Origin: a virus
Taxonomy: Duplodnaviria; Caudoviricetes
Virus record (IMG/VR): IMGVR_UViG_2836862175_000007
Location: 13,538 to 77,537 of that record
Direction: 5' to 3' (one strand)
Length of the DNA stretch: 64,000 nt
Shown: in pieces, positions 1 to 64,000 of the stretch
How positions within the stretch are numbered: the stretch's first letter is position 1
Layout of the letters: each line of letters opens with the position of its first letter
Translations under genes and position numbers: made by a program
The notes under the pieces: model-generated
Seen by the model: the letters and a program-made list of their open reading frames with translations, nothing else
Databases searched by the model: none
Told to the model about the DNA's origin: nothing

Positions 1-168
1 GGGGTTGAGAAGACGGTGGTTCACGGTGACCCGCTGTTCTGCACGCTGGACAACTGCCGGGTGCGGTTCGTGCGGATGGTGGATTCCACCAGCGTGGAGG
101 TAATGGACGCGAACACCGGGCGCCTGCTCCCCGACTACCGGCACCCGGTCCAACTGTTCGCCTACTGA
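1..168 (+). CDS. partial hypothetical protein (3' end)
   Basis: Frame 1 open from base 1 to TGA at 168 (..DANTGRLLPDYRHPVQLFAY*); first of a run of short co-oriented ORFs. Confidence 0.4.
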   Translation, partial: GVEKTVVHGDPLFCTLDNCRVRFVRMVDSTSVEVMDANTGRLLPDYRHPVQLFAY

Positions 169-232
169 CACCAACCGCGGCCGGGGGGACGGTTCCCCGG
201 CCCTCTCCTCACGAACTTCGGAGTGCGCAGAG

Positions 233-445
233 ATGCCCGCGGAACTGGTCGAAGTCCAGGTTTGGGTTTTGGTGGGCGAGGCCGGAGACTACGAAGTCGC
301 GAAAGCGGCTGACGAGCTTCAGGCGGCAGCGGGCGAGGCGACGCGGTTGGTGAAACTCGTCGTGAAGGTGCCGAAGCCGAAGGCTGTCGAACTGGTCGCG
401 ACGATCGCGGACGAACCGGCCGGCGGCGAACTGAAGGGCGTGTAA
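233..445 (+). CDS. small hypothetical protein, phage-like
   Basis: 70 aa with protein-like composition; GGAG upstream; co-oriented cluster. Confidence 0.55.
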   Translation: MPAELVEVQVWVLVGEAGDYEVAKAADELQAAAGEATRLVKLVVKVPKPKAVELVATIADEPAGGELKGV

Positions 446-511
446 CAGGACCTGACGCAGGCCGTGAGACTCGCCGCGGCCATTCCCCTGAACACAACTC
501 AGAGATTCCAC

Positions 512-670
512 ATGGCTACCAAACGGAAGCCCGTGCCGAAGGTGCGCGCCGCCCGCAGCGTCGCGCTAACGAACGTCGTGTGTCCGAAGTGCAACGGGCC
601 GATCTGCTACCACCCGAAACGCTGGCTGTTCTGCCCGCGGTGCCACGCAACGAAGCTCGGAACGAAGTAA
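512..670 (+). CDS. small Zn-ribbon protein
   Basis: CPKC..CPRC motif; start taken at MATKRK. Confidence 0.5.
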   Translation: MATKRKPVPKVRAARSVALTNVVCPKCNGPICYHPKRWLFCPRCHATKLGTK

Positions 671-698
671 CCCCAATCACACCACTGAGGGCACAACG

Positions 699-986
699 AT
701 GAAGGGTAAGAGCGGGAAGGCGAAGAAGGCGGGCGACCTCACGACGGGATGGGCGAAGCTCGCGCCCGTGCTGGGGGAGATCGAAGCCGTGTTGCGCAGG
801 ATCGAGGCGTTCAACGACGACCCGGACACGCAGGCGCTACGCGAGGCCGCGCCGGCTGCTTTTCACGAGTTGGACATTATTGAGGAGGTGTTGACCGAAT
901 CAGCGGGCATCCTGGCGCGTCGGGCGGCCCTGTCGGCTTCGCAGGGTCCGTGCTTACCTTCCGCAATCGGTCTTGTGCGGTTATGA
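699..986 (+). CDS. hypothetical protein
   Basis: 95 aa, GAGG RBS, helical composition. Confidence 0.5.
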   Translation: MKGKSGKAKKAGDLTTGWAKLAPVLGEIEAVLRRIEAFNDDPDTQALREAAPAAFHELDIIEEVLTESAGILARRAALSASQGPCLPSAIGLVRL

Positions 987-1497
987 AACGAGCCACTTCA
1001 ACCGAAGGGGATTCCAGAGGCCAGCGAGCATGATGACGCGAAAGAAGCGAAGTGCCTTTTTTGCAGCACGCACTGACCCATTCGACGGGTACGAGATTGA
1101 CACCGGCGTAAGGTGGAAACGCGTCACCCCAGCCTATGTTTACCCAACGCGTTGCCACGAGCGAGCCTTTTATTTTGTGCTCGATAACGCTCCCGCACCC
1201 TCACCGTTTTCTGCGGAACGCATTCGCTTCGCGCAGGGATTCTACTGGCCGCCGGATTGGCCGCTTGTTCCTATCCCGCATTCTTGGGTCGAAGTCACAG
1301 ATGACATAATATTCGATGGAGTTTTACAGAGGTTCTACCCTCGTGATGTGTACCTGCAAACGTATCGTGCGGAAGCCGTACTAATTCTGACTCGGGAGCA
1401 GATGGTGAAGAAAATGCTTGAGTGTGTCGGAGAGTGGAATTGGATGCCCCCAGACGCCAAAGGGACTTTCGACAGACTCTTAGAACGGTATTCCTGA
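973..1497 (+). CDS. hypothetical protein, lower GC
   Basis: 174-aa ORF with an HSWVE motif; lower GC than flanks. Confidence 0.55.
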   Translation: MCGYETSHFNRRGFQRPASMMTRKKRSAFFAARTDPFDGYEIDTGVRWKRVTPAYVYPTRCHERAFYFVLDNAPAPSPFSAERIRFAQGFYWPPDWPLVPIPHSWVEVTDDIIFDGVLQRFYPRDVYLQTYRAEAVLILTREQMVKKMLECVGEWNWMPPDAKGTFDRLLERYS

Positions 1498-1787
1498 CCC
1501 ACTCTTTCCGCACCATTCGCCCGGCCCATGCCGGGTGTTTTCGTTTCGCGCACCGAGTTGGAACAAGGTAATAAGTGTACATGTGGCAGGTATGGCAGTT
1601 GCCACACCTTTCGACGCACAACCGCCATTTTCTCCGGTATTTTTCATGATGAACGGCAATACAGTACCGCTTTGGCGTTGTGCCGTAAGTGATTCAGTGT
1701 AAGATGTTAGGGCGATCCGTCCGCTTGGTGCCGTCTCAGAACCAGCACCGGAAGTGAATCATGCGGGCATTCTACCGCCCGCCGGCG

Positions 1788-2348
1788 TCAGCAGGTGGCG
1801 AGCGCCCGCACCTGGGCCACGAAGGCGTCCAGGCTCGGGAACGGCTTGCGGATGACCGCCGACGCGCCGAGCGCACGCACCGCGGAGGGCTCGAGCGCGT
1901 CCGGCGAAGCGGACACGAACGCCGCCCGCAGGTGCGGGCAGAGCCGCCGGAGCGCGGCCAGCGTCTGGGGGCCGTCCTGGACGGGCATCCGGATGTCGAT
2001 CAGCGCGAAGTCGATCCCGGCCCGGTACGCCGCGACCGCCTGGGCCCCCGACGGGGCCGTCACCACTTCGAGCCCGGCCCGGCGGAGCACGATAGCGATC
2101 AGGTTCAGCACGTCCGGGTCGTCGTCCACGACCAGCACCGTCAGGCCCCCCGCGCCCGGTACGGGCGGCGCGGGGCTGCGGGCGTCGAGTTCCTGCTGGG
2201 GCCATTCGCCCTCACCCGGGATCGGACGCACCGGCCCCTCGGCTCGGCCGGACGACGCGCCCGCATCGGCCCAGGCGGGTGTGCCGTGAAACCGCACCGC
2301 GGACGAAAGCGACCCGCCGACCTCGTGCGCAACTCCCCGGTAACTCAT
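1788..2348 (-). CDS. CheY-like response regulator receiver
   Basis: VLVVDDD, DIRMP (phospho-Asp), VSAS, RKPF; start uncertain. Confidence 0.85.
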   Translation of the reverse strand: MSYRGVAHEVGGSLSSAVRFHGTPAWADAGASSGRAEGPVRPIPGEGEWPQQELDARSPAPPVPGAGGLTVLVVDDDPDVLNLIAIVLRRAGLEVVTAPSGAQAVAAYRAGIDFALIDIRMPVQDGPQTLAALRRLCPHLRAAFVSASPDALEPSAVRALGASAVIRKPFPSLDAFVAQVRALATC

Positions 2349-2504
2349 CGCGACCTTAATGAATTGTGGGTAAGGAACTGAGTACACCGGGGCGAGCGGC
2401 ATGAGTACACGAACACGCGGGTGTGAATGATCGCATTTTCCGAGCTTCCGGCTACCCGGGCTTTCCCCAGGTCGAACCGGGAAAACCCGCACCCATAACA
2501 CGGG

Positions 2505-3242
2505 TCAGCGGGGCAGCGGGCAGCGCCCGTTCGGGCAGCTCGGTGCGAGCGGGTGACCGGAAATCGGCGGCGGGTCCGGCGCCGCGACCGCCGCCGCCCC
2601 CGGAACTCGCTCGTAGGTGCCCCGCGCGGTGCGCCGCAGGGGGAAGCCGTCGCGGTCCCAGCATTCGGCATCCACGGCCTTCGCAGGCGTGTCCTTCAGG
2701 TTCTTCCCGCAGTGGGGGCAGGTCTCGCAATCCGGGCACGTCGGCGGGGCGGCCGCGCGGATCTCCCAGCTCAGCGGTTTCGGCGCGGGCTTGTCGCCGG
2801 CGGGCTTCGGCGCCGGGCGGTCGATCTTCTTCGCCGCCCCGTCGATCGCGGTCTTGAGCGCACCGTCTTCGACCGGGCACGCCATGACCGTGTGGACGAA
2901 CAGCGTGCCGCCCACCGGGTAGCCGACCACCGCCGCGGGGCCGGTCACGTCGCCCAGCGCGTCGGTCCGCGCGACCACCGCCCCCGGGGCCGGGTGCGGC
3001 TCCTTGCACCCCACGAACACCACCAGCGGCCGGGACGACTCGGCCGCCGCCTTGTAGCCCGCGGCGTAGTCCTTCACGACCGCCCGCGGGGCCGGGGCCG
3101 GGGCGCCCGCGGGCGTGCCGGTCAGCGCCAGCGCGACCCGCGCGCGGCGGTCCCGCGCGGCGTCGGGGTCGGCCGCACGCGCCGGGGCGGCCAGGGCGAT
3201 CAGGAGCGCGGCGCCCAGCGCCGAGCGGTACACGGTTCGCAT
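2505..3242 (-). CDS. exported protein with C-terminal Cys motifs
   Basis: Signal peptide ending ARA-A; CPDCETCPHC and CPNGRCP motifs. Confidence 0.7.
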   Translation of the reverse strand: MRTVYRSALGAALLIALAAPARAADPDAARDRRARVALALTGTPAGAPAPAPRAVVKDYAAGYKAAAESSRPLVVFVGCKEPHPAPGAVVARTDALGDVTGPAAVVGYPVGGTLFVHTVMACPVEDGALKTAIDGAAKKIDRPAPKPAGDKPAPKPLSWEIRAAAPPTCPDCETCPHCGKNLKDTPAKAVDAECWDRDGFPLRRTARGTYERVPGAAAVAAPDPPPISGHPLAPSCPNGRCPLPR

Positions 3243-3318
3243 GATCTCAACCTCCCAAGGAATTTCAGACACCAGAAGGGGCGCGGGGCGGACCCGCGCC
3301 GGCCCGAGGTTACGCGGC

Positions 3319-4476
3319 TCACCACGCCAGCGCGCCGAGTGCCGGCCGCCCGGCCCCGTCGCGGCCCCCGGGCGCGCGGCTCACGAACCAGTCGATCGGC
3401 ACCCGCCGCGCGGGGAACCCCTGCACGTCGGAGAGGGCGAAGCTGTCCCCCTGGCGGGCCATCCGATCGACCACGGCGGCATCGACCCAGAACCCGGCGG
3501 CCGGGGCGTCCGGCGGCCACACGGGGCCGGTGTGCGCGGCGTCGCCCCACGAGTTCAGGCAGAACGCCCCGGGCCGGGTCCCGCCGCGCCACGCAATAAA
3601 ACTCATGCAGTGCGCCCAGTTGCCCTGGGGCCGGGCGAAGCCCTGCTCGTCGCGGCTCATCGTGAAGCCCTGGTCGCTGCACACCGCCACCGGGTACCCC
3701 TGGGCCAGCGCCCGCTTCACGTCGGCCGCGGACCGCACCAGCGCCGTCTGCTTCACCGGGTGCGCCTTCGCCAGCGCCTCCAACTGGTCGGGCACCCCCA
3801 CCCCGCGCTGCCCCCACTGGCGGGCGCGCGCCGGGCTGAAGGCGGTGAGGTCGGCGGGCGCGTGCCGCTCCATCGGCACCACCCCGAAGTCCCGGCACCA
3901 CTGCGCCGCCCACGCCCCGACCGAGCCGTCCCCGCTGATCTGCCCCTTCCCCACCCGCACCCGCGAGCCGGCGTAGATCACCTCCGCGCTGACCGGCTTC
4001 CACTCGAACGCGGCCCCCTGGGCGATGGCGGTGGCCTGCACCACGTCGCACGCGTGCTTCCACCCGCACCCCACGCAGCACCCGACGCTCTGCTGGTTCA
4101 CGTTCGGGTACGCCGACTCGGGCAGCCGCGCGGCCCGGCGCACCGCGCGCCACAGGTACACGTCGTCGTCGCCCAGCGCGGCCCGGCCCGCCGGGGTCGC
4201 GTCGAAGTGCAGGGTCCGCGCCGGATCGAGGTTGGCGCGGATCGCGTCGTCGTCGCGCACCCACCCCTGCGTGGGCACGTACTCGAACTCCTCTGCCCGC
4301 GGGCTCACCGGGGCCGGGGCCGGCACCTCGACCTCGCGCACCCGCTCGGGCGCGACCTGCACCCCGACGCCGGTGCCGAGCACCAGCGGCAGAATGATTT
4401 TCAGGGCCAGGATTGCCAGCCGGCGGAGCCGCTCCCGGCGCTCCGGGTCCGGTTGCCGCATGATGTCGGTGCTCAT
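3319..4476 (-). CDS. papain-like (C1) cysteine peptidase with N-terminal membrane anchor
   Basis: NQQSVGCCVG (Q/C), AHCM (H), LNSWG (N); hydrophobic segment LAILALKIILPLVLG. Confidence 0.8.
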   Translation of the reverse strand: MSTDIMRQPDPERRERLRRLAILALKIILPLVLGTGVGVQVAPERVREVEVPAPAPVSPRAEEFEYVPTQGWVRDDDAIRANLDPARTLHFDATPAGRAALGDDDVYLWRAVRRAARLPESAYPNVNQQSVGCCVGCGWKHACDVVQATAIAQGAAFEWKPVSAEVIYAGSRVRVGKGQISGDGSVGAWAAQWCRDFGVVPMERHAPADLTAFSPARARQWGQRGVGVPDQLEALAKAHPVKQTALVRSAADVKRALAQGYPVAVCSDQGFTMSRDEQGFARPQGNWAHCMSFIAWRGGTRPGAFCLNSWGDAAHTGPVWPPDAPAAGFWVDAAVVDRMARQGDSFALSDVQGFPARRVPIDWFVSRAPGGRDGAGRPALGALAW

Positions 4477-4541
4477 TCGGGGTTCCGTGTTGGGGGTTAA
4501 GAAAGTGGGGCGGACGGGTTCGTTTCGGGAACCGCGGCGGC

Positions 4542-5147
4542 TCACTTCGCCAGTTCGTCCAGGTGCGCGGCCAGCTTCCGGAACAGCTCCCCGGCCGCGG
4601 CCCGCTGCTCGGCGGTGAGGTCCGCGTCGGTGGTGGGGAGCACGGCGGCCAGTTCCGCCGCGACCGCCTGCCGCACCTCGCGCAGCGCGGCCTCGCCGAT
4701 CAGCGCGGCGGCGGCCTCCTTGAGCTTCTGCCGCAGCGTGCCGGCGGTGGTCAGCCCGGGCTCGGCGGTGAGCTTGGCGGCGGCCCGGTACAGCGCGGCC
4801 AGGTCCCGCGCCCACTCGGCCTTCTCGGCGGCGGTGCCGGCGCCGGCGTCGAGCGCCACCTTGAGCCGCGCCCGCAGCGGGTCCGCGGGGGCGGGCGGCG
4901 CCGGGGGCGCGGGCGGCTTCGGCGCGGGGCCGTCGATGCCGAGCTTCTCCAGCAGCTCGCGCTGGCGCTTCAGCTCGGCGGCGATCCCGGCCAGCGCCGC
5001 GCCCTCGGCCTTGTCGAGTTCGGCGCGCTGCCGCCGGATGCCCGCGATCTGGTCGGCGAGCTGGTCGATGGTCTGGGGCGCGGGCGGCTGGGCAACCGCC
5101 CAGGCGGGCGCGAGCAGTCCGAGGACGGGCACAAGAAGGTGGCGCAT
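4542..5147 (-). CDS. exported coiled-coil protein
   Basis: Signal peptide MRHLLVPVLGLLAPAWAVA, heptad region, Pro linker. Confidence 0.7.
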   Translation of the reverse strand: MRHLLVPVLGLLAPAWAVAQPPAPQTIDQLADQIAGIRRQRAELDKAEGAALAGIAAELKRQRELLEKLGIDGPAPKPPAPPAPPAPADPLRARLKVALDAGAGTAAEKAEWARDLAALYRAAAKLTAEPGLTTAGTLRQKLKEAAAALIGEAALREVRQAVAAELAAVLPTTDADLTAEQRAAAGELFRKLAAHLDELAK

Positions 5148-5939
5148 GGGTCGGGGCTCCGTGTTACCCCCGGCCGATGGCAGCGAGACGTGAACGACGA
5201 GACGGCGGGTCGTGCCCCGGTTACACGGAGGGCACGGGGCGCGCGGGGCGGAACTCATGTCCCGGTACGGGCACCCAGCTCCATCCGGTCGAACTCCGGA
5301 ATCGCTACCGGAAGTTCGACTCCCCTCGGAGAGGGGCGATCGAGACCGGCCGGGGCCGGAAGCCGCGGCACCACCGCCGCGAGCAACTTTCCGCAAATCC
5401 TCACACAAACAGCACGTTACGTCGCGGCGGGCGTGGTATTCTCGGTTCCGGCCGGTTCGCGTTCGGCCACCATTCCGGGTTTTAACACCGGGATTCCGTG
5501 GTAGCGGGCGACCAGCGAACGGCCCCCGAACCGACAGCTAATGTCCCGTTGTTGCCCCACCGGAAGCCGGTACCGAAGGGATTCCCGGCTCCCCGGGCGA
5601 CCGAGAATCGACCGGCCCAATGCGGTTACTTCCGATTCCGGTTCCAACTTGGGGGCCGATGCGGTACAAAGTCCGGATCACTCGCGCGGCTCGCCACTTC
5701 GCCCGGAACCGGTAACGCCGAGAAACGCCCGGTTTAACCCGAACCCGGAAGGACTTCGGGTCAAAAGTCCGATCGTCGAAAGTCGTAAGGTCACAGATCC
5801 GGTGTGAATGATGGTTCGTGACGTTACGACTTGCTGACCGGACGACTCGTGACCCGGAGCCGTAACGCTCCCCATCTATCTGATGGCACCGGGCACGTGT
5901 AACGGGGCCTGATACATGAGCCCGCCGTGGGTGTCACTT

Positions 5940-6008
5940 TCTGACGAGCCGCGACCGCCAGGGAGCGCGGTACGTGCCACCGCTCCCGGCGGTCGCGGCT
6001 CGTCAAGA
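5940..6008. repeat. palindromic REP-like element (GACGAGCCGCGACCGCCAGGGAGCG family)
   Basis: Inverted repeat hairpin; further copies at ~6581-6646 and ~47460-47527. Confidence 0.85.
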
Positions 6009-6200
6009 AATGCGACACGACCACCGTGTACGTGTATGAAACAAGCCCCTTGCCGCGGTCCGAGACGTGAGCTGCGGCAGCCGGCGTGCAATATCACGAC
6101 CGCGGAGAGGCAAATTAAAAAAGCTTAATTCAACTCGACTTGTTCGGTATGTGTGAGTACAAGGATGAAAACCGCCCTGAATTTCACCTAGGACAATAAC

Positions 6201-6389
6201 ATGCTTGGTTTCAGCCGATCGTGTCCGAAGTGTCAGAGCCGGGATTTCTGGCTGCGGCGCAACCCGAAGCTCCGCGCCCTGCGGCTGGTGTGCGTCCACG
6301 CGCTGCGGTGCCGCGCCTGCCACACCTGCGTCTGGCGGGTGGCCCCGTGGTGGTCCAAGCAAGGCACCACGGTAGCAACAACCCGTTAG
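6201..6389 (+). CDS. small Zn-finger protein
   Basis: CPKC..CRAC; AGGA upstream. Confidence 0.5.
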   Translation: MLGFSRSCPKCQSRDFWLRRNPKLRALRLVCVHALRCRACHTCVWRVAPWWSKQGTTVATTR

Positions 6390-6580
6390 AAGCCGGACCG
6401 CACCTCCTCTCCCCGCGACTCGCCCGTTTACAGAACTGCAGCGTTTCGATCACCTCTCGCGATCCCGCGGCGGCGCTTCGCCCGTCACGCGGCCGGTCCA
6501 CGCCTCGTCACGTCCGAGCCGCCCCCGTCGCGCCAAGCTCCCCGTTCCGAATTCACGTGCCCACCTGCGATGTCGCTTTC

Positions 6581-6646
6581 TTGACGAGCCGCGACCGCCA
6601 GGGAGCGGGTACGTGGCACCGATCCCTGGCGGTCGCGGCTCGTCAA
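6581..6646. repeat. palindromic REP-like element
   Basis: Second copy of the 5940 family. Confidence 0.85.
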
Positions 6647-6913
6647 CACAAGCGACACCGCAGATGGGTTCATGTCTGAGACCGCGGCGGGCGCGGGGCC
6701 GCACCGCTGACGAGCAGCGCCATTCAGATTGCGCCACGGCGCGAATTATCATCCTTCATCACAAGAGCAGCGCTAACAACGATTTACGGCGCTAATTTAT
6801 TGACCACTTCGGCTTCGCGATCTAGTTTCCTGTACCGCCTGAGCGACTCGCGAACGCAAGTAGGCACCCGAGTGGTCAACACCCCTGAGTCTCCGAAATC
6901 GAAAGGGTTTCTG

Positions 6914-8197
6914 ATGAAGTTCTGGAGCACCCGCCGAGCGCCCCAAGCCCCCCGCGCCGCTTCCCCCCTGCGATTCGAGGCCCTCGAAGATCGGTCGGTC
7001 CCGAGCGCCGCGGACGTGGTGACGATCGACCCCGCGTACCGCGAGTTCCTGGGCCGCGACATCGACCAAACCGGGAAGGTGTACTACGCCCAGCGGCTCG
7101 ACGCCGGCGCGACGTCCGCACAGGTGGCGCTTGAGATTCAGAACTCCGACGAGGGCCAGGCGTTCAAGGTGACCGAAGCGTTCGCCGAGCTGCTCGGCCG
7201 CGCGCCGGGCGACCGGGCCGCGGGCTTCATCACCGGCCTGCGCCAGGGGATGACGCAGGACCAGATCCGGGCCGCCATCGCCGCCTCGGACGAGTTCTTC
7301 CAGCTCAAGGGCGGCGGCACCAACGCGGGCTACCTGAGCGCGCTTTACCAGGCCGCCCTGGGGCGCGACATCGGGAGCGGCGAGCTGGCGACCCGGACGG
7401 CCCAGCTCCAGTCCGGTGTGTCGCGCCTGCAGGTGGCCCGCGACGTGTACGCGAGCCAGGAGCGCGCCACCCGGGTGGTGAACGAGCTGTACGTCGATTT
7501 GCTCGGCCGCACGGGGGAAAGCGCCGGCGTGAGCAACTGGGTCGGCCAGTTACAGTCCGGGGTGCGCGTCGAGGTGATCGCGTCACGGTTCGTCGCTACG
7601 GCCGAGTACTTCGACCTCGCGATCCGCGGCCTGCTGCCCACGGGCACCGGCCCCGCGGGACCGCAAGGGCCGGCGGGACCGGCCGGAGCGGATGGTGCGG
7701 ATGGCGTGGATGGCGCCCCGGGCGCGCAAGGGCCGCAGGGGCCGCAAGGGCTGCAAGGGCCGGCGGGCACGAACGGCACGAACGGCGCGGGCGTGTCGGC
7801 GAGTTTTTCGGCTTACCAGCTCGCCACCATTGCCGACTCGACCGTTGTTGGCGGGGCCGACGTTCCCTTCTCGAACAACGGCGCCGCCATCAGCGGTGAT
7901 GTTACGCACACCGCCGGGACCACCACCTTCACGGTCAATACGACCGGAACGTACCGGCTGACCGCGATCTTGAACTACACCGCCGGCGTGGGTGCGGCGA
8001 TCGCATTTGCGGTCAACGGCTCCTCGCGCCCCGGGTCGACCCCGCTGCTCACGGCCACCGGGCAGGTCGTACTCGATACGACAGTGACCTTCGCTGCCGG
8101 CGATGTGGTTACGCTCCGGAACAACAGCGCCACCCCCCTGGTGATGACGCTGGCGCCTGGTGCGGGGGCGACGCTCACCATCGACCGCATCGCTTGA
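6914..8197 (+). CDS. surface protein: LEPRxLL-type export motif, DUF4214-like, collagen-like repeat, BclA-like C-terminal domain
   Basis: [13 protein letters not shown]; repeated Y..LLGR..D motifs; (GXX)n GPAGPQG; C-terminal beta domain ADVPFSNNG. Confidence 0.8.
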
Positions 8198-8288
8198 TGC
8201 CGGACCGCGGCCGTGGCTCGGTCACGGCCCGTTCGGAGGTGCGGGCACCCACACCTCCGAACGGGCCGGGTGGTTGTGTCTGTTTCTT

Positions 8289-8352
8289 GTGGCACAGACA
8301 TTCCTGTCTGTGCGGCGACTGAAGGCCGCACAGACAGGAATGTCTGTGCCAC
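8289..8352. repeat. palindromic element GTGGCACAGACATTCCTGTCTGTGC
   Basis: Inverted repeat directly visible. Confidence 0.85.
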
Positions 8353-8389
8353 GAAGGCAGCAGCCAAAGTCGGGATGCGAAGACCGTTC

Positions 8390-8463
8390 TGACGGGATCG
8401 ACAGGATGAACAGGATTTAAAATCAGCCTGTCTTCATCCTGTTAATCCTGTCGATCCTGTCAA
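8390..8463. repeat. palindromic element ACAGGAT/ATCCTGT
   Basis: Inverted repeat with ~9-bp sub-repeats between convergent genes. Confidence 0.7.
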
Positions 8464-8515
8464 AAACGGCCTTCCCAAGCGTGCGCCCGAACGCCCGGGT
8501 GCGGCCCGCGGGCGG

Positions 8516-9340
8516 TCACTCGGTGGCGGGGCTGAGGCCGTCCCGGCGGTCCCCCAGCGCGACGAGCACGTCGGTCGGCAGCCCGTACCGGACGTGCCGG
8601 ACGGACCCGTCGCCGAACACCGCGTTCATCCCGGTGCGGTGCGCGGAACCGAACTCGTACCCGGTGTTCTGCGCCCGGTCCCGGCCGAACGGGGCCGCCG
8701 TCAGGCTCACGATGTCGTTGTCCCACGCGTCCGCGTACCCCTGGTCGTCGCACCAGTCCCCCGTCTGGTACCGCTCCGTGTGGAGCCGCTTCTCGCCGAT
8801 CACCAGCGTGTTCGACAGCCCGTCGGTGACGGACTCCGTGGTGGTCCGCAGCGGGTTCCGCACGATCACCCCGTAGTACGGCCCCGCCTCCTCCGCGCCG
8901 CCGCCGGGACCGGTGGCGCTCGCGTAATCGATCAGCCCGCGGCCGGCGACCGCGAGGGGCGCGCGCCGGGCCGGGCAGAAGTACCCCGGCACGACCACCG
9001 AGACGACCGACGGCCCGCTCCGGTACGCCGTGTCCAGCTCCAGGTACGGGAGCAGTTGGAACGCCCAGCCGGCGTTCTGGGACGAGAGCCACGCCGGGGT
9101 TTTGCCGACGTAGGTGGGCGGCTTGGTCCAGTGCCCCCCGCCGCTCGGGAAGTAGCCGACGGCCTCGTGGTGGGTGTGCAGGGCGAGGCCGATTTGCCTC
9201 AGGTTGTTGCTGCACGACATCCGGGCGGCGGCCTCGCGCACCTTCTGAACGGCGGGCAGCAGCAGGCCGATCAAAAGGGCGACGATCGCGATGACGACCA
9301 GCAGTTCGATGAGCGTGAAGGCGCGGCGTGCGCGGGACAT
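8516..9340 (-). CDS. DUF1559 prepilin-type protein
   Basis: [33 protein letters not shown]; TDGLSNT; H-x-GMN..GDGSV. Confidence 0.95.
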
Positions 9341-9898
9341 CCTCGGTCTCCGGGTGACGATTCGGGGAACACCCACGACCGTAGCGCGCGTTGCCCCCCG
9401 CCGGCCGGCGGGCGAGGGGCGGGGGGCGGAAATAGGGGTCCGCCTGACGCGGAAAATGGGCCGGCAAAAGAAATGTCCACAGTCGCGCAAATGACTATCG
9501 CACGCTCGCCAACTCGATTGTTTAACTTAGGAAACATGGGCTGTTTCCGCCCGGAAGCCGTGTTAACGCCGCGTAACCGGGCACCTGAACCCCGCGGCGG
9601 CGCCCGTTCCGGCGAGCCGCGGCTGCCGAGTAACGAGGTATGCCCACACAGAAAGCGCCGCGGCAGGCGGACCCGGACGGACCCGTTGTAAACTTGCTGA
9701 GCGCCCCCGTCCGAAACCGGCGACCATTGGGGAACTTCGCACGGTGGGTTCGATGGCTTACCGCCGGCGCCACCGCTCCGCGCCCGACCGTCGCCGCATA
9801 ACTCGGGAGCGGCCGGGCGCGTGCCCGCGTTCGCCGCCGCACAAGCGGGACAATAAACTCACCACTAGCCGCCACGGAGTTGACCGGAGATCGCCCGC

Positions 9899-10410
9899 GT
9901 GAACCGTCTGCCCGCCGTCGATGCACTCCGGGGCGCGGCCGCGCTGGCGGTGGTGCTGTTCCACTACACGGAGTTTTTCGCCCTGTTCGAGGTGCCCGCC
10001 GGTCCCGCCGGATCGGCCGTTCTCGCGGTGACGCGGTGCGGCCACCTGGGGGGGCCGGTGTTCTTCGCCCTCAGCGGGTACGTGATCGCGTCGACCGCCC
10101 AGCGGTACCAGTTCACGCCCGGCACCGGGTTCCGTTTCGTGCTGCGAAGGCTGGTCCGGACCGTGTCCCTGTGCTGGGCCATGCTGACGTTTATTACGCT
10201 GAGCATCCTGGCGGGCACGCGGTGGGGCTGTTCAAGAACACCACGGTTTCGTTCGACCAGTTGCTCGCGCACATGGTGTACGCGCAGGAGGTCCTGGGTT
10301 ACACCGCGCTGGACGTGGCGTACTGGACGCTCTGCCTGGAGGTCCAGTTCTACCGGGTGTTCACCGCGTCCGCGGTCGCGGTGCGCGCGTGGCCCGGTTC
10401 GCGGCCCTGA
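9899..10410 (+). pseudogene. frameshifted, truncated acyltransferase-3
   Basis: DALRGAAALAVVLFH and FFALSGYVI in one frame; YWTLCLEVQFY in another; shift near 10215. Confidence 0.8.
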
Positions 10411-10639
10411 GCGCCGCGCCGGTCGCCGCCGGACCACATCCAAAACACGAATTATGTTCACATCAATAAATATGGCCTTATTGAGCCGGTTACGCACGGG
10501 GCCGTCGGGGTGCCCTGCGGAACGGCGGGTTGCGCGCGGCTGCACCCGGCCAGCGCCCCCCTTTTCGGGCTAAAAACCTAACAATCACACGAATCAATAA
10601 AATTACATCATTGTAGTCACAGCGTGTCAGAGGCCATTC

Positions 10640-11731
10640 ATGAGTAACGGCGTTCCCGCACCCAGTCCGGTTTCACCGCGGACACACATCCCGGCACTCG
10701 ACGTGCTTCGCGCGGCGGCGATCGTGTGGGTCGTCCTGCGGCACACGCACGGGGGCGGATACCTGCCGGAGCACCTGAACCCAAATATCGGGAGGCTCCT
10801 GTCATCCGGAGATGCGGGCGTAGACCTGTTCTTTGTTTTGAGCGGCTACCTGATCGCGACGATCGTACTGGGTGAAGCGGGGGCGAGCGGCCGGCTCGAC
10901 GTCCGGCGCTTCTGGTACCGCCGCTGGATGCGCACGCTCCCGGCCTATTACGTCATGCTGGCCCTGATCGCGCTCGGCGACCTCGTTTATACGGCAGCGG
11001 GGTCGTGGTCGCCGCGGTGGAGCTACCTCGTCTTCATGCAATCAACGCTGATCGGGTTCGATAACATGCGGTTCGCCTGGTCCTGGTCGCTTTGCGTAGA
11101 AGAGCTGTTCTACCTCATCCTGCCGGTGCTGGTGGTGGGGGCGCTGCGGCTGCGCGTTCCCGCGCGGGCGGCCCTCCGGCTGATCGCCTGCGGCGCAATC
11201 GTGATGTCCGTTGCCGGCCGGGCGGCGCTGGGGATGTACGGCGCGGCCGGCAGCCACACGCCCGGGTACGGCGTGCCGTATTGCCGGATGGACGGACTCG
11301 CGGTGGGCCTGCTGATCGCGACCCTGGGACCGGGCCGCAGCGCCGCCACCTCGACGTTCCTCGGCCTGCTCGCCACCGCGGCCCTTGCGGTTTACGTCTG
11401 GGCCGACCAGCCGGAGTGGTTCAAGGACCAGCGATTCCTCCCGCTCTCGCTGATCTTTGGTGCCATGGTCTATGCCGGCATTTCCGCGGGGCCGTGGCGC
11501 AACCTGCGGGTTCCGGGGGCGTCCGGCGTTGCGGCCCTGTCGTACGCGATTTACCTGCTGCACCCGGTCATCGCGGTCGTAGTGATGAAGTTCGTGAGCG
11601 CCGCCTGGCCGATCAAAGTGCTCGCGTTCTGGTCCGTGTCTCTGGTCGCGGCGCTGGCGATGCGTTACGCAGTGGAGCTGCCGGCGCTCCGGTGGCGGGA
11701 CCGGCGCAAGGCCGTAACCGAACAGAAGTAG
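10640..11731 (+). CDS. acyltransferase-3 (OafA/YrhL-like)
   Basis: LDVLRAAA, GVDLFFVLSGYLI, RRWMRTLPAYY, WSLCVEELFY, SYAIYLLH. Confidence 0.93.
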   Translation: MSNGVPAPSPVSPRTHIPALDVLRAAAIVWVVLRHTHGGGYLPEHLNPNIGRLLSSGDAGVDLFFVLSGYLIATIVLGEAGASGRLDVRRFWYRRWMRTLPAYYVMLALIALGDLVYTAAGSWSPRWSYLVFMQSTLIGFDNMRFAWSWSLCVEELFYLILPVLVVGALRLRVPARAALRLIACGAIVMSVAGRAALGMYGAAGSHTPGYGVPYCRMDGLAVGLLIATLGPGRSAATSTFLGLLATAALAVYVWADQPEWFKDQRFLPLSLIFGAMVYAGISAGPWRNLRVPGASGVAALSYAIYLLHPVIAVVVMKFVSAAWPIKVLAFWSVSLVAALAMRYAVELPALRWRDRRKAVTEQK

Positions 11732-11739
11732 TTGAAGGC

Positions 11740-11928
11740 CGACCGCTGAAGTACGGGCTGGTAGGCTTGGTGCTGGTGGCATGCCTCCGCCGGGACACGT
11801 CCAGATCGGAGGCGAGTGTTGGGTTGGCAATCGCGCTCTCAACCGCCGCGGCGATCGGGCTTGCCTATCTGCTCTACCTCTGTGGCGAGAAGGCGGTAAT
11901 CCGCTTGTCCCGCAGGGTACAAGTTTAA
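11740..11928 (+). pseudogene. C-terminal fragment of an acyltransferase-3
   Basis: IGLAYLLYLCGEK resembles the AT3 last helix (S/Y..VE.P); no start. Confidence 0.45.
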
Positions 11929-12015
11929 TCGCGTCTGCCCCACAGCGACTCAGTTCAAGTGAAATTGCCCCCATTACCGAGTTCCACCTAATAGCCTCCA
12001 TTCAAATCAGCCATT

Positions 12016-12966
12016 ATGCAAAAAAATCGCGATGGCCGCTCAGACGAACTCAAGGCAGTAGCCATTGTGGCCGTCGTATGCATCCATGCAGGTCTTCCGT
12101 ATGCCGATATTCTCAGGTTTTGCGTACCAGTATTTCTGTCCATCTGGGCGTACCACTATGAACAGGGGTTATCACGTCGCCAAGATCGCACTTGGACATA
12201 CGCCCAACAGCGATTCGTCCGGTTGCTAATCCCATACTTATTTTGGACTGCTGTATACATACCACTCTTTCACACAAGCAGCGAGTGGCGATCAGTTCCG
12301 CCGAACGTGATTGTGAATGGCTGGCTAGGCGGCTACGGCTGGTCCGGACAGTATTTCTTCATCATACTGTTTCAATTAACATTGTTGTTTCCGCTATTGC
12401 GCCGCTACGCATCACCACTACCGCTGTGGATCGTTATAGCCGTGGGAGCGATCTGTAACCCACTGGCCGACTATTACTTGTTCAGATCTTACGTTGCGTC
12501 AGGGGTAGGCGATAGGCTCTTCGTCTATTGGTTACCCTACGTATTCGTCGGAATTGGCCTCGCACGTGGCACGATTCGACCGACGCTCTTACTGATGCCA
12601 TTGGCTACTGCGACCCTCTTGACGCCAACTGAGTTCTCACAACTTTTGCTCACCGTCCCGCGAGCATCACCCTACCTAGTGGTCAGTGTCACAGTGGGGT
12701 CGCTTGCGATATTGCTTGCAATGGGGCCAACGACTCGTGAGCCCTCGCTGCGGCAACTGCGGTGGCGACAAGTGATCCAGTACATCGGGCGCAACAGCTT
12801 TTCGATTTTCCTATCGCACTTACTATTCTTGAATCTTGGCGGCGTCCTGTTTGACATGTCCAATGTATCAATACGAGTTTTAATTACCGGTATTGCCATC
12901 ATAGGCGGCCTGGGGCTTGGAGTTGCTCTCAAGCGAATCCGCCTGGGAATTCTGGTTGGCCAGTAA
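12016..12966 (+). CDS. acyltransferase-3, low GC
   Basis: DELKAVAIVAVVCIH, RFCVPVF, RFVRLLIPYLFW, GRNSFSIFLSH. Confidence 0.9.
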   Translation: MQKNRDGRSDELKAVAIVAVVCIHAGLPYADILRFCVPVFLSIWAYHYEQGLSRRQDRTWTYAQQRFVRLLIPYLFWTAVYIPLFHTSSEWRSVPPNVIVNGWLGGYGWSGQYFFIILFQLTLLFPLLRRYASPLPLWIVIAVGAICNPLADYYLFRSYVASGVGDRLFVYWLPYVFVGIGLARGTIRPTLLLMPLATATLLTPTEFSQLLLTVPRASPYLVVSVTVGSLAILLAMGPTTREPSLRQLRWRQVIQYIGRNSFSIFLSHLLFLNLGGVLFDMSNVSIRVLITGIAIIGGLGLGVALKRIRLGILVGQ

Positions 12967-13152
12967 TCGGCCTTATCAAGTTCGGCGCTAACGCCGGATG
13001 TCGGCGATGTGGACGATGGTCTGGGGCGCGGGCGTGGATGGTTTCGCAAGTGCTTCTGCGGCCCACAGAAGCGCCATTAAGTGTATTTAAATAAGACTTT
13101 TAAATCATCACACTTGCCTGTTTCAAACCATGCTCAGATTAGGCCGCCGCGA

Positions 13153-14466
13153 TTACATCGCCAGTGCGGTCGCCAGCCCCACCCCCACCAGACCGCCAAT
13201 CGCGGTGTGCCCGGCCTGGATCGGGTGCGTGCCGTCGCCGGCGGTGCCCGCCGATGCGACGCTACTCAAATCCACGATCACATCCCCATAAATCCCACCC
13301 GAGTTGCTCAAGAGCGCGGCGTTAGTAGCCGCCTGAGCAGCCGCAAATGCAGTGGCGTCCGTACCACCGCTGAACAGGCTGGTGCGATTGATCACGGTGG
13401 GGCATACGCTCTTGAACCCGGCCGCCCTGGAGTCCGCCACCCACTGCGCATGAGACGCTAGTGTCGATGCGACACTAGCACCAGATGCAAGCGAGTTAGT
13501 TAGCTCCCACTGAACCGCAACGTTCTTGGTTCCGGCTTGATACCACGTCCCCCACATCGCCGCATCGCGACTTTGGAGCGCGGACGTGGTAGCGCCAGAA
13601 CTCCCCCAGTTGCGCCAATCATGGGCTGACACGCTGGCGGCGTCCGCAGCGATCGAGGCGAACGGTGCAAATCCGGCAGACGCGCCGTATGTGATCGAGT
13701 TACCGGTGAAGATGACGTTAACGGACCGACTCGGGAGTGTGATCCCGAAGGTAGCCATACGGGCTTGAACCGCTGCCTGGAGTTGCGGGCCAGTGAGTCC
13801 GGTCGCCCACACGTCAAGCTGCGCGAGATCCCCCCCCGAATTCACCCCGGAGATGGTCCCGATTCCGATTGCCGGCCTCGTTCCGGCGGCTAATGGCGTG
13901 GCGCTGGCGCGAGCCAACCGCCCGTTGACACACCACTGATATCCGCTCGCCACACTCGTGAACCCGATCACCCAGAAACCGGTCAGTGGCGCGCCGTACT
14001 CGCTCGGCAGGTAGCTCCCCAAACTACCAATCTCAGGGCGCTGATATCCGTTAATCAAATGCAGCCCCGCGCTACCGAAGTTATCAGCGGTCGTGAGCAC
14101 GTTCACGCATGAAGCCCGATCCGTCCGGCGCCTCTCGTAAACGATTACCATCGCGTGGTTTTGCATATCCAGGGGCGCCGGCAGCACTCCGCCGATCAGT
14201 ACCGCTGCGTCGGCGCGCACCGCGTGTTTCCCAATGCCGGCCGCGTCCTTCTGATATGTGCAAAAATTCGACCCAATGTCCGTTAGTTTTCCTCCGCCTA
14301 CACCTGTCCAGCACTTTACTAATTGGCCGGTCGCCGTCGCCGGGGTAGTACCGGCCGTGTCTGTGAAGTGACCGCCGGTAGACAGCCATGATTCCTGTGG
14401 CGATGGCACGGTAATGCCGCCCGTCCGCCGCAACTGATTGATCGCCAGCCCCACGCCCGATTTCAT
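13153..14466 (-). CDS. putative head-spike fibre with lectin-like and SGNH esterase domains
   Basis: SGNH blocks FTGNSIT, GSSGAT, ELTNS, DGTHP; N-terminus MKSGVGLAI; follows spike-base gene. Confidence 0.65.
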   Translation of the reverse strand: MKSGVGLAINQLRRTGGITVPSPQESWLSTGGHFTDTAGTTPATATGQLVKCWTGVGGGKLTDIGSNFCTYQKDAAGIGKHAVRADAAVLIGGVLPAPLDMQNHAMVIVYERRRTDRASCVNVLTTADNFGSAGLHLINGYQRPEIGSLGSYLPSEYGAPLTGFWVIGFTSVASGYQWCVNGRLARASATPLAAGTRPAIGIGTISGVNSGGDLAQLDVWATGLTGPQLQAAVQARMATFGITLPSRSVNVIFTGNSITYGASAGFAPFASIAADAASVSAHDWRNWGSSGATTSALQSRDAAMWGTWYQAGTKNVAVQWELTNSLASGASVASTLASHAQWVADSRAAGFKSVCPTVINRTSLFSGGTDATAFAAAQAATNAALLSNSGGIYGDVIVDLSSVASAGTAGDGTHPIQAGHTAIGGLVGVGLATALAM

Positions 14467-14476
14467 CGCGCTCCCC

Positions 14477-14719
14477 TCATGCGTAGGCGACGATGTCGGC
14501 GGCGGTGGTGCCCGTGGCGTTCACGCGCACGCCCTCGACCGGCAGGCACTCGCCGCCCTGGCAGTTCTTGAACGTGACCGCGGCGCCGTCCTTTCGCACC
14601 ACCACCACGTCCCCGGCGGCGCCGATCCGCAAGGACCGGAACGCGCGCGGGGCGTTCGCCGTGTTGCTCGGGGTGACCGCGAAATAGTAGTCGCTCGGGT
14701 CCGATAGGCTCGCCGGCAT
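14477..14719 (-). CDS. spike base protein (RcGTA Rcc01079-like)
   Basis: AVTPS..RSLRIGAAGDV..VTF..G..LPV..RV.ATGTTAADIVA; GGAGG RBS. Confidence 0.8.
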   Translation of the reverse strand: MPASLSDPSDYYFAVTPSNTANAPRAFRSLRIGAAGDVVVVRKDGAAVTFKNCQGGECLPVEGVRVNATGTTAADIVAYA

Positions 14720-14763
14720 GTCCGCATCCTCCACAGGTTCCCGGCCGATGGCACGCGACACAA

Positions 14764-17241
14764 TCACCCGGTCGGGGCGTCCGGCCACGGCCCCCACTTC
14801 GGCGCCTGCCCCTTCTTCACCAGCCCGCACGATTCGGTTGCGAGGGGCAGCTTGGCCTCCAGCGGGCACCCGCACGCGGCGCACGCGTCCAGCGCCCGCT
14901 CCTCGCACAGCGCGCACTCCGCTTGGCGCGATTCGAGCACCTCCAGCGGCACCGTCCGGCGCCCGCCCGCCACGTGCCGCGCCATCGCCGCCGTGTAGTT
15001 CATCGCCTGGCGCCACAGCGCCGGCTTCGCCCTCACGTCCTCGGCGCACCGCGACAGAACCATCAGCCCGTGGTTGTTCCGATCGCGGCGCTTCACCACC
15101 CAGCCCGGGTGGCGGTGGCAGAAGGTTCGCAGCGCGTGCAGCACGCCCGGGGCGTCGGGCCGGTCGCCGCTCTCCCCAAACGTCTCGGTGCAGTGAACCA
15201 CGATGTACTTCGCCACCCGCTCGTGGTGCCGCTCCAGCAGGGGCATGAGCGCGTCGGCGGTGTGATCGGTGTCGATGAACAGCAGGTCCACCGGGGGCAG
15301 GTCCGCGGCCGCCGGGTCGGCGGTGCGGCCCTCGAACCGCGCGCCCAGCCAACCCCTCAACCGCTCCCACTGCGGCTTCGGCCGGGGGCACACGCTCACG
15401 AACGTGCCGTCGGCCGGGAGGCCGGCGACGAGCGCCGCGTCCGCCGGCTTCATCCACAGCGACAGCTCCGCGGCGCTCGCGCAGCCGGCCGCCAGCGCGC
15501 GCAGCGTGCCGACGTGCTCGTGGAAGTCGGACGGCTTCGCGGCCGACGCCTCGGCCCACGCGGCGGGCGTCGGGTGCGCGTTCGCCTCGCACGCCGAGCA
15601 CCCGGCCGGCTTCTGCGGTTTGAACTGCGTCACGTCCACGCTCGACACCGTCGTCATCGGGCCGGGCCACCAGTGACGCGCCTCGCCCCAGTGCGGGTGC
15701 CACAGGGACGCGCCGCGCGGCTCGTAGCACACGTCCCCGTGCGCCGTGAACCGGCCGGCGGTGTGGTTCACGTGAACGGCCGGCGTGCCGCTCATGCCCG
15801 CGGGGTCGGCGGGGTCCAGCCGCGCCCAGGCGGACCGGTCGGCCCCGTGGTCCGGTTCGAGGACCACCGGACCACCGCCGGCCGCTTCCGTTTCGGCGCG
15901 GGTCAGGTTCGTGAGGAAGGTGTCCCACCGCAGGGCCAGCTGGTGCAGCGGCTCGTGTCGCTCGCGCACCGGCTGCCAGCCGGTGCCGTTGAGGCCGATG
16001 TAATCGAGGTGCGATACCACCGGGGCCGACGGGTGCGCGGCGAGGGCGTCGCCGAGCCGGTCGAAGTACCCGGGCGGGTACAGCACGTCGTGCTCGCAGA
16101 ACGCGACGGCGTCGAACTGCGAGCCGTCCGCGATCGCCGCTGCCGCGGCGGCCCGGATCTGCGCGGCGATGGTGGCGTGCGCGCGGCGCTTTTCACCGGC
16201 GAACGTGGTCCAGTGGTCCCCGACCCGCACCCCGGCGACCGGTTCCCACCCGCACGCGCTCACGGTCACGTCGTGCCGTAAGGTCTGGTCGCGGGCGTGG
16301 GTCACGGTCTCGGCGCTCCGCTGGAGCAGCGCGGCGGGGGCGCTGTTGTCCGTGTACCAGACCGCCAGGATGCGCTGGCGCTTCGGCCCCGGACGCGGGC
16401 CGCCGACCGGCTGCACCGCCTCGGACCGCTCCACCAGCCGCCCCCAGGTGTCCGCGGGCAGCCCCTTCCCGAAGTGCTCGCGGATCTGCGGGACCGCGTC
16501 GATTCCGAGTTCCCGGTGACCGATCAGCAGGTTCCACACGTGGTCCTCGGTGCGGAGCGGGTACGGGGGCGGCGGGTTGTTGTGCCAGCCGGACACGTCG
16601 CGGAACTTGTGCCGCCACCGCAGCCCGGGCACGCACAGCGCCCGGCCCCCGCGGCGCCGCACCACCTCGTGAACGTACCCTTCTTCGCCCCCGAACCCGT
16701 TGAACAGCGGGTGGAACCCGGGCCACGCCGCGGTGCGCATGAGCCACAGCCCGAGGCCCATCATGGGGATCTCGAACGGCTCGCCGGCGGGGGCCGCGCC
16801 GCGCGGGTCCGTGTCCCAGGTGCCCCACAGCCCGCCGCCCGGGTTCGGTCGCCAGTGGGTCGCCAGCCCGCGGCCGTCGTCGTGCACCAGCGGCCCGGAC
16901 ACGATGTCCCGCGAGTCCGGATAACGTGAGGCGAAGTAGAGGGCCGCCTGCACCGCACCCGTTTCCAGAATCACGTGGCTGTCGATGCACAGGGCCCACG
17001 GGGTGCGAGCGAACCGGAACACGGCGTCCCGGGGCTTGGACGTACCGGTGAGGTCCGGGCGGTGCAGGTACCGGCCGCCCACGGCCCGGGTGATCGCCTC
17101 CACCCGCGGGTCCCGCTCCGGGGTATTGTCCACCACCAGGTACTCGACCCGCGGGTGGTTCGCGGCCAGGGCCGAGAGCACGAACCACACGTGGTCCGGC
17201 TCGCCCCGGGTCGCCATGCCGATCGTCAGCGGGCTGCTCAT
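14764..17241 (-). CDS. multidomain glycosyltransferase (two GT-A-like domains, SAM-methyltransferase-like, Cys-rich tail)
   Basis: VVDN, CIDSH, GFGGEE; second domain FCEHDVLY; DLLFIDTDHT; CALC..CAACGC. Confidence 0.8.
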   Translation of the reverse strand: MSSPLTIGMATRGEPDHVWFVLSALAANHPRVEYLVVDNTPERDPRVEAITRAVGGRYLHRPDLTGTSKPRDAVFRFARTPWALCIDSHVILETGAVQAALYFASRYPDSRDIVSGPLVHDDGRGLATHWRPNPGGGLWGTWDTDPRGAAPAGEPFEIPMMGLGLWLMRTAAWPGFHPLFNGFGGEEGYVHEVVRRRGGRALCVPGLRWRHKFRDVSGWHNNPPPPYPLRTEDHVWNLLIGHRELGIDAVPQIREHFGKGLPADTWGRLVERSEAVQPVGGPRPGPKRQRILAVWYTDNSAPAALLQRSAETVTHARDQTLRHDVTVSACGWEPVAGVRVGDHWTTFAGEKRRAHATIAAQIRAAAAAAIADGSQFDAVAFCEHDVLYPPGYFDRLGDALAAHPSAPVVSHLDYIGLNGTGWQPVRERHEPLHQLALRWDTFLTNLTRAETEAAGGGPVVLEPDHGADRSAWARLDPADPAGMSGTPAVHVNHTAGRFTAHGDVCYEPRGASLWHPHWGEARHWWPGPMTTVSSVDVTQFKPQKPAGCSACEANAHPTPAAWAEASAAKPSDFHEHVGTLRALAAGCASAAELSLWMKPADAALVAGLPADGTFVSVCPRPKPQWERLRGWLGARFEGRTADPAAADLPPVDLLFIDTDHTADALMPLLERHHERVAKYIVVHCTETFGESGDRPDAPGVLHALRTFCHRHPGWVVKRRDRNNHGLMVLSRCAEDVRAKPALWRQAMNYTAAMARHVAGGRRTVPLEVLESRQAECALCEERALDACAACGCPLEAKLPLATESCGLVKKGQAPKWGPWPDAPTG

Positions 17242-17270
17242 CCCGATCCTCTCGTGAAGCTGTGGTCGAA

Positions 17271-18887
17271 TCAGTCCGGACTGGCCGTCGGGCCACCGGT
17301 GCCGGTCCCGGTGGTCACGGGCGCCGGCGGCGGTGTGGTGGTCGTGCCCCCGATCCCGCCCACGCACGTGCCGTTGCACAACGCCAGGGACATCGGCCCC
17401 GTGACCGTGCAGCCCGCGCACTGGTTAATCGGATCGAAGGAGCACGTGTTGACCCCCAGCGGGCACTGGCAGCAGAAGTAGTCCACCACCGGGCCGGCCG
17501 TGGTGGTGGTCGGCGCGGGCGTCGTGGTCGGCGCGGTGGTGGTGACCGGCGGCGGGCCGGCGGTGGTGGTCGTTGTGCTGGTCGTCGCGGGGGCCGGGGT
17601 GGTCGTGGGGCCGGCGGTGGTGGTGGTCGGCGGCTGGCACGCGGCCACGCACGCCGCGCTGTCGCCGAGGTACGGGCCGGACTTCTGCACGCACCCGGCG
17701 GGCATCGTGGGCGTCGCGGCGCACCCCCAGAACCCGTAGCTCGGGTTCTCCGTGCAGTCGTAGCACCACCACTGGAGCGGGCCGGCGGTGGTGGTGGTGG
17801 GCGGCGCGGCGGTGGTCGTGGTCGGCACGCCCTGCACGCACGCGCCGGCGGCCTGCGAGCAGGTGCCGGCCGGGGCGTACAGCGGGCGGTCGCACACGCA
17901 CCCGGCGCCCACGCACGGCCGCACGATCTGGTTCCAGCTCGCGCCGTCCGTGCTCCCCCAGAGGCAGTCCCCGCCGCACGCGGTCGGCGGGCCGGCGGTG
18001 GTCACCGTCTGGCACGGGTTGTTGCCCTGTGGGGAGTAGCACGGGGTGCTCACCTCCTGGCCGCACCGCGAGCCGGGCGCGGCCGGGCGGTCGCACGCGC
18101 AGCCCGACACCCCGTAGGACGAGCAACTGCCGGTGACCCACTCCCAGCCGAGTTCCGCGCTCACCCACATCCACCGGCACGAGCCGGTGCAGTAGTAGGG
18201 CGGCACCTGGCACGGGGTCGTCGCCTCGGTCGCGCACTCGGACACGGTGCAGGGGCCGGCCGGGCGCGGGCACGGGCAGGCGCCCGAGCACCCGTTCGAC
18301 CGCTGCACCCAGCCGCGCACCGGGTGGCAGTACCACACGCACCCGGCGGCGCACGCGCCCGGGGTCGTGGTCCCGCACGCGCCCGGGGTGGTCGTGGCGC
18401 CGGTGCAGCTCGGCGCCGGCGCGTCCGCGGCGAGGCGCCCGCACGCGGTGGTGGCGCAGGCGTCGGCGGCGGGGCACCACGTCGGGGCGAGGCAGTGACA
18501 GCCGGCGGCGCAGGTGGAGGTGGTGCGGGTCCAGGCCTTCGAGGCGGCGGAGTAGGTCCACTGGCACGCGCCGGCGCACGGGCCGGCGGTGGTGGTCGTG
18601 GTCGTTGTCGTGGAGGAAGTGGCGCCGGCGGTGACCGCGAACTCGTACCACATCTGGCCGGCGACGAACCCCCGCTCGCGCAACCAGACCACGGTGCCGG
18701 GCGCCACCTCGCGGTCGTTCAGCTCGACCGCGGGGTTGACGCTCGTCGTGCCGCGGCGGTAGCCGAGCGGGTCCAGGTCGCCGCCGGTTCCCAGGTCGGT
18801 GCCCTGCTCCTTCCAGCCGTAGCGCCAACGGCCAGACGAGTCGTCCTTGGCGGTGATGACGGCGCGGATCAGCAGCGGTTCGGCCAT
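17271..18887 (-). CDS. Cys-rich, Thr-rich (mucin-like) putative fibre/adhesin
   Basis: Repeated C.G.C.W..W..C..GC.C modules separated by TTTTT(A)GP linkers; distal to tail genes. Confidence 0.7.
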   Translation of the reverse strand: MAEPLLIRAVITAKDDSSGRWRYGWKEQGTDLGTGGDLDPLGYRRGTTSVNPAVELNDREVAPGTVVWLRERGFVAGQMWYEFAVTAGATSSTTTTTTTTAGPCAGACQWTYSAASKAWTRTTSTCAAGCHCLAPTWCPAADACATTACGRLAADAPAPSCTGATTTPGACGTTTPGACAAGCVWYCHPVRGWVQRSNGCSGACPCPRPAGPCTVSECATEATTPCQVPPYYCTGSCRWMWVSAELGWEWVTGSCSSYGVSGCACDRPAAPGSRCGQEVSTPCYSPQGNNPCQTVTTAGPPTACGGDCLWGSTDGASWNQIVRPCVGAGCVCDRPLYAPAGTCSQAAGACVQGVPTTTTAAPPTTTTAGPLQWWCYDCTENPSYGFWGCAATPTMPAGCVQKSGPYLGDSAACVAACQPPTTTTAGPTTTPAPATTSTTTTTAGPPPVTTTAPTTTPAPTTTTAGPVVDYFCCQCPLGVNTCSFDPINQCAGCTVTGPMSLALCNGTCVGGIGGTTTTPPPAPVTTGTGTGGPTASPD

Positions 18888-18998
18888 GCCCCGGCCGATG
18901 GCAGCGGCCCCGGTTGCCCGTTGCCCCACCCCGGCGGGTCGCTTAAGCTGGCCCGCCGCGGACGCCTCACGCCGAGCGTCCTTCCCACGGGAGCCGAC

Positions 18999-19397
18999 AT
19001 GCGGATCGCCCCGAACGTCCTCACCGCGCTGCTGGCGGCGGCGCACCTGTTCTTCTTCGTTCTCGAGGCGGTGATCTGGAACACGCCGGCGGCCGACCGG
19101 TTCCGTGAAACGCTCAACTTCAAGAACGACCAGACCGAGGGGGCGAAGGTCGCGATCAACCAGGGGCTCTGCAACGCGTTCCTGGCGCGCGGGCTCGTAC
19201 TGGGCCTGTTGCGGTTGCGGGCGGGCCGGCCCGACGGCCGGCTGGTGCTGTGCCTGTTCCTCGGGTTCATCGCCGTCGCGGGCGTTGTGGGGTACTGGTC
19301 GGTTCAGCCGGAGCCGCGCGGGGCGGTCGCGTTCCTGGTCGGGCAGACGGGGCTGGCGCTCGCCGCGCTGGTGTGCCTCTTCCGACAGCCGGCGTGA
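18999..19397 (+). CDS. DUF1304-like membrane protein
   Basis: HLFFFVLE..W, NQGLCNAFLA; four hydrophobic segments. Confidence 0.8.
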   Translation: MRIAPNVLTALLAAAHLFFFVLEAVIWNTPAADRFRETLNFKNDQTEGAKVAINQGLCNAFLARGLVLGLLRLRAGRPDGRLVLCLFLGFIAVAGVVGYWSVQPEPRGAVAFLVGQTGLALAALVCLFRQPA

Positions 19398-19517
19398 TGC
19401 CGACCGGCGCACCAACGTGGCGGATTATCCACTTCGCGCCCGCCTTGCGCCCGGTTACCCTGAAACAGCCGCTCGCGACTCGCCGCAGCGGCCCCTCAGA
19501 CTCAGCCCGGTCGCCCC

Positions 19518-19703
19518 ATGCATCCCTGGGAATACCTCGCCCTGGCGGCAGCGCTGCTGCTGGTCGCGTTCGCGGCGCTCGGCCCGGCCGGCCGGGCCGA
19601 CTCGGGCTCCGATGAGCGGAGAGTACCGCTTTGGGTCGCCGTCGTGGCCGCGGTCAGCGCCACGGGGGCCGTGGTAAGTGCGCTGGCCCGGGTCGCGTTC
19701 TGA
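19518..19703 (+). CDS. small two-TM protein
   Basis: Two hydrophobic segments in 61 aa. Confidence 0.5.
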   Translation: MHPWEYLALAAALLLVAFAALGPAGRADSGSDERRVPLWVAVVAAVSATGAVVSALARVAF

Positions 19704-19806
19704 GCCCCCGATCCCCCTTCGCGCCCGCCCGGCCCTGGATTACCCTCAGCGCCGCGGGCGCCGCGCGGGCCGGCCCCGCCGGTGCCCGGCTCGCACTCCC
19801 GGCCCG

Positions 19807-20967
19807 CTATTGCACCACCAGCCCGACCGCGTGGAGGACCGCCGCCTTGTCGGTGGTCAGCCCGATCACCGCCCGGCCGTCGCCGCCGAGCTTGGTTTCC
19901 TTTTTGCCGCTCCCGTGTGGGCCGCACCAGGGGCTCTCGTACTTGTCCGCCGGGTCGAGCCGGCCGTCCGGCCGGACCCTCATGAACGTCACCCGAATGC
20001 CGTCCACGAACTTGTTCGACTTCACGGTCAGCCCGCCGACCGCGTACCCCGGCCGGGCCATCACCCGCTGCTGGCCGTGATCCGGCCAGTCCCGGTCGAA
20101 CAGCGGCCACAGGCCGCCCAAGCAGCTCTCGCCGTCCCACCCGCCGACCGAGTAGTCGAACCCGACGACCGGCTTGCCGCCCTCCACCGTCCACCGTTTG
20201 AACTTGTGCGGCTCCGGGATGCCGGCCATCTCCGTCTCCTCGCCGGTGCCGGGGCTGGCCCACAGCTCCTTCGGGGGCGCGGGCGGCGGGGTCCGGAGCT
20301 TGGCCGTCTCCTCCGCCGTCCACGCCCGGGCGGCCGTGATCGGGAACCGGGTCGTCCCGAGGACCACCGAGTTCGACACCTTGAACGTCTTGCGGAACGC
20401 GACCCCGTACCCGTGCTCCTCCCGGATGACGTACAACTCGGCGTCCTTCGGCAACTCCCCGGTCCACGGCCCGCGGTAGGCAACTTCCATCTCGATGGTC
20501 CCGGCCCGGTCCCCGCCGGGCGACTGGATCGGAACGCGCATGTCCTTGCCGTTGGCCAAGCGGATGACGACCGTCATGCCGCCGTTGGGACCGTCGGCCA
20601 CCTTCTCCCAGTCCAGCATGAGGGCCTGCCCGCTGCCGGGCCGCGGGCCGAACCGGGTCGGCTTCGGGGTGCCGATGCGGGGGTTGGACAGCTTGTAGAC
20701 GGTGTCGGTTTTCCGCGGCCGCAGCGGGGCGGCCGAGGTGTCGGCCGGCAGAAACGCCTCGCCGAGTTCGGGGCCGTACAGCGCCGCGCTGGGTTCCGCG
20801 GGGGCCGGCGTGCCGGCGGGGGCCGGAGTGCCGGCGGCTGCCGGAGTGGCGGCGGCACCCGCATTCTCGGTCCGGGCCGGGTCCGGGACTTTTTTGCCAC
20901 AGCCGGCCGCGAGAGCGACGGCCGCCACAGTGGCGACGAGGAAGCGGTTCCGGGAAGGGAGGCGCAC
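19807..20967 (-). CDS. lipoprotein with beta-prism/lectin-like C-terminus
   Basis: Lipobox LAAGC; GYAVGGL..VDGI..F; SPWCG; VIGL. Confidence 0.7.
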   Translation of the reverse strand: MRLPSRNRFLVATVAAVALAAGCGKKVPDPARTENAGAAATPAAAGTPAPAGTPAPAEPSAALYGPELGEAFLPADTSAAPLRPRKTDTVYKLSNPRIGTPKPTRFGPRPGSGQALMLDWEKVADGPNGGMTVVIRLANGKDMRVPIQSPGGDRAGTIEMEVAYRGPWTGELPKDAELYVIREEHGYGVAFRKTFKVSNSVVLGTTRFPITAARAWTAEETAKLRTPPPAPPKELWASPGTGEETEMAGIPEPHKFKRWTVEGGKPVVGFDYSVGGWDGESCLGGLWPLFDRDWPDHGQQRVMARPGYAVGGLTVKSNKFVDGIRVTFMRVRPDGRLDPADKYESPWCGPHGSGKKETKLGGDGRAVIGLTTDKAAVLHAVGLVVQ

Positions 20968-21166
20968 GGCTTTTCCTCTCGTGCAGGGTGAGGGAATCCG
21001 CCGCCTATCGTACTCGCCTTCACGCAAACGGCATCGAGCGAAGGTTATCGGCTCGATCACGTAGGCGCCCGTCCACTTCACACCTGCCCACCCGTCGGGT
21101 AACCTCTGAGCGCGGGCGGCGCGCGGGCCGGAGCCCGCGGTTCACACCGCCCGCTCGGGTCTGCCC

Positions 21167-21613
21167 ATGCGCACGTGCCTCTTCGTCCTCTCGCTCGCCC
21201 TTCTCACCTCCGGTTGTAAACCGAAGTCGGCGCCGACACCACCTCCCGCCGTTGCACAGCAACAACCGGAGCACGACCCACGATCCGCGCCCGCGCCGCA
21301 CGTCGCACCGGGCGATAAGCCCGAAAAGTCCGAAAAGCCCAAGAAAGACGATAAGCCCGACTTGGGCCTACCTTGGTCCGAAGGCACCGCGAACAAGAAG
21401 CTGATCGGGCTGACGGACGACGAAGTGAAGGCGCTGATTGGCAAACCTGATCACGTGAGCCCTTCTTCGGATCTTCAGTTCACCGAGTGGCGATACACTC
21501 AAAACAAGTGGCTGAGCCCGCCGGAAGGCTCAACTGACTTGCGACCCACAGGGTTTGTCCTTTGCATGCGGGGTGGGAAGGCGAGGCAAATTTACCGCCT
21601 CCCCCCGTATTAG
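21167..21613 (+). CDS. lipoprotein, SmpA/BamE-like C-terminus, variant 1
   Basis: Lipobox LTSGC; GLTDDEVKALIGKP. Confidence 0.8.
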   Translation: MRTCLFVLSLALLTSGCKPKSAPTPPPAVAQQQPEHDPRSAPAPHVAPGDKPEKSEKPKKDDKPDLGLPWSEGTANKKLIGLTDDEVKALIGKPDHVSPSSDLQFTEWRYTQNKWLSPPEGSTDLRPTGFVLCMRGGKARQIYRLPPY

Positions 21614-22120
21614 ATTACCCCGCCCGGCTGCTGATACAGTGGGTCGGTAAACAGCAGTTGGAACGGGAACGAATCGAAGCTCGGGTGCCGGCCCGCATCC
21701 GAGCCGAGTGTGGGCTCCGTGGCGGTGTAGTAGTACCGCCGATCGCTGTAGTTGATGAGCAGGTTGTGCCCCGCCGCAACGCGGTTCCGGTTCGCCGTCA
21801 ACAGCGGGTTCGACGAGTCGGGCACGTCTGTGCCCTCCCGCGAGGTGTACAGGAACCGCAGCTTCACGTTGCACAGCAGCCCGGCGTCGGCACCGGTTTC
21901 CAGCCCCTGCGTGTACAGCTTCGCATCGGGCGTCACCGGGATGTAGCTCGTCGGCGTCGCCCCCAGGAACAGCAAGGAGCCGGCACCGAACCCCAGGAAC
22001 GGGTACTGGTTGATGGTGTTCTGGAACCGCGTCAAATAGGGCTTTGAATCGCCGTACTGCTGGAAGTACCGGAACGGAACCATGAACCAGTTCAGCTCAA
22101 TCATCCCGTTCGGAAGGTAC
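21610..22120 (-). pseudogene. duplicated 3' part of tail gene 22768-23913
   Basis: 164 aa nearly identical to the C-terminus of the full gene. Confidence 0.85.
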
Positions 22121-22227
22121 AGGTACGATCGGGCCGGCGGGGCCGGCGCTCGCCGCGCTGGTGTGCCTCTTCAGACAGCCGTCGTGACACCCGTCGCCAC
22201 CGCCTGCGCACCAAAGTGACCATTCGA

Positions 22228-23278
22228 CCACTTCACACCTGCCCACCCATCGGATAACCTCTGAGCGCGGGCGGCGCGCGGGCCGGACGCCCGCGGTTCA
22301 CACCGCCCGCTCGGGTCTGCCCATGCGCACGTGCCTCTTCGTCCTCTCGCTCGCCCTTCTCACCTCCGGTTGTAAACCGAAGTCGGCGCCGACACCACCT
22401 CCCGCCGTTGCACAGCAACAACCGGAGCACGACCCACGATCCGCGCCCGCGCCGCACGTCGCACCGGGCGATAAGCCCGAAAAGTCCGAAAAGCCCAAGA
22501 AAGACGATAAGCCCGACTTGGGGTTGCCGTGGAGCGAGGGCACGGCCACAAAGAAGCTGATCGGGCTGACGGACGATGAGGTGAAGGCGCTGTTGGGAAA
22601 GCCGAACTCATCAGGTCTGGATACCGACGGAATTCACACCCTCTGGATCTATTGGGAGCCGAAATGGCTGAAGCCCACAGAGTCGTCGATTGATCGTTCC
22701 CCTACTGGGATGTTTATTCAGTTGAAAGATGGGATCGTCCGTGGTGTGCAACGGCGACCGAATTAGATCAAATCGCCCCGCCCGGTTGTTGGTACAGAGG
22801 GTCGGTGAACAGTAGCTGGAACGGGAACGAATCGAAGCTCGGGTGCCGGCCCGCATCCGAGCCGGGTGTGGGCTCCGTGACGGTGTAGTAGTACCGTCGA
22901 TCGCTGTAGTTGATGAGCAGGTTGTGCCCCGCCGCAACGCGGTTCCGGTTCGCCGTCAACAGCGGGTTCGACGAGTCGGGCACGTCTGTGCCCTCCCGCG
23001 AGGTGTACAGGAACCGCAGCTTCACGTTGCACAGCAGCCCGGCGTCGGCACCGGTTTCCAGCCCCTGCGTGTACAGCTTCGCATCGGGCGTCACCGGGAT
23101 GTAGCTCGTCGGCGTCGCCCCCAGGAACAGCAAGGAGCCGGCACCGAACCCCAGGAACGGGTACTGGTTGATGGTGTTCTGGAACCGCGTCAAATAGGGC
23201 TTTGAATCGCCGTACTGCTGGAAGTACCGGAACGGAACCATGAACCAGTTCAGCTCAATCATCTCGTTCGGAAGGTAC
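22228..23278. repeat. direct repeat copy B
   Basis: See copy A. Confidence 0.95.
22323..22766 (+). CDS. lipoprotein, SmpA/BamE-like C-terminus, variant 2
   Basis: N-terminal ~92 aa nearly identical to variant 1; C-terminus divergent. Confidence 0.8.
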   Translation: MRTCLFVLSLALLTSGCKPKSAPTPPPAVAQQQPEHDPRSAPAPHVAPGDKPEKSEKPKKDDKPDLGLPWSEGTATKKLIGLTDDEVKALLGKPNSSGLDTDGIHTLWIYWEPKWLKPTESSIDRSPTGMFIQLKDGIVRGVQRRPN

Positions 23279-23913
23279 GCGTAGACCTGCCCGGTGTAGT
23301 TGCGGTTGTGTGGTGCAACGGTTCCGGTCTGCGTTTTGAACATCATCGAACCCAGGCTCGCGGACACCGTTTCGCCGGTCGGCGTGCGCGTGAGCGTCGT
23401 GAACCGCCGCCACTCCTCCGCGTAGGTGACCGTTTTGCCCGCGCTGCCGTCGGGTGGGTAGTACGTCAGGTCGCTCTTGACCGCGATGTTCTCGTTCTTC
23501 ACCAGCGGGTACGGCCGCTTCTGGAAGCGGACCTTCAGGTCGTACGCGGTCCAGTGGGGGTACTGCACCGTCACCGCCGACAGCCCGGTGGGCTTCGAGT
23601 CGGCCGCCTGGCTCTTGCCGATGCCGGAAATCGTGATCGCGGAGGCGGACAGTTCCGGCCGGAACGGGTGAACGACAGGGAGCACGCGGTTGATCTTGCC
23701 CGCCTCCGCGTACTGTTGGCCGACGACACGCGCCTTCAGGTTCAGCACGCCGCCCAGGAAGCCGTCAACCACGGTGCGCAGCGTGTCCGCGTCCGGGGGC
23801 TGGTCCTGCGTGTCACCGATGATGCGGTACGTCGCCTCGGCGGACCCATCTTCCTGCGAAATTGCGGTGGACATACGCTCGCTGTCGCCGGTCAGCTCCA
23901 TCATCAGTGCCAT
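22768..23913 (-). CDS. putative tail tip/distal tail protein
   Basis: Directly after tape measure; beta-rich; assigned by position. Confidence 0.6.
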   Translation of the reverse strand: MALMMELTGDSERMSTAISQEDGSAEATYRIIGDTQDQPPDADTLRTVVDGFLGGVLNLKARVVGQQYAEAGKINRVLPVVHPFRPELSASAITISGIGKSQAADSKPTGLSAVTVQYPHWTAYDLKVRFQKRPYPLVKNENIAVKSDLTYYPPDGSAGKTVTYAEEWRRFTTLTRTPTGETVSASLGSMMFKTQTGTVAPHNRNYTGQVYAYLPNEMIELNWFMVPFRYFQQYGDSKPYLTRFQNTINQYPFLGFGAGSLLFLGATPTSYIPVTPDAKLYTQGLETGADAGLLCNVKLRFLYTSREGTDVPDSSNPLLTANRNRVAAGHNLLINYSDRRYYYTVTEPTPGSDAGRHPSFDSFPFQLLFTDPLYQQPGGAI

Positions 23914-23914
23914 C

Positions 23915-25159
23915 TCAGCTCCCCCCAAACATCGCGCCGCGCAGTCCGCCGGCCGCGAACCGGGTCAGCAACCCGGCCGCGCCGGCCGCCCCGCCCCCGC
24001 GTCGGCTCCCGCCGCTGCTGGCGTCACCCATTCCGACGAAATCCAGCAGCGCCGCCGGCCCGGGCGGCAGGGCGTCGCGGACCGCGTCGGTTATCATCTG
24101 CTTCCAGTTCAACGGGTTCGCCTGGATCTGCCCCACCACCTTCACAAGGTCTTCCAGGTACTCGGTGTCCGTCTGTTTGGTGGTGGCGCCCGAGGTCGCG
24201 ACAAACGCCCGCTCGTTCAGCCGCTTCAGCACGTCCTCGATCGAACCCGTGCCGGCGTCGGACGGCGCCGCGGTGAGGCCGCTTTTGGGCGCCTTTCGGG
24301 CGTCAACTGCGCCCTGCAGCGAGTCCTTGAACCGCTTCAGCGACTCGGTGGCACCCGCCAGTTGTAGCAGCCGCGCGGTCGCGATTACGAGGGCGGTGAC
24401 GAGCTTCCGGAACGCCTCGGCGGTGAACTTGAGCAGCTCCCGGTTCAGATCGTTCTTCACGCCCAAGAGCTGCCCGAGGCCGGACGCCGCCAGCACGTCC
24501 GTAATGGCCTGCTGGACCTCGCCGAACGCCGCGGCCGTCGAGACCAGGCTCTCGATCACCGGCAGCACGCCCTCGAGCCCCTTGGCGAAGCCGTCGATGA
24601 GCTTCCCCACCAGGCGGACCGGGCCGATCAGGTACCCGCTCACGGCCGCCGAGATGCGTTCCACCACCGGGCGCAGTTGCTGGATCGACGGGAGCAGGAT
24701 GCCGGCCCAGTCTTTGAGCGATTTGGTCGCGTACGCGATGATCGGCTGCAGCCCGTACCCGATGGTCGCGCGCAGGTCGTTCTGCGCCCGATCGTACTGC
24801 TCGACGGCGGACGGGTTGAGGGCGCCGACGTACGACGCCGACGCCTGAACGACGCCGACGATCGCCATCGGGATCGCGGTGAGCGCGGCGACCACGCCGC
24901 TGACGACCGCGCCGGCGACGCCCAGCACCTTGCCGAACTTGCCGACGAACCCGCCGATCATCTCGAGCGGGTTCGTTCCTTTACCCTTACCACCGCCAGC
25001 GCCCCCGCCCCCCGCGCTGGGGAGCTTGGGTCCCGGCGCCTTCAGCCCCTTCAGTTGCCCGTTGATCTGACCGACGGCGCCCTGAATCAGCTTCAGGGTG
25101 CCGAGCTGTTGCGCGGTGAGCCGGGTGAGGGCCTCAAGCTGTTGGTCCGGTGTCGCCAT
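23915..25159 (-). CDS. short tape measure protein
   Basis: Ala/Gly/Leu-rich helical 414 aa after the chaperone pair. Confidence 0.7.
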   Translation of the reverse strand: MATPDQQLEALTRLTAQQLGTLKLIQGAVGQINGQLKGLKAPGPKLPSAGGGGAGGGKGKGTNPLEMIGGFVGKFGKVLGVAGAVVSGVVAALTAIPMAIVGVVQASASYVGALNPSAVEQYDRAQNDLRATIGYGLQPIIAYATKSLKDWAGILLPSIQQLRPVVERISAAVSGYLIGPVRLVGKLIDGFAKGLEGVLPVIESLVSTAAAFGEVQQAITDVLAASGLGQLLGVKNDLNRELLKFTAEAFRKLVTALVIATARLLQLAGATESLKRFKDSLQGAVDARKAPKSGLTAAPSDAGTGSIEDVLKRLNERAFVATSGATTKQTDTEYLEDLVKVVGQIQANPLNWKQMITDAVRDALPPGPAALLDFVGMGDASSGGSRRGGGAAGAAGLLTRFAAGGLRGAMFGGS

Positions 25160-25502
25160 CGGTTACGGCCCCCAGTCGGCGCTTCAGTTCCTCGATCTGC
25201 TCCGGCGGCACGCCCAGCGCCGGCCCGAGCGCGATCAGTTGGGCCAGTCGCGCCGTCCGGTCGGCCGGCTCGTCCCCGGCCCCTTCCGGGAGTTGGATCG
25301 CCCCGTCCCGGTCCCGCGGGTGGAAGTACAACTCGTGGACCTGGCGCGGGGTCAGGTCTAGCACCTCGTGCATCCGCAGCCGGTGGACGTTCACGAGGAC
25401 GGCGTACCGGGCGGTCAGCGCCCCCGGCGTCCTCACCGGCGCTTCGGGCGCGGCCGGTCGCCCCGCGGCTCCGGCGCCGGCCGCGGGGGCGATCCTTTTG
25501 GG
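25134..25502 (-). CDS. tail assembly chaperone, -1 frameshift extension (gpT-like)
   Basis: -1 frame entered at C-CCA-AAA; VLDLTPRQV motif. Confidence 0.7.
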   Translation of the reverse strand, partial: PKRIAPAAGAGAAGRPAAPEAPVRTPGALTARYAVLVNVHRLRMHEVLDLTPRQVHELYFHPRDRDGAIQLPEGAGDEPADRTARLAQLIALGPALGVPPEQIEELKRRLGAVTDGDTGPTA

Positions 25503-25900
25503 AAGCTCAGCTCCACCGCCTCGTCGAGCAGCTCGCGCACGTCCGCCTCGCGCTCGGTGAGGAGCTGGAGCACCTCCCCCAGGTCGGCGTCCATCATGCA
25601 CGAGAGCAGCAGCGCGGCGCCCTCGGTGGTGCCCAGGTGCGCCAGCGTCTTCTCGCTGGAGAACGCGAACTCGCCGGCCTCGTGCCGCGCCCGCAGCTTC
25701 GCCACCTCGGCCGCGTACTCCGCGTCCGCGTACAGCTCGCGGGCGCCCTTCAGCGCCGCCCGGGCGCGCTCGTACAGCCGCTCCTCCACCCGGAGCAGCG
25801 TGCCCTCGGTCATGACGGGCGCGACGCGGTACGTCTTGCCCCGGTGTTCGATCACCTTCGGCGGGTTCAGCGCGCCGAAGGCTGCCGCGCGTTCGCTCAT
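25433..25900 (-). CDS. tail assembly chaperone (gpG-like)
   Basis: Between tail tube and tape measure; ends near slippery site ..SFPK. Confidence 0.7.
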   Translation of the reverse strand: MSERAAAFGALNPPKVIEHRGKTYRVAPVMTEGTLLRVEERLYERARAALKGARELYADAEYAAEVAKLRARHEAGEFAFSSEKTLAHLGTTEGAALLLSCMMDADLGEVLQLLTEREADVRELLDEAVELSFPKGSPPRPAPEPRGDRPRPKRR

Positions 25901-25911
25901 ACCGGCTCCGG

Positions 25912-26289
25912 TCAGGTGAAGTTGATGGTGAACTCGCCGTCGGTCTCGAACCCGACGGAGCACTGGGCCGGGTCCCCCCCGGCGCTGATCTCGCTGCTGT
26001 ACTCGATGGTGGACACCCGGGCGTTGACGGCGAGCTCCACGCCCGCCGCGAACCCCAGGTGCAGCACCACCAGGGCGCCGAGCGCGAGCGGCATGTTGCC
26101 CGCGTTGTACGGCCCCTCGCACACCGGCGCGCCCGCGACCCCGCCGGGCAGCGTGCGCTGGAAGTTGTGCCCGAAGGCGAAGAACTTCTTCACGCCCCCG
26201 TCGAGCGGCAGGCGCCACTTGTTGAAGCTGAACGCGACCGCGCCGAGCTTCACGTAACTGTTGTTGCCGCTGATAAAGTTGTCCGGCAT
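25912..26289 (-). CDS. major tail tube protein
   Basis: 125 aa beta-rich, ISGNNSYV..W..; position before chaperone. Confidence 0.7.
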   Translation of the reverse strand: MPDNFISGNNSYVKLGAVAFSFNKWRLPLDGGVKKFFAFGHNFQRTLPGGVAGAPVCEGPYNAGNMPLALGALVVLHLGFAAGVELAVNARVSTIEYSSEISAGGDPAQCSVGFETDGEFTINFT

Positions 26290-26296
26290 GGGCCCC

Positions 26297-26800
26297 TCAC
26301 GTGTGGCCGATGATGACGATGGTCACCGTCGCGGCGTCGGCCCCGGCGTTGGCGACCTTCAGCGTCCTGTGCGTACCGCCGACGGCCCCGCCGCCGCCGG
26401 CCGGGGCGCCCATCTTTACGACCGACTCGCCCGCGCCGAGCGCGACCGCCCCGGCCCCGGCGAGCCACTGGAACCCGTTCGCGTCCCCCGGCCCGACGCG
26501 GACGGCGATGTCGCTGTTGTCCGGGTCGGCCGGCTCGGCCCGCGCGATCAGCCCCAGCACCGCGGCGAGCGCGACACCGGTCTGACCGGTCAGGTCGGTG
26601 AAGTTCGTCAGATCGATCGTTGCGGCGCCGCCCCCCGCGACGGTGAGGACGCCGGCGTACGCCTGGTCCCACGCGGCCGGGTCGAGGGCGCCGCCGAACG
26701 CGACCTGGTTGGTCCCCTGCTCCAGGGCCGCCCAGCCGGCCACCGGCCGGGCGAACGAGAAGCGGCAGGCGGCACTGAGGCTGACGGCGTCGAGCGGCAT
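26297..26800 (-). CDS. virion structural protein, unknown
   Basis: Tightly packed in neck/tail operon; IDLTNFTD motif. Confidence 0.6.
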   Translation of the reverse strand: MPLDAVSLSAACRFSFARPVAGWAALEQGTNQVAFGGALDPAAWDQAYAGVLTVAGGGAATIDLTNFTDLTGQTGVALAAVLGLIARAEPADPDNSDIAVRVGPGDANGFQWLAGAGAVALGAGESVVKMGAPAGGGGAVGGTHRTLKVANAGADAATVTIVIIGHT

Positions 26801-26802
26801 GG

Positions 26803-27183
26803 TCACAGGTCCAGCAGGGTGCGGATCTCGATCCCCGTTGCGGCCGCGGTGGTCACGTACCCCGCGGTCACGGCGCCCGCGGTCCCGACGAACGGGTACG
26901 CCACCCCGCTGTCCCGCACCCAGCAGAACGGGGCGCCGGGCTTGAGGGCGATGGTGTCCGTCGGGCTGCCGCTGCTGTTCAGCTTCAGCGTGCAGTCCGC
27001 GTCGACCACGATGAAGATCGCGAGCAGCTTGGCCGCGGCCCATTCGAGGTCGATCAACTGGTGGGTCACGGTCCCGAGCCCGAGCGAAAAGTTCTGCTCG
27101 ATCCCGCCGGTCTTGCTCACGGCGGTGCCGATCAGGTCGCCACCCGCGCCCCAGGTCAGGCTAATCGAATGCGTAAACGGCAT
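26803..27183 (-). CDS. virion structural protein, unknown
   Basis: 126 aa beta-rich, operonic. Confidence 0.6.
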   Translation of the reverse strand: MPFTHSISLTWGAGGDLIGTAVSKTGGIEQNFSLGLGTVTHQLIDLEWAAAKLLAIFIVVDADCTLKLNSSGSPTDTIALKPGAPFCWVRDSGVAYPFVGTAGAVTAGYVTTAAATGIEIRTLLDL

Positions 27184-27184
27184 C

Positions 27185-27646
27185 TCAGGTGCTCCGGGGT
27201 TCCACGACCGCCACGTTGAACGTTTGTGCCGAGTAATCGAGGTCGCGCGGGATCAGGCTGCCGTCGAACGGGGCCTTCCCGATCGTCGCCGTGAACAGCC
27301 ACCCGGGGACGGTCGCGAAACACCCCCGGGAGTCGCCCACGGCCTGCTCGATGAGCGTGCGCCACTCCCGCACCCGCTCGCCGTCCGCCAGCACGCGCCC
27401 GTCGCCCGCTCCGATGATGACGACGGTGGTCGGGTAGCGGTTGATCTTGTGCCGGTACGTGAGAATCGTCGTCTGCCCCTCTTCGCCGCCCTCGCCCACG
27501 CACACGGCGATGAACGGCGGGTCCACCCCGCTCGGCAGGCTCGGGGTCTTGAGCTTCTGCACCTTGTTGCCGGGCACGAGGTTCAGCGCCCGGACGGCGG
27601 CCACCACGGCGTCGGCGATCAGGTTCGGGCTCACCGGGTTCGGCAC
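27185..27646 (-). CDS. putative tail terminator/completion protein
   Basis: Size and position; IADAVVAAV start; P.IAV motif. Confidence 0.55.
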   Translation of the reverse strand: MPNPVSPNLIADAVVAAVRALNLVPGNKVQKLKTPSLPSGVDPPFIAVCVGEGGEEGQTTILTYRHKINRYPTTVVIIGAGDGRVLADGERVREWRTLIEQAVGDSRGCFATVPGWLFTATIGKAPFDGSLIPRDLDYSAQTFNVAVVEPRST

Positions 27647-27650
27647 GGGC

Positions 27651-27998
27651 TCACCTCTTCCTCGTGACCGGGCACCGCACGATGCGGCCCGCCACCTCGT
27701 TCACCTCGGCAACCACCCACACCGTGCCGTCGCCTTCGGTGATCCGGTCCACCGGCTTCAGCACGAACCCGAGCCGGTCCGTGCGGAGCCAGAACTCGTT
27801 CTGCGTGGTGTGGACCTCGCCCGACCGGGCCGGCCCGGTGGAGCCCTTGCGGATCAGCTTCGCGGCTGTAACCCCCGTTACAGTGACCGCCGCTACCCCG
27901 CTGATGGCATCGACGCTCGCCACCGCGACCGGGGCGGTTCCCTGCGCGAGCGCCTCAAAGTCGGCGCCGAAGTCGATGCCGTCCAGTTCGTCGGCCAC
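27651..27998 (-). CDS. putative head closure protein
   Basis: LKPVDRITEGDGTVWVV beta-barrel pattern; position. Confidence 0.6.
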   Translation of the reverse strand: MADELDGIDFGADFEALAQGTAPVAVASVDAISGVAAVTVTGVTAAKLIRKGSTGPARSGEVHTTQNEFWLRTDRLGFVLKPVDRITEGDGTVWVVAEVNEVAGRIVRCPVTRKR

Positions 27999-28000
27999 GG

Positions 28001-28228
28001 CTACCTCACGATGCTGGTCTGGGTGAACACGGGGTTGGTGTCCGGGGCGGCCCCGGGGATGGCCCGCAGGCTCTTCTCCTGGTCCAGCAGGCTCTCGTAG
28101 TAGGTCTTGCGGTCCACCCGCACGCCCCCGGGGAGCGTGTAGTCCGGCAGCGGGTTCGCCAGCACCTCGGCGATCTTCGCGCACACGTCGCGGTACGCGG
28201 CCTGCAAGTTCTGAAGGGGCGTCGGCAT
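28001..28228 (-). CDS. head-tail adaptor (gpW-like)
   Basis: 75 aa helix-hairpin-helix, DYTLPGGVRVDR. Confidence 0.65.
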   Translation of the reverse strand: MPTPLQNLQAAYRDVCAKIAEVLANPLPDYTLPGGVRVDRKTYYESLLDQEKSLRAIPGAAPDTNPVFTQTSIVR

Positions 28229-28333
28229 GGGCGACCTCGTACCAACTCGTGTGAGTGAGAAACCGCTGACGGCGCGTGTGTTCGCGGGGCGACCGATCGC
28301 CCGGCCCCGCGAGCACCCAGTTCCACCCCCACC

Positions 28334-28624
28334 TCAGTCCGGCAGCTCGGTCGCCACCACCCGGACGCCCGCGCCGTCCACGTCGCCCGGGTCGATGCCC
28401 TCCGCCCGCAGGTACTCGCCCACGGCGCTGTCGCGGTCCGGGGCGAGCACGTACCGCTGGGTGCGTGCCCCGAAGGGGTGCCCTTCCAGACGCAGCTTGA
28501 ACCGCTTGAGCCCCTCCCCCGCCCGCTCGGTCGGATCGCACACCCGCGCGCCGGGCTTCGGGGCGGGCGGTTCGCCCTTCGCGTGCCCCGCCCGCGCGCC
28601 CGCCTTCTTGGTCTCGTCGGCCAT
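28334..28624 (-). CDS. hypothetical phage protein
   Basis: Follows capsid gene; start MADETKK. Confidence 0.6.
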   Translation of the reverse strand: MADETKKAGARAGHAKGEPPAPKPGARVCDPTERAGEGLKRFKLRLEGHPFGARTQRYVLAPDRDSAVGEYLRAEGIDPGDVDGAGVRVVATELPD

Positions 28625-28664
28625 AATCGGTTCCCGTGGTGTCTGTTTTCCCGGTGCCCGCACC

Positions 28665-29870
28665 TCACGCGGTGCATTTGCACATGCGGCGCGGCTGGAC
28701 CGTGTTGAACGTGCTGCGCTTGGACACTTTGCTCTGGAAGATGATGTCCTGATCGAACTCCAGTTGGCTGCCGGCGCCCATCGTGGTGACCGTCAGCGGC
28801 CAGTTCTCGATCTGCTCGAAGGCGCCGCCCAGGTCGCCCAGGAACCACGTGGTGTCGGACCCGGACACGGCCCGGAACAACTGGCTGCTCATCACCTGGA
28901 TCTGCCCGATGATGTCGCCGGTCGGGTTCGGGATCTCGCTGCCCACCGGGTTCCCCGAGGTCGCGTACCCCGGGGCGGTGCGGCGCACCATCCCCTTGAG
29001 CGCGAACGGCACGGTGAACGCCAGCGCCGGCGGCACGCAGATGTGCTTGACCGTGACGTTCTGCGGCTCGCCCGTGGCCGGGTCCAGGATCTCGACGAGG
29101 GCCTGCCACGCGGCCTGCACGTCCGTGTAATCGACCAACGCGTTGGCCGTCACCAGGTTGTCCCAGGTGTGCGCGCCGCTGTTGTCCCCGTAGGTGGGGA
29201 TCGGCCCCAGGTTGCGCCACCGGTACCGGTACTGGTTCTTGGGGGTTTCGCCGGCGTCCACCACGCAGGTGATGGCCCGCTTCTCGTCGCTCACCCCCTG
29301 CCACTCGCCCAGGGAGTCGAGCTTGGTCATGAACTCGCCGGTCTGGTCGAAGAACACCGCCTCCTTCGTCGCTCGCGCGATCATCCCGCGCTTGCGGGTC
29401 TCCGGGGTGTCGGTCCAGTCCTCGCCGACGCCCACCTCCGGGTACGGCTTCCCCTCCTCCACCACGTCGCTCTCGTCCCCGACGTGGGTGACGCCCGCGA
29501 TGCGCTCGAACTTGAACTTGCTGGGCCGGGTCGGGATGGCGTTCACGAAGACGCGGGCGGGCACGTCGTAGGCGGCCAGCACCCGCTCGTAGGCGAACTG
29601 CTGGGTGATGTTGAGGAACGCCGCGGTGCTGTTGGCCCCGGCGGCCTCCTCCACCCGGGCGCGCTGGAGCACCCCGTGCGCGCGCTCGGCGCAGTCGCCC
29701 AGGTTCTTGCGGCAGTGGTTGAAGTTGTTCCACCCGAAGCACTCGACGAACAGGTCGCCGAGGTCCAGGTCTTCGGTGCGGATCGCGCCCCCGCGGAGCG
29801 AGGCCCGCAGCCCGGCCTCCGTCTCCGCCGGGTGCCGCTTGTACGATTCGACCAGTTTGGCAGTGTTCAT
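28665..29870 (-). CDS. major capsid protein (Mu gpT-like HK97 fold)
   Basis: VEEGKPYPE, TKEAVFFDQTG, ICVPPAL, SDTTWFLGD, FDQDI. Confidence 0.85.
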   Translation of the reverse strand: MNTAKLVESYKRHPAETEAGLRASLRGGAIRTEDLDLGDLFVECFGWNNFNHCRKNLGDCAERAHGVLQRARVEEAAGANSTAAFLNITQQFAYERVLAAYDVPARVFVNAIPTRPSKFKFERIAGVTHVGDESDVVEEGKPYPEVGVGEDWTDTPETRKRGMIARATKEAVFFDQTGEFMTKLDSLGEWQGVSDEKRAITCVVDAGETPKNQYRYRWRNLGPIPTYGDNSGAHTWDNLVTANALVDYTDVQAAWQALVEILDPATGEPQNVTVKHICVPPALAFTVPFALKGMVRRTAPGYATSGNPVGSEIPNPTGDIIGQIQVMSSQLFRAVSGSDTTWFLGDLGGAFEQIENWPLTVTTMGAGSQLEFDQDIIFQSKVSKRSTFNTVQPRRMCKCTA

Positions 29871-29875
29871 AGGTA

Positions 29876-30105
29876 ATTCGGAATGTGGAGTTCGGAATGC
29901 GGAACGTTCCCAATTCGGAACGCGGAATTCGGAATTCGGAATAGAACCAACCAACCAACAAACAAACAAACAAAATACAAGACAACGAGCAAGCGGGACG
30001 CAATTCGGTGCGGAACAGCCGCAATGCGGAACATCGAACAGGTGCCTGGGCGATATTGTTCTTGTTGTCTTCAATTCCGCATTCCGAATTCCGCACTCCG
30101 CATTT
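29876..30105. repeat. inverted heptamer tandem arrays (CGGAAT(G/T))n / (TTCCGCA)n around an AAAC tract
   Basis: Directly visible; two arms could pair. Confidence 0.75.
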
Positions 30106-30107
30106 CC

Positions 30108-30821
30108 TCAGCGCGCCTGCCAGCAGCCGGCGTAATCGACGTTGGTGGTTTCGAGGTTGGCGCCGCCGTTCTTGGCGCCCACGAACAGGCTCGCGGGGGC
30201 GAGGCCGGTGAGCAGGAGCTGGTGCCGGATCGGCTGGCCGGTGACGGCGTCGCGCATGAGCCGGCCGTCCACGGTGGGGACGCAGGTGGCGTAGCTGCCG
30301 AAGGCGTCGAGGACCTCGATCCCGAGCTGCTGGTAGCCGGCCCCGCCGGCGCTCTCCTGGCTCTGGCTCACGGTCACGTCCGAGCCGTTGCGGGTGACGA
30401 ACCGCCACGCCGTGTCGCCGTCCACCTTGTAGATGGCAACGACCGTCCCGCTGGCGCGGAGCCCGGCGCCGTCGTCCAGGATCAGGTTCGCCCCCACCGA
30501 CGACGCGAGCCCGAACGCCACGTTGGCGTCGTCGGTTGCGGCCTCGGTGAACTGGATCAGGGCTTCGGCGTATAGCGGCTTGTTGGCGGCGGGCTTGAAC
30601 AGGGCGATGGTGGTAGCGAGGTACGATTCGTCGTTGTCGGCCACGCTCCCGTCGGAGCTGGTGAGGGTGGCGATCCCGCCGACGCCGGCGGCCACGACGG
30701 TGCCGGAGTCGGTGAGGGTGGCGGTCCACAGGTGCGGGCTGATGTACCACGGGAAGTCGTCGTAGACCCCGTGCAGGTCTTTGGCTTCGCGCAGGGCTTG
30801 CGGCATGCGGACGATGTTCAC
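30108..30821 (-). CDS. putative head decoration/structural protein
   Basis: Between protease and capsid; YDDF..W beta-rich. Confidence 0.6.
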   Translation of the reverse strand: MNIVRMPQALREAKDLHGVYDDFPWYISPHLWTATLTDSGTVVAAGVGGIATLTSSDGSVADNDESYLATTIALFKPAANKPLYAEALIQFTEAATDDANVAFGLASSVGANLILDDGAGLRASGTVVAIYKVDGDTAWRFVTRNGSDVTVSQSQESAGGAGYQQLGIEVLDAFGSYATCVPTVDGRLMRDAVTGQPIRHQLLLTGLAPASLFVGAKNGGANLETTNVDYAGCWQAR

Positions 30822-30883
30822 GTTCGGGCCTCGTTATGTTGGGGGGCGGTGTGCGGGTGCGGCCGTGCCGGTCCGAGGGGCGG

Positions 30884-32032
30884 TCACTCGATCCACTCGG
30901 CGAACGCCTTCGGGTCGGCGGGCGGCTTCGATTCGCTGGCCCGGGTGAGCGCCCCGAGGCGCCCGCGGCCGGCGCTGGTGGGCCGCTCGGGCGCGGGCGC
31001 GGCGGCCCACTGGAGCCGGGCGGCCAGTGCGGCGCGGCGGTCGCGCGGGGCGGCGGCGATCAGCTCCAGGTCCTCGCGCCCGGGGCGGTAGCCGAGCCGC
31101 TCGCACACGTCCAGCGCTTCCAGCACGGCCCCGGCCCGGCGCCGCGCGCTCTCCGGCTTCGGGGCGCCGTCGTCGGTGTCGGTGTCGTCGTCGAGCGGCT
31201 CGGTTTCGGGCGCGTCGGCGTCGGTGTCGGTGTCGTCAGTGGTGATGTCGGCGTGCGCGCGGAGCATCTTCTTGAGCTTGGCGAGGCACTTGCCGAGCGC
31301 CTTCGGGTCGCCCTTGGCGGCCATGCACGCCTTGAGTTCGTCGGTGGCCGCGGCGAGGAACGCGGCGTCGAGCGGGGCGGCGGCGCCGGCGTCGGGCGGC
31401 GGGGGCGCGTCGGCGGCCGGCATGTCGGTGCCGTCGGTGCCGTCCGGGCCGTCGATCTCGGCGAGCCGGCGGGCGGCGGTGAGTTGGCGGCGGGTGGACG
31501 CCGGGTGCGCGGCGAGCCACTCGACCAGTCGGGCGCGGGTGAACGGCACGGGTGCTCCTTCGAACAGGCCTTTGGTGGTAGCGGGTTGTGCGACGAGGTC
31601 GATGGACTCGACGGCCCGGATGGCTTCGACGACCTCGCGCCCGTCGGGTCCGGGCCGGGTGTCGCAGAGCGCGACGTGGCTGAACCCGTACAGCGCGGGG
31701 TTGCGCTCGGCGGCCTCCATGACGCGCTCGTACATGGGGTGCGAGCGGAGCAGGTTGAGGGTGCCGCGGGGCCGCCCGTCGGGTCCGGGGCGGACGTTGG
31801 TGAACCACCCGAGCCGCCGCTCCACGGTGCTCTCGCGGCCGTGGTCGCAGTTGACCGGCCGGCCCTCGTAGCGGGCGCAGTCGCGGCGCAGCACGGCGAC
31901 GGGGTAGTCGCGCCCGTTGGCGCTGGCGGTGCCGCAGATGAGCACGCCGTCGATGGTGCCCGACTCGCGGTTCGGGCGGGCGCCGCGGAACGGAGCGCGG
32001 ACGTGTTCGGTGATGCGCCGGGGTGTGGTCAT
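30884..32032 (-). CDS. prohead protease/scaffold
   Basis: SANGRDYP, VNCDH, GFSH, SIDLVAQPATTKGLFE; acidic scaffold tail. Confidence 0.85.
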   Translation of the reverse strand: MTTPRRITEHVRAPFRGARPNRESGTIDGVLICGTASANGRDYPVAVLRRDCARYEGRPVNCDHGRESTVERRLGWFTNVRPGPDGRPRGTLNLLRSHPMYERVMEAAERNPALYGFSHVALCDTRPGPDGREVVEAIRAVESIDLVAQPATTKGLFEGAPVPFTRARLVEWLAAHPASTRRQLTAARRLAEIDGPDGTDGTDMPAADAPPPPDAGAAAPLDAAFLAAATDELKACMAAKGDPKALGKCLAKLKKMLRAHADITTDDTDTDADAPETEPLDDDTDTDDGAPKPESARRRAGAVLEALDVCERLGYRPGREDLELIAAAPRDRRAALAARLQWAAAPAPERPTSAGRGRLGALTRASESKPPADPKAFAEWIE

Positions 32033-32063
32033 GCCCGGCCGATGGCAGCGGGCGGAAAATGCA

Positions 32064-32548
32064 GACCTAACCCCCCAGCCCCCTTCCCTGAAGGGAAGGG
32101 GGTGGCGCCGGGAGGAGTGATCCCGGGGCGGTAGGGGCGCGCGGGGCGACCCACCCCCCAGCCCCCTCCCTGAAGGGAGGGGGAGGAAAGGCAACCTAAC
32201 CCCCCGGCCCCCTTCCCTAAAGGGAAGGGGGTGGCGCCGGGAGGAGTGATCCCGGGGCGGTAGGGGCGCGCGGGGCGACCCACCCCCCAGCCCCCTCCCT
32301 GAAGGGAGGGGGAGGATGGTTGATCCGCGAAGCGAACGTGATTCGCGATGCGGAACCGAAGTGCCTTCCTCCCCTCCCTTCAGGGAGGGGCTGGGGGTGG
32401 GTTGTCTTCGGTTTTGCTCCCCTCCCTTCAGGGAGGGGCTGGGGGTAGGTTGCCTTCCTCCCCTCCCTTCAGGGAGGGGTTGGGGGTGGGTTGTCTTCGG
32501 TTTTGCTCCCCCTTCCCTTTAGGGAAGGGGGCCGGGGGGTTAGGTCTT
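32064..32548. repeat. cluster of CCCTCCCTGAAGGGAGGG palindromes (left inverted repeat)
   Basis: Many hairpins; ~32195-32445 is the reverse complement of ~37775-38031. Confidence 0.9.
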
Positions 32549-32656
32549 CGCGCCGGGGCATTCCGGCGAAATCGCGCGAGAGTCGCACGCGCCCGCGGGA
32601 CGGCCCGTACAGTAGTGTGGACCCGTCTACTGACGACGTTGCGCAACGGAGAACGC

Positions 32657-34840
32657 ATGTCCTCGGCCATGAGCACGGTCGATCTGGTCACCTGCGAGAG
32701 CGAGCCGATCCACATCCCCGGGCGGGTCCAGCCGCACGGGGCGCTACTGGCCGTTTCCGAACCCGACGGGGTCGTGGTTCAGGCCAGCGCGAACTGCGCC
32801 GACCTCCTCGGGCTGCCGGAACTGCCGCTCGGGCGCCCACTCGCCGACGTGCTGGGCCGCGACCTCACCGCCGCGCTCGCCGCGCCCGACCCGCGCCCCC
32901 TCGCCCCGCTCCCGGTGAGCGTCGGCGGGCGCGCGTTCGATGTCATCGCGCACCGGCACGCCGGCCGCCTCATCGTGGAACTCGAGCCCGCCGGGGGCGC
33001 GACCACGGACCCCGACCGGCTCGTGCGGTTCACCCTCGCGAACCTGCGCAACGGCCTTCACCTGCAACCCTTCTGCGAGGTGGTCGCGCGTGAGGTGCGG
33101 GCGCTCACCGGGTACGACCGGGTCATGGTGTACCGGTTCGACCCGGACTGGAACGGCGAGGTGTACGCCGAGGTCAAGCGCGAGGACCTGGAGCCGTTCC
33201 TCGGGCTGCACTACCCGGCGTCGGACATCCCCGCCCAGGCGCGCCGGCTGTACCACCTGAACCTCGTGCGACACCTCCCGGACATCACCTATGCGTCCTC
33301 CGCCCTCGTGCCGGAGCTGGACCCGGGCACCGGCGCCCCGCTGGACCTGAGCCACGCGGTGCTGCGGAGCGTGTCCCCGATCCACGTCGAGTACCTCAAG
33401 AACATGGACGTGGCCGGGACGCTCACCATCTCCCTCTTGAAGGACGGGCGGCTGTGGGGGCTGGTCGCGTGCCACCACTACGCCCCCCTGTTCCTGCCGT
33501 ACCGGGTGCGGGCCGCGTGCGAGTCGCTCGGGGTGCTCGTGTCCCTCCAACTGTCCGCCAAGCAGGACGCCGAGGACCTGCGGTGCCGGGCGGCGGCCCA
33601 GGAGCGGCTCGGCCGGCTGGCCGCAGCACTCGTCGGCGACGACCCGGTCGCGGTGCTGGCCGAGCGACCCGACGAGCTGATCGGGCTGACGCGCGCCGCC
33701 GGCGCGGCCGTCGTGTCCGGCGGGCGGGTGACCCTCGCCGGCGCGACCCCGGGCGCGGAGCAGGCCGCCCGGGTGGCGCAGTGGCTGCGGGACGGCAACC
33801 GCGGCGAGTACGACACGCACGCGCTGCCCGCCGCCGTGCCCGGCACCGACCCGGCGACCGCCAGCGGGCTCCTCGCCGTCCCGCTGGGCGGCGGCGACTA
33901 CCTGCTGTGGTTCCGCCCGGAGCTGATCGCCTCCGTGCGCTGGGCCGGCGACCCGCACTACAAGCGGGTGGTGACCGGCCCGAACGGCCCGCGGCTCTCG
34001 CCGCGCGGGTCGTTCACGCTGTGGCGCGAGGAGCAGCGCGGGAAGTCCGAGCCGTGGGGCGCGTGCGACCGGGACGCGGCCCACACGCTCCACGAGATGG
34101 TGCTCACCGCGCTCGCCCGGCGCGGGGCCGGGCTGGAGGCCGAGGCCCGGCGCCGCGACGACTTCCTCGCCGCCGTGGCCCACGAGTTGCGGAACCCGAT
34201 CGCCCCGATCCAGAACGCCGCGCAGCTCGTTCGCATGAGCGCCGGGGGGAACGCGGTCGCCGCCCGGGCGGCCGACATGATCGAGCGGCAGACGGGCGCC
34301 CTGCGGCGCATCGTGGAGGACCTGCTCGACGCCAGCCGCGCCGGCCAGGGCAAGCTCCGGGTCGATCTCGTCCCGCTCGACCTCGCCCCGCTCGTGCGGG
34401 CCGCGGTGGAGGACGCCCGCGCGGCGCTGGAGGCGAACGGGATCGCGCTCGCGGCCCGCACCCCGGCGGCCCCGGTGCGGGTGCGGGGCGACGCGGTCCG
34501 GCTGCGCCAGGTGATCAGCAACCTGCTCACCAACGCCGGGAAGTTCACCGACCGGGGCGGCCGGGTCACCGTCGCGCTCGGCGCCGACGCCACCGCCGCG
34601 TCCCTGTCCGTCGCCGACACCGGCATCGGGATCGCCGCGGCGGACCTGCGGCGCGTGTTCCAGGCGTTCGCCCAGTCCGAGGGGTCGCTCGAGCGCAGCC
34701 GCGAGGGGCTCGGGCTCGGGCTGGCGCTCGTGCGGTCGATCGCCGAGTTGCACGGCGGCAGCGCCTCCGCGGCCAGCGACGGCCCCGGGCACGGCACCAC
34801 GTTCACGGTCCGGCTCCCGCTCGACACCTCGGCCCCGTGA
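32657..34840 (+). CDS. bphP: bacteriophytochrome histidine kinase (PAS-GAF-PHY-HisKA-HATPase)
   Basis: N-terminal Cys in TCESEPIHIPG, GYDRVMVYRF, PASDIP, SPIH, PRGSF, HELRNP, N/G boxes. Confidence 0.95.
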   Translation: MSSAMSTVDLVTCESEPIHIPGRVQPHGALLAVSEPDGVVVQASANCADLLGLPELPLGRPLADVLGRDLTAALAAPDPRPLAPLPVSVGGRAFDVIAHRHAGRLIVELEPAGGATTDPDRLVRFTLANLRNGLHLQPFCEVVAREVRALTGYDRVMVYRFDPDWNGEVYAEVKREDLEPFLGLHYPASDIPAQARRLYHLNLVRHLPDITYASSALVPELDPGTGAPLDLSHAVLRSVSPIHVEYLKNMDVAGTLTISLLKDGRLWGLVACHHYAPLFLPYRVRAACESLGVLVSLQLSAKQDAEDLRCRAAAQERLGRLAAALVGDDPVAVLAERPDELIGLTRAAGAAVVSGGRVTLAGATPGAEQAARVAQWLRDGNRGEYDTHALPAAVPGTDPATASGLLAVPLGGGDYLLWFRPELIASVRWAGDPHYKRVVTGPNGPRLSPRGSFTLWREEQRGKSEPWGACDRDAAHTLHEMVLTALARRGAGLEAEARRRDDFLAAVAHELRNPIAPIQNAAQLVRMSAGGNAVAARAADMIERQTGALRRIVEDLLDASRAGQGKLRVDLVPLDLAPLVRAAVEDARAALEANGIALAARTPAAPVRVRGDAVRLRQVISNLLTNAGKFTDRGGRVTVALGADATAASLSVADTGIGIAAADLRRVFQAFAQSEGSLERSREGLGLGLALVRSIAELHGGSASAASDGPGHGTTFTVRLPLDTSAP

Positions 34841-34943
34841 GGCCGCGGGGCGAAAATCGGCACCACGTCCTTGCGTCCGCCGGCGCCGCGCGGTACTGGT
34901 CGAAGCGTGCCGGGCGCCGCCCGGTCCGTCCGGAGTCGCCCCC

Positions 34944-35291
34944 ATGTGGTACGCCCTCGCGATCGTCGCCGCTCTGGTCGGGTACTGGTCGGCGCGCTAC
35001 TGGCTCGCGTTCCGCCGGGTGCGGGCACTCCAAGCGGGGCTCGACAAACTCGGCGACCCGCTCGGCCGCACCCGGGCCGAAGTCGCGGCGGCGCTGGGGC
35101 CGCCCACCCGCGTACCGGAGCCCACCGCCGACGAGGAGCTGATGATCTGGGTCGAGAAGGGGCGGTTCTCCCTGCTCGACGCCTACACCGTCTCCGCCCA
35201 CGTGGAGGCCCGGATGCGCTTCCGGGACGGCGTGTGCGTCGCGCTCAACGACCACGACGAGCCCGAGCCCGGCCCCGACCGCCGGATCTGA
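34944..35291 (+). CDS. membrane-anchored SmpA-like protein
   Basis: N-terminal TM; GRTRAEVAAALGPP. Confidence 0.65.
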   Translation: MWYALAIVAALVGYWSARYWLAFRRVRALQAGLDKLGDPLGRTRAEVAAALGPPTRVPEPTADEELMIWVEKGRFSLLDAYTVSAHVEARMRFRDGVCVALNDHDEPEPGPDRRI

Positions 35292-35354
35292 CCCGCGCGG
35301 GACGCCTCGAAGTCCCGATGCCCGGCACACCGTTCGCCCCCCGGAGATGACCGT

Positions 35355-35777
35355 ATGCGGTACTTGGCTGTTGCGGCGGCCCTGCTCGTGACCGTCCCGC
35401 GCCTCGGCGCGGACGAGCCGACGGCCGCCCGCGTTCTGGAGAAGGTGAAGACGACGTACCCCGCGAAGTCGGTCGCCGAGGGCGCGCGGCTGCTCGGCGG
35501 CGTCCTCGAATCCTGCCACGCCGTCGGCGCCGGCACCGCCGCCGAGCTGGCGGCCGCGCGGAAGGGCGACCACGTCCGGTTCCTGTTCCCGAAGCCGCTC
35601 CGGGTCGAGGTCGGGGGCCGGACCCTGGAGGCGTCGGAAGTGGTCTACGCGGACGGGGTGCTCTGGCTCGCCTGCGGCCCGCGCGTCGTCCGCTGCACCA
35701 AGTACACGCACCTCCAAATGGAACCGTTCCGGAAGTGGTACGAGCAGACGCTGCCGGCCGACCCGCCGCGCCCGTGA
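35355..35777 (+). CDS. exported hypothetical protein
   Basis: Signal peptide; GGAG upstream. Confidence 0.65.
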   Translation: MRYLAVAAALLVTVPRLGADEPTAARVLEKVKTTYPAKSVAEGARLLGGVLESCHAVGAGTAAELAAARKGDHVRFLFPKPLRVEVGGRTLEASEVVYADGVLWLACGPRVVRCTKYTHLQMEPFRKWYEQTLPADPPRP

Positions 35778-35799
35778 GCCCCGCCGCCGGAGCCCCGAC

Positions 35800-36210
35800 A
35801 TGGCACTGGTCCTGATCCCCGCCGTCTTCGTGCTCCTCGCCTGGGCCAACACCGCGGCCGTGCGCGCGCTCCGGGCTCGGCGCGCCCCCGGCGGCTGGTG
35901 GGCCGCCCTAGCGGTGCTCTGGCTGGCCGGGGCCGCGGCCGGCGCGTGGGGCGGGTTCTTCGCGAAGTACCAGGCGTCGCCCACGCTCCGGGTGTACGGT
36001 CTGCCGCTGCCGATCGGGGCCGCAATCCTGGTGGGGCCGCCGGGACGGGAGCAGTGGGTGGGGTACGCCTCACCCGCCGGGGTTCTGCTCGCCGCCGCGA
36101 ACGTGCCGCTCGTCGCGCTGCTGGCCGGGAGCGCCGTCGGCCCGGTGTTCTGGTTGCGGCACAGGAGCCGCTTCCGAACCGCGGGCGGGCACGGAGGGCA
36201 CAGCGGATGA
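35800..36210 (+). CDS. membrane protein
   Basis: Three hydrophobic segments; YGLPLP motif. Confidence 0.65.
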   Translation: MALVLIPAVFVLLAWANTAAVRALRARRAPGGWWAALAVLWLAGAAAGAWGGFFAKYQASPTLRVYGLPLPIGAAILVGPPGREQWVGYASPAGVLLAAANVPLVALLAGSAVGPVFWLRHRSRFRTAGGHGGHSG

Positions 36211-36593
36211 AACCCACATCGCGAAGGCAGTCGGCCGCGGCGGTCGGCGTGCTGGTCGTCGGGCTCGCGGCCGTCCTGATTTCCTTTCGCGCCCCGGCCC
36301 CCGCCGCCCCGCGGGTCGAGCAAATGGAGCGGGTCGTACCGGGACTGACCGAGGCCGAAGTCGTCGCGCTGCTCGGGGCGCCCCCGGGCGACTATTGCAG
36401 CGACCCGGGCCGCTTCACCGTCGACCACCGCAGCCTCCCCCAGGTGCCCATCGACCTCGAGCGCGGCCCGCACCGCACCGTGTTCTGGCGGAGCGACGAG
36501 GCCCGGCTCGAGGTGCGGTTCGGGGCCGACGGCCGGGTCGTATACCGCCGCGTCTGCGAGTCGGTCGATCAGCGGCCCCGCGCCCGCCGGTAA
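36207..36593 (+). CDS. SmpA/BamE-like exported protein
   Basis: ATGA overlap; GLTEAEVVALLGAPPGDY; V.F..DGRV. Confidence 0.7.
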   Translation: MKPTSRRQSAAAVGVLVVGLAAVLISFRAPAPAAPRVEQMERVVPGLTEAEVVALLGAPPGDYCSDPGRFTVDHRSLPQVPIDLERGPHRTVFWRSDEARLEVRFGADGRVVYRRVCESVDQRPRARR

Positions 36594-36606
36594 CCGCCCC
36601 CGCCCG

Positions 36607-37062
36607 CTACTGCGCCGCTTGCGCGCGTTCGGACTGCTTCTGCCGCACCGCCCACGAGTGCCACAGCTTGTCCACCACCGTGACCAGTTGGTGCGGGTCC
36701 ACCGGCTTCACCAGGTGGAGGTCGAACCCGGCCGCCGCGATGCGCCGCCGGCTGTTGTCGTCGCTCATCGCCGTGAGCGCGACCAGCACCACCGGCCCGG
36801 CGTCCGGGTCCGGGCGCAGCCGCCGCGCCAGCTCGTCGCCGTCCATGCCCGGCATGTTCAGGTCCAGCAGGCACACCCCCGGGTGGAACGTTGCCGCCAG
36901 CGCCAGCGCCGTCGGACCGCTGTAACAGGCCCGCGCCTCGAACCCGACGGCGCACAGCAGCTCGACGGTCGTGTCGGCGGCGTCGTTGTTGTCGTCCACG
37001 CAGAGCACCCGCAGCGGCGGTTCCGATTCGGTCGTGCTCTCGCTCGGTGGTACAGGGCACAT
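36607..37062 (-). CDS. response regulator receiver
   Basis: VLCVDDN, LLDLNMPGMDG, ALTA, HLVKPVD. Confidence 0.92.
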   Translation of the reverse strand: MCPVPPSESTTESEPPLRVLCVDDNNDAADTTVELLCAVGFEARACYSGPTALALAATFHPGVCLLDLNMPGMDGDELARRLRPDPDAGPVVLVALTAMSDDNSRRRIAAAGFDLHLVKPVDPHQLVTVVDKLWHSWAVRQKQSERAQAAQ

Positions 37063-37632
37063 TGCGACACCTTCCGGTTGTGGATCGGAGGCTACGCGGG
37101 ATGCCGCACCGTCCGCCGCTATAAGCAAAAGCAACTCCCAGGCCGAGCCAAAACGGAATTTGTGTGGAGAGAACAAGTTACACGCTCCTTGCTCCCGCTT
37201 AATATTTGCCCGACACTCATGGCAGGCGCGAATCTTACGCCCCTACCTGCGAAACTGCTGCCCACCGGTGCGCCGGTCATTTCCCAACTACTTTTTCCCT
37301 GTGTGGTAGTTCTGGCAGCTCGAACCTCGTCTCTGCCCACACCGGAGGGATTCTGGCGCGTGATTGCCGTCCGGGAAGCGAAGCGGTCCGCACGGATCGC
37401 AATCGCTATAAGCACAAAAGCATCAAAGCGTTACGACACAGAACTCGACCATCACCGATAGCGCACCCGCTCGTCTCCTGCCGCATTGGGGGGGCTTTGG
37501 GGGCGTGATTCGTGGGTAGCGACCGCCCAGCACCCGACCAGCGAACCGGCAGTCGATCGGCAGCGAATGTCCCGTCGGTGCCCCATCGGAAGCCGACCGG
37601 CCCACCTGCTGTAACGGGGGTTACAGGAGGAA

Positions 37633-38033
37633 AGGCAACCTAACCCCCCGGCCCCCTTCTGAAGGGAGGGGGAGCAGAACCGAAGACAACCTACCCCCCG
37701 GCCCCCTTCCCTAAAGGGAAGGGGGTGGCGCCGAGAACGCTGGTCCCAGCGCGAGAGGCGCGCGCGGGGCAACCCACCCCCCAGCCCCCTCCCTGAAGGG
37801 AGGGGGAGCAAAACCGAAGACAACCCACCCCCAGCCCCTCACTGAAGGGAGGGGAGGAAGGCACTTCGGTTCCGCATCGCGAATCACGTTCGCTTCGCGG
37901 ATCAACCATCCTCCCCCTCCCTTCAGGGAGGGGGCTGGGGGTGGGTCGCCCCGCGCGCACCTCCCGCCCCGGGATCACTCCTCCCGGTGCCACCCCCTTC
38001 CCTTCAGGGAAGGGGGCCGGGGGGTTAGGTCTT
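37633..38033. repeat. palindrome cluster (right inverted repeat)
   Basis: Reverse complement of left cluster, including its unique core GGTTGATCCGCGAAGCGAACGTG. Confidence 0.9.
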
Positions 38034-38117
38034 CGCCTCCGCGCACCCGCACCGTCCCCCGAGCGACATGCGCCGCATACCGGCGGGCCAGAGGCCCGCG
38101 CTCCAGTACCACCGCCG

Positions 38118-38711
38118 CTAACCTTCGCCCCGCGCCGGCGCGAGGCGCGTCACCGTACGGGTGGCGCGGACCACACCGCCGCGCGTCGCCTCCGGCACCC
38201 AGAACGTCCCCACCGGCCCCGACCCGGTGTAACGGGGGTTACAGCACCAGAACACGTGCGTCCGCTTGTTGTGCGCCCCGGCCCGCATCGCCACCGGCGT
38301 AAACCCCAGCGCCGACCAGAACCCGCCCGCCTCCAGGTCCGCGGCGCACCACAGGGACACCTGCCCGACCGTCGCCGGCAACCGCTCCGCGAACGCCCGC
38401 ACCAGACCGGTGCCCAGGTGCCGGCGCCGCGCATCGAAGCTCACCGCCGCCTGATAGATCACGGCCACGTCCGCCCGCCGGTGGTAGCGCGGCGCGGCGT
38501 ACAGGTACCCGGCCGGCAAGCCGTTCTCCAGCGCCAGCAGCACCCGCCCGCGGTCGATGGCCTCGCCCAGCGCGGCACGTGACAGGAACCCGATGGCGTG
38601 GTGGTGCAACCGCTGGAGGTGGTCGAGGAACGTCCAGTCACCCGGCACCGCCGGGCGGACCGCCACGGGCGCAGGATCGGGAACCGGAGCCGGCGCAAGA
38701 AGGGTGCTCAT
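38118..38711 (-). CDS. GNAT N-acetyltransferase
   Basis: AVSFDARRRHLGTGLV (motif A); FWSALGF. Confidence 0.85.
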   Translation of the reverse strand: MSTLLAPAPVPDPAPVAVRPAVPGDWTFLDHLQRLHHHAIGFLSRAALGEAIDRGRVLLALENGLPAGYLYAAPRYHRRADVAVIYQAAVSFDARRRHLGTGLVRAFAERLPATVGQVSLWCAADLEAGGFWSALGFTPVAMRAGAHNKRTHVFWCCNPRYTGSGPVGTFWVPEATRGGVVRATRTVTRLAPARGEG

Positions 38712-38858
38712 CCCCGGCCGATGTCACCGGCCGGCCGGGGAGAAGTGCTTGTCAGAGTTGGCCGATATTGCGTTTCTTTTGCAGTTTCTTGAGCCTTGAG
38801 GATTGCTTAGCGGTTCGACTAGAGGATGAATTTGCATGCACCTCTGTCCCTTGTCACA

Positions 38859-39410
38859 TCATCCTCTCTTCAAGTCGGGGTGCGGCTCTGGTTCATGCGA
38901 CTTCGGCGGATCATTGCGGATGGAGCACTGCTCGTTCGGACGAATCATCACTTCGCACGCTTCGAGCAGAGTTGCTCGCCATTCAAGGTGAAGATCCTCC
39001 GGCAGCACGCTCTCCTTCGAATCAAGGTGTCTCTCACCGTCGAAGGCTCTCACCTCGCTGTGCGGATAGTCATAGTCCAGTGGTACATGAACCACGCGAT
39101 AGGTAAATAACGGGCCACCATCCGGCTGACACATGGGTGGTACCAACCGGACTCGCACGCCGATCACCCCCCAGTTCTTCCGAGGGATGTTGGCATGCAT
39201 ATCAAGCCTCAACCACTCCGGGTGGCCGAGAGAACTGCGAGCCATCGAAATGTCAGGAAGGTTCATCGCATCGACGGTAAGCGGAGCGTCCACCGCCGGC
39301 CAGATTCTGGTCGGAACGCGCCGGTAGAGGTACTCATCGTCGTGGAATTCATCAATAACGGGACGGCCGGCTCGTTTCATCAATTCGGGCTGTGGCGGCA
39401 TCTTGCTCAT
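38859..39410 (-). CDS. putative ADP-ribosyltransferase-like protein
   Basis: EYLYRRV..DISMARS..PHSEV pattern; low GC. Confidence 0.5.
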   Translation of the reverse strand: MSKMPPQPELMKRAGRPVIDEFHDDEYLYRRVPTRIWPAVDAPLTVDAMNLPDISMARSSLGHPEWLRLDMHANIPRKNWGVIGVRVRLVPPMCQPDGGPLFTYRVVHVPLDYDYPHSEVRAFDGERHLDSKESVLPEDLHLEWRATLLEACEVMIRPNEQCSIRNDPPKSHEPEPHPDLKRG

Positions 39411-40239
39411 ACAAGTGCGTCTCGGTCTGGTGCATCACGGCCCGGAAGCCATCCGCGTCCTGGATGACCTTCTCGACGCGAGGCTTACCCGCGCCCATAA
39501 AAGCGGCGTGTGCGTTTCCGGTATTCCGAAACTCAATATACACTGACCGCTTGCCGTCGCGAAAGGTGAAGCCCACTCCGCCCACCGCCGAGGGATTTAG
39601 CGCGTCAGGTTCCTTGAAGTTCGTCCTGAGAAATGCCACGAAGGCGCGAGCGTTACCGATCGATTGTTGGCTCGGTGGCTCAGCGCCGTAGCTGTCCCAG
39701 TCACGCTCAAAGGTTTGGAGATCGTCCAGTCGTTTTTCCCATTTGTCCTTATGATCCACTGGACGAATAGCCAAATTATTAACGATCACCGACACCGGCA
39801 TCGGTCTAGCCGCGTTCGCTACCAGTTCGTCGTGTGCGTGCGCCACTGCAGTGGCGTATTTCACCACCTCGGCAAGGTATTTAACCGGCTCCCCTCTCGC
39901 CTCACGCGGCACCGGCTCCGATTTTAACAATACAACGGAAACCGTTGGCGCAGAGGGCCGCTTCTCAACCTTACGGGCACCGTAGTAGCCCTTCTCCTGA
40001 ACGCTCGGAATCAGTTCGAAGCCACCAGCGTCGTCGGCACCGTACCACACTACCTGCTGCACCCAGTTTTGGGAGCCGACACCACGTGAGTAGAGCGCAC
40101 AGTCTGACGTATGCACCCCGAGACGCGAACCAGAGCTGCTATGGCCTGCCGGCATGTGCGACAGCGTGGTGTAAACGGAGTTGAATCCGATAATACGGTT
40201 CGTCTGTGTGTCGTATTCGTTGGAGAGGGTGGTGTTCAT
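39352..40239 (-). CDS. hypothetical protein with DWDSYGAEPP motif
   Basis: Low GC; overlaps both neighbours. Confidence 0.65.
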   Translation of the reverse strand: MNTTLSNEYDTQTNRIIGFNSVYTTLSHMPAGHSSSGSRLGVHTSDCALYSRGVGSQNWVQQVVWYGADDAGGFELIPSVQEKGYYGARKVEKRPSAPTVSVVLLKSEPVPREARGEPVKYLAEVVKYATAVAHAHDELVANAARPMPVSVIVNNLAIRPVDHKDKWEKRLDDLQTFERDWDSYGAEPPSQQSIGNARAFVAFLRTNFKEPDALNPSAVGGVGFTFRDGKRSVYIEFRNTGNAHAAFMGAGKPRVEKVIQDADGFRAVMHQTETHLYEQDAATARIDETSRPSRY

Positions 40240-40898
40240 AGCTGTTCCCGGAAGCCAACGGTCTTGATGGTCTTGACGGTCTCAGTGCGAACCGCGTTCC
40301 ACTGACCGATCAGGTCAAAGAGCGCGTCAGGGGCGTTACGCTCTGCGGGTAGGTCGTGGTGGAAGTTAAACGCGAACTGGATGCGATCCCCCTTTACCCC
40401 TTCCATCTCGACCAAGATCGGCTTCACATCCAATTTCATGCGAAATGGTCCAAAATCCTTACTCAAGTACGCACCAAACCTTGCATTCGGCTCGGTAAAG
40501 CAGGAGTAAATCCCGTCCGTTCGCCCTGCAAACAACTGACGGGTTTCCTCAGCCAAGCGGTTCGCATCCAGCGCGTTATGCCAGTTAAAGTTCAGCCCGA
40601 CCGCACGATACGGCACTTCTGGAAGCTTCCGGATTAATGTGCCAACTTTCTCCTCAATCAGTACCGAATGCCTTTCTGGCGAGGCGAGGAGAATGAATTG
40701 CATCTGATCATTGGTCACAACCAATACAAAATCATCCGTCACCACCTGGACCAGTTGGCCGGTGAATACCGAGTCCGGCTTGTAATCTCCGGTTTCGTTT
40801 AGGATACCGTGCTTGGCAAGCCAGACTGGGTTAAAGATGCTGGGATTAAAATGGCGAGCCAGCACGACGACGACGGGGGGGTTTTCAGTCCAGCTCAT
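40236..40898 (-). CDS. TIGR04255-like sporadically distributed protein
   Basis: VVVLARHFNPSIFNPVWL, AVGLNF, FNFHHDL. Confidence 0.6.
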   Translation of the reverse strand: MSWTENPPVVVVLARHFNPSIFNPVWLAKHGILNETGDYKPDSVFTGQLVQVVTDDFVLVVTNDQMQFILLASPERHSVLIEEKVGTLIRKLPEVPYRAVGLNFNWHNALDANRLAEETRQLFAGRTDGIYSCFTEPNARFGAYLSKDFGPFRMKLDVKPILVEMEGVKGDRIQFAFNFHHDLPAERNAPDALFDLIGQWNAVRTETVKTIKTVGFREQL

Positions 40899-41158
40899 AT
40901 CATTTGCCTTGCGGTCCCGCCGCCGTAGCGTTCGTTTTTCTCTGAATTGTGGGGCGCACCGTAATTCAGGGAAAAGACATCCAATATAAATTGGCAGATG
41001 AATTTTTCAATGCCCGTAGAGAGCCCATGAAATTATAGGAGAGTCAAGCCCCCCTTGTCCAGTGCTGTTTGCGTAACCCATGGCCTGACAGCAGTTTAGC
41101 ACCATCGATTTTCCGGCAATGCTCACGACATGCGAAGCGCGGTGAAGCGGCTAACAGG

Positions 41159-41437
41159 TTACCTCTTGCGCCTTTTCTTCGTCTTCGCGGGCGGTGGCGG
41201 ACCGGGCACCTCAACCGGTTTCGGTGCTTCGGTCTCCGGGTTCGAAGCACCCTGCGTAGCGTCGTACTCCGCCAGCAACCGACGGGCCTCAGCCAGCGTC
41301 TCAGGGTTCTGGAGGATACCACGAGCCAGAGCGGCTACCTCTTCGGGTGTGGACGACTCCCCGAACCGTTCGTACCACGCGACCCGCTCCTCGTCGCTCA
41401 TCTCGCTCCACAATTTTGCCACGCTGTTCCCGCGCAT
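41159..41437 (-). CDS. small hypothetical protein
   Basis: Helical with basic tail; start uncertain. Confidence 0.45.
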   Translation of the reverse strand: MRGNSVAKLWSEMSDEERVAWYERFGESSTPEEVAALARGILQNPETLAEARRLLAEYDATQGASNPETEAPKPVEVPGPPPPAKTKKRRKR

Positions 41438-41595
41438 CGCTCGTCCCCGGTTCGCTTCCACCCGGCCACCACGTCGTGGCCGTTGAGGCCACCAGACTGA
41501 AACAACCCGTGCCACGCCTGGAGCCTTAACGTTGCTGCAAACGACCGCACCCCGAGGGGCGTGGGCACGTCTCTTATGCGCGACGTTCAGCTCGG

Positions 41596-42195
41596 CTAGT
41601 TCGGCTCAGCGGCGCCCCTGTCGGCGCGCCCGCCGCCGGCGCCGTCCGCCGCCAGCGCGCTCAGCTCCAGACTCACGTATGCGATGTCGAGCTTCTGGCG
41701 GATGTCCTGGGCGCGGGGCACGCCGAGCATCTCCAGCCGGCCGAAGTCGTCACGCACCCGGTCCAGGTACTTCGCCTCGAACGCCTGGATCGCGGCGTCG
41801 TGTCGCGAGGGGCAGTCGTCGCGGAACAACTGGCGCGGCGCGACCCCGAGCCGGTGAATGATCTGGTCGAGCCGGGCGTGGAGCGCGGCGTCCGCGGTGC
41901 GGAGCTGCGACAGGAGCGCGAAGTTGCCGTCCTCGATCGCGTTGAGGACGACCGCGGCTTGATCGTCAGTGACGTGGCCCAGGGTCTCGATCAGCCGTTC
42001 GAGGCCGGTGAGTTGCTCGCCGACCACATCGAAGCGCCCGAGGGCTTCGGCGTGGTCGCGGCGCCGGCAGGCTTCGATGTAATCGCGGAGGGTCTTGGTT
42101 TCCTCGCCGCTCTTGCGGTCCCGGCGGAGCTTGATGAAATCCGCGAGCGCTTTGGAGAGGGAACCGATTCCGGCGACGGCGGCGAGATCGAGCAT
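41596..42195 (-). pseudogene. truncated N-terminus of a NACHT/STAND NTPase-like gene
   Basis: YL..V...GRLEMLGV..KLDIAYVSLEL normally precedes a NACHT P-loop, which is missing. Confidence 0.55.
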
Positions 42196-42317
42196 GGGCG
42201 GTGCGGGTGCTCACGGGCGGGTTCGGCGCGCGGGTCGCACCGGGTTAGCGATACCGTAACCGGGCGAACGACCGTCGGAAAGCGCATTCCGAGCGCCGGC
42301 CGGTACGTGCGCGCGGC

Positions 42318-42487
42318 ACAACCCACCCCCGGCCCCTTGTCGTGCAGGGAGGGGAGGAAGGCAACCTACCCCCAACCCCTCCCTGAAGGGAGGGGAGTAA
42401 GAACCACGGCGTGCCCGAGGCGGGATCGGCGCGCGAGCGGCTTTGCTCCCCTCCCTTCAGGGAGGGGTCGGGGGTGGGTCGCCCCGC
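42318..42487. repeat. CCCTCCCTGAAGGGAGGG palindrome pair
   Basis: Same family as 32064. Confidence 0.8.
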
Positions 42488-42612
42488 GAGCGCATGAACG
42501 CCCCGGGGTCGTGCGTGCGGCTCAGCCCTTGCGCGCCTTCTGTAACGTTGCCACAAACGACCGCGCCCCTGCACGGAACCGGGGCGCGGGGGATACGTCT
42601 TGTATGTGGAGT

Positions 42613-42990
42613 TCAGCCCGGCGGGTTCGGCGGAGCGGTGCCCCGGGCGGCGGCGAGCAGCCGCTCCAACACGGCCAGTTGCTCGGCGCTCAGGCTCCCC
42701 GGGTTCAGCCCGGCCAACCCGCCCGTCAGCACGGCCGCCTTCTGCCCCTCGTCCGTCAGCCCGCTCAGCACCGCCGCCGCCGCGCCCGCCTGCTCGGCCG
42801 CCGGGGCACCCGCCACCACCGCCGCCACGTGGGCCGTCATCACGGCTGGTGACGCGCCAGCCAGCGCGCGGGCCAGACCGATCCCGACGGCATCCGGGTG
42901 CGCCCCCGCCGCCAGGTGCGCCTGGGCCTCCATTCGTGCCTCAGCCGCCGCCGCCGTCAGATTCGTGAGCGCTTGCTCCTTCGCATCCAT
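42613..42990 (-). CDS. small protein sharing its C-terminus with the portal fusion
   Basis: 42611-42834 is identical to 43014-43237; own AAGGGG RBS and ATG. Confidence 0.65.
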   Translation of the reverse strand: MDAKEQALTNLTAAAAEARMEAQAHLAAGAHPDAVGIGLARALAGASPAVMTAHVAAVVAGAPAAEQAGAAAAVLSGLTDEGQKAAVLTGGLAGLNPGSLSAEQLAVLERLLAAARGTAPPNPPG

Positions 42991-43015
42991 TGCTGGCCCC
43001 TTCGTTCGTGTATGT

Positions 43016-45814
43016 TCAGCCCGGCGGGTTCGGCGGAGCGGTGCCCCGGGCGGCGGCGAGCAGCCGCTCCAACACGGCCAGTTGCTCGGCGCTCAGGCTC
43101 CCCGGGTTCAGCCCGGCCAACCCGCCCGTCAGCACGGCCGCCTTCTGCCCCTCGTCCGTCAGCCCGCTCAGCACCGCCGCCGCCGCGCCCGCCTGCTCGG
43201 CCGCCGGGGCACCCGCCACCACCGCCGCCACGTGGGCATTCCGGACCGCCGCGTTGGCCCCGCTCAGCGCGGCGGCCGTTTGCTTCCCGACGGCCTTCGG
43301 ATCCACGGCGTGCTTTTGCGACGCCTCAACCATCTCACTCAGCTTATCCGCGGCCTTACCCGTTTGCGCCACGTCGTCAAGTTGCTCTTGGGCCTTGTAC
43401 CGCTTGAGATCGATCGCCGTGAGCCGCTGAGTCAGGTTGTCGCGCAGCGCCTGCACGGCTTCCGGCTTGCCTTCGCGTAAGGCCGCGTACTGGTCCTTGT
43501 TCAGAATCCGAAACGGGCCGAACTCCCGCGCCCGCTTCACCACGCTGTCGGACACGTTAATCACCTGCGGCATCGCGCCGATGCGCAAGTATACCCCGTC
43601 TTCCGCTACACCGCCGTTGCCCGTTGCCGGCGTGTGGTACGCCACGACGTAGGCGACGACCGTGTTCTCGCCGTGCTGGGCCGAGTCCTTTAACTTGTTC
43701 TGCACCGCGTCCGGGAGTTGATCGTACGCCGCCCCGACGGCGACGCTGAACTTCCCGTCGAGCACAACGCGACACGGCTTACCGTCGATCTCTAGACTAC
43801 CGGTCACGTCGGCCGCAGCGTTCGACGACGTGCTGACCACCCACCCCGACCCCAGCACCCGGGCAATAACCTGCTCCCACCTCTTCTCAACCTTGTCCTC
43901 GTGCTTCCCGCCCTTCGGGATGCCGTTCGCGCGGATCTCGTTCAGCTCGTTCTCATCGGGCACCAGCTTCTCATCCACCAACTGCTTCCCCACCGCCGCC
44001 GCGTCGAAACCGTCCTTCGCGCCGGCTTCCGGTTCCCCATCCGCAGCATCATCGCCAGAGCATGCAACGCGCTCTCCATCCGAATAGCAAATCCGCCGAC
44101 CGAGCGAGTCTTTTGTTTCCCCGTTCGCTGGCGCGTCTGTGCCGCCCGTGCTCTCCCGCGCGAGCCCGTGGCACGCGCACGGCTTGCGCCCCTCCCCCAC
44201 CGGCGCGTTCGGGCTGCTCCCGTCCCCGCCGGCGCTGCCCGGCGGCGACGGGCTCGGGCCGCCGCCCGGCGTCCCCCCGGCGCCCCCGCCGCCGCCCGGC
44301 CCCGGGGGCTCGAACCGCGCCTTCCACGCCCGGATGTTCGCCGCCACCTGCTCCGGGTCCGCGCCCGTCGAGCGCACGAACTCCAGCGGGTCCGCGCAGT
44401 TCTGCTGGTACAAGGCCAGGAACGTCCGCGCCTTCTTCTCCTCGTCCGCGATCACTACCGGCCCGCACGTGCCCACCGCCCGCACCCACTTCGACACCCC
44501 ACGCGGGAGCCGGCCCGAACGCTCACAGAACTCCACCACCCGCGACGCCACACGGCACGCGAACGCCTTCACCCGCTCCTGGCGCGCCTGCGTCAGACGC
44601 ACGAACGGCGACCCCGTCACCAGCACGCTTGCGAAGCTGGCGTCACCGTCGCCGCTGAAGTAGCTCGGGCACCCCCACCGGAACCCGACCCCGCGCAGCA
44701 CCATCCGCTCCACCGCCTCGAACCCGGCCGTCCCGCTCGACACCGGCCCCGGCTTCACCTCCCGCCCGCCCTCCGTCCGCACCACCGTCCCGGCCTCGTA
44801 CCCGGTCACCTCCGTGCCCGCCCCGGCCGAACCCGGAGCCCCCTTGGGCCGGTGGTAGTCCGCCCCCAGCCGCACCTGCGCCGCCACCTGCTCGGCCGTC
44901 GCCGCCGGGTACTGTTCCCACCACGCGATCGCCGCCTGGACGCGGGCCACGTGGGCCATGTTGTCCAGCAGCCCCAGCACCTTCCGCAACTGCTCGCCCA
45001 CCGGCAGGAAGTCCGACAGGCCCCGCTTCACCGTGCGGTCCACGTTCCCTTTCACCCGCACGTACTCGGACGCCGGCACCTCGCGCCCGCGCGACACGTC
45101 CGCCGGGTCGCACACCCACAGCCCCTCCTCGCGCTCGTCGTCCCCCTCGGCCGTCACCACGCCCCACCCGCACCGGTCCGCGGTGCTGCCCCCGGGCGGG
45201 GTGCGGATCAGTTCCGGCTCCACGTGGCGCGCGTACGGCAGCCCGTCCGACGCCTCGTCGCCCACGAAGAACCGCAGGGTGGTTTCGCCCTCCACGATGA
45301 GCCGGCGCCGGCACTCCTCTTCGCGGTCCTCTTCACCCTGCCCCCACTCGGCGAACTCGCACCACTCGGCCCACGCGCGGGTACACGCCGACACCAGCCC
45401 CGGGGCGGTGTCGCGTGCGGCGCCGCGGGCGCGGGGCACGAAGCTGATCTGAACGGGGCCGATGAAGTTGGAGACGTGGTCGCGGAACCCGAGCGCCAGG
45501 TGGTTGCGGGTACACAGGTCGCGGGCCAGGGCGACGTGCTGGCGCCACTCCTCCTCGTTCAGGTACGAGAGGGGCGCGCGGGTGCGGTCCTGGGTCCGCT
45601 GGGCCGGGCGGTTCACCCGCCAGCAGCCGGGGCCGGGGAACCCGTCGCCGGCGTCCAGCCAGTCCTGCGGGGCCAGCAGGTTGTCGAGCGACAGGAGGGT
45701 TTCTTCGAGCCGCCGCACCTTGGCGGCCAGCTCGGTGCGGAGGTGCGCGTGCGCGTCCGGCTCGGGGAGCGGGGCGGGAACGTCGAGGGCCGTCAGGGTG
45801 ATCGCCGGGTACAT
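43016..45814 (-). CDS. phage portal protein with long C-terminal extension (PD-(D/E)xK-like)
   Basis: R.L..RNHLA.G, RRLIVEGE, VEPELI, KRGLSDF in first ~500 aa; Gly/Pro linker; ADV..LDGK. Confidence 0.75.
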   Translation of the reverse strand: MYPAITLTALDVPAPLPEPDAHAHLRTELAAKVRRLEETLLSLDNLLAPQDWLDAGDGFPGPGCWRVNRPAQRTQDRTRAPLSYLNEEEWRQHVALARDLCTRNHLALGFRDHVSNFIGPVQISFVPRARGAARDTAPGLVSACTRAWAEWCEFAEWGQGEEDREEECRRRLIVEGETTLRFFVGDEASDGLPYARHVEPELIRTPPGGSTADRCGWGVVTAEGDDEREEGLWVCDPADVSRGREVPASEYVRVKGNVDRTVKRGLSDFLPVGEQLRKVLGLLDNMAHVARVQAAIAWWEQYPAATAEQVAAQVRLGADYHRPKGAPGSAGAGTEVTGYEAGTVVRTEGGREVKPGPVSSGTAGFEAVERMVLRGVGFRWGCPSYFSGDGDASFASVLVTGSPFVRLTQARQERVKAFACRVASRVVEFCERSGRLPRGVSKWVRAVGTCGPVVIADEEKKARTFLALYQQNCADPLEFVRSTGADPEQVAANIRAWKARFEPPGPGGGGGAGGTPGGGPSPSPPGSAGGDGSSPNAPVGEGRKPCACHGLARESTGGTDAPANGETKDSLGRRICYSDGERVACSGDDAADGEPEAGAKDGFDAAAVGKQLVDEKLVPDENELNEIRANGIPKGGKHEDKVEKRWEQVIARVLGSGWVVSTSSNAAADVTGSLEIDGKPCRVVLDGKFSVAVGAAYDQLPDAVQNKLKDSAQHGENTVVAYVVAYHTPATGNGGVAEDGVYLRIGAMPQVINVSDSVVKRAREFGPFRILNKDQYAALREGKPEAVQALRDNLTQRLTAIDLKRYKAQEQLDDVAQTGKAADKLSEMVEASQKHAVDPKAVGKQTAAALSGANAAVRNAHVAAVVAGAPAAEQAGAAAAVLSGLTDEGQKAAVLTGGLAGLNPGSLSAEQLAVLERLLAAARGTAPPNPPG

Positions 45815-45861
45815 GCCCGGCCGATGGCACCGGCGCGGGGAGAGGCGGCGGGTGTTGTGAG

Positions 45862-45990
45862 TGTGGTCCGCTCACTCCGTGAGCGGTCGCCCGGGGCATC
45901 GGGTGGCGTGGAGCGCGGTAACGGGCCGGCACGCCCGCGGAGCCAGTCATATGCGCGGAGCGACCGCTCACGGCGTGAGCGGACCACACT
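45862..45990. repeat. palindromic element GTGGTCCGCTCACTCCGTGAGCGG
   Basis: Inverted arms visible. Confidence 0.8.
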
Positions 45991-46063
45991 CCGAACCAGG
46001 ACGCGCCGCATGAACTTGAAACTACTGAAACCCGGCCGCGGCATGCGGCATCACCGGCGCGCG

Positions 46064-46294
46064 TCAGTCGGCCTTGGTTTCAGCGGCCGGCGACCCGCCC
46101 TCGGTGGCGCGGGAGCGGGACGGCAGCACCACCCAGCGCGAGTCGCCCGGGCTCTCGGGCATGGCCCGGAGGGCCTCGTCGCGGGTGGGGAACCGGCCCT
46201 CGGACAGCCAGCTCTCGCCCGGGCGGCGGGACAGCAGTTCGTAGCTCAGGTCAACGGCCAGCACCGCGTCGATGGCGGCTTGTGAAAGGAACAT
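46064..46294 (-). CDS. small hypothetical protein
   Basis: 76 aa, GGAG RBS. Confidence 0.5.
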   Translation of the reverse strand: MFLSQAAIDAVLAVDLSYELLSRRPGESWLSEGRFPTRDEALRAMPESPGDSRWVVLPSRSRATEGGSPAAETKAD

Positions 46295-46591
46295 GGTTGG
46301 GCTCCGTCGGGGGCGTCTTGCGCTACCAGAAGTTATCGGTGAGCGCTAACGAATGTTGCCCGGAATTCTCCCGACACCGCCGCCGCGAACCGGTGCGCCG
46401 GCCGCACGCGGTGCGGAGGCGTCAGCCTAACGGAACCTCGAACGTGACACCGCCCCCGAACCGGCACGCCAGCAGGGCGTCCGCCCGGCGGCCGGCGCGG
46501 CGCAGACGAATTGCCCCCAGGCTGGGCGCACCCCTGATCGGCGGGTGCGCGTACCGCTGGGGGTTGGTAAGACTCGGTTAACCGGCGGGGC

Positions 46592-46840
46592 TCAGGTGTT
46601 GTCGTAGAACTGCTGGTCAGTAACTCCGTCTTCGGCGGTCAGCTTGAACTTTCGGCGAGCCGCCCGGGCGTAAGCGGTGGGAAGAGTGTCGTGGCTCGTC
46701 GGGACCGGGAAGCTCACCTTGTGACCATCGATGTACTTATAGAACATCGTATGAGAGCCCTTTCCCCGGCCGGTATCCTCAAACACCCCAAAAGCGAACA
46801 AGGCTCGTCTGAGTTGACGCAATGAGAGCGGACGGTCCAC
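46592..46840 (-). CDS. hicA: HicA-family toxin
   Basis: GRGKGSH motif, V.FPVP, 82 aa. Confidence 0.8.
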   Translation of the reverse strand: MDRPLSLRQLRRALFAFGVFEDTGRGKGSHTMFYKYIDGHKVSFPVPTSHDTLPTAYARAARRKFKLTAEDGVTDQQFYDNT

Positions 46841-46855
46841 GGGCGACTCCTCGCA

Positions 46856-47215
46856 TCAGGCCGTCGCGCACTCGGCGTCCTCGTCCTCGTACTCGCGGGC
46901 GCTCACGCCTTCGATCTTGTAGTCCGGCGCCTCGAATTCGATCGCCATTTCGCCGATCGCCACGTCCTTGCCCTTCGCAAACATGACGTAGTATTCGCTC
47001 GGTGCGGGCGTGAAAAGGACGTTCGGCGATTGTTCCTTGACCGCGCTGCTGACCTGAAGTTCGATCGCCTCGCACAACATGTTCATGGCTTCGTGCTTGG
47101 TGTCACCGAAGCCGAGCAGATCGAACTCCAGACAGTGGGCAACAACGACACTGCGGTCGGCCTTGTCACGGTAAAACACAATTCGGAGTGGTGTTCGGGC
47201 GGTAATCTGTTTCAT
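46856..47215 (-). CDS. hicB: HicB-like antitoxin
   Basis: AHCLEFDLLGFGDTKHEAMNMLCEAI. Confidence 0.8.
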   Translation of the reverse strand: MKQITARTPLRIVFYRDKADRSVVVAHCLEFDLLGFGDTKHEAMNMLCEAIELQVSSAVKEQSPNVLFTPAPSEYYVMFAKGKDVAIGEMAIEFEAPDYKIEGVSAREYEDEDAECATA

Positions 47216-47459
47216 CGGCCACCTCCGCCAGCCACGCGTTTCCTCCTGCCTCACGAATCGCGAGGCGCACCGGGCGTTGGGATAACCACGGTGCCGCGAA
47301 AATTGTAGCTGAAAGTCATTCGCACCGCAGTCTTCGCCGCAAAACATTTTTCCGGCGGTCTTCGCGAGCGCGGCATTCTGTTGCTACTACGCACGCATAC
47401 GGTGCCCCGCGCCCGGCACACGCCGCCTCACACACGCACCCGGTAATACCGCCGCTTTC

Positions 47460-47527
47460 TTGACGAGCCGCGACCGCCAGGGAGCGGGAGACGTGGCACC
47501 GCTCCCTGGCGGTCGCGGCTCGTCAAG
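47460..47527. repeat. palindromic REP-like element
   Basis: Third copy of the 5940 family. Confidence 0.85.
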
Positions 47528-47566
47528 AGAGCGACACCGCGGGTGGACTCATGTATCAGGGGCGTG

Positions 47567-48352
47567 TCAGTGCAACGGGACTTCGAAATCGACACCGTCT
47601 CCGAACCGGCACGCCAGCAGGACGCCCACATCCGGGTTGTATTCGGAGGCGCTCGGGTCCGGCTCGCCGGGCGGGGCGTGCGCCGCGCAGCCGGCCCGGT
47701 ACTCGGCCCAGGTGATGCGCCGGGCGGCCGGGTCGCGGGCGAACGCGAAGTAGCCGTCGCGCCCGTGCGCCGGCGGCACCCAACCGACCTCCGGCACCGT
47801 CGTCAGCCGCACGGCGGTGACCGGGTGCCGGGCGCGGATCGCGTCCCCGTGGGCGATCCAGGTCGCGGCGTCGCAGGTGACCGCCGCGATCCAGCCGCCG
47901 CGGGAATCGAGCACACAGTTGTAGGGGTTGATGCCGAGCCCGCGGAGCCAGTCGAAGGTGGGCCAGATCTCGCGCGGGTAGACGGTCATGGTCAGTTGCC
48001 CCTCGCGCCGCCGGAGCGCCTCCAGCCGCTCGGCGTCCGCGGGGGTCGCGTCGCCGCGGCGGTGCCGGTCGTTCAGCGCCGCGAGTTCGCACTGCACGCG
48101 AATGAACTCGGCCCGGCCCGCGCGGCCGTCGGTGAGGCGGCCGGACCCGCCGCACCGGCGGCAGGTGTGCCACGCCCCGGCGGGCCGGAGCGACTGCACG
48201 TCGCGGCCGAACACGCGGCCGGCGTCGCACTCGCCGCAGGTGGCGTCGGCGGCCTGCTCCTGGAGCCAGTCGGCGTACACGAGGCGCGGGGTGTCGTCGG
48301 CGGGCGCGGCGATGATGGCGGCCAGCAGCGCGGCCTCGTCGGGGTCCGTCAT
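47567..48352 (-). CDS. TIGR02996 domain protein with Zn-finger insert
   Basis: ALLAAIIAAPADDTPRLVYADWLQE..RAEFIRVQCELA; CGEC..CRRC. Confidence 0.9.
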   Translation of the reverse strand: MTDPDEAALLAAIIAAPADDTPRLVYADWLQEQAADATCGECDAGRVFGRDVQSLRPAGAWHTCRRCGGSGRLTDGRAGRAEFIRVQCELAALNDRHRRGDATPADAERLEALRRREGQLTMTVYPREIWPTFDWLRGLGINPYNCVLDSRGGWIAAVTCDAATWIAHGDAIRARHPVTAVRLTTVPEVGWVPPAHGRDGYFAFARDPAARRITWAEYRAGCAAHAPPGEPDPSASEYNPDVGVLLACRFGDGVDFEVPLH

Positions 48353-48356
48353 GGTG

Positions 48357-49064
48357 CTACTCGCCCGGGTGCGCTCGCAGGAACGCTTCCACCTCGGGCG
48401 TCGTCGGGATGATCCCGCACGCCTCCAGCATCACCACCTCCCCCGGCGCCTCACGGGAGAGGCGGCACGGCCCCGGCACCACCGCGAAGTCGAACAGCGT
48501 CAGACGACCGCCCTCCCACGAGTAGATCTGACGCGCCTTCCCCAGCACCACTTCCCGCCCGTGGTGACCCCGGTACTCACCGCACACGCAGCCCTGATCC
48601 CGCGAACGCACGATCACATACGTACCGGGTGAAGGCATGGGAAACTCCTCGTGTGTAATGTGGGGCTTGTTTGGGGTTCCGTAGCCGCCGTGGCCGTAGC
48701 CCCCGCCGTTCCCGTAGCCGCGGGCGTAACCGCCTTCCAAGCCGCTACCGGTGCCGGCGATGTCGCAGTAGCCGAAACCGCCGCGGCCTTCACCGCTGCC
48801 GGCGCCGTCGCCGGGGCCGTTGTTGAGGTCGCCGTGGCCGCGGTCATTGTCACCATCGCCGCCGCCGTCACCCGCACCAGCGCCTTCACCGTCACCGGCA
48901 AGGTCGGTCACCCACGGCGGGGCCGTGCCCTCGTCGCGCACCCAGGCGGCTTCGAGGCCGCGGCCGTGCTCGTCGAGCCAGTCCGCATACGCGAGCCGGG
49001 CCGTCACCTCGCCCGGGTAGGCGCCGATGGCGCGAAGCAGCGTGGCTTCGTCGGGGTCGGTCAT
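48357..49064 (-). CDS. TIGR02996-Gly-rich-DUF6948-like protein, copy 5
   Basis: RLAYADWLDE; G/D/Y-rich middle; YVIVRSRDQGCVCG. Confidence 0.85.
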   Translation of the reverse strand: MTDPDEATLLRAIGAYPGEVTARLAYADWLDEHGRGLEAAWVRDEGTAPPWVTDLAGDGEGAGAGDGGGDGDNDRGHGDLNNGPGDGAGSGEGRGGFGYCDIAGTGSGLEGGYARGYGNGGGYGHGGYGTPNKPHITHEEFPMPSPGTYVIVRSRDQGCVCGEYRGHHGREVVLGKARQIYSWEGGRLTLFDFAVVPGPCRLSREAPGEVVMLEACGIIPTTPEVEAFLRAHPGE

Positions 49065-49069
49065 GGGTG

Positions 49070-49873
49070 TCACTCGCCCGGGTGCGCCCGCAGGAACGCC
49101 TCGACCTCGGGCGTGGTCGGGATGATCCCGCACGCCTCCAGCATCACCACCTCCCCGGGCGCCTCACGCGACAGCCGGCACGGACCCGGCACCACCGCGA
49201 AGTCGAACAGCGTCAGCCGACCGCCCTCCCACGAGTAGATCTGGCGCGCCTTCCCCAGCACCACCTCACGGCCGTGGTGCCCCCGGTACTCACCGCACAC
49301 GCAACCCTGATCCCGCGAACGCACGATCACGTACGCACCCGACTCCGGCATGTGAACCTCCTGGTGGGGGATCAGGTGTTGCAGATTGTGCGCGGCGATG
49401 GGGTTGTAGCCGTGGCCTTGACCGTTGCCGTCGCCGTCGCCGTCGCTGTCGCCGTAGCAGTAACCGTAGCCGCGGCCGTAGCCGTGGTTGCCGCCGCGGA
49501 TGCTGTAGTCGTGGATTTCGCTGCCCCCGCCGCCGGCGCCGTAGCCGCGGCCGTCACCGCGGCCGGCGCCGTCGCCGCAGTTCGTACCGTCGCCGTAGCC
49601 GTCGCCGTTGCTGTCACCGTAGCCGTCGCCGTCACCATCGCCGTTACCGCTGCCGTGGTCATCGCCGGTGCCGGTGCCGTCGGCGTCGCAGCCACCGTCA
49701 CCATCGCCGCCGCCGAGTTCGGTCACCCACGGGGCCGTGCCCTCGTCGCGTACCCAGGCGGCTTCGATCCCGCGGCCGTGCTCGTCGAGCCAGTCCGCAT
49801 ACGCGAGCCGCGCGGTGACCTCGCCCGGGTGCGCGGCGATGGCGCGAAGCAGCGCGGCCTCGTCGGTGGTCAT
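49070..49873 (-). CDS. TIGR02996-Gly-rich-DUF6948-like protein, copy 4
   Basis: Same architecture. Confidence 0.85.
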   Translation of the reverse strand: MTTDEAALLRAIAAHPGEVTARLAYADWLDEHGRGIEAAWVRDEGTAPWVTELGGGDGDGGCDADGTGTGDDHGSGNGDGDGDGYGDSNGDGYGDGTNCGDGAGRGDGRGYGAGGGGSEIHDYSIRGGNHGYGRGYGYCYGDSDGDGDGNGQGHGYNPIAAHNLQHLIPHQEVHMPESGAYVIVRSRDQGCVCGEYRGHHGREVVLGKARQIYSWEGGRLTLFDFAVVPGPCRLSREAPGEVVMLEACGIIPTTPEVEAFLRAHPGE

Positions 49874-50046
49874 ACTCGCCCCGATGGTTCCAGGCGCCAC
49901 GTGCCGGCGGCGCGCCGCTCGACGAGCCCGGGATCACGCGCGCGGGCGAGCACCGTCTCGTGTACCAGCGTCGTACCCGTAAATGAGGAGCGATCCGGCA
50001 GCCCAAGACCCTACGATGTGTCCCACGGATCAGTGGTGCAGAGGTG

Positions 50047-51567
50047 CTACGCGCCGGCCGTGGCGCTCGGCCCCGCCGGCGGGCCGCCGGACCCGATGGC
50101 CCCGTGTGACGGCGCGCCCGGGTGGTACCGCAACAGGCCGTCGCCGAACAGCGCGTACAGCACCCCGAGCGGGTTGTTGTACGCCCGGACCATGTGCTGC
50201 CGCGCGGCCAGCAGAGCCGCCCCCACCGGTTCCCCGCCCGCCCCCGGTGCGGCGGGGAGCACCTGCTTCCAGAACTCCTGGCCCAGTTCGAGCCCGAATG
50301 TGATGGGCGCCTCGTGGACGACCGCCACGCACCGCACCCGGTGCCCCCGGACCGGCCCATTGTTGGTGAACTGCCCGAAGACGGTCGTCGGTCCTAACCC
50401 GTCCAGCGGACCGGTCCCGCACCCGTTGAGGAACACCAGCACCGGCTTGCGCTGGTACTTCGGGATCCTCGCCCCGTCCATGTCGGCGGCCGTCAGTTGC
50501 TCCCAGTCCGCGGGGCCGGACCGGGGGGGCCGGAACTCGATCGAGCTGCCGGTCTGCACGTTCGCCCGTGCGACCTCCGCGTGGCCGAAGAACGATACCG
50601 CGTCCGCGTCGACGTGGCGGAGGGCGGCGCGGAAGTCGTCCCGTTGGTCGTGGTGGGTCGTGTCCACCCCAGGCCGCTGGAACGGGTGGCCCCGATCGCG
50701 GTGCCGATCGGCCGGATCGGCCGACGGGCACGTGGCCGCGACGATCCGGGGCGGCCGATTCTCGAACGCCCGCAGGGTCGACTGCCCCTGGGTCCACTTG
50801 AAGGCGGTCTCGAGCTGGTACTTCAGGCCCCAGCACGCCGCCGCCAGCTCGGGCGCGGAGGGCAGTTCGTCGGGGCGCCGGCCGAACAGGTCGGGCGCGG
50901 CGGGCAACTTGTCGGGGTGCCGGTCGAACAGGAGCCGCCACGGGAACGGTTCGGTCCAGTGGTCCGCCGGCGGCGGCAGGTGCGGCCGGTTGACGGGGTC
51001 CGCCCGGTCCTCTTGCGGCACCTTGAACACCACTTTGGGAGAGGCGCTCGCCAGGTACTCGCGGACCAGCGCGTGCGCCTCGGTCTGGTCCCAGTCGGGC
51101 CGCTCCTCGGGCGGGAGGTCGCTCGGCGCCCGCAGGTCCCCGACGAGCCGCTCGAACAGGTTCCGGTACATCTCGTACCCGTGAACCGCGAGCGGGCGCA
51201 AGAACGCGCCCAGCTCCCGGTCCCCGGCCCTCGGCAGGGCCGGATCGTACAGCGCGTACAGCGCCGGGTCGCGGCGGTGGGCGGCCTCCACGTGCGCGTC
51301 CAGTGCCGCGCGGATCAGGTCCCGGAAGGTCGCAAACGAGCCGTCGACGACGCCCTCGAACAGGGCCGTTGGTGGGCTCCCGTCCGAGGTGTCGTACCGG
51401 TGCCGGTCCAGGTACTCGCGGTGCGCCGTCCCGTACGTCGGGTCCAGCGGCACGTTGAGCACCACGTAGGCGCTCGGGGCGCTCGGATCGCGGTAGAACA
51501 GATCCACCCGGAGCGACCGCTCCTGGGGGGGGGGCGACAGAACGGCGGTCGTGGGGGCGCGGAGCAT
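50047..51567 (-). CDS. CHAT-domain (caspase-like) protease
   Basis: FPWRLL, WGLKYQLE, FFGHA (His), VFLNGCGTG (Cys), NPLGVLYALFG. Confidence 0.8.
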   Translation of the reverse strand: MLRAPTTAVLSPPPQERSLRVDLFYRDPSAPSAYVVLNVPLDPTYGTAHREYLDRHRYDTSDGSPPTALFEGVVDGSFATFRDLIRAALDAHVEAAHRRDPALYALYDPALPRAGDRELGAFLRPLAVHGYEMYRNLFERLVGDLRAPSDLPPEERPDWDQTEAHALVREYLASASPKVVFKVPQEDRADPVNRPHLPPPADHWTEPFPWRLLFDRHPDKLPAAPDLFGRRPDELPSAPELAAACWGLKYQLETAFKWTQGQSTLRAFENRPPRIVAATCPSADPADRHRDRGHPFQRPGVDTTHHDQRDDFRAALRHVDADAVSFFGHAEVARANVQTGSSIEFRPPRSGPADWEQLTAADMDGARIPKYQRKPVLVFLNGCGTGPLDGLGPTTVFGQFTNNGPVRGHRVRCVAVVHEAPITFGLELGQEFWKQVLPAAPGAGGEPVGAALLAARQHMVRAYNNPLGVLYALFGDGLLRYHPGAPSHGAIGSGGPPAGPSATAGA

Positions 51568-51633
51568 GACGGTGGCGTGACCGAAAGGGTGGCGGGCGCC
51601 GAGGCCGCGCGTTCGCGGCGCGCGGCGCCGGGC

Positions 51634-53052
51634 TCAGCCGACAGCGGCGGCCGGCTCGACGGTGAAGTATTGGGACGCCGTGTACACGTCGGAGTCGTGC
51701 CGGTCCACGAGGGCCAGGTGCAGGTACTGCCGGCCGGCGGCCCGGGGCCGGAACGTGAACTCGACGGACTGGCCCGGTTGCGGGGGCGTCGAGAGGTACC
51801 GCTCGGCCGGGAGCACCCGGCTGCCGGTCGCGAACACCCGCACCGCCACCACCTCCCCGGGCCCCGCCGGCACCCAGTTGTAGTGGCCGTTGTAGTGATC
51901 TTCCGTGTTCGCCACGTCAGCTTTCGCGACCACCGCCCGCAGGGTCGCTTCGTGCCCCACGGTCAAGGGTCCGCCGTCCCGCGCGCCGATCTCCAGAACC
52001 AGGATGAACTGATCCATTTCGCTTCCCCCGTTGGGGGGCGATGTTCCCTCCGCTTGAGGGGCGAGTTGTTCGCCCAACCCGGTCAACTCGTCCCGCACCT
52101 CGGCCCGCACCCGCCGCAGCGCCTCGAGTGCCGCGGCCCTCTGAGGTGCAAATGACGGCCGGGCGGCCAAGCACTGATCGAGCCAGGCGACCGCCGGGGG
52201 GCTGCGGAACAGCTCGTTCCGGACGTGCTCGCCCCAGATCGTGCGCACGCGCTCCGGCGCCCGTCCGGCGCCGATCCCGTGCAACAGCGGCAGCCACCGC
52301 TCCAGCGCTCGCAGCGCGACCTCCGGGTCCGGTTCCGCGTTCCGAACCGAAGAGCGGACCGGAGCGGCCCCTGGCTCTACACCATTGTTCGGCGGCCGCG
52401 GCACAGAAGGCAAGGGCAACCGGGCGCCCGCGCCGGCCGCCGGCCGCACGAACGGACCCGGCACAGAAGGGGCGGGTTCACTCGCCCACGCCGAATCCGT
52501 CGCCCCCACCGCGACGGCCGCGGGGGTCCTCTGCGCCCGCACGCCCTGGACCGCCTTGAGGATGCCCGCGAGGTCCGCACCCGGCGCCGTGAGCGCCCCG
52601 GCCAGCGCGGCGCCCGGCGCGAGCACCGCGGCGAGGACTTCGCCGATCGCCTCTTGCTTGGTCGGCACCTTGGCGAGCTGCGCCAGGGTCATGGTCTCGC
52701 CGTCGGCGATGCCGACCTTCTCTTTGACCTTCTCGGGCACCTTCAGGTCCGGGCGGATCAGCTTGAGAGCCGCCTCCACCGCGGTCCCGAGGGACTTCGC
52801 GCTGTCGGCCCCCCAGCACAGAAGGGTCGGGCCGGAGCCCGTCTCCACCGTCATGCCGTTCTCGCTGAACACCTTCCGCACGAAGCTGTTCTTGACCATC
52901 TTCACGCGAACCTTCTTCTCGCGAAGGCTCTTGCGAAGCGTGTAGTCGGCCGCGGAGTCCAGCTTCAGCGGCTCCAGCAGCACGAAGTCCCGCACGCCCT
53001 GGAAGGTCTTGCGGAGGCTGTTCAGCTCCAGCTCCTTGATCTTCTTGCTCAT
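51634..53052 (-). CDS. rplJ: ribosomal protein uL10 fused to linker, helical and Ig-like domains
   Basis: LRKSLREKKVRVKMVKNSFVR, GPTLLCWG, LAKVPTKQEAIGEVL..APGAALAG in first ~168 aa; ~300 extra aa. Confidence 0.88.
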   Translation of the reverse strand: MSKKIKELELNSLRKTFQGVRDFVLLEPLKLDSAADYTLRKSLREKKVRVKMVKNSFVRKVFSENGMTVETGSGPTLLCWGADSAKSLGTAVEAALKLIRPDLKVPEKVKEKVGIADGETMTLAQLAKVPTKQEAIGEVLAAVLAPGAALAGALTAPGADLAGILKAVQGVRAQRTPAAVAVGATDSAWASEPAPSVPGPFVRPAAGAGARLPLPSVPRPPNNGVEPGAAPVRSSVRNAEPDPEVALRALERWLPLLHGIGAGRAPERVRTIWGEHVRNELFRSPPAVAWLDQCLAARPSFAPQRAAALEALRRVRAEVRDELTGLGEQLAPQAEGTSPPNGGSEMDQFILVLEIGARDGGPLTVGHEATLRAVVAKADVANTEDHYNGHYNWVPAGPGEVVAVRVFATGSRVLPAERYLSTPPQPGQSVEFTFRPRAAGRQYLHLALVDRHDSDVYTASQYFTVEPAAAVG

Positions 53053-53603
53053 GTTCGGGGTCCTGCCCCCGGGGCGGCCGGGCGCGGCGCGTTCGTGAGG
53101 AGCCGCAAGGAGTCGGACATTTCGCGCGCGATCGCCTCCAGTTCGGCGATCGACCCGGCCGCCTCGATCCGGGGCACGAACCGGGCCGCCAGCAGGCTCA
53201 CGGTGATCCGATCGACCTCCATGCGCCGCAACTGGTTCAGAAGGAAGACCACCAGCGGCGGCGGGCCGACGGTGAACAGGTACGTTAAGTTCGACGGGTC
53301 CTCACTGGTCATGAGGCGCACGGCCGCGAACACGAACCCGACCCCGAGCGCGACCAAGAAGACGAGCAGGACGAACTGGACCCACCACGACACGCTCGAC
53401 CGGAGCCGCTCACCCACCCGCCGGTCCAAGTCGCGGGCCGCGGCGAGGAGCCGGGTGCGGACCTCTTCGATTCCCGCCGCGGCTCGCGCGCGGCTGCCGA
53501 GCGTGATGTCGGGGCCGTGAAGCAGACCTTGCTGCACCTGCTCCGCGGTGGCGATCACCGCACCGAGCTGGAGCGCGCGGGCCGTCGATGAGCGAATGGG
53601 CAT
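53049..53603 (-). CDS. two-TM membrane protein
   Basis: Two hydrophobic helices; ATGA overlap with uL10 fusion. Confidence 0.7.
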   Translation of the reverse strand: MPIRSSTARALQLGAVIATAEQVQQGLLHGPDITLGSRARAAAGIEEVRTRLLAAARDLDRRVGERLRSSVSWWVQFVLLVFLVALGVGFVFAAVRLMTSEDPSNLTYLFTVGPPPLVVFLLNQLRRMEVDRITVSLLAARFVPRIEAAGSIAELEAIAREMSDSLRLLTNAPRPAAPGAGPRT

Positions 53604-53706
53604 TGCGATCACTCCGGACAAGGGCACGGTCGGAGAGGTCGGCTGGAAACCCTTGTGATAGTCGAACTGGCAACCGGCGTCCAGACAGGGTCGGCCGAAT
53701 GCACGC

Positions 53707-54042
53707 TCATACGACCGGCGCGGGGAGCACCGACAGGTACGCCGCGGCGGAGGCCATCTCTTCCCCGCCGACGAGCAGCTCGACGTGTAGGTGCGCCGGC
53801 CCCGCGGCCGAGCAGCACACAAGGAAGGTGGCGTCGGCGGGGAGCCGCACGTCGCGGCCCACCGGCGTCGCCCGCACCCCGGCCCCGAGGACCAGCACCT
53901 CCGCGGGCACCGGGGAACCGAGGTCGCCCCTCACGCGTAACGCGAACGGCACTCCCGCGCGGGCCACGTACCGCCCGTCGGCCGGGCCGGGCAAGTCGAG
54001 TTCCAGCGTGAGCGGCTCGGCAACGCGCGCGGTGTCGGACAT
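53707..54042 (-). CDS. stand-alone Ig-like beta-sandwich protein
   Basis: Pattern (F...AAG..LH..L) resembles the C-terminal domain of the uL10 fusion. Confidence 0.6.
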   Translation of the reverse strand: MSDTARVAEPLTLELDLPGPADGRYVARAGVPFALRVRGDLGSPVPAEVLVLGAGVRATPVGRDVRLPADATFLVCCSAAGPAHLHVELLVGGEEMASAAAYLSVLPAPVV

Positions 54043-54114
54043 TCTGCCCCCGAGCCACGGTTGGGAGTGAACGGCGAACGTACCAAGCGTAGCGCACGCC
54101 ACCCGCGGATGCAG

Positions 54115-54428
54115 TCAGGTTCCGCCGCATAGTAAAATTCGCTCCCGTGTCAAGCCCGCGCGACCGGAGCGCCCGGCGCTCCCGTACCGGCGGCGGGCGG
54201 TTTCCGCCGCAGTGCCACACACCCCTCCCCCTTCGCCCGCGCCAGCGCCTTCACCGTCGCCGGCAAGGTCGGTCACCCGGGGCGGGGCCGTGCCCTCGTC
54301 GCGCACCCAGGCGGCTTCGATCCCGCGGCCTGCTCCTGGAGCCAGTCGGCGTACACGAGGCGCGGGGTGTCGTCGGCGGGCGCGGCGATGATGGCGGCCA
54401 GCAGCGCGGCCTCTTCGGGGTCGGTCAT
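54115..54428 (-). pseudogene. chimeric, frameshifted TIGR02996 remnant
   Basis: 5' end matches 47567-type gene (..DWLQEQA), joined out of frame to array-type GIEAAWVRDEG. Confidence 0.75.
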
Positions 54429-54432
54429 GGTG

Positions 54433-55188
54433 CTACTCCCCTGGGTGCGCCCGCAGGAACGCTTCCACCGCAGCCGTGGTCGGGATGATCCCGCACGCCT
54501 CCAGCATCACCACCTCGCCCGGCGCCTCACGCGACAGCCGGCACGCACCCGGCACCACCGCGAAGTCGAATAGCGTCAGCCGACCGCCCTCCCAGGAGAA
54601 GATCTGACGCGCCTTCCCCAGCACCACCTCGCGCCCGTGGTGGCCCCGGTACTCCCCGCACACGCAACCCTGGTCCCGCGAACGCACAATCACATACGCA
54701 CCCGAAACCGGCATGGGAACTTCCTCGTGGGGGATCAGGTGTTGAAGCTTTCGTGTGGCGATGCGGCCGGCGCGGCCGCCGTCCCCTTCGCCTACGCCGA
54801 TTCCGCGGCCGCCTAAGCCGCTGCCGTAGCCGTGGCCGTCGCCGCGGCCGCTGCTGTAGCCGTGGCCGTAGACGCCGTGGCTGTAGCTGCGACCGCCGTA
54901 GCCGTAGCCGTAGCCGTCCCCGTGGCTGCCGTCGTCGCCGTGACGGTCGTCGTCGTCGCTGTAGTCGCAGCCGTCGCTCTGGCCGTCGCCGTTGCCTTTG
55001 CCCTCGCCGTGGCCGCTGCCACCGAGTTCGGTCACCCGGGGCGGGGCCGTGCCCTCGTCGCGCACCCAGGCGGCTTCGAGGCCGCGGCCGTGCTCGTCGA
55101 GCCAGTCCGCGTACGCGAGCCGCGCCGTGAACTCGCCGGGTGCCGCGCCGATGGCGCGAAGGAGGGCGGCCTCTTCGGGGTCGGTCAT
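54433..55188 (-). CDS. TIGR02996-Gly-rich-DUF6948-like protein, copy 3
   Basis: Same architecture. Confidence 0.85.
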   Translation of the reverse strand: MTDPEEAALLRAIGAAPGEFTARLAYADWLDEHGRGLEAAWVRDEGTAPPRVTELGGSGHGEGKGNGDGQSDGCDYSDDDDRHGDDGSHGDGYGYGYGGRSYSHGVYGHGYSSGRGDGHGYGSGLGGRGIGVGEGDGGRAGRIATRKLQHLIPHEEVPMPVSGAYVIVRSRDQGCVCGEYRGHHGREVVLGKARQIFSWEGGRLTLFDFAVVPGACRLSREAPGEVVMLEACGIIPTTAAVEAFLRAHPGE

Positions 55189-55192
55189 GGGC

Positions 55193-55903
55193 TCACTCGC
55201 CCGGGTGTGCCCGCAGGAACGCCTCGACCTCGGGCGTGGTGGGGATGATCCCGCACGCCTCCAGCATCACCACCTCCCCCGGCGCCTCCCGCGACAGCCG
55301 GCACGCACCCGGCACCACCGCGAAGTCGAACAGCGTCAGCCGACCGCCCTCCCACGAATAAATCTGACGCGCCTTCCCCAGCACCACCTCCCGCCCGTGG
55401 TGACCCCGGTACTCGCCGCACACGCAACCCTGGTCACGCGAACGCACGATCACATACGCACCCGGCAACGGCATGGGAACCTCCTCGTGTGTAATGTGGG
55501 GCTTGTTTGGGGTTCCGTAGCCGCCGTGGCCGTAGCCACCGCCGTTCCCATAGCCGCGGGCGTAACCGCTTTCCAAGCCGCTACCGGTGCCGTCGATGTC
55601 GCAGTAGCCGAAACCGCCGCGGCTTTCACCGCTGCCGGTGCCATCGCCGTGGCCGTTGTTGAGGTCGTCGTTGTGACCCCGGTCGTTGTCACCATCGCCG
55701 CCGCCGTCACCCGCACCAGCGCCTTCACCGTCGCCAGCAAGTTCGGTCACGCCGGGCGGGGGTAAGCCCTCGTCGCGCACCCAGGCGGCTTCGATCCCGC
55801 GCCCGTGCTCGTCGAGCCAGTCCGCATACGCGAGCCGCCCCGTCACATCGCCCGGCACGGCGGCGATGGCGCGGAGCAGCGCGGCTTCGTCGGGGTCGGT
55901 CAT
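55193..55903 (-). CDS. TIGR02996-Gly-rich-DUF6948-like protein, copy 2
   Basis: Same architecture; middle close to copy 5. Confidence 0.85.
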   Translation of the reverse strand: MTDPDEAALLRAIAAVPGDVTGRLAYADWLDEHGRGIEAAWVRDEGLPPPGVTELAGDGEGAGAGDGGGDGDNDRGHNDDLNNGHGDGTGSGESRGGFGYCDIDGTGSGLESGYARGYGNGGGYGHGGYGTPNKPHITHEEVPMPLPGAYVIVRSRDQGCVCGEYRGHHGREVVLGKARQIYSWEGGRLTLFDFAVVPGACRLSREAPGEVVMLEACGIIPTTPEVEAFLRAHPGE

Positions 55904-55908
55904 GGGTG

Positions 55909-56631
55909 TCACTCGCCCGGGTGCGCGCGCAGGAACGCCTCGACCTCGGGCGTCGTCGGGATGATGCCGCACGCCTCCAGCATCACCACCTCGCCCGGCG
56001 CCTCGCGCGACAGCCGGCACGGCCCCGGCACCACCGCGAAGTCGAACAGCGTCAGACGACCGCCCTCCCACGAATAGATCTGACGCGCCTTCCCCAGCAC
56101 CACCTCCCGACCGTGGTGACCCCGGTACTCACCGCACACGCAACCCTGATCCCGCGAACGCACGATCACATACGCACCGGGTGAAGGCATGGAAACTTCC
56201 TCGTGTGTAATGTGGGGCTTGTCTGGGGTTCCGTAGCCGCCGTTGCCGTAGTCGCGGCCGTTGCCGTAGCCAGCACCGTTGCCGCCCCCCCCACCGTAGG
56301 GGCCGAGGCCGCAGCCGTGTCCCTCGCCTTCGCCCTCGCCATCGCCCTCACCGCGGCCGTCGCCCTCACCGCGGCCGTCGCCACCGCCGTGGCCACCGCC
56401 CTCGCCGGCACCGTAGCCGCCGCCCCCACCGTTGCCGGCGTTGTGGCCAGGACCGTCACCCTCGCCAGCAAGGTCGGTCACCCACGGCGGGGCCGTGCCC
56501 TCGTCGCGCACCCAGGCGGCTTCGATGCCGCGGCCGTGCTCGTCGAGCCAGTCCGCATACGCGAGCCGGGCCGTGACGTCGCCGGGCGCGGCGGCGATGG
56601 CGCGAAGGAGGGCGGCTTCTTCCACGGTCAC
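55909..56631 (-). CDS. TIGR02996-Gly-rich-DUF6948-like protein, copy 1
   Basis: Same architecture; GTG start. Confidence 0.85.
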   Translation of the reverse strand: MTVEEAALLRAIAAAPGDVTARLAYADWLDEHGRGIEAAWVRDEGTAPPWVTDLAGEGDGPGHNAGNGGGGGYGAGEGGGHGGGDGRGEGDGRGEGDGEGEGEGHGCGLGPYGGGGGNGAGYGNGRDYGNGGYGTPDKPHITHEEVSMPSPGAYVIVRSRDQGCVCGEYRGHHGREVVLGKARQIYSWEGGRLTLFDFAVVPGPCRLSREAPGEVVMLEACGIIPTTPEVEAFLRAHPGE

Positions 56632-56760
56632 GGCAGTTCCGCTCCAGTCGTTCCGGGTCGGTCCGGCGGCTCGCGTCTTCAAGTGTTCCTGCAAACGTAC
56701 ACGGCGCGTGTGCGCGGTTCCAGGGCGGGCGCGTTCGTTCCCGAGGTGATGCGCCCCCAC

Positions 56761-58296
56761 TTACGCCACCAGTTCCTGCAAGCGGATCACGGCGGTGGCC
56801 AGCGCGTCCGGGCCGTCGTCGTGGTCGCCGTTGGGCCAGTCCCGGAGCTGCTCCACCAGCACCCGACCGCCCGGGGTGCCGCGCACCCGGATCTGACCGC
56901 GGCGCAGGTAGTCGTTCAGCGCCCGGATGCGGATCGCCTTCGGCGCGCTGTTGATCTTCTCCGTGTACACGAACGACAGCACCCGCCCCTGCTCCCGCCG
57001 CTCCCGCAGCACCCGCTCCGCCGCCGGCCGCAGCAGCCCCATCGTGTTGTTCGCCTCCGCCACCAGTTCCACCGGCCGCCACTCCGCCGCGATGTCGATC
57101 GCCCGCTCCACCCAGCCCGGCTCCCGACGCAGCTCCGCGTCCACGTACAGCAGCCCGAACCGCGACAGCCCCAGCTTCACGTGCGCCTGGTAGTCCGCCT
57201 TGTCGCTCACACCCTTCGACGGGTCCAGGCTTTGCAGCCGCACCACCAAATCCGACGGCCAGTCCGTGAACCACAGGTCCGGCCGGTCGAAGCACTCGGG
57301 CGGCCACTCGGCCCCCTCCAGCGTGCCCGGTACGCCCTGGTACTCGCTCTCGAAGGCGCTGCCGCCCACCGCCGCGCGTACCAGCATCAGGTCAACGAGT
57401 GGGAAGCGGTCCGGCCAGTACACCACCCCGCCCCGGTCCATCTCCGCGCGGTGCTCGGCGTAGAACGCCCGCGCCGTCGCCTCCCGCCCGTCGTCCGCCA
57501 TGTTCGAGGCGATCCGCTCGAAATCCGCCCACAAATCGGCCCGTTCCGGCCACGCATGCACCGCCCGGTGGACCCGCCCGGACCACCCCGGGAGCTGCCC
57601 CAGCCGCACCGCCACCGCTTCCCGGTGCAGCGCGCTGCCCACCGCCAGGAAGTTGGTTCGCTCGTTCCCCGCCGGGATCACCTCGCGCGTCGCCCACTCC
57701 CACGCGCGGCGGCGCATGACCGGACTGGTCACGTCCTCGTTGCTCTGAATGTCGTCGAAAATGATCAAACTCGGGCGCTCACTCCGGTTCCGCCGGCCGC
57801 GCACCTTTTTGCCGCTCCCCAGAGCTTCCACCAGCGACCCGTTCCGCAGCCGGATGCGCGACTGCTTCCACTCCGGCCCCGGCCCGGTCGCCTCCGGGTA
57901 CGCCGCGGCCAGCACCTCGTTCTCTTCCAGCTCCTTGCGGATGTGGCGCAGGTGCAGGTCGGCCTGGTCGCTGGAGTCGGACAGGATCAGGGTGTACGGC
58001 TCCCACCCCTCGGCGGCGCACCGGAGCGGGTACGCCAGGGTCTTCCACGTACTTTTGGCCCCGCCCCGGGGGGCGATGTCGGACCGCTTCACCCCGCGGG
58101 TGAGGTGCAGGTTGTGCAGCTCGCGGTCGAACAGGGCGTGGAAGTCCGCGGGCGGGAACCGGCCGAAGTAGTGCGGCAGGAACCGGGCGTTCCACGCGCC
58201 CGGGGTGAGGTCACGGGCGCCCGCCCGTTCCGCCGCCCCCCACAGGCGGCGGAGCGAAGAGGGGCCGCAGGGCAGCGAGCAGTCGGTCGAGTTCAT
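56761..58296 (-). CDS. terL: terminase large subunit
   Basis: APRGGAKST (Walker A), IIFDDIQ, SLDPSKG, HDDGPDA; start uncertain. Confidence 0.92.
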   Translation of the reverse strand: MNSTDCSLPCGPSSLRRLWGAAERAGARDLTPGAWNARFLPHYFGRFPPADFHALFDRELHNLHLTRGVKRSDIAPRGGAKSTWKTLAYPLRCAAEGWEPYTLILSDSSDQADLHLRHIRKELEENEVLAAAYPEATGPGPEWKQSRIRLRNGSLVEALGSGKKVRGRRNRSERPSLIIFDDIQSNEDVTSPVMRRRAWEWATREVIPAGNERTNFLAVGSALHREAVAVRLGQLPGWSGRVHRAVHAWPERADLWADFERIASNMADDGREATARAFYAEHRAEMDRGGVVYWPDRFPLVDLMLVRAAVGGSAFESEYQGVPGTLEGAEWPPECFDRPDLWFTDWPSDLVVRLQSLDPSKGVSDKADYQAHVKLGLSRFGLLYVDAELRREPGWVERAIDIAAEWRPVELVAEANNTMGLLRPAAERVLRERREQGRVLSFVYTEKINSAPKAIRIRALNDYLRRGQIRVRGTPGGRVLVEQLRDWPNGDHDDGPDALATAVIRLQELVA

Positions 58297-58966
58297 CGGC
58301 GGTGATCCCCGACAGGTCGGGCAGGTCCGTGTCTTTGGCCGCGCCGGCGTCCGTGAACATACCCAGGTGCCGGGCCACGGTGACCAGGGCGGCCTGCTGG
58401 TCGTTGAGCCGGGCTTCCACCCCGTCCTTGGTCTGCTTCACCCCGGCCCACAGCGCGCGGGCGCCCGGGGACAGTCGCCGCGTGTCCTTCACGTACACCG
58501 CCCCCACCCCGTCCCCGAAGCACTCGGGGCACTTGGGGGCCGGGGGGCGGCGCGGGTCGTACCCGGGGCCGCCCAGCGGGTCGAACGGCTCGTCGGCCTT
58601 CTTGCCTTCGGCGTGGGCGGCGCGGGCGGCGTCCAGCTCGCTCTGGGTCCAGTGGTAGCGGTGCCCGTCCCCGTGGCAGTACCGGCAGCAGGTGCGGCGG
58701 TGCTCGATGATCTCGTTCGGGTCGGCGGTGGCGATGAGCCACAGCCGCTGGAGCACGGCGTCCGGGGTGAGGGCGGGCCGCTCGGGCGGCTTGGCGCACC
58801 CGGTGGCCGCCGCGATGGCCGCGGCGATCGGCGGCTTCTTCAGGTTCTGCTCGCCGATCTTCCGCGCCGAGTGCGTGCTGTACCCGGCCCGCACCGCCGC
58901 CCCCGACGGGCTCCGGTCCACGAGGTACTCCTGCACGAACCGCTGCTGCCGGGGAGTGAGTTTCAT
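58211..58966 (-). CDS. terS: terminase small subunit with Zn-finger
   Basis: LTPRQQRFVQEYLVD..AAVRAGYS; CRYC..CPECFGDG; HLGMF. Confidence 0.92.
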   Translation of the reverse strand: MKLTPRQQRFVQEYLVDRSPSGAAVRAGYSTHSARKIGEQNLKKPPIAAAIAAATGCAKPPERPALTPDAVLQRLWLIATADPNEIIEHRRTCCRYCHGDGHRYHWTQSELDAARAAHAEGKKADEPFDPLGGPGYDPRRPPAPKCPECFGDGVGAVYVKDTRRLSPGARALWAGVKQTKDGVEARLNDQQAALVTVARHLGMFTDAGAAKDTDLPDLSGITADELDRLLAALRPLFAPPPVGGGGTGGRP

Positions 58967-58994
58967 GCGCGCACCGAAAGAATGACGGGAGCAA

Positions 58995-59575
58995 AGGCAA
59001 CCTACCCCCCGGCCCCAAAGACAACCTACCCCCCGGCCCCCTCCCTGAAGGGAGGGGGTGGCGCCGGGAGGAGTGGTCCCCGTGCGAGAGGCGCGCGCGG
59101 GGCAACCTACCCCCCGGCCCCCTCCCTAAAGGGAAGGGGTGGCGCCGGGAACGCTGGTCCCGGTGCGAGAGGCGCGCGCGGGGCAACCTACCCCCCGGCC
59201 CCCTCCCTAAAGGGAAGGGGAGGAAGACCGCCTTGGTCCCGGTGCGAAAGGAACACGCGGGGGCGACCCACCCCCAACCCCTCCCTGCAGGGAGGGGAGG
59301 AAGGCACGGGCGCACCGATTCCGCCTCGGGTGCCCGGGCGCCTTTGCTCCCCTCCCTGCAGGGAGGGGCCGGGGGTTGGTCTACGCTCGGCGCGCGTGTC
59401 GCGTCGGGACCACTCCTCTCGGCGCCACCCCCTCCCTTTAGGGAGGGGGCCGGGGGGTAGGTTGCCCCGCACGCGCCCCCTCCCGCTCCGGGACCACTCG
59501 TCCCGGCGCCACCCCCTCCCTTCAGGGAGGGGCCGGGGTGGGTTGCCTTTGCTCCCCCTCCCTTCAGGGAGGGCG
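58995..59575. repeat. CCCTCCCT(G/A)AAGGGAGGG palindrome cluster
   Basis: Several tandem and inverted units. Confidence 0.9.
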
Positions 59576-59591
59576 AGTGCCTTTTGCCTTT

Positions 59592-60437
59592 TCACTTTTG
59601 CCTTACTTCCATCTCGGCCAGCAGGTCCGACGCCACCGCCAGCAGCGCGTCCATCAGCGGCCAGCGGTCCCCGCTCAGCGGCACCCCGTGCCGGGCGGCG
59701 ATCCGCTCCAGCCGCTCCCGGTGCGGGCCGCGCAGCAGGTCCGGCAGCGCCCCGGCCACCCGCCCGCGGTCCGCCCGCACGAGGGCGCGCAGCCCCCGCT
59801 CCAGCGCCTTCAGCGACCGGTCGTCGCCGGCCCCGCCCGGCGCGGGTGTAACCCCCGTTACACCCGCGACACGCGACTCCGGTGTAACCCCCGTTACACC
59901 CGCGCCGCCCGACTCCGGTGTAACCCCCGTTACACCCGCGACACGCGACTCCGGTGTAACGGGGGTTACACCCGCGTGCGCGGCGTCGGCGAGGTCGCGG
60001 GCGACCTGGGTCGGGCTGACGCCCTCGGCCCGGGCGATTTCGCGCAGCGAGCGGCCGTCGTCCCGGGCGGCGCGGACCCGCTCGACCCGCGAGGCCCGCA
60101 CCGCCTGCCGCTCCTCGGGCGTCAGGTGCCGCCGGTCCACGTTCAGCGCCAGGCACTCGGCCCGCGCCGCCTCGTCGCCCAGCGGCCCGCGGTGCTGCAC
60201 CGGCACGTCGATTCCCAGCTCGGCGGCCAGTTCCAGCCGGGCGGCGCCGTCGATCACGCACCGCTCGCCCCACGCAGGGCTGTCGTAGGTCACCACCCGC
60301 ACCAGCACCCGCTTGTGCGCGCGGATGCTGGCCGCCAGCTCGTCCCGCTCCTGCGCGGTGTGCGAGCGGATCAGCCGCGCGAACGGGAAGTGGTACGTCA
60401 CGTTCCCGAACCGCAGCGCCGGGATCGGTTCCGTCAT
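59592..60437 (-). CDS. ParB-like N-terminal domain plus HTH protein with internal 12-aa repeats
   Basis: ELAASIRAH, VIDGAARL, NVDRRHLTPEER, SLREIARAEGVSPTQVARDL. Confidence 0.8.
   Translation of the reverse strand: MTEPIPALRFGNVTYHFPFARLIRSHTAQERDELAASIRAHKRVLVRVVTYDSPAWGERCVIDGAARLELAAELGIDVPVQHRGPLGDEAARAECLALNVDRRHLTPEERQAVRASRVERVRAARDDGRSLREIARAEGVSPTQVARDLADAAHAGVTPVTPESRVAGVTGVTPESGGAGVTGVTPESRVAGVTGVTPAPGGAGDDRSLKALERGLRALVRADRGRVAGALPDLLRGPHRERLERIAARHGVPLSGDRWPLMDALLAVASDLLAEMEVRQK
59845..59978. repeat. 4 x 36-bp tandem repeat, each containing TGTAAC-N4-GTTACA
   Basis: Copies at 59847, 59883, 59919 and 59955. Confidence 0.95.
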
Positions 60438-60527
60438 ACAACTGCTCCTCCGCCGGTGCGGCGCGCGCAACACGCGCCGCTCATCGGCCAATGGCACCGG
60501 GGCCGCGCCCCGTATCCGCGCTCCGGT

Positions 60528-60838
60528 GGTCACCCCCGGTCACCCGGTTGGCAGGGGGGTGTGACCGCCGTAACTCCTTGCGGCGCAAGGAGTGGTCACC
60601 CCTGGTCACCCTGGTCACCCTGTTTCCTGTTTTTGTCCATCGCACACCGTCTCGCCGGTGTAACGTGTCGCCGGTGTAACGTGGTCCGGCGCTCGTTACA
60701 CACGCGCCAGGGGGGGCGGCGGAGTGTTACGGGGGGTAGGGAGGGTGTGACCGGGGTGACCGCGGGTGACCAAGCCTTGCGCCGCAACGACTTACGGCGG
60801 TCACCCGGGGGTGACCAGAGGGTGACCGGGGGTGACCA
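60528..60838. repeat. GGTCACC/GGTGACC iteron-like cluster, candidate replication origin
   Basis: Many short direct and inverted units downstream of the primase-helicase. Confidence 0.55.
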
Positions 60839-61272
60839 CCTACCCCCCGGCCCCCTCCCTGAAGGGAGGGGGAGGAAGACAACCTACCCCCCGGCCCCCT
60901 CCCTGAAGGGAGGGGGAGGAAGACAACCTACCCCCCGGCCCCCTCCCTGAAGGGAGGGGGTGGCGCCGGGACGAGTGGTCCCGGAGCGGGAGGGGGCGCG
61001 TGCGGGGCAACCTACCCCCCGGCCCCCTCCCTAAAGGGAGGGGGTGGCGCCGGGACGAGTGGTCCCGGAGCGGGAGAGGGCGCGTGCGGGGCAACCTACC
61101 CCCCGGCCCCCTCCCTGAAGGGAGGGGGGGAAGACACGGGCGAACGCGAAGCGTGGCGTGCGCCTCTCGCGCCGGGACCAACGCTCCCGGCGCCACCCCT
61201 TCCCTTCCGCCGGCCCACGGAAGCTCCGCTGACCGGGCCGGCGAGCACGCCGAGGGGGCCGGGGGGTAGGTC
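60838..61272. repeat. CCCTCCCTGAAGGGAGGG palindrome cluster
   Basis: Tandem units. Confidence 0.9.
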
Positions 61273-61276
61273 TTCC

Positions 61277-64000
61277 TCACCCCGGGCGGTCGTCGTCCGG
61301 GGTCCAGCCGGTGGCGTCCCGGCGGCGGCGGTCGTACTCGGTCAGCAGCCCGTCCGGGCGTCCCTCCGTCCACGTCACCCCGGAGTACACGTTCTGCCGC
61401 TCCCGGCCGTTCCGCGGCCGGGACTTCGTCACCCGGCGGAACACCTTCCGCACCTCCGCCCCGAAGTTCCCGTCCGCCAGCGGCAAGTACCGCCGCTGCC
61501 GGCACCACTCCACGTACGCCGCGAACAGCTCCACGCACCGCAGCGCCGCGCCCTCCTGCGCCCGCACGTGCTCACCCAGGAACAGCCGGTGCGGGTTGCA
61601 CAACTCCCGGTGCTCGGCCTTCGCCGCCTCGCACGCCGCGCTGGACGTGAACCCGTTCGCCCGGTGCAGCCGCAGCAGCCCCGCCAGCGCCCAGTTCAGC
61701 ACGCCCGGCAATTCCCCGGACGATACCCACCACTCCGGCTCGCTCATCCCCCGCACCCGCTCCTCCGCCGAGATCACCGCCGTGAACGGCACCAACTGGT
61801 ACCGCCGCCACACCCCCTCCGTGCGGTCCGCGAACCGCGGCGGGGTGTTGGTGGAGAGCAGCAGCCGGGCCGTGGGCCGGGCCGAGACCGGGGCCTTGTT
61901 CTTCCGGTCGAACGTCATCAGATCGCCGCCCACGAAGCTCTTCAGCTTGGCCTCCGCCACCTTGTCCAGCTCCCCCACCTCGGCCACCGCGTTCACCAGC
62001 TTCCCCAGCGTCGCCCCCAGCGTGAACCGCTCGCCGAACTCCTCCAGCGGCACCGACGCGTAGTTGTGGTCGCCGATCAGCGCGCGCAGCGCCGCCAGGA
62101 ACGTACTCTTCCCGTTCGCGCCGTCGCCCGTTAGTAGGAAAAACTGCTGAAAGCGGGTGTCGAACCGGAGCAAGTACCCGGCGATCTCCTGGAGGAGCGA
62201 CTGCCGCTCCGCGTCCCCCTCGGTCACCCGGTCGAGGAACCGGAGGAAGGTCGGGCACTCTGCGGCCGGGTCGAACGCGACCGGGATCGCGGCCGGGGTG
62301 AAGTACAGCGGCGTGGCCGGGTGCAGCGTCGCGCGGCCGGTCGCGAACAGTTCGGCCACGTCGATCAGCCCGTTGGCGCACGCCACGAACTCGCGCGGCT
62401 CCGGGGCCGGGCGCAGCCGGGGGATGTGGTCCGCGTCGGCCGGGTCGGCGGCCAGCAGCACCGGCCACGCGACCGCCCCGTCCAGGTGGCACATGGAGGC
62501 CGCGGCCGTCACGGCGTTGCCCACCTTCCGCGTGTCCAGCTTCACCACCTTGGGCCGCGGCCCCTGCCGCCCGCCGTGCCCCCAAGCCGCCACCGCCACC
62601 CGGTGCGCCGCCTCGCACTCGCCCCGCAGCACCACCCACGCCCGCTTCTCGAAGTCGTCGTCGGGCACCGACACGTACCGCCCGTCGCGCCACTCCCACC
62701 ACTCCGCCCGGTGGTAGATCACCGTGGGCAGCTCGCCCGCCCGCGGCACCAGCAGCCGCCCGAGCCGGTGCGGGTCCAGAAAGTCCTCGTGGACCGGCTC
62801 CGGATCGTTCGCCCCCTCCCCTGCCCCGCTCGGCGCGGGTGGCGGTGGCGGGGGCGGTGCGGCGGTCCCGTCGCTTCCCGCGGTGGCCGGCGCGGCCGGG
62901 CGGCGCGGGGCGTACCCTTCGGTGCGGAGCCGCTCGGCCAGCCGGGCGAAGTCCCCGCCGAACTCCAGGTGGCACCGCAACTGGCTGGGGTTCAGCCCGC
63001 GGTCCGGGGGGACGTTGGTGGCGTCGGTGAACCCGTAGAAGATCGGCACCCCGGACACCGGCATCAGGTTGCCGCTCGTGTCGGCGTCCTTGCCCGGTCG
63101 GCGGAAGTCCCAGCGCGGCCCGCGCCGCCCCAAGGGGGTCCACCCGTGCCGCTGGAGCAGGTCCCCGACCGCCTCTTCCGTGGCCGCGCGGTTGTACGCC
63201 GCGAACACGTCCGTTTCCCCGTCGGGGCCGGGCCGGCGCTGCGGCGCCCGCGCAACGGGGGCGGGGGCGGGGGCGCGGACGGGTTCCGGGGCGCGGGTGT
63301 CGGGGGGGATCAGGGCCGGAGAGTCGCCGGTCAGCGACAGCACGTGTTCCACGGCGTCGGCCCCGGTGCGCCAGCCGGTGCCGTCCCACACGGGTGACCA
63401 GAAGTCCCGGGCGTGGTGCCGGCCGACCAGCCGGAGCCAGCTCCCGTACCGGGCGTTCGCGCGCAGCTCGCGCTGCTTGGGGAACGTCTCCGGCGCGCCG
63501 GGGAGGCCGAACGCGGCGTGGTCACGGGCCAGCCAGCGGCCGAACGCGAACAGCTCCCGGGCCGGCACCGGCTCGGCGAACAGGGCCAGCAGGTGGAACC
63601 CGCCGGTGCCGTTGGACTGCGTGAGGAGCGGGCGGAACCCGAGGCCGGTGAGGCGGTCGAAGCCGGCCCGCGCGAACCGCTCGTTGGCGTCCGGGTCGAA
63701 CGGCCGGTCGGCGTGCGCGTCCACGTCCACCGCGACCCACTTCCCGGTGCCGTCCGGGGCGATGGCGTGCAGCCCGACCACGTGGGCCGCGGCGGTGGCG
63801 CTGAAGTGCTGGACGAGCCGGGAGTGGCTGACGAACCCGGGGATCGGCACCTTCGGCGGGCGGGTGGTGCGGTGGACCGTCCCGCCCGCGCCGACGAAGC
63901 ACCCGCCGCACCGGTCGGTGCGGTTCACCATGCGGAGCAGCGCCCAGCGCGCCAGCTCGTCGGCCCGCGCGTGCCAGGGGTTCGGGTGGGCGACGGTCAT
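61277..64000 (-). CDS. primase-helicase (AEP-like N-terminus, P4/D5 SF3 helicase)
   Basis: VAVDVDAH, GGFHL; D5_N CANGLID; GDGANGKST; LLSTN; WRR. Confidence 0.92.
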   Translation of the reverse strand: MTVAHPNPWHARADELARWALLRMVNRTDRCGGCFVGAGGTVHRTTRPPKVPIPGFVSHSRLVQHFSATAAAHVVGLHAIAPDGTGKWVAVDVDAHADRPFDPDANERFARAGFDRLTGLGFRPLLTQSNGTGGFHLLALFAEPVPARELFAFGRWLARDHAAFGLPGAPETFPKQRELRANARYGSWLRLVGRHHARDFWSPVWDGTGWRTGADAVEHVLSLTGDSPALIPPDTRAPEPVRAPAPAPVARAPQRRPGPDGETDVFAAYNRAATEEAVGDLLQRHGWTPLGRRGPRWDFRRPGKDADTSGNLMPVSGVPIFYGFTDATNVPPDRGLNPSQLRCHLEFGGDFARLAERLRTEGYAPRRPAAPATAGSDGTAAPPPPPPPAPSGAGEGANDPEPVHEDFLDPHRLGRLLVPRAGELPTVIYHRAEWWEWRDGRYVSVPDDDFEKRAWVVLRGECEAAHRVAVAAWGHGGRQGPRPKVVKLDTRKVGNAVTAAASMCHLDGAVAWPVLLAADPADADHIPRLRPAPEPREFVACANGLIDVAELFATGRATLHPATPLYFTPAAIPVAFDPAAECPTFLRFLDRVTEGDAERQSLLQEIAGYLLRFDTRFQQFFLLTGDGANGKSTFLAALRALIGDHNYASVPLEEFGERFTLGATLGKLVNAVAEVGELDKVAEAKLKSFVGGDLMTFDRKNKAPVSARPTARLLLSTNTPPRFADRTEGVWRRYQLVPFTAVISAEERVRGMSEPEWWVSSGELPGVLNWALAGLLRLHRANGFTSSAACEAAKAEHRELCNPHRLFLGEHVRAQEGAALRCVELFAAYVEWCRQRRYLPLADGNFGAEVRKVFRRVTKSRPRNGRERQNVYSGVTWTEGRPDGLLTEYDRRRRDATGWTPDDDRPG

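What the first reader, a model, noticed from the sequence alone, without database searches (positions are those of the whole stretch)
50047..54042. Four-gene cassette: ribosomal protein uL10 fusion plus CHAT caspase-like protease (candidate ribosome-linked conflict system)
Seen: a co-oriented cassette of an Ig-like protein, a two-TM protein, a uL10 fusion (ATGA-coupled to the TM gene) and a CHAT protease with an intact His/Cys dyad. It splits the TIGR02996 array. uL10 looks complete, including the segmented C-terminal helix, but has no rplK, rplA or rplL neighbours. It carries a Pro-rich linker, a helical region and an Ig-like domain resembling the stand-alone one. Known: uL10 binds 23S rRNA, bL12 dimers and its own mRNA leader; CHAT proteases act in bacterial defence and cell-death systems by cleaving neighbouring proteins. 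Inference: uL10 is a decoy that senses ribosome-stalk-targeting factors, a tether to the ribosome, or a dominant-negative translation inhibitor released by cleavage. I know of no described system with this architecture.
Basis: partly seen in the sequence, partly recalled or inferred. Interest (0 to 1): 0.92.

Follow-up and report, generated by a model that had tools for sequence, protein, structure and literature searches.

The report
Ribosomal-protein bait cassette with caspase-like protease

Summary
On the minus strand lie four genes: an Ig-like protein, a 2-TM protein, a uL10-linker-helical-Ig fusion (ATGA-coupled to the TM gene), and a divergent CHAT protease with invariant His329 and Cys383.

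The window is a provirus record. The cassette sits between the portal and terminase genes. A collinear Gemmata algarum prophage (86-96% nt) lacks exactly this 4.4 kb, which 181-bp direct repeats flank in the window.

The host genome G104 has a separate rplKAJL operon. The fused uL10 is sister to the host's own copy (94.6% aa, dN/dS 0.07).

New here: Gemmata genome G127 has the same four-gene architecture on an integrase/primase island, with whole uS17 in place of uL10. Genome G046 has an LRR-TPR-CHAT protein ending in the same Ig-like domain, upstream of the same CHAT subfamily.

So the conserved core is "variable head ... Ig-like domain" plus protease, and the ribosomal protein is a swappable head.

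My best reading (0.42) is a mobile conflict system in which the ribosomal protein acts as sensor or bait. Function is untested, and I found no RNA data, structure or phenotype.

The scan had noted this cassette before on another assembly (e1-2931654, e1-2931655). My five literature searches found no description in print.

The parts
53707..54102 (-). Stand-alone Ig-like (CARDB-like beta-sandwich) protein. 131 aa from the GTG at 54102, or 111 aa from the ATG at 54042.
   Evidence: ORF. No Pfam, NCBIfam, PHROG or PADLOC hit. Homologous to the G127 138-aa protein (E 1e-6) and to the fusion's C-terminal domain (E 0.002). The A7 profile scores 92.6 bits at this place.
53049..53603 (-). Membrane protein of 184 aa from the ATG at 53603 (the ORF runs up to 53822). 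It has a helical N-part, a hydrophobic hairpin (about residues 67-125) and a helical C-part. Its stop overlaps the fusion's start as ATGA.
   Evidence: The G127 counterpart (171 aa) has the same layout, with segments at 73-105 and 102-120, but no detectable sequence similarity. No family hit above cut-off.
52549..53052 (-). uL10 module of the fusion (residues 1-168). It is the whole uL10, including the C-terminal helix region. Only the 15-residue Ala/Glu-rich tail of the 183-aa canonical protein is missing.
   Evidence: PF00466 35.8 bits. NF000955 79.9 bits over 3-164/168. 94.6% aa and 90.7% nt identity to the host's canonical rplJ. Sister to it in the tree with 100/96 support. dS 0.37, dN 0.027.
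52327..52548 (-). Pro/Ala/Arg-rich linker of the fusion (about residues 169-242). Homology to rplJ ends here.
   Evidence: The protein alignment with the canonical uL10 breaks after residue 168, and nt identity falls to 0.40. The modelled part of the linker (residues 225-243) has pLDDT below 50. The rest is judged from composition only.
52063..52326 (-). Helical region of the fusion (about residues 243-330, four predicted helices).
   Evidence: AF2 model with pLDDT 50-70. It aligns with the G127 fusion, for example at a P-E..A.L.AL..LP.L start.
51637..52008 (-). C-terminal Ig-like/CARDB-like beta-sandwich of the fusion (about residues 349-472). This is the constant domain shared by all partner proteins of this CHAT subfamily.
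   Evidence: 30% identity to the G127 fusion (E 5e-9). AF2 pLDDT is 80-92 in most 10-residue blocks, dipping to 48-67 at module residues 151-180. Foldseek matches CARDB 3idu with TM 0.59 by target, and C3 MG and MSP domains. The Atlas structure search gives CARDB-type rows. The same domain ends the G046 LRR-TPR-CHAT protein (65 bits).
50047..51567 (-). Divergent CHAT (caspase-like) protease of 506 aa. The collection's gene call is 486 aa. Dyad His329 (codon 50581-50583) and Cys383 (codon 50419-50421).
   Evidence: 33% identity (E 1e-56) to the G127 protein, which hits PF12770 at 44.6 bits. 3 of 5 subfamily members hit CHAT. H329 and C383 are invariant. The AF2 model was unusable (pLDDT 37.8).
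49691..49871 (.). Left copy of the 181-bp direct repeat that flanks the cassette. It is the 5' part of a TIGR02996 gene.
   Evidence: 81% identical to 54241-54422. The G. algarum prophage has one copy here and lacks 49872-54269.
54241..54422 (.). Right copy of the flanking direct repeat. It is a truncated 5' remnant of a TIGR02996 gene.
   Evidence: The remnant ORF 54115-54306 reads the family's 'RDEGTAPP..DLAGDGEGAGAG' segment.

Best explanation
This is a mobile four-gene conflict cassette, most likely anti-phage or inter-element defence.

Its conserved core is a partner protein that ends in a particular Ig-like domain, followed by a CHAT-subfamily protease. The head of the partner protein is exchangeable. 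In two Gemmata mobile elements the head is a near-complete ribosomal protein recently copied from the resident lineage: uL10 here and uS17 in G127.

I read the ribosomal protein as the sensing end, or bait. Something happens to it, such as binding, modification or cutting by an invader's factor that targets the ribosome, or failure to be taken up on rRNA when host ribosome synthesis is shut off. That event is passed through the helical-Ig module to the protease. The protease then cuts its targets, perhaps the 2-TM protein, the stand-alone Ig-like protein or the linker, and stops growth or infection.

Shown: the gene architecture, the homologies, mobility, the host origin of the heads, and selective constraint on them. 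Inferred: the defence role, the sensor role, the protease targets, and any contact between the parts.
For: 1. The same four-gene order (Ig-like, 2-TM, head-linker-helical-Ig, CHAT) occurs in G104 and G127. The heads are uL10 and uS17. Pfam S17 scores 88.1 bits over the full 68 of 68 positions.

2. Each head is closest to its own genome's gene.
- uL10 is sister to the host's canonical copy (100/96 support) at 94.6% aa identity.
- The uS17 head is 86.4% nt identical to G127's own rpsQ, against 79.2% to G104's.
- So the two heads were captured independently.

3. Both heads are constrained. dN/dS is 0.07 for uL10 and 0.375 for uS17. In both, only the low-complexity C-terminal tail is replaced.

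4. In G046 the same Ig-like domain (65 bits) ends an LRR-TPR-CHAT protein directly upstream of the same CHAT subfamily. A classical ligand-sensing repeat therefore sits where the ribosomal proteins sit.

5. The contexts are mobile and accessory.
- Here the cassette lies between portal and TerL/TerS in a provirus.
- It is missing as a clean 4.4-kb indel, with 181-bp flanking repeats, from a collinear G. algarum prophage whose TerL is 100% identical.
- In G127 it lies beside a tyrosine integrase, a Toprim protein and a 485-aa protein whose P-loop I read by eye.

6. The protease dyad is invariant in 5 of 5 members.

7. Caspase-like proteases are established effectors of bacterial immunity. One is reported to cleave EF-Tu and RplE (preprint 10.1101/2024.10.24.620036, passages read).
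Against: - There is no functional datum of any kind.
- PADLOC finds nothing in 4 of 4 proteins.
- The cassette is very rare. The CHAT profile matched 2 of 29 Gemmata genomes strongly, plus one weak match, and 9 of 252 family genomes at E <= 1e-6, of which only three were strong. It matched 0 of 401 phylum genomes, though only 3 candidates per genome were scored there. It matched nothing in viral or metagenome contigs, phages or plasmids.
- All amino-acid change since the duplication lies on the fusion's branch (0.064 against 0), and some is at sites that are otherwise conserved (L99I: canonical L in 15 of 15). For uS17, dN/dS is 0.375 against 0.106 between canonical copies. A bait that must mimic its model exactly would be expected to drift less.
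- No phage factor that attacks uL10 or uS17 is known to me (recalled, not searched).
- The two TM proteins share no detectable sequence.
- The branch-wise counts of synonymous changes are unreliable, because GC3 differs (0.95 against 0.79).
Confidence: 0.42

Rival explanations
1. Ribosome tether. The ribosomal-protein head serves to place the partner protein on ribosomes or rRNA. Through its Ig-like domain this also places the CHAT protease there. The protease then acts locally on translation factors, nascent chains or ribosomal proteins.
For: Both heads are complete rRNA-binding proteins under purifying selection. In the uL10 part, residues 130-168 differ from the canonical protein at only four conservative positions (140, 155, 160, 168). 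I recall this region as the bL12-binding helix. A bacterial caspase-like protease is reported to cleave EF-Tu and RplE (passages read).
Against: uL10 and uS17 sit on different subunits, far apart (textbook knowledge, recalled), so no single local target is implied. The equivalent position holds LRR-TPR-CHAT in G046, which fits a sensor better than an anchor. A bulky 300-residue tail on uS17 may not be tolerated in 30S assembly (inference).
Confidence: 0.22
2. Element-serving takeover of translation. The prophage or island uses the chimeric ribosomal protein to alter host ribosomes for its own benefit, as proposed for other virus-encoded ribosomal proteins. The protease processes or regulates the chimera.
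For: The gene lies in a provirus between packaging genes. Virus-encoded ribosomal proteins under purifying selection are documented (Mizuno et al. 2019, PMC6375957; abstract and passages read).
Against: That paper stresses small, exchangeable proteins (bS21, bL12, bL9, bL31, bL33). Its main text mentions uL10 only as context and uS17 not at all; I could not see its supplementary tables. The cassette is dispensable for a near-identical prophage. The same core pair occurs with an LRR-TPR-CHAT head in G046, with no phage or mobile-element gene seen in the 16 kb fetched.
Confidence: 0.12
3. Chance chimera. A recombination accident joined a duplicated rplJ fragment to an unrelated gene, and the product has no role of its own.
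For: The uL10 fusion is known from one species genome only. It lies in a recombination-prone paralogue array flanked by repeats. Amino-acid change is faster on the fusion branch.
Against: A second, independent fusion of another ribosomal protein lies at the same position of the same cassette. Both frames are intact with dN/dS below 1. The ATGA coupling is kept. Both junctions fall exactly before the disordered tails.
Confidence: 0.06

Closest known systems
CHAT/caspase-like proteases of prokaryotic immune systems, such as the caspase-like effector of type IV Thoeris (preprint 10.1101/2024.10.24.620036, passages read). The Csx29 TPR-CHAT protease of type III-E CRISPR is recalled, not read.
   Same: A Cys/His caspase-fold protease encoded next to partner genes on mobile or accessory DNA. 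The translation apparatus is among the known targets of such proteases (EF-Tu and RplE).
   Different: There is no TIR, CRISPR, SAVED or STAND partner here. The PADLOC models do not match. The partner is a ribosomal-protein-Ig fusion, with an Ig-like protein and a 2-TM protein alongside. Activation and targets are unknown.
'System 4' of Kaur, Burroughs, Iyer and Aravind 2020 (eLife, PMC7159879, section 33 read): the membrane protein EACC1 plus a caspase carrying about 50 alternative C-terminal domains, one of them an EF-Tu domain.
   Same: A small membrane protein gene is paired with a caspase-superfamily protease and a highly variable domain slot, which can hold a part of the translation apparatus.
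   Different: EACC1 has one TM helix, and there the variable domains are fused to the caspase itself. Here the variable head is on a separate protein, joined to the system by an Ig-like domain. The membrane protein has a two-segment hairpin. The passages I searched in that paper mention ribosomal protein S1-like and L12/ClpS domains but not uL10 or uS17. I did not test homology of the TM protein to EACC1.
Virus-encoded ribosomal proteins (Mizuno et al. 2019, Nat Commun, PMC6375957; abstract and passages read).
   Same: A ribosomal protein gene of host origin, carried by a (pro)virus and under purifying selection.
   Different: The proteins described there are mostly free-standing and exchangeable. 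This one is uL10 fused to a 300-residue adaptor inside a protease cassette. The same slot holds uS17 on a non-phage island.
Integrated decoys of plant NLR immune receptors (recalled, no paper read).
   Same: As a concept: a copy of a host target protein is built into an immune protein as bait and swapped between receptors.
   Different: There is no NLR or STAND module here, no evidence yet that the head is attacked by anything, and the kingdom differs. This is an analogy only.
The second type of ribosomal-protein fusion in Gemmataceae (earlier scan note e1-5204565): a helical protein with a whole ribosomal protein as its C-terminal tail, preceded by a protein of unknown family.
   Same: Whole, host-like uS17 is fused into an accessory two-gene module in Gemmataceae. 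I saw three such cases (G097 twice, G102).
   Different: The ribosomal protein is at the C-terminus, the partner families are different, and there is no CHAT and no Ig-like domain. The A7 Ig profile found nothing in G097.

Membership tests
Ribosomal protein uL10 (Pfam PF00466; NCBIfam NF000955) | Match to the family profile over its full length | tested here: met
   PF00466 scores 35.8 bits against a cut-off of 22.8. NF000955 scores 79.9 bits over 3-164/168, just under its equivalog cut-off of 85. Identity to the host's own uL10 is 94.6% over 168 residues.
Ribosomal protein uL10 (functional housekeeping rplJ) | Location in the rplKAJL-rpoBC operon, normal length, and being the genome's stalk-base protein | tested here: not met
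   The gene lies in a provirus with no rplK, rplA or rplL nearby. It is 472 aa against the 183 aa of the canonical protein. The canonical operon is elsewhere in G104. It is a paralogous chimera, not the housekeeping gene.
CHAT domain (Pfam PF12770), caspase-like fold | Profile match | tested here: inconclusive
   The window's protein gives 0 hits. Its homologue in G127 scores 44.6 bits, and 3 of 5 subfamily members match. The window protein aligns to the G127 one over residues 13-481 at E 1e-56.
CHAT domain (Pfam PF12770), caspase-like fold | Catalytic His and Cys in the conserved motifs | tested here: met
   FFGHA (H329) and FLN[GA]C (C383) are invariant in 5 of 5 members. That these are the catalytic pair is inferred from motif position (recalled), not from a structure.
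CHAT domain (Pfam PF12770), caspase-like fold | Caspase/hemoglobinase fold by structure | tested here: inconclusive
   The AF2 model has mean pLDDT 37.8 and was not searched. The PDB sequence and profile searches were empty.
Known anti-phage defence systems (PADLOC-DB v2) | Any component matching a model of a described system | tested here: not met
   0 families for 4 of 4 cassette proteins at E <= 1.
Kaur et al. 2020 'System 4' (EACC1 + caspase) | 5' gene with a single conserved TM helix (EACC1), and a caspase carrying the variable domain itself | tested here: not met
   The membrane protein here has a two-segment hydrophobic hairpin. The variable head is on a separate protein. This compares with the paper's description only. 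No EACC1 profile was available.
Virus-encoded ribosomal proteins (Mizuno et al. 2019) | Ribosomal protein gene inside a viral genome, of host origin and under purifying selection | tested here: met
   The window is a provirus record with terminase and portal flanks. The uL10 part is sister to the host gene with dN/dS 0.07. However, it is fused and sits in a cassette that a sister prophage lacks.
Ig-like/CARDB-like beta-sandwich | Fold similarity of a confident model | tested here: met
   Across the domain, 10-residue-block pLDDT is mostly 79-92, with two blocks at 48-67. Foldseek matches 3idu CARDB at E 5.5e-5 with TM 0.59 by target. There is no Pfam hit above cut-off.

The most novel reading that the evidence does not exclude
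Mobile elements of Gemmata carry a bacterial counterpart of the plant 'integrated decoy'. Whole host ribosomal proteins (uL10, uS17) are captured by recombination as interchangeable baits on an Ig-domain adaptor. An attack on the ribosome, or a halt of ribosome assembly, is then reported to a caspase-like protease that triggers membrane-linked growth arrest.
Probability: 0.22. Interest if true: 0.92.

Novelty: new variant of a known kind. Interest (0 to 1): 0.8.

Why it matters
If the ribosomal-protein heads are baits, this would be the first bacterial system shown to guard the ribosome by displaying copies of its proteins. It would also be a natural example of modular bait exchange, and it would imply unknown phage factors that attack uL10 or uS17.

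If the heads are anchors, it would be a protease delivered to the ribosome.

Either way it links caspase-like proteases, which are central to cell death in animals and to immunity in bacteria, with the translation machine. It also gives a defined test: wild type against C383A, and head swaps.

The finding further shows that Gemmataceae repeatedly recruit whole ribosomal proteins into accessory modules. At least two unrelated module types were seen here.

Tried and rejected
- **Direct family searches.** Pfam, NCBIfam, PHROGs and PADLOC searches of the CHAT-like, TM and Ig-like proteins gave nothing above cut-off. PDB sequence searches with the CHAT protein and with the A3 profile were empty.
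- **CHAT structure.** The AF2 model built from the five-sequence alignment was unusable (pLDDT 37.8), so no fold search was made with it.
- **Collection scans.** Scans with the fusion and with the CHAT alignment found only canonical rplJ loci in genome contigs. They found nothing in viral contigs or metagenome contigs. tblastn of the CHAT protein against phages and plasmids found nothing.
- **Phylum sample.** It gave 0 of 401 genomes, but only 3 candidates per genome were scored, so this is weak evidence.
- **C-terminal module profile.** Against 1.84 billion representatives it gave 6 weak hits, all in the Ig part. Neither the window's nor G127's own protein appeared among them, so the library seems not to hold them.
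- **Ig profile, longer proteins.** This search gave only P0010, P0011, the window's protein and P0014. None of the others has a recognised head. P0013, with a receiver-domain head, came and was scanned.
- **G094 locus.** I considered it (GAF-kinase, Pkinase, 168-aa protein, CHAT) as a kinase-headed variant. I rejected it because the Ig profile does not match its proteins (E 0.7-0.9) and its CHAT matches only positions 319-443 of the profile.
- **Branch-wise substitution counts.** The result was fusion 9 synonymous and 7 non-synonymous, canonical 23 and 0, with 6 ambiguous. I do not rely on the synonymous part because GC3 differs.
- **RNA and regulatory signals.** Rfam found no L10 leader or other family above gathering score in 46000-58500. 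The promoter and terminator scan gave nothing usable.
- **Sequencing runs.** No RNA holder was listed among the runs. The raw-read run X9 laid no reads and is no test.
- **Literature.** Five searches found no paper that describes a uL10 or uS17 fusion with a CHAT protease. Supplementary tables of Mizuno et al. and Kaur et al. were not visible and could hold relevant rows.
- **Rows dropped.** For the tree I left out L006, L003 and L004, as duplicates of L002, L028 and L034.

Full report
**1. What is there**

The window is part of an IMG/VR provirus record of 77.5 kb (CheckV estimate 87). GC is about 72%.

On the minus strand, between the portal gene and the terminase genes, lies an accessory stretch.
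- The portal gene is at 43016-45814 (phrog_21, 361 bits).
- TerL is at 56761-58296 (phrog_38, 260 bits), and TerS is at 58211-58966.
- The stretch holds several TIGR02996 + DUF6948 paralogues. Two of them carry both domains, and a third has TIGR02996 without a DUF6948 hit. The one I scanned against PHROGs matches phrog_18306 at 430 bits.
- It also holds a lower-GC gene pair at 46592-47347.
- The four genes of the finding complete it.

The four genes are as follows.
- An Ig-like protein, 53707-54102.
- A membrane protein, most likely 53049-53603 (184 aa), with a hydrophobic hairpin.
- A 472-aa fusion, 51634-53052, whose ATG overlaps the membrane gene's TGA.
- A 506-aa protein, 50047-51567.

**2. 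The fusion**

Residues 1-168 are uL10.
- Pfam PF00466 scores 35.8 bits against a cut-off of 22.8.
- NCBIfam NF000955 scores 79.9 bits over positions 3-164 of 168, just under its equivalog cut-off of 85.

The unnamed host genome is G104, a 9.0-Mb single contig of the genus Gemmata. It holds the fusion at 1.42 Mb and a normal rplK-rplA-rplJ-rplL operon at 6.46 Mb.

Comparison of the fused copy with the host's 183-aa uL10 gives these figures.
- Identity is 94.6% at protein level and 90.7% at DNA level over 168 codons.
- Homology stops exactly before the 15-residue Ala/Glu-rich tail.
- In a tree of 33 uL10 rows the fused copy is sister to the host's own gene (support 100/96). All amino-acid change lies on the fusion's branch (0.064 against 0).
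- Pairwise dS is 0.37, dN is 0.027 and dN/dS is 0.07.

After the uL10 part the fusion continues in three pieces.
- A Pro/Ala/Arg-rich linker.
- Four predicted helices (pLDDT 50-70).
- A beta-sandwich whose 10-residue-block pLDDT is mostly 79-92, with two blocks at 48-67. It resembles CARDB, complement MG and MSP domains. The Atlas structure search agrees.

Unitig contigs of three sequencing runs run unbroken from 50000 to 52675. That crosses the junction at about 52548. The contigs break only inside the part shared with rplJ, where depth roughly doubles. These runs may be the source of the assembly, so this is consistency, not independent proof.

**3. The protease**

The window's 506-aa protein hits no family model directly. 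The evidence that it is a CHAT protease is indirect.
- It is 33% identical (E 1e-56, residues 13-481) to a G127 protein that scores 44.6 bits on Pfam CHAT.
- With three 411-aa relatives from the protein collection it forms a subfamily.
- In that subfamily FFGHA (His329) and FLNxC (Cys383) are invariant.
- Three of 5 members hit CHAT.
- The structure model failed.

**4. The key new result: the head is swappable**

Gemmata genome G127 carries the same gene order on the same strand: a 138-aa Ig-like protein, a 171-aa two-segment membrane protein, a 464-aa fusion, and the CHAT protein.

The G127 fusion begins with a complete uS17 (PF00366, 88.1 bits, 68 of 68 positions). It then continues with a Pro-rich linker, helices, and an Ig-like domain homologous to the window's (E 5e-9). 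The stand-alone Ig-like proteins are also homologous (E 1e-6). The membrane proteins are similar only in layout.

G127 has its own canonical rpsQ.
- The fused copy is 86.4% nt identical to it, against 79.2% to G104's rpsQ.
- dN/dS is 0.375, against 0.106 between the two canonical genes.
- Here too the junction falls just before the tail.

So two different ribosomal proteins were each copied from the resident lineage into the same slot.

The G127 cassette lies beside a tyrosine integrase, a Toprim protein, an HTH protein, and a 485-aa protein whose P-loop I read by eye, with no family hit. That context looks like a small integrative element.

**5. The constant core**

A profile of the Ig-like domain finds it twice in G104, twice in G127 and once in G046.

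In G046 it forms the C-terminus (residues 772-903, 65 bits) of a 917-aa LRR-TPR-CHAT protein. That protein lies directly upstream of a 423-aa member of the same CHAT subfamily (E 6e-72).

In all three loci with full context, a protein ending in this Ig-like domain therefore precedes this protease, and its head varies: uL10, uS17, or LRR-TPR-CHAT.

Other proteins with the domain have a receiver domain (P0013) or unrecognised heads (P0010, P0011, P0014). I could not see their neighbours.

**6. Mobility and rarity**

G. algarum contig C146 is collinear with window 44373-60906 at 86-96% nt identity, and its TerL is 100% identical. It lacks window 49872-54269, which is the whole cassette.

In the window the cassette is flanked by 181-bp direct repeats (81% identical) made from the 5' parts of TIGR02996 genes. 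It is therefore cargo that was gained, or lost, by recombination within the paralogue array.

The cassette is rare.
- The fusion's tail matched nothing in 101 family genomes.
- The CHAT profile matched 2 of 29 Gemmata genomes strongly.
- It matched 9 of 252 Gemmataceae genomes at E <= 1e-6, three of them strongly.
- It matched 0 of 401 in a thin phylum sample.
- It matched nothing in the viral, metagenome, phage or plasmid collections.

**7. A wider pattern**

A Pfam S17 survey found a match in 233 of 252 Gemmataceae genomes. Beyond G127, four more long-frame S17 copies turned up.
- Three (G097 twice, G102) are helical proteins with a whole uS17 as C-terminal tail. Each follows a 258-300-aa protein; the one I scanned has no family hit.
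- One (G111) has an unknown N-terminal part.

This agrees with the earlier scan note e1-5204565. Gemmataceae thus recruit whole ribosomal proteins into at least two unrelated accessory modules.

**8. How it most likely works**

Shown:
- the architecture and the homologies;
- the host origin of the heads and the constraint on them;
- the intact protease dyad;
- the mobile, dispensable context.

Inferred:
- The Ig-like domain couples a variable head to the protease.
- The head is the specificity part, because the slot can hold LRR repeats (classical ligand sensors) or whole ribosomal proteins.
- With a ribosomal protein as head, the system would report an event at the ribosome. That event could be an invader factor that binds, modifies or cuts the protein (decoy), or a failure of the copy to be assembled on rRNA when host synthesis is shut down.
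- The 2-TM protein is the best candidate for a membrane effector, and the free Ig-like protein for a competitor or regulator. These last two points are guesses.

I give the sensor or bait reading 0.42. The rivals are a ribosome tether (0.22), element-serving manipulation of translation (0.12) and a functionless chimera (0.06).

**9. Comparison with what is known**

Caspase-like proteases are established bacterial immune effectors. One is reported to cleave EF-Tu and RplE (preprint 10.1101/2024.10.24.620036, passages read).

Kaur et al. 2020 describe a membrane protein plus a caspase with many alternative fused domains, one of them an EF-Tu domain. They also describe L12/ClpS insertions in other systems (PMC7159879, section 33 and passages read). 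In what I read they describe no uL10 or uS17 heads, no Ig-domain adaptor, and not this gene order.

Mizuno et al. 2019 list virus-encoded ribosomal proteins. In their main text uL10 appears only as context and uS17 not at all. I did not see the supplements.

None of my five literature searches found this architecture.

The scan itself reported the uL10 cassette earlier, from another assembly, as known from one strain only (e1-2931654, e1-2931655). The uS17 twin, the G046 core pair and the clean indel are additions made here.

**10. Verdict**

The cassette is a real, intact and mobile unit. It is a new variant of the CHAT-protease conflict systems, with an unprecedented and exchangeable ribosomal-protein head. 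Function is untested. Interest 0.8.

Noticed in passing
window 46592-47347 (-): Two small genes (82 aa and 163 aa) lie in a dip of GC (0.61 against about 0.72). By recalled motifs ('GKGSHTMFY') they look like a HicA/HicB-type toxin-antitoxin pair. Pfam gave no hit at E <= 0.001. The stretch is 95.7% identical in the G. algarum prophage.
   Followed up: partly
window 47567-56760 (-): An array of TIGR02996 + Gly/Asp-rich + DUF6948 paralogues lies between the portal and terminase genes. The one scanned matches phrog_18306 at 430 bits. The same array, with a different copy structure, is in the G. algarum prophage. TIGR02996-LRR proteins also sit next to the other type of uS17 fusion in G097.
   Followed up: partly
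window 47449-47537: A strongly structured element with sub-threshold Rfam matches on both strands (MIR1846 at 45 bits against a gathering score of 77.5; DUF3800-IV at 33 bits). It lies between the HicB-like gene and the first TIGR02996 gene.
   Followed up: no
L058 5075-7066, L059 4966-6879, L061 5590-7610: A second module type: a protein of 258-300 aa (the one scanned, 285 aa, has no Pfam hit; the other two were not scanned), followed by a helical protein of about 372 aa whose C-terminal tail is a whole uS17 (Pfam 85-93 bits in the two scanned). It occurs twice in G097 and once in G102.
   Followed up: partly
L060 5179-6003 (-): In G111 a 274-aa protein has an unknown N-terminal half and a complete C-terminal uS17 (82 bits). 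By eye it lies beside PrkA/YeaH-like genes.
   Followed up: no
L056 7-4774 (+): In G094 a GAF-kinase-like protein, a Pkinase protein of 570 aa and a 168-aa protein precede a CHAT protein of 434 aa that is distantly related to this subfamily. The Ig profile does not match these proteins.
   Followed up: partly
window 32348-34840 (+): A bacteriophytochrome histidine kinase (PAS_2-GAF-PHY-HisKA-HATPase) lies inside the record classed as a provirus. Either the provirus call overreaches into host DNA or this gene is cargo.
   Followed up: no
P0002, P0003: Two metagenomic 'long uL10' proteins appear to be artefacts of gene calling. P0002 reads as rplJ running out of frame into rplL. P0003 is uL10 joined to a prepilin peptidase on a 1.1-kb contig. 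Neither is a true fusion relative.
   Followed up: partly
L057 1251-2753 (+): In G053 a CHAT domain fused to an nSTAND1 NTPase lies at a contig end. It is a weak relative of the subfamily.
   Followed up: no
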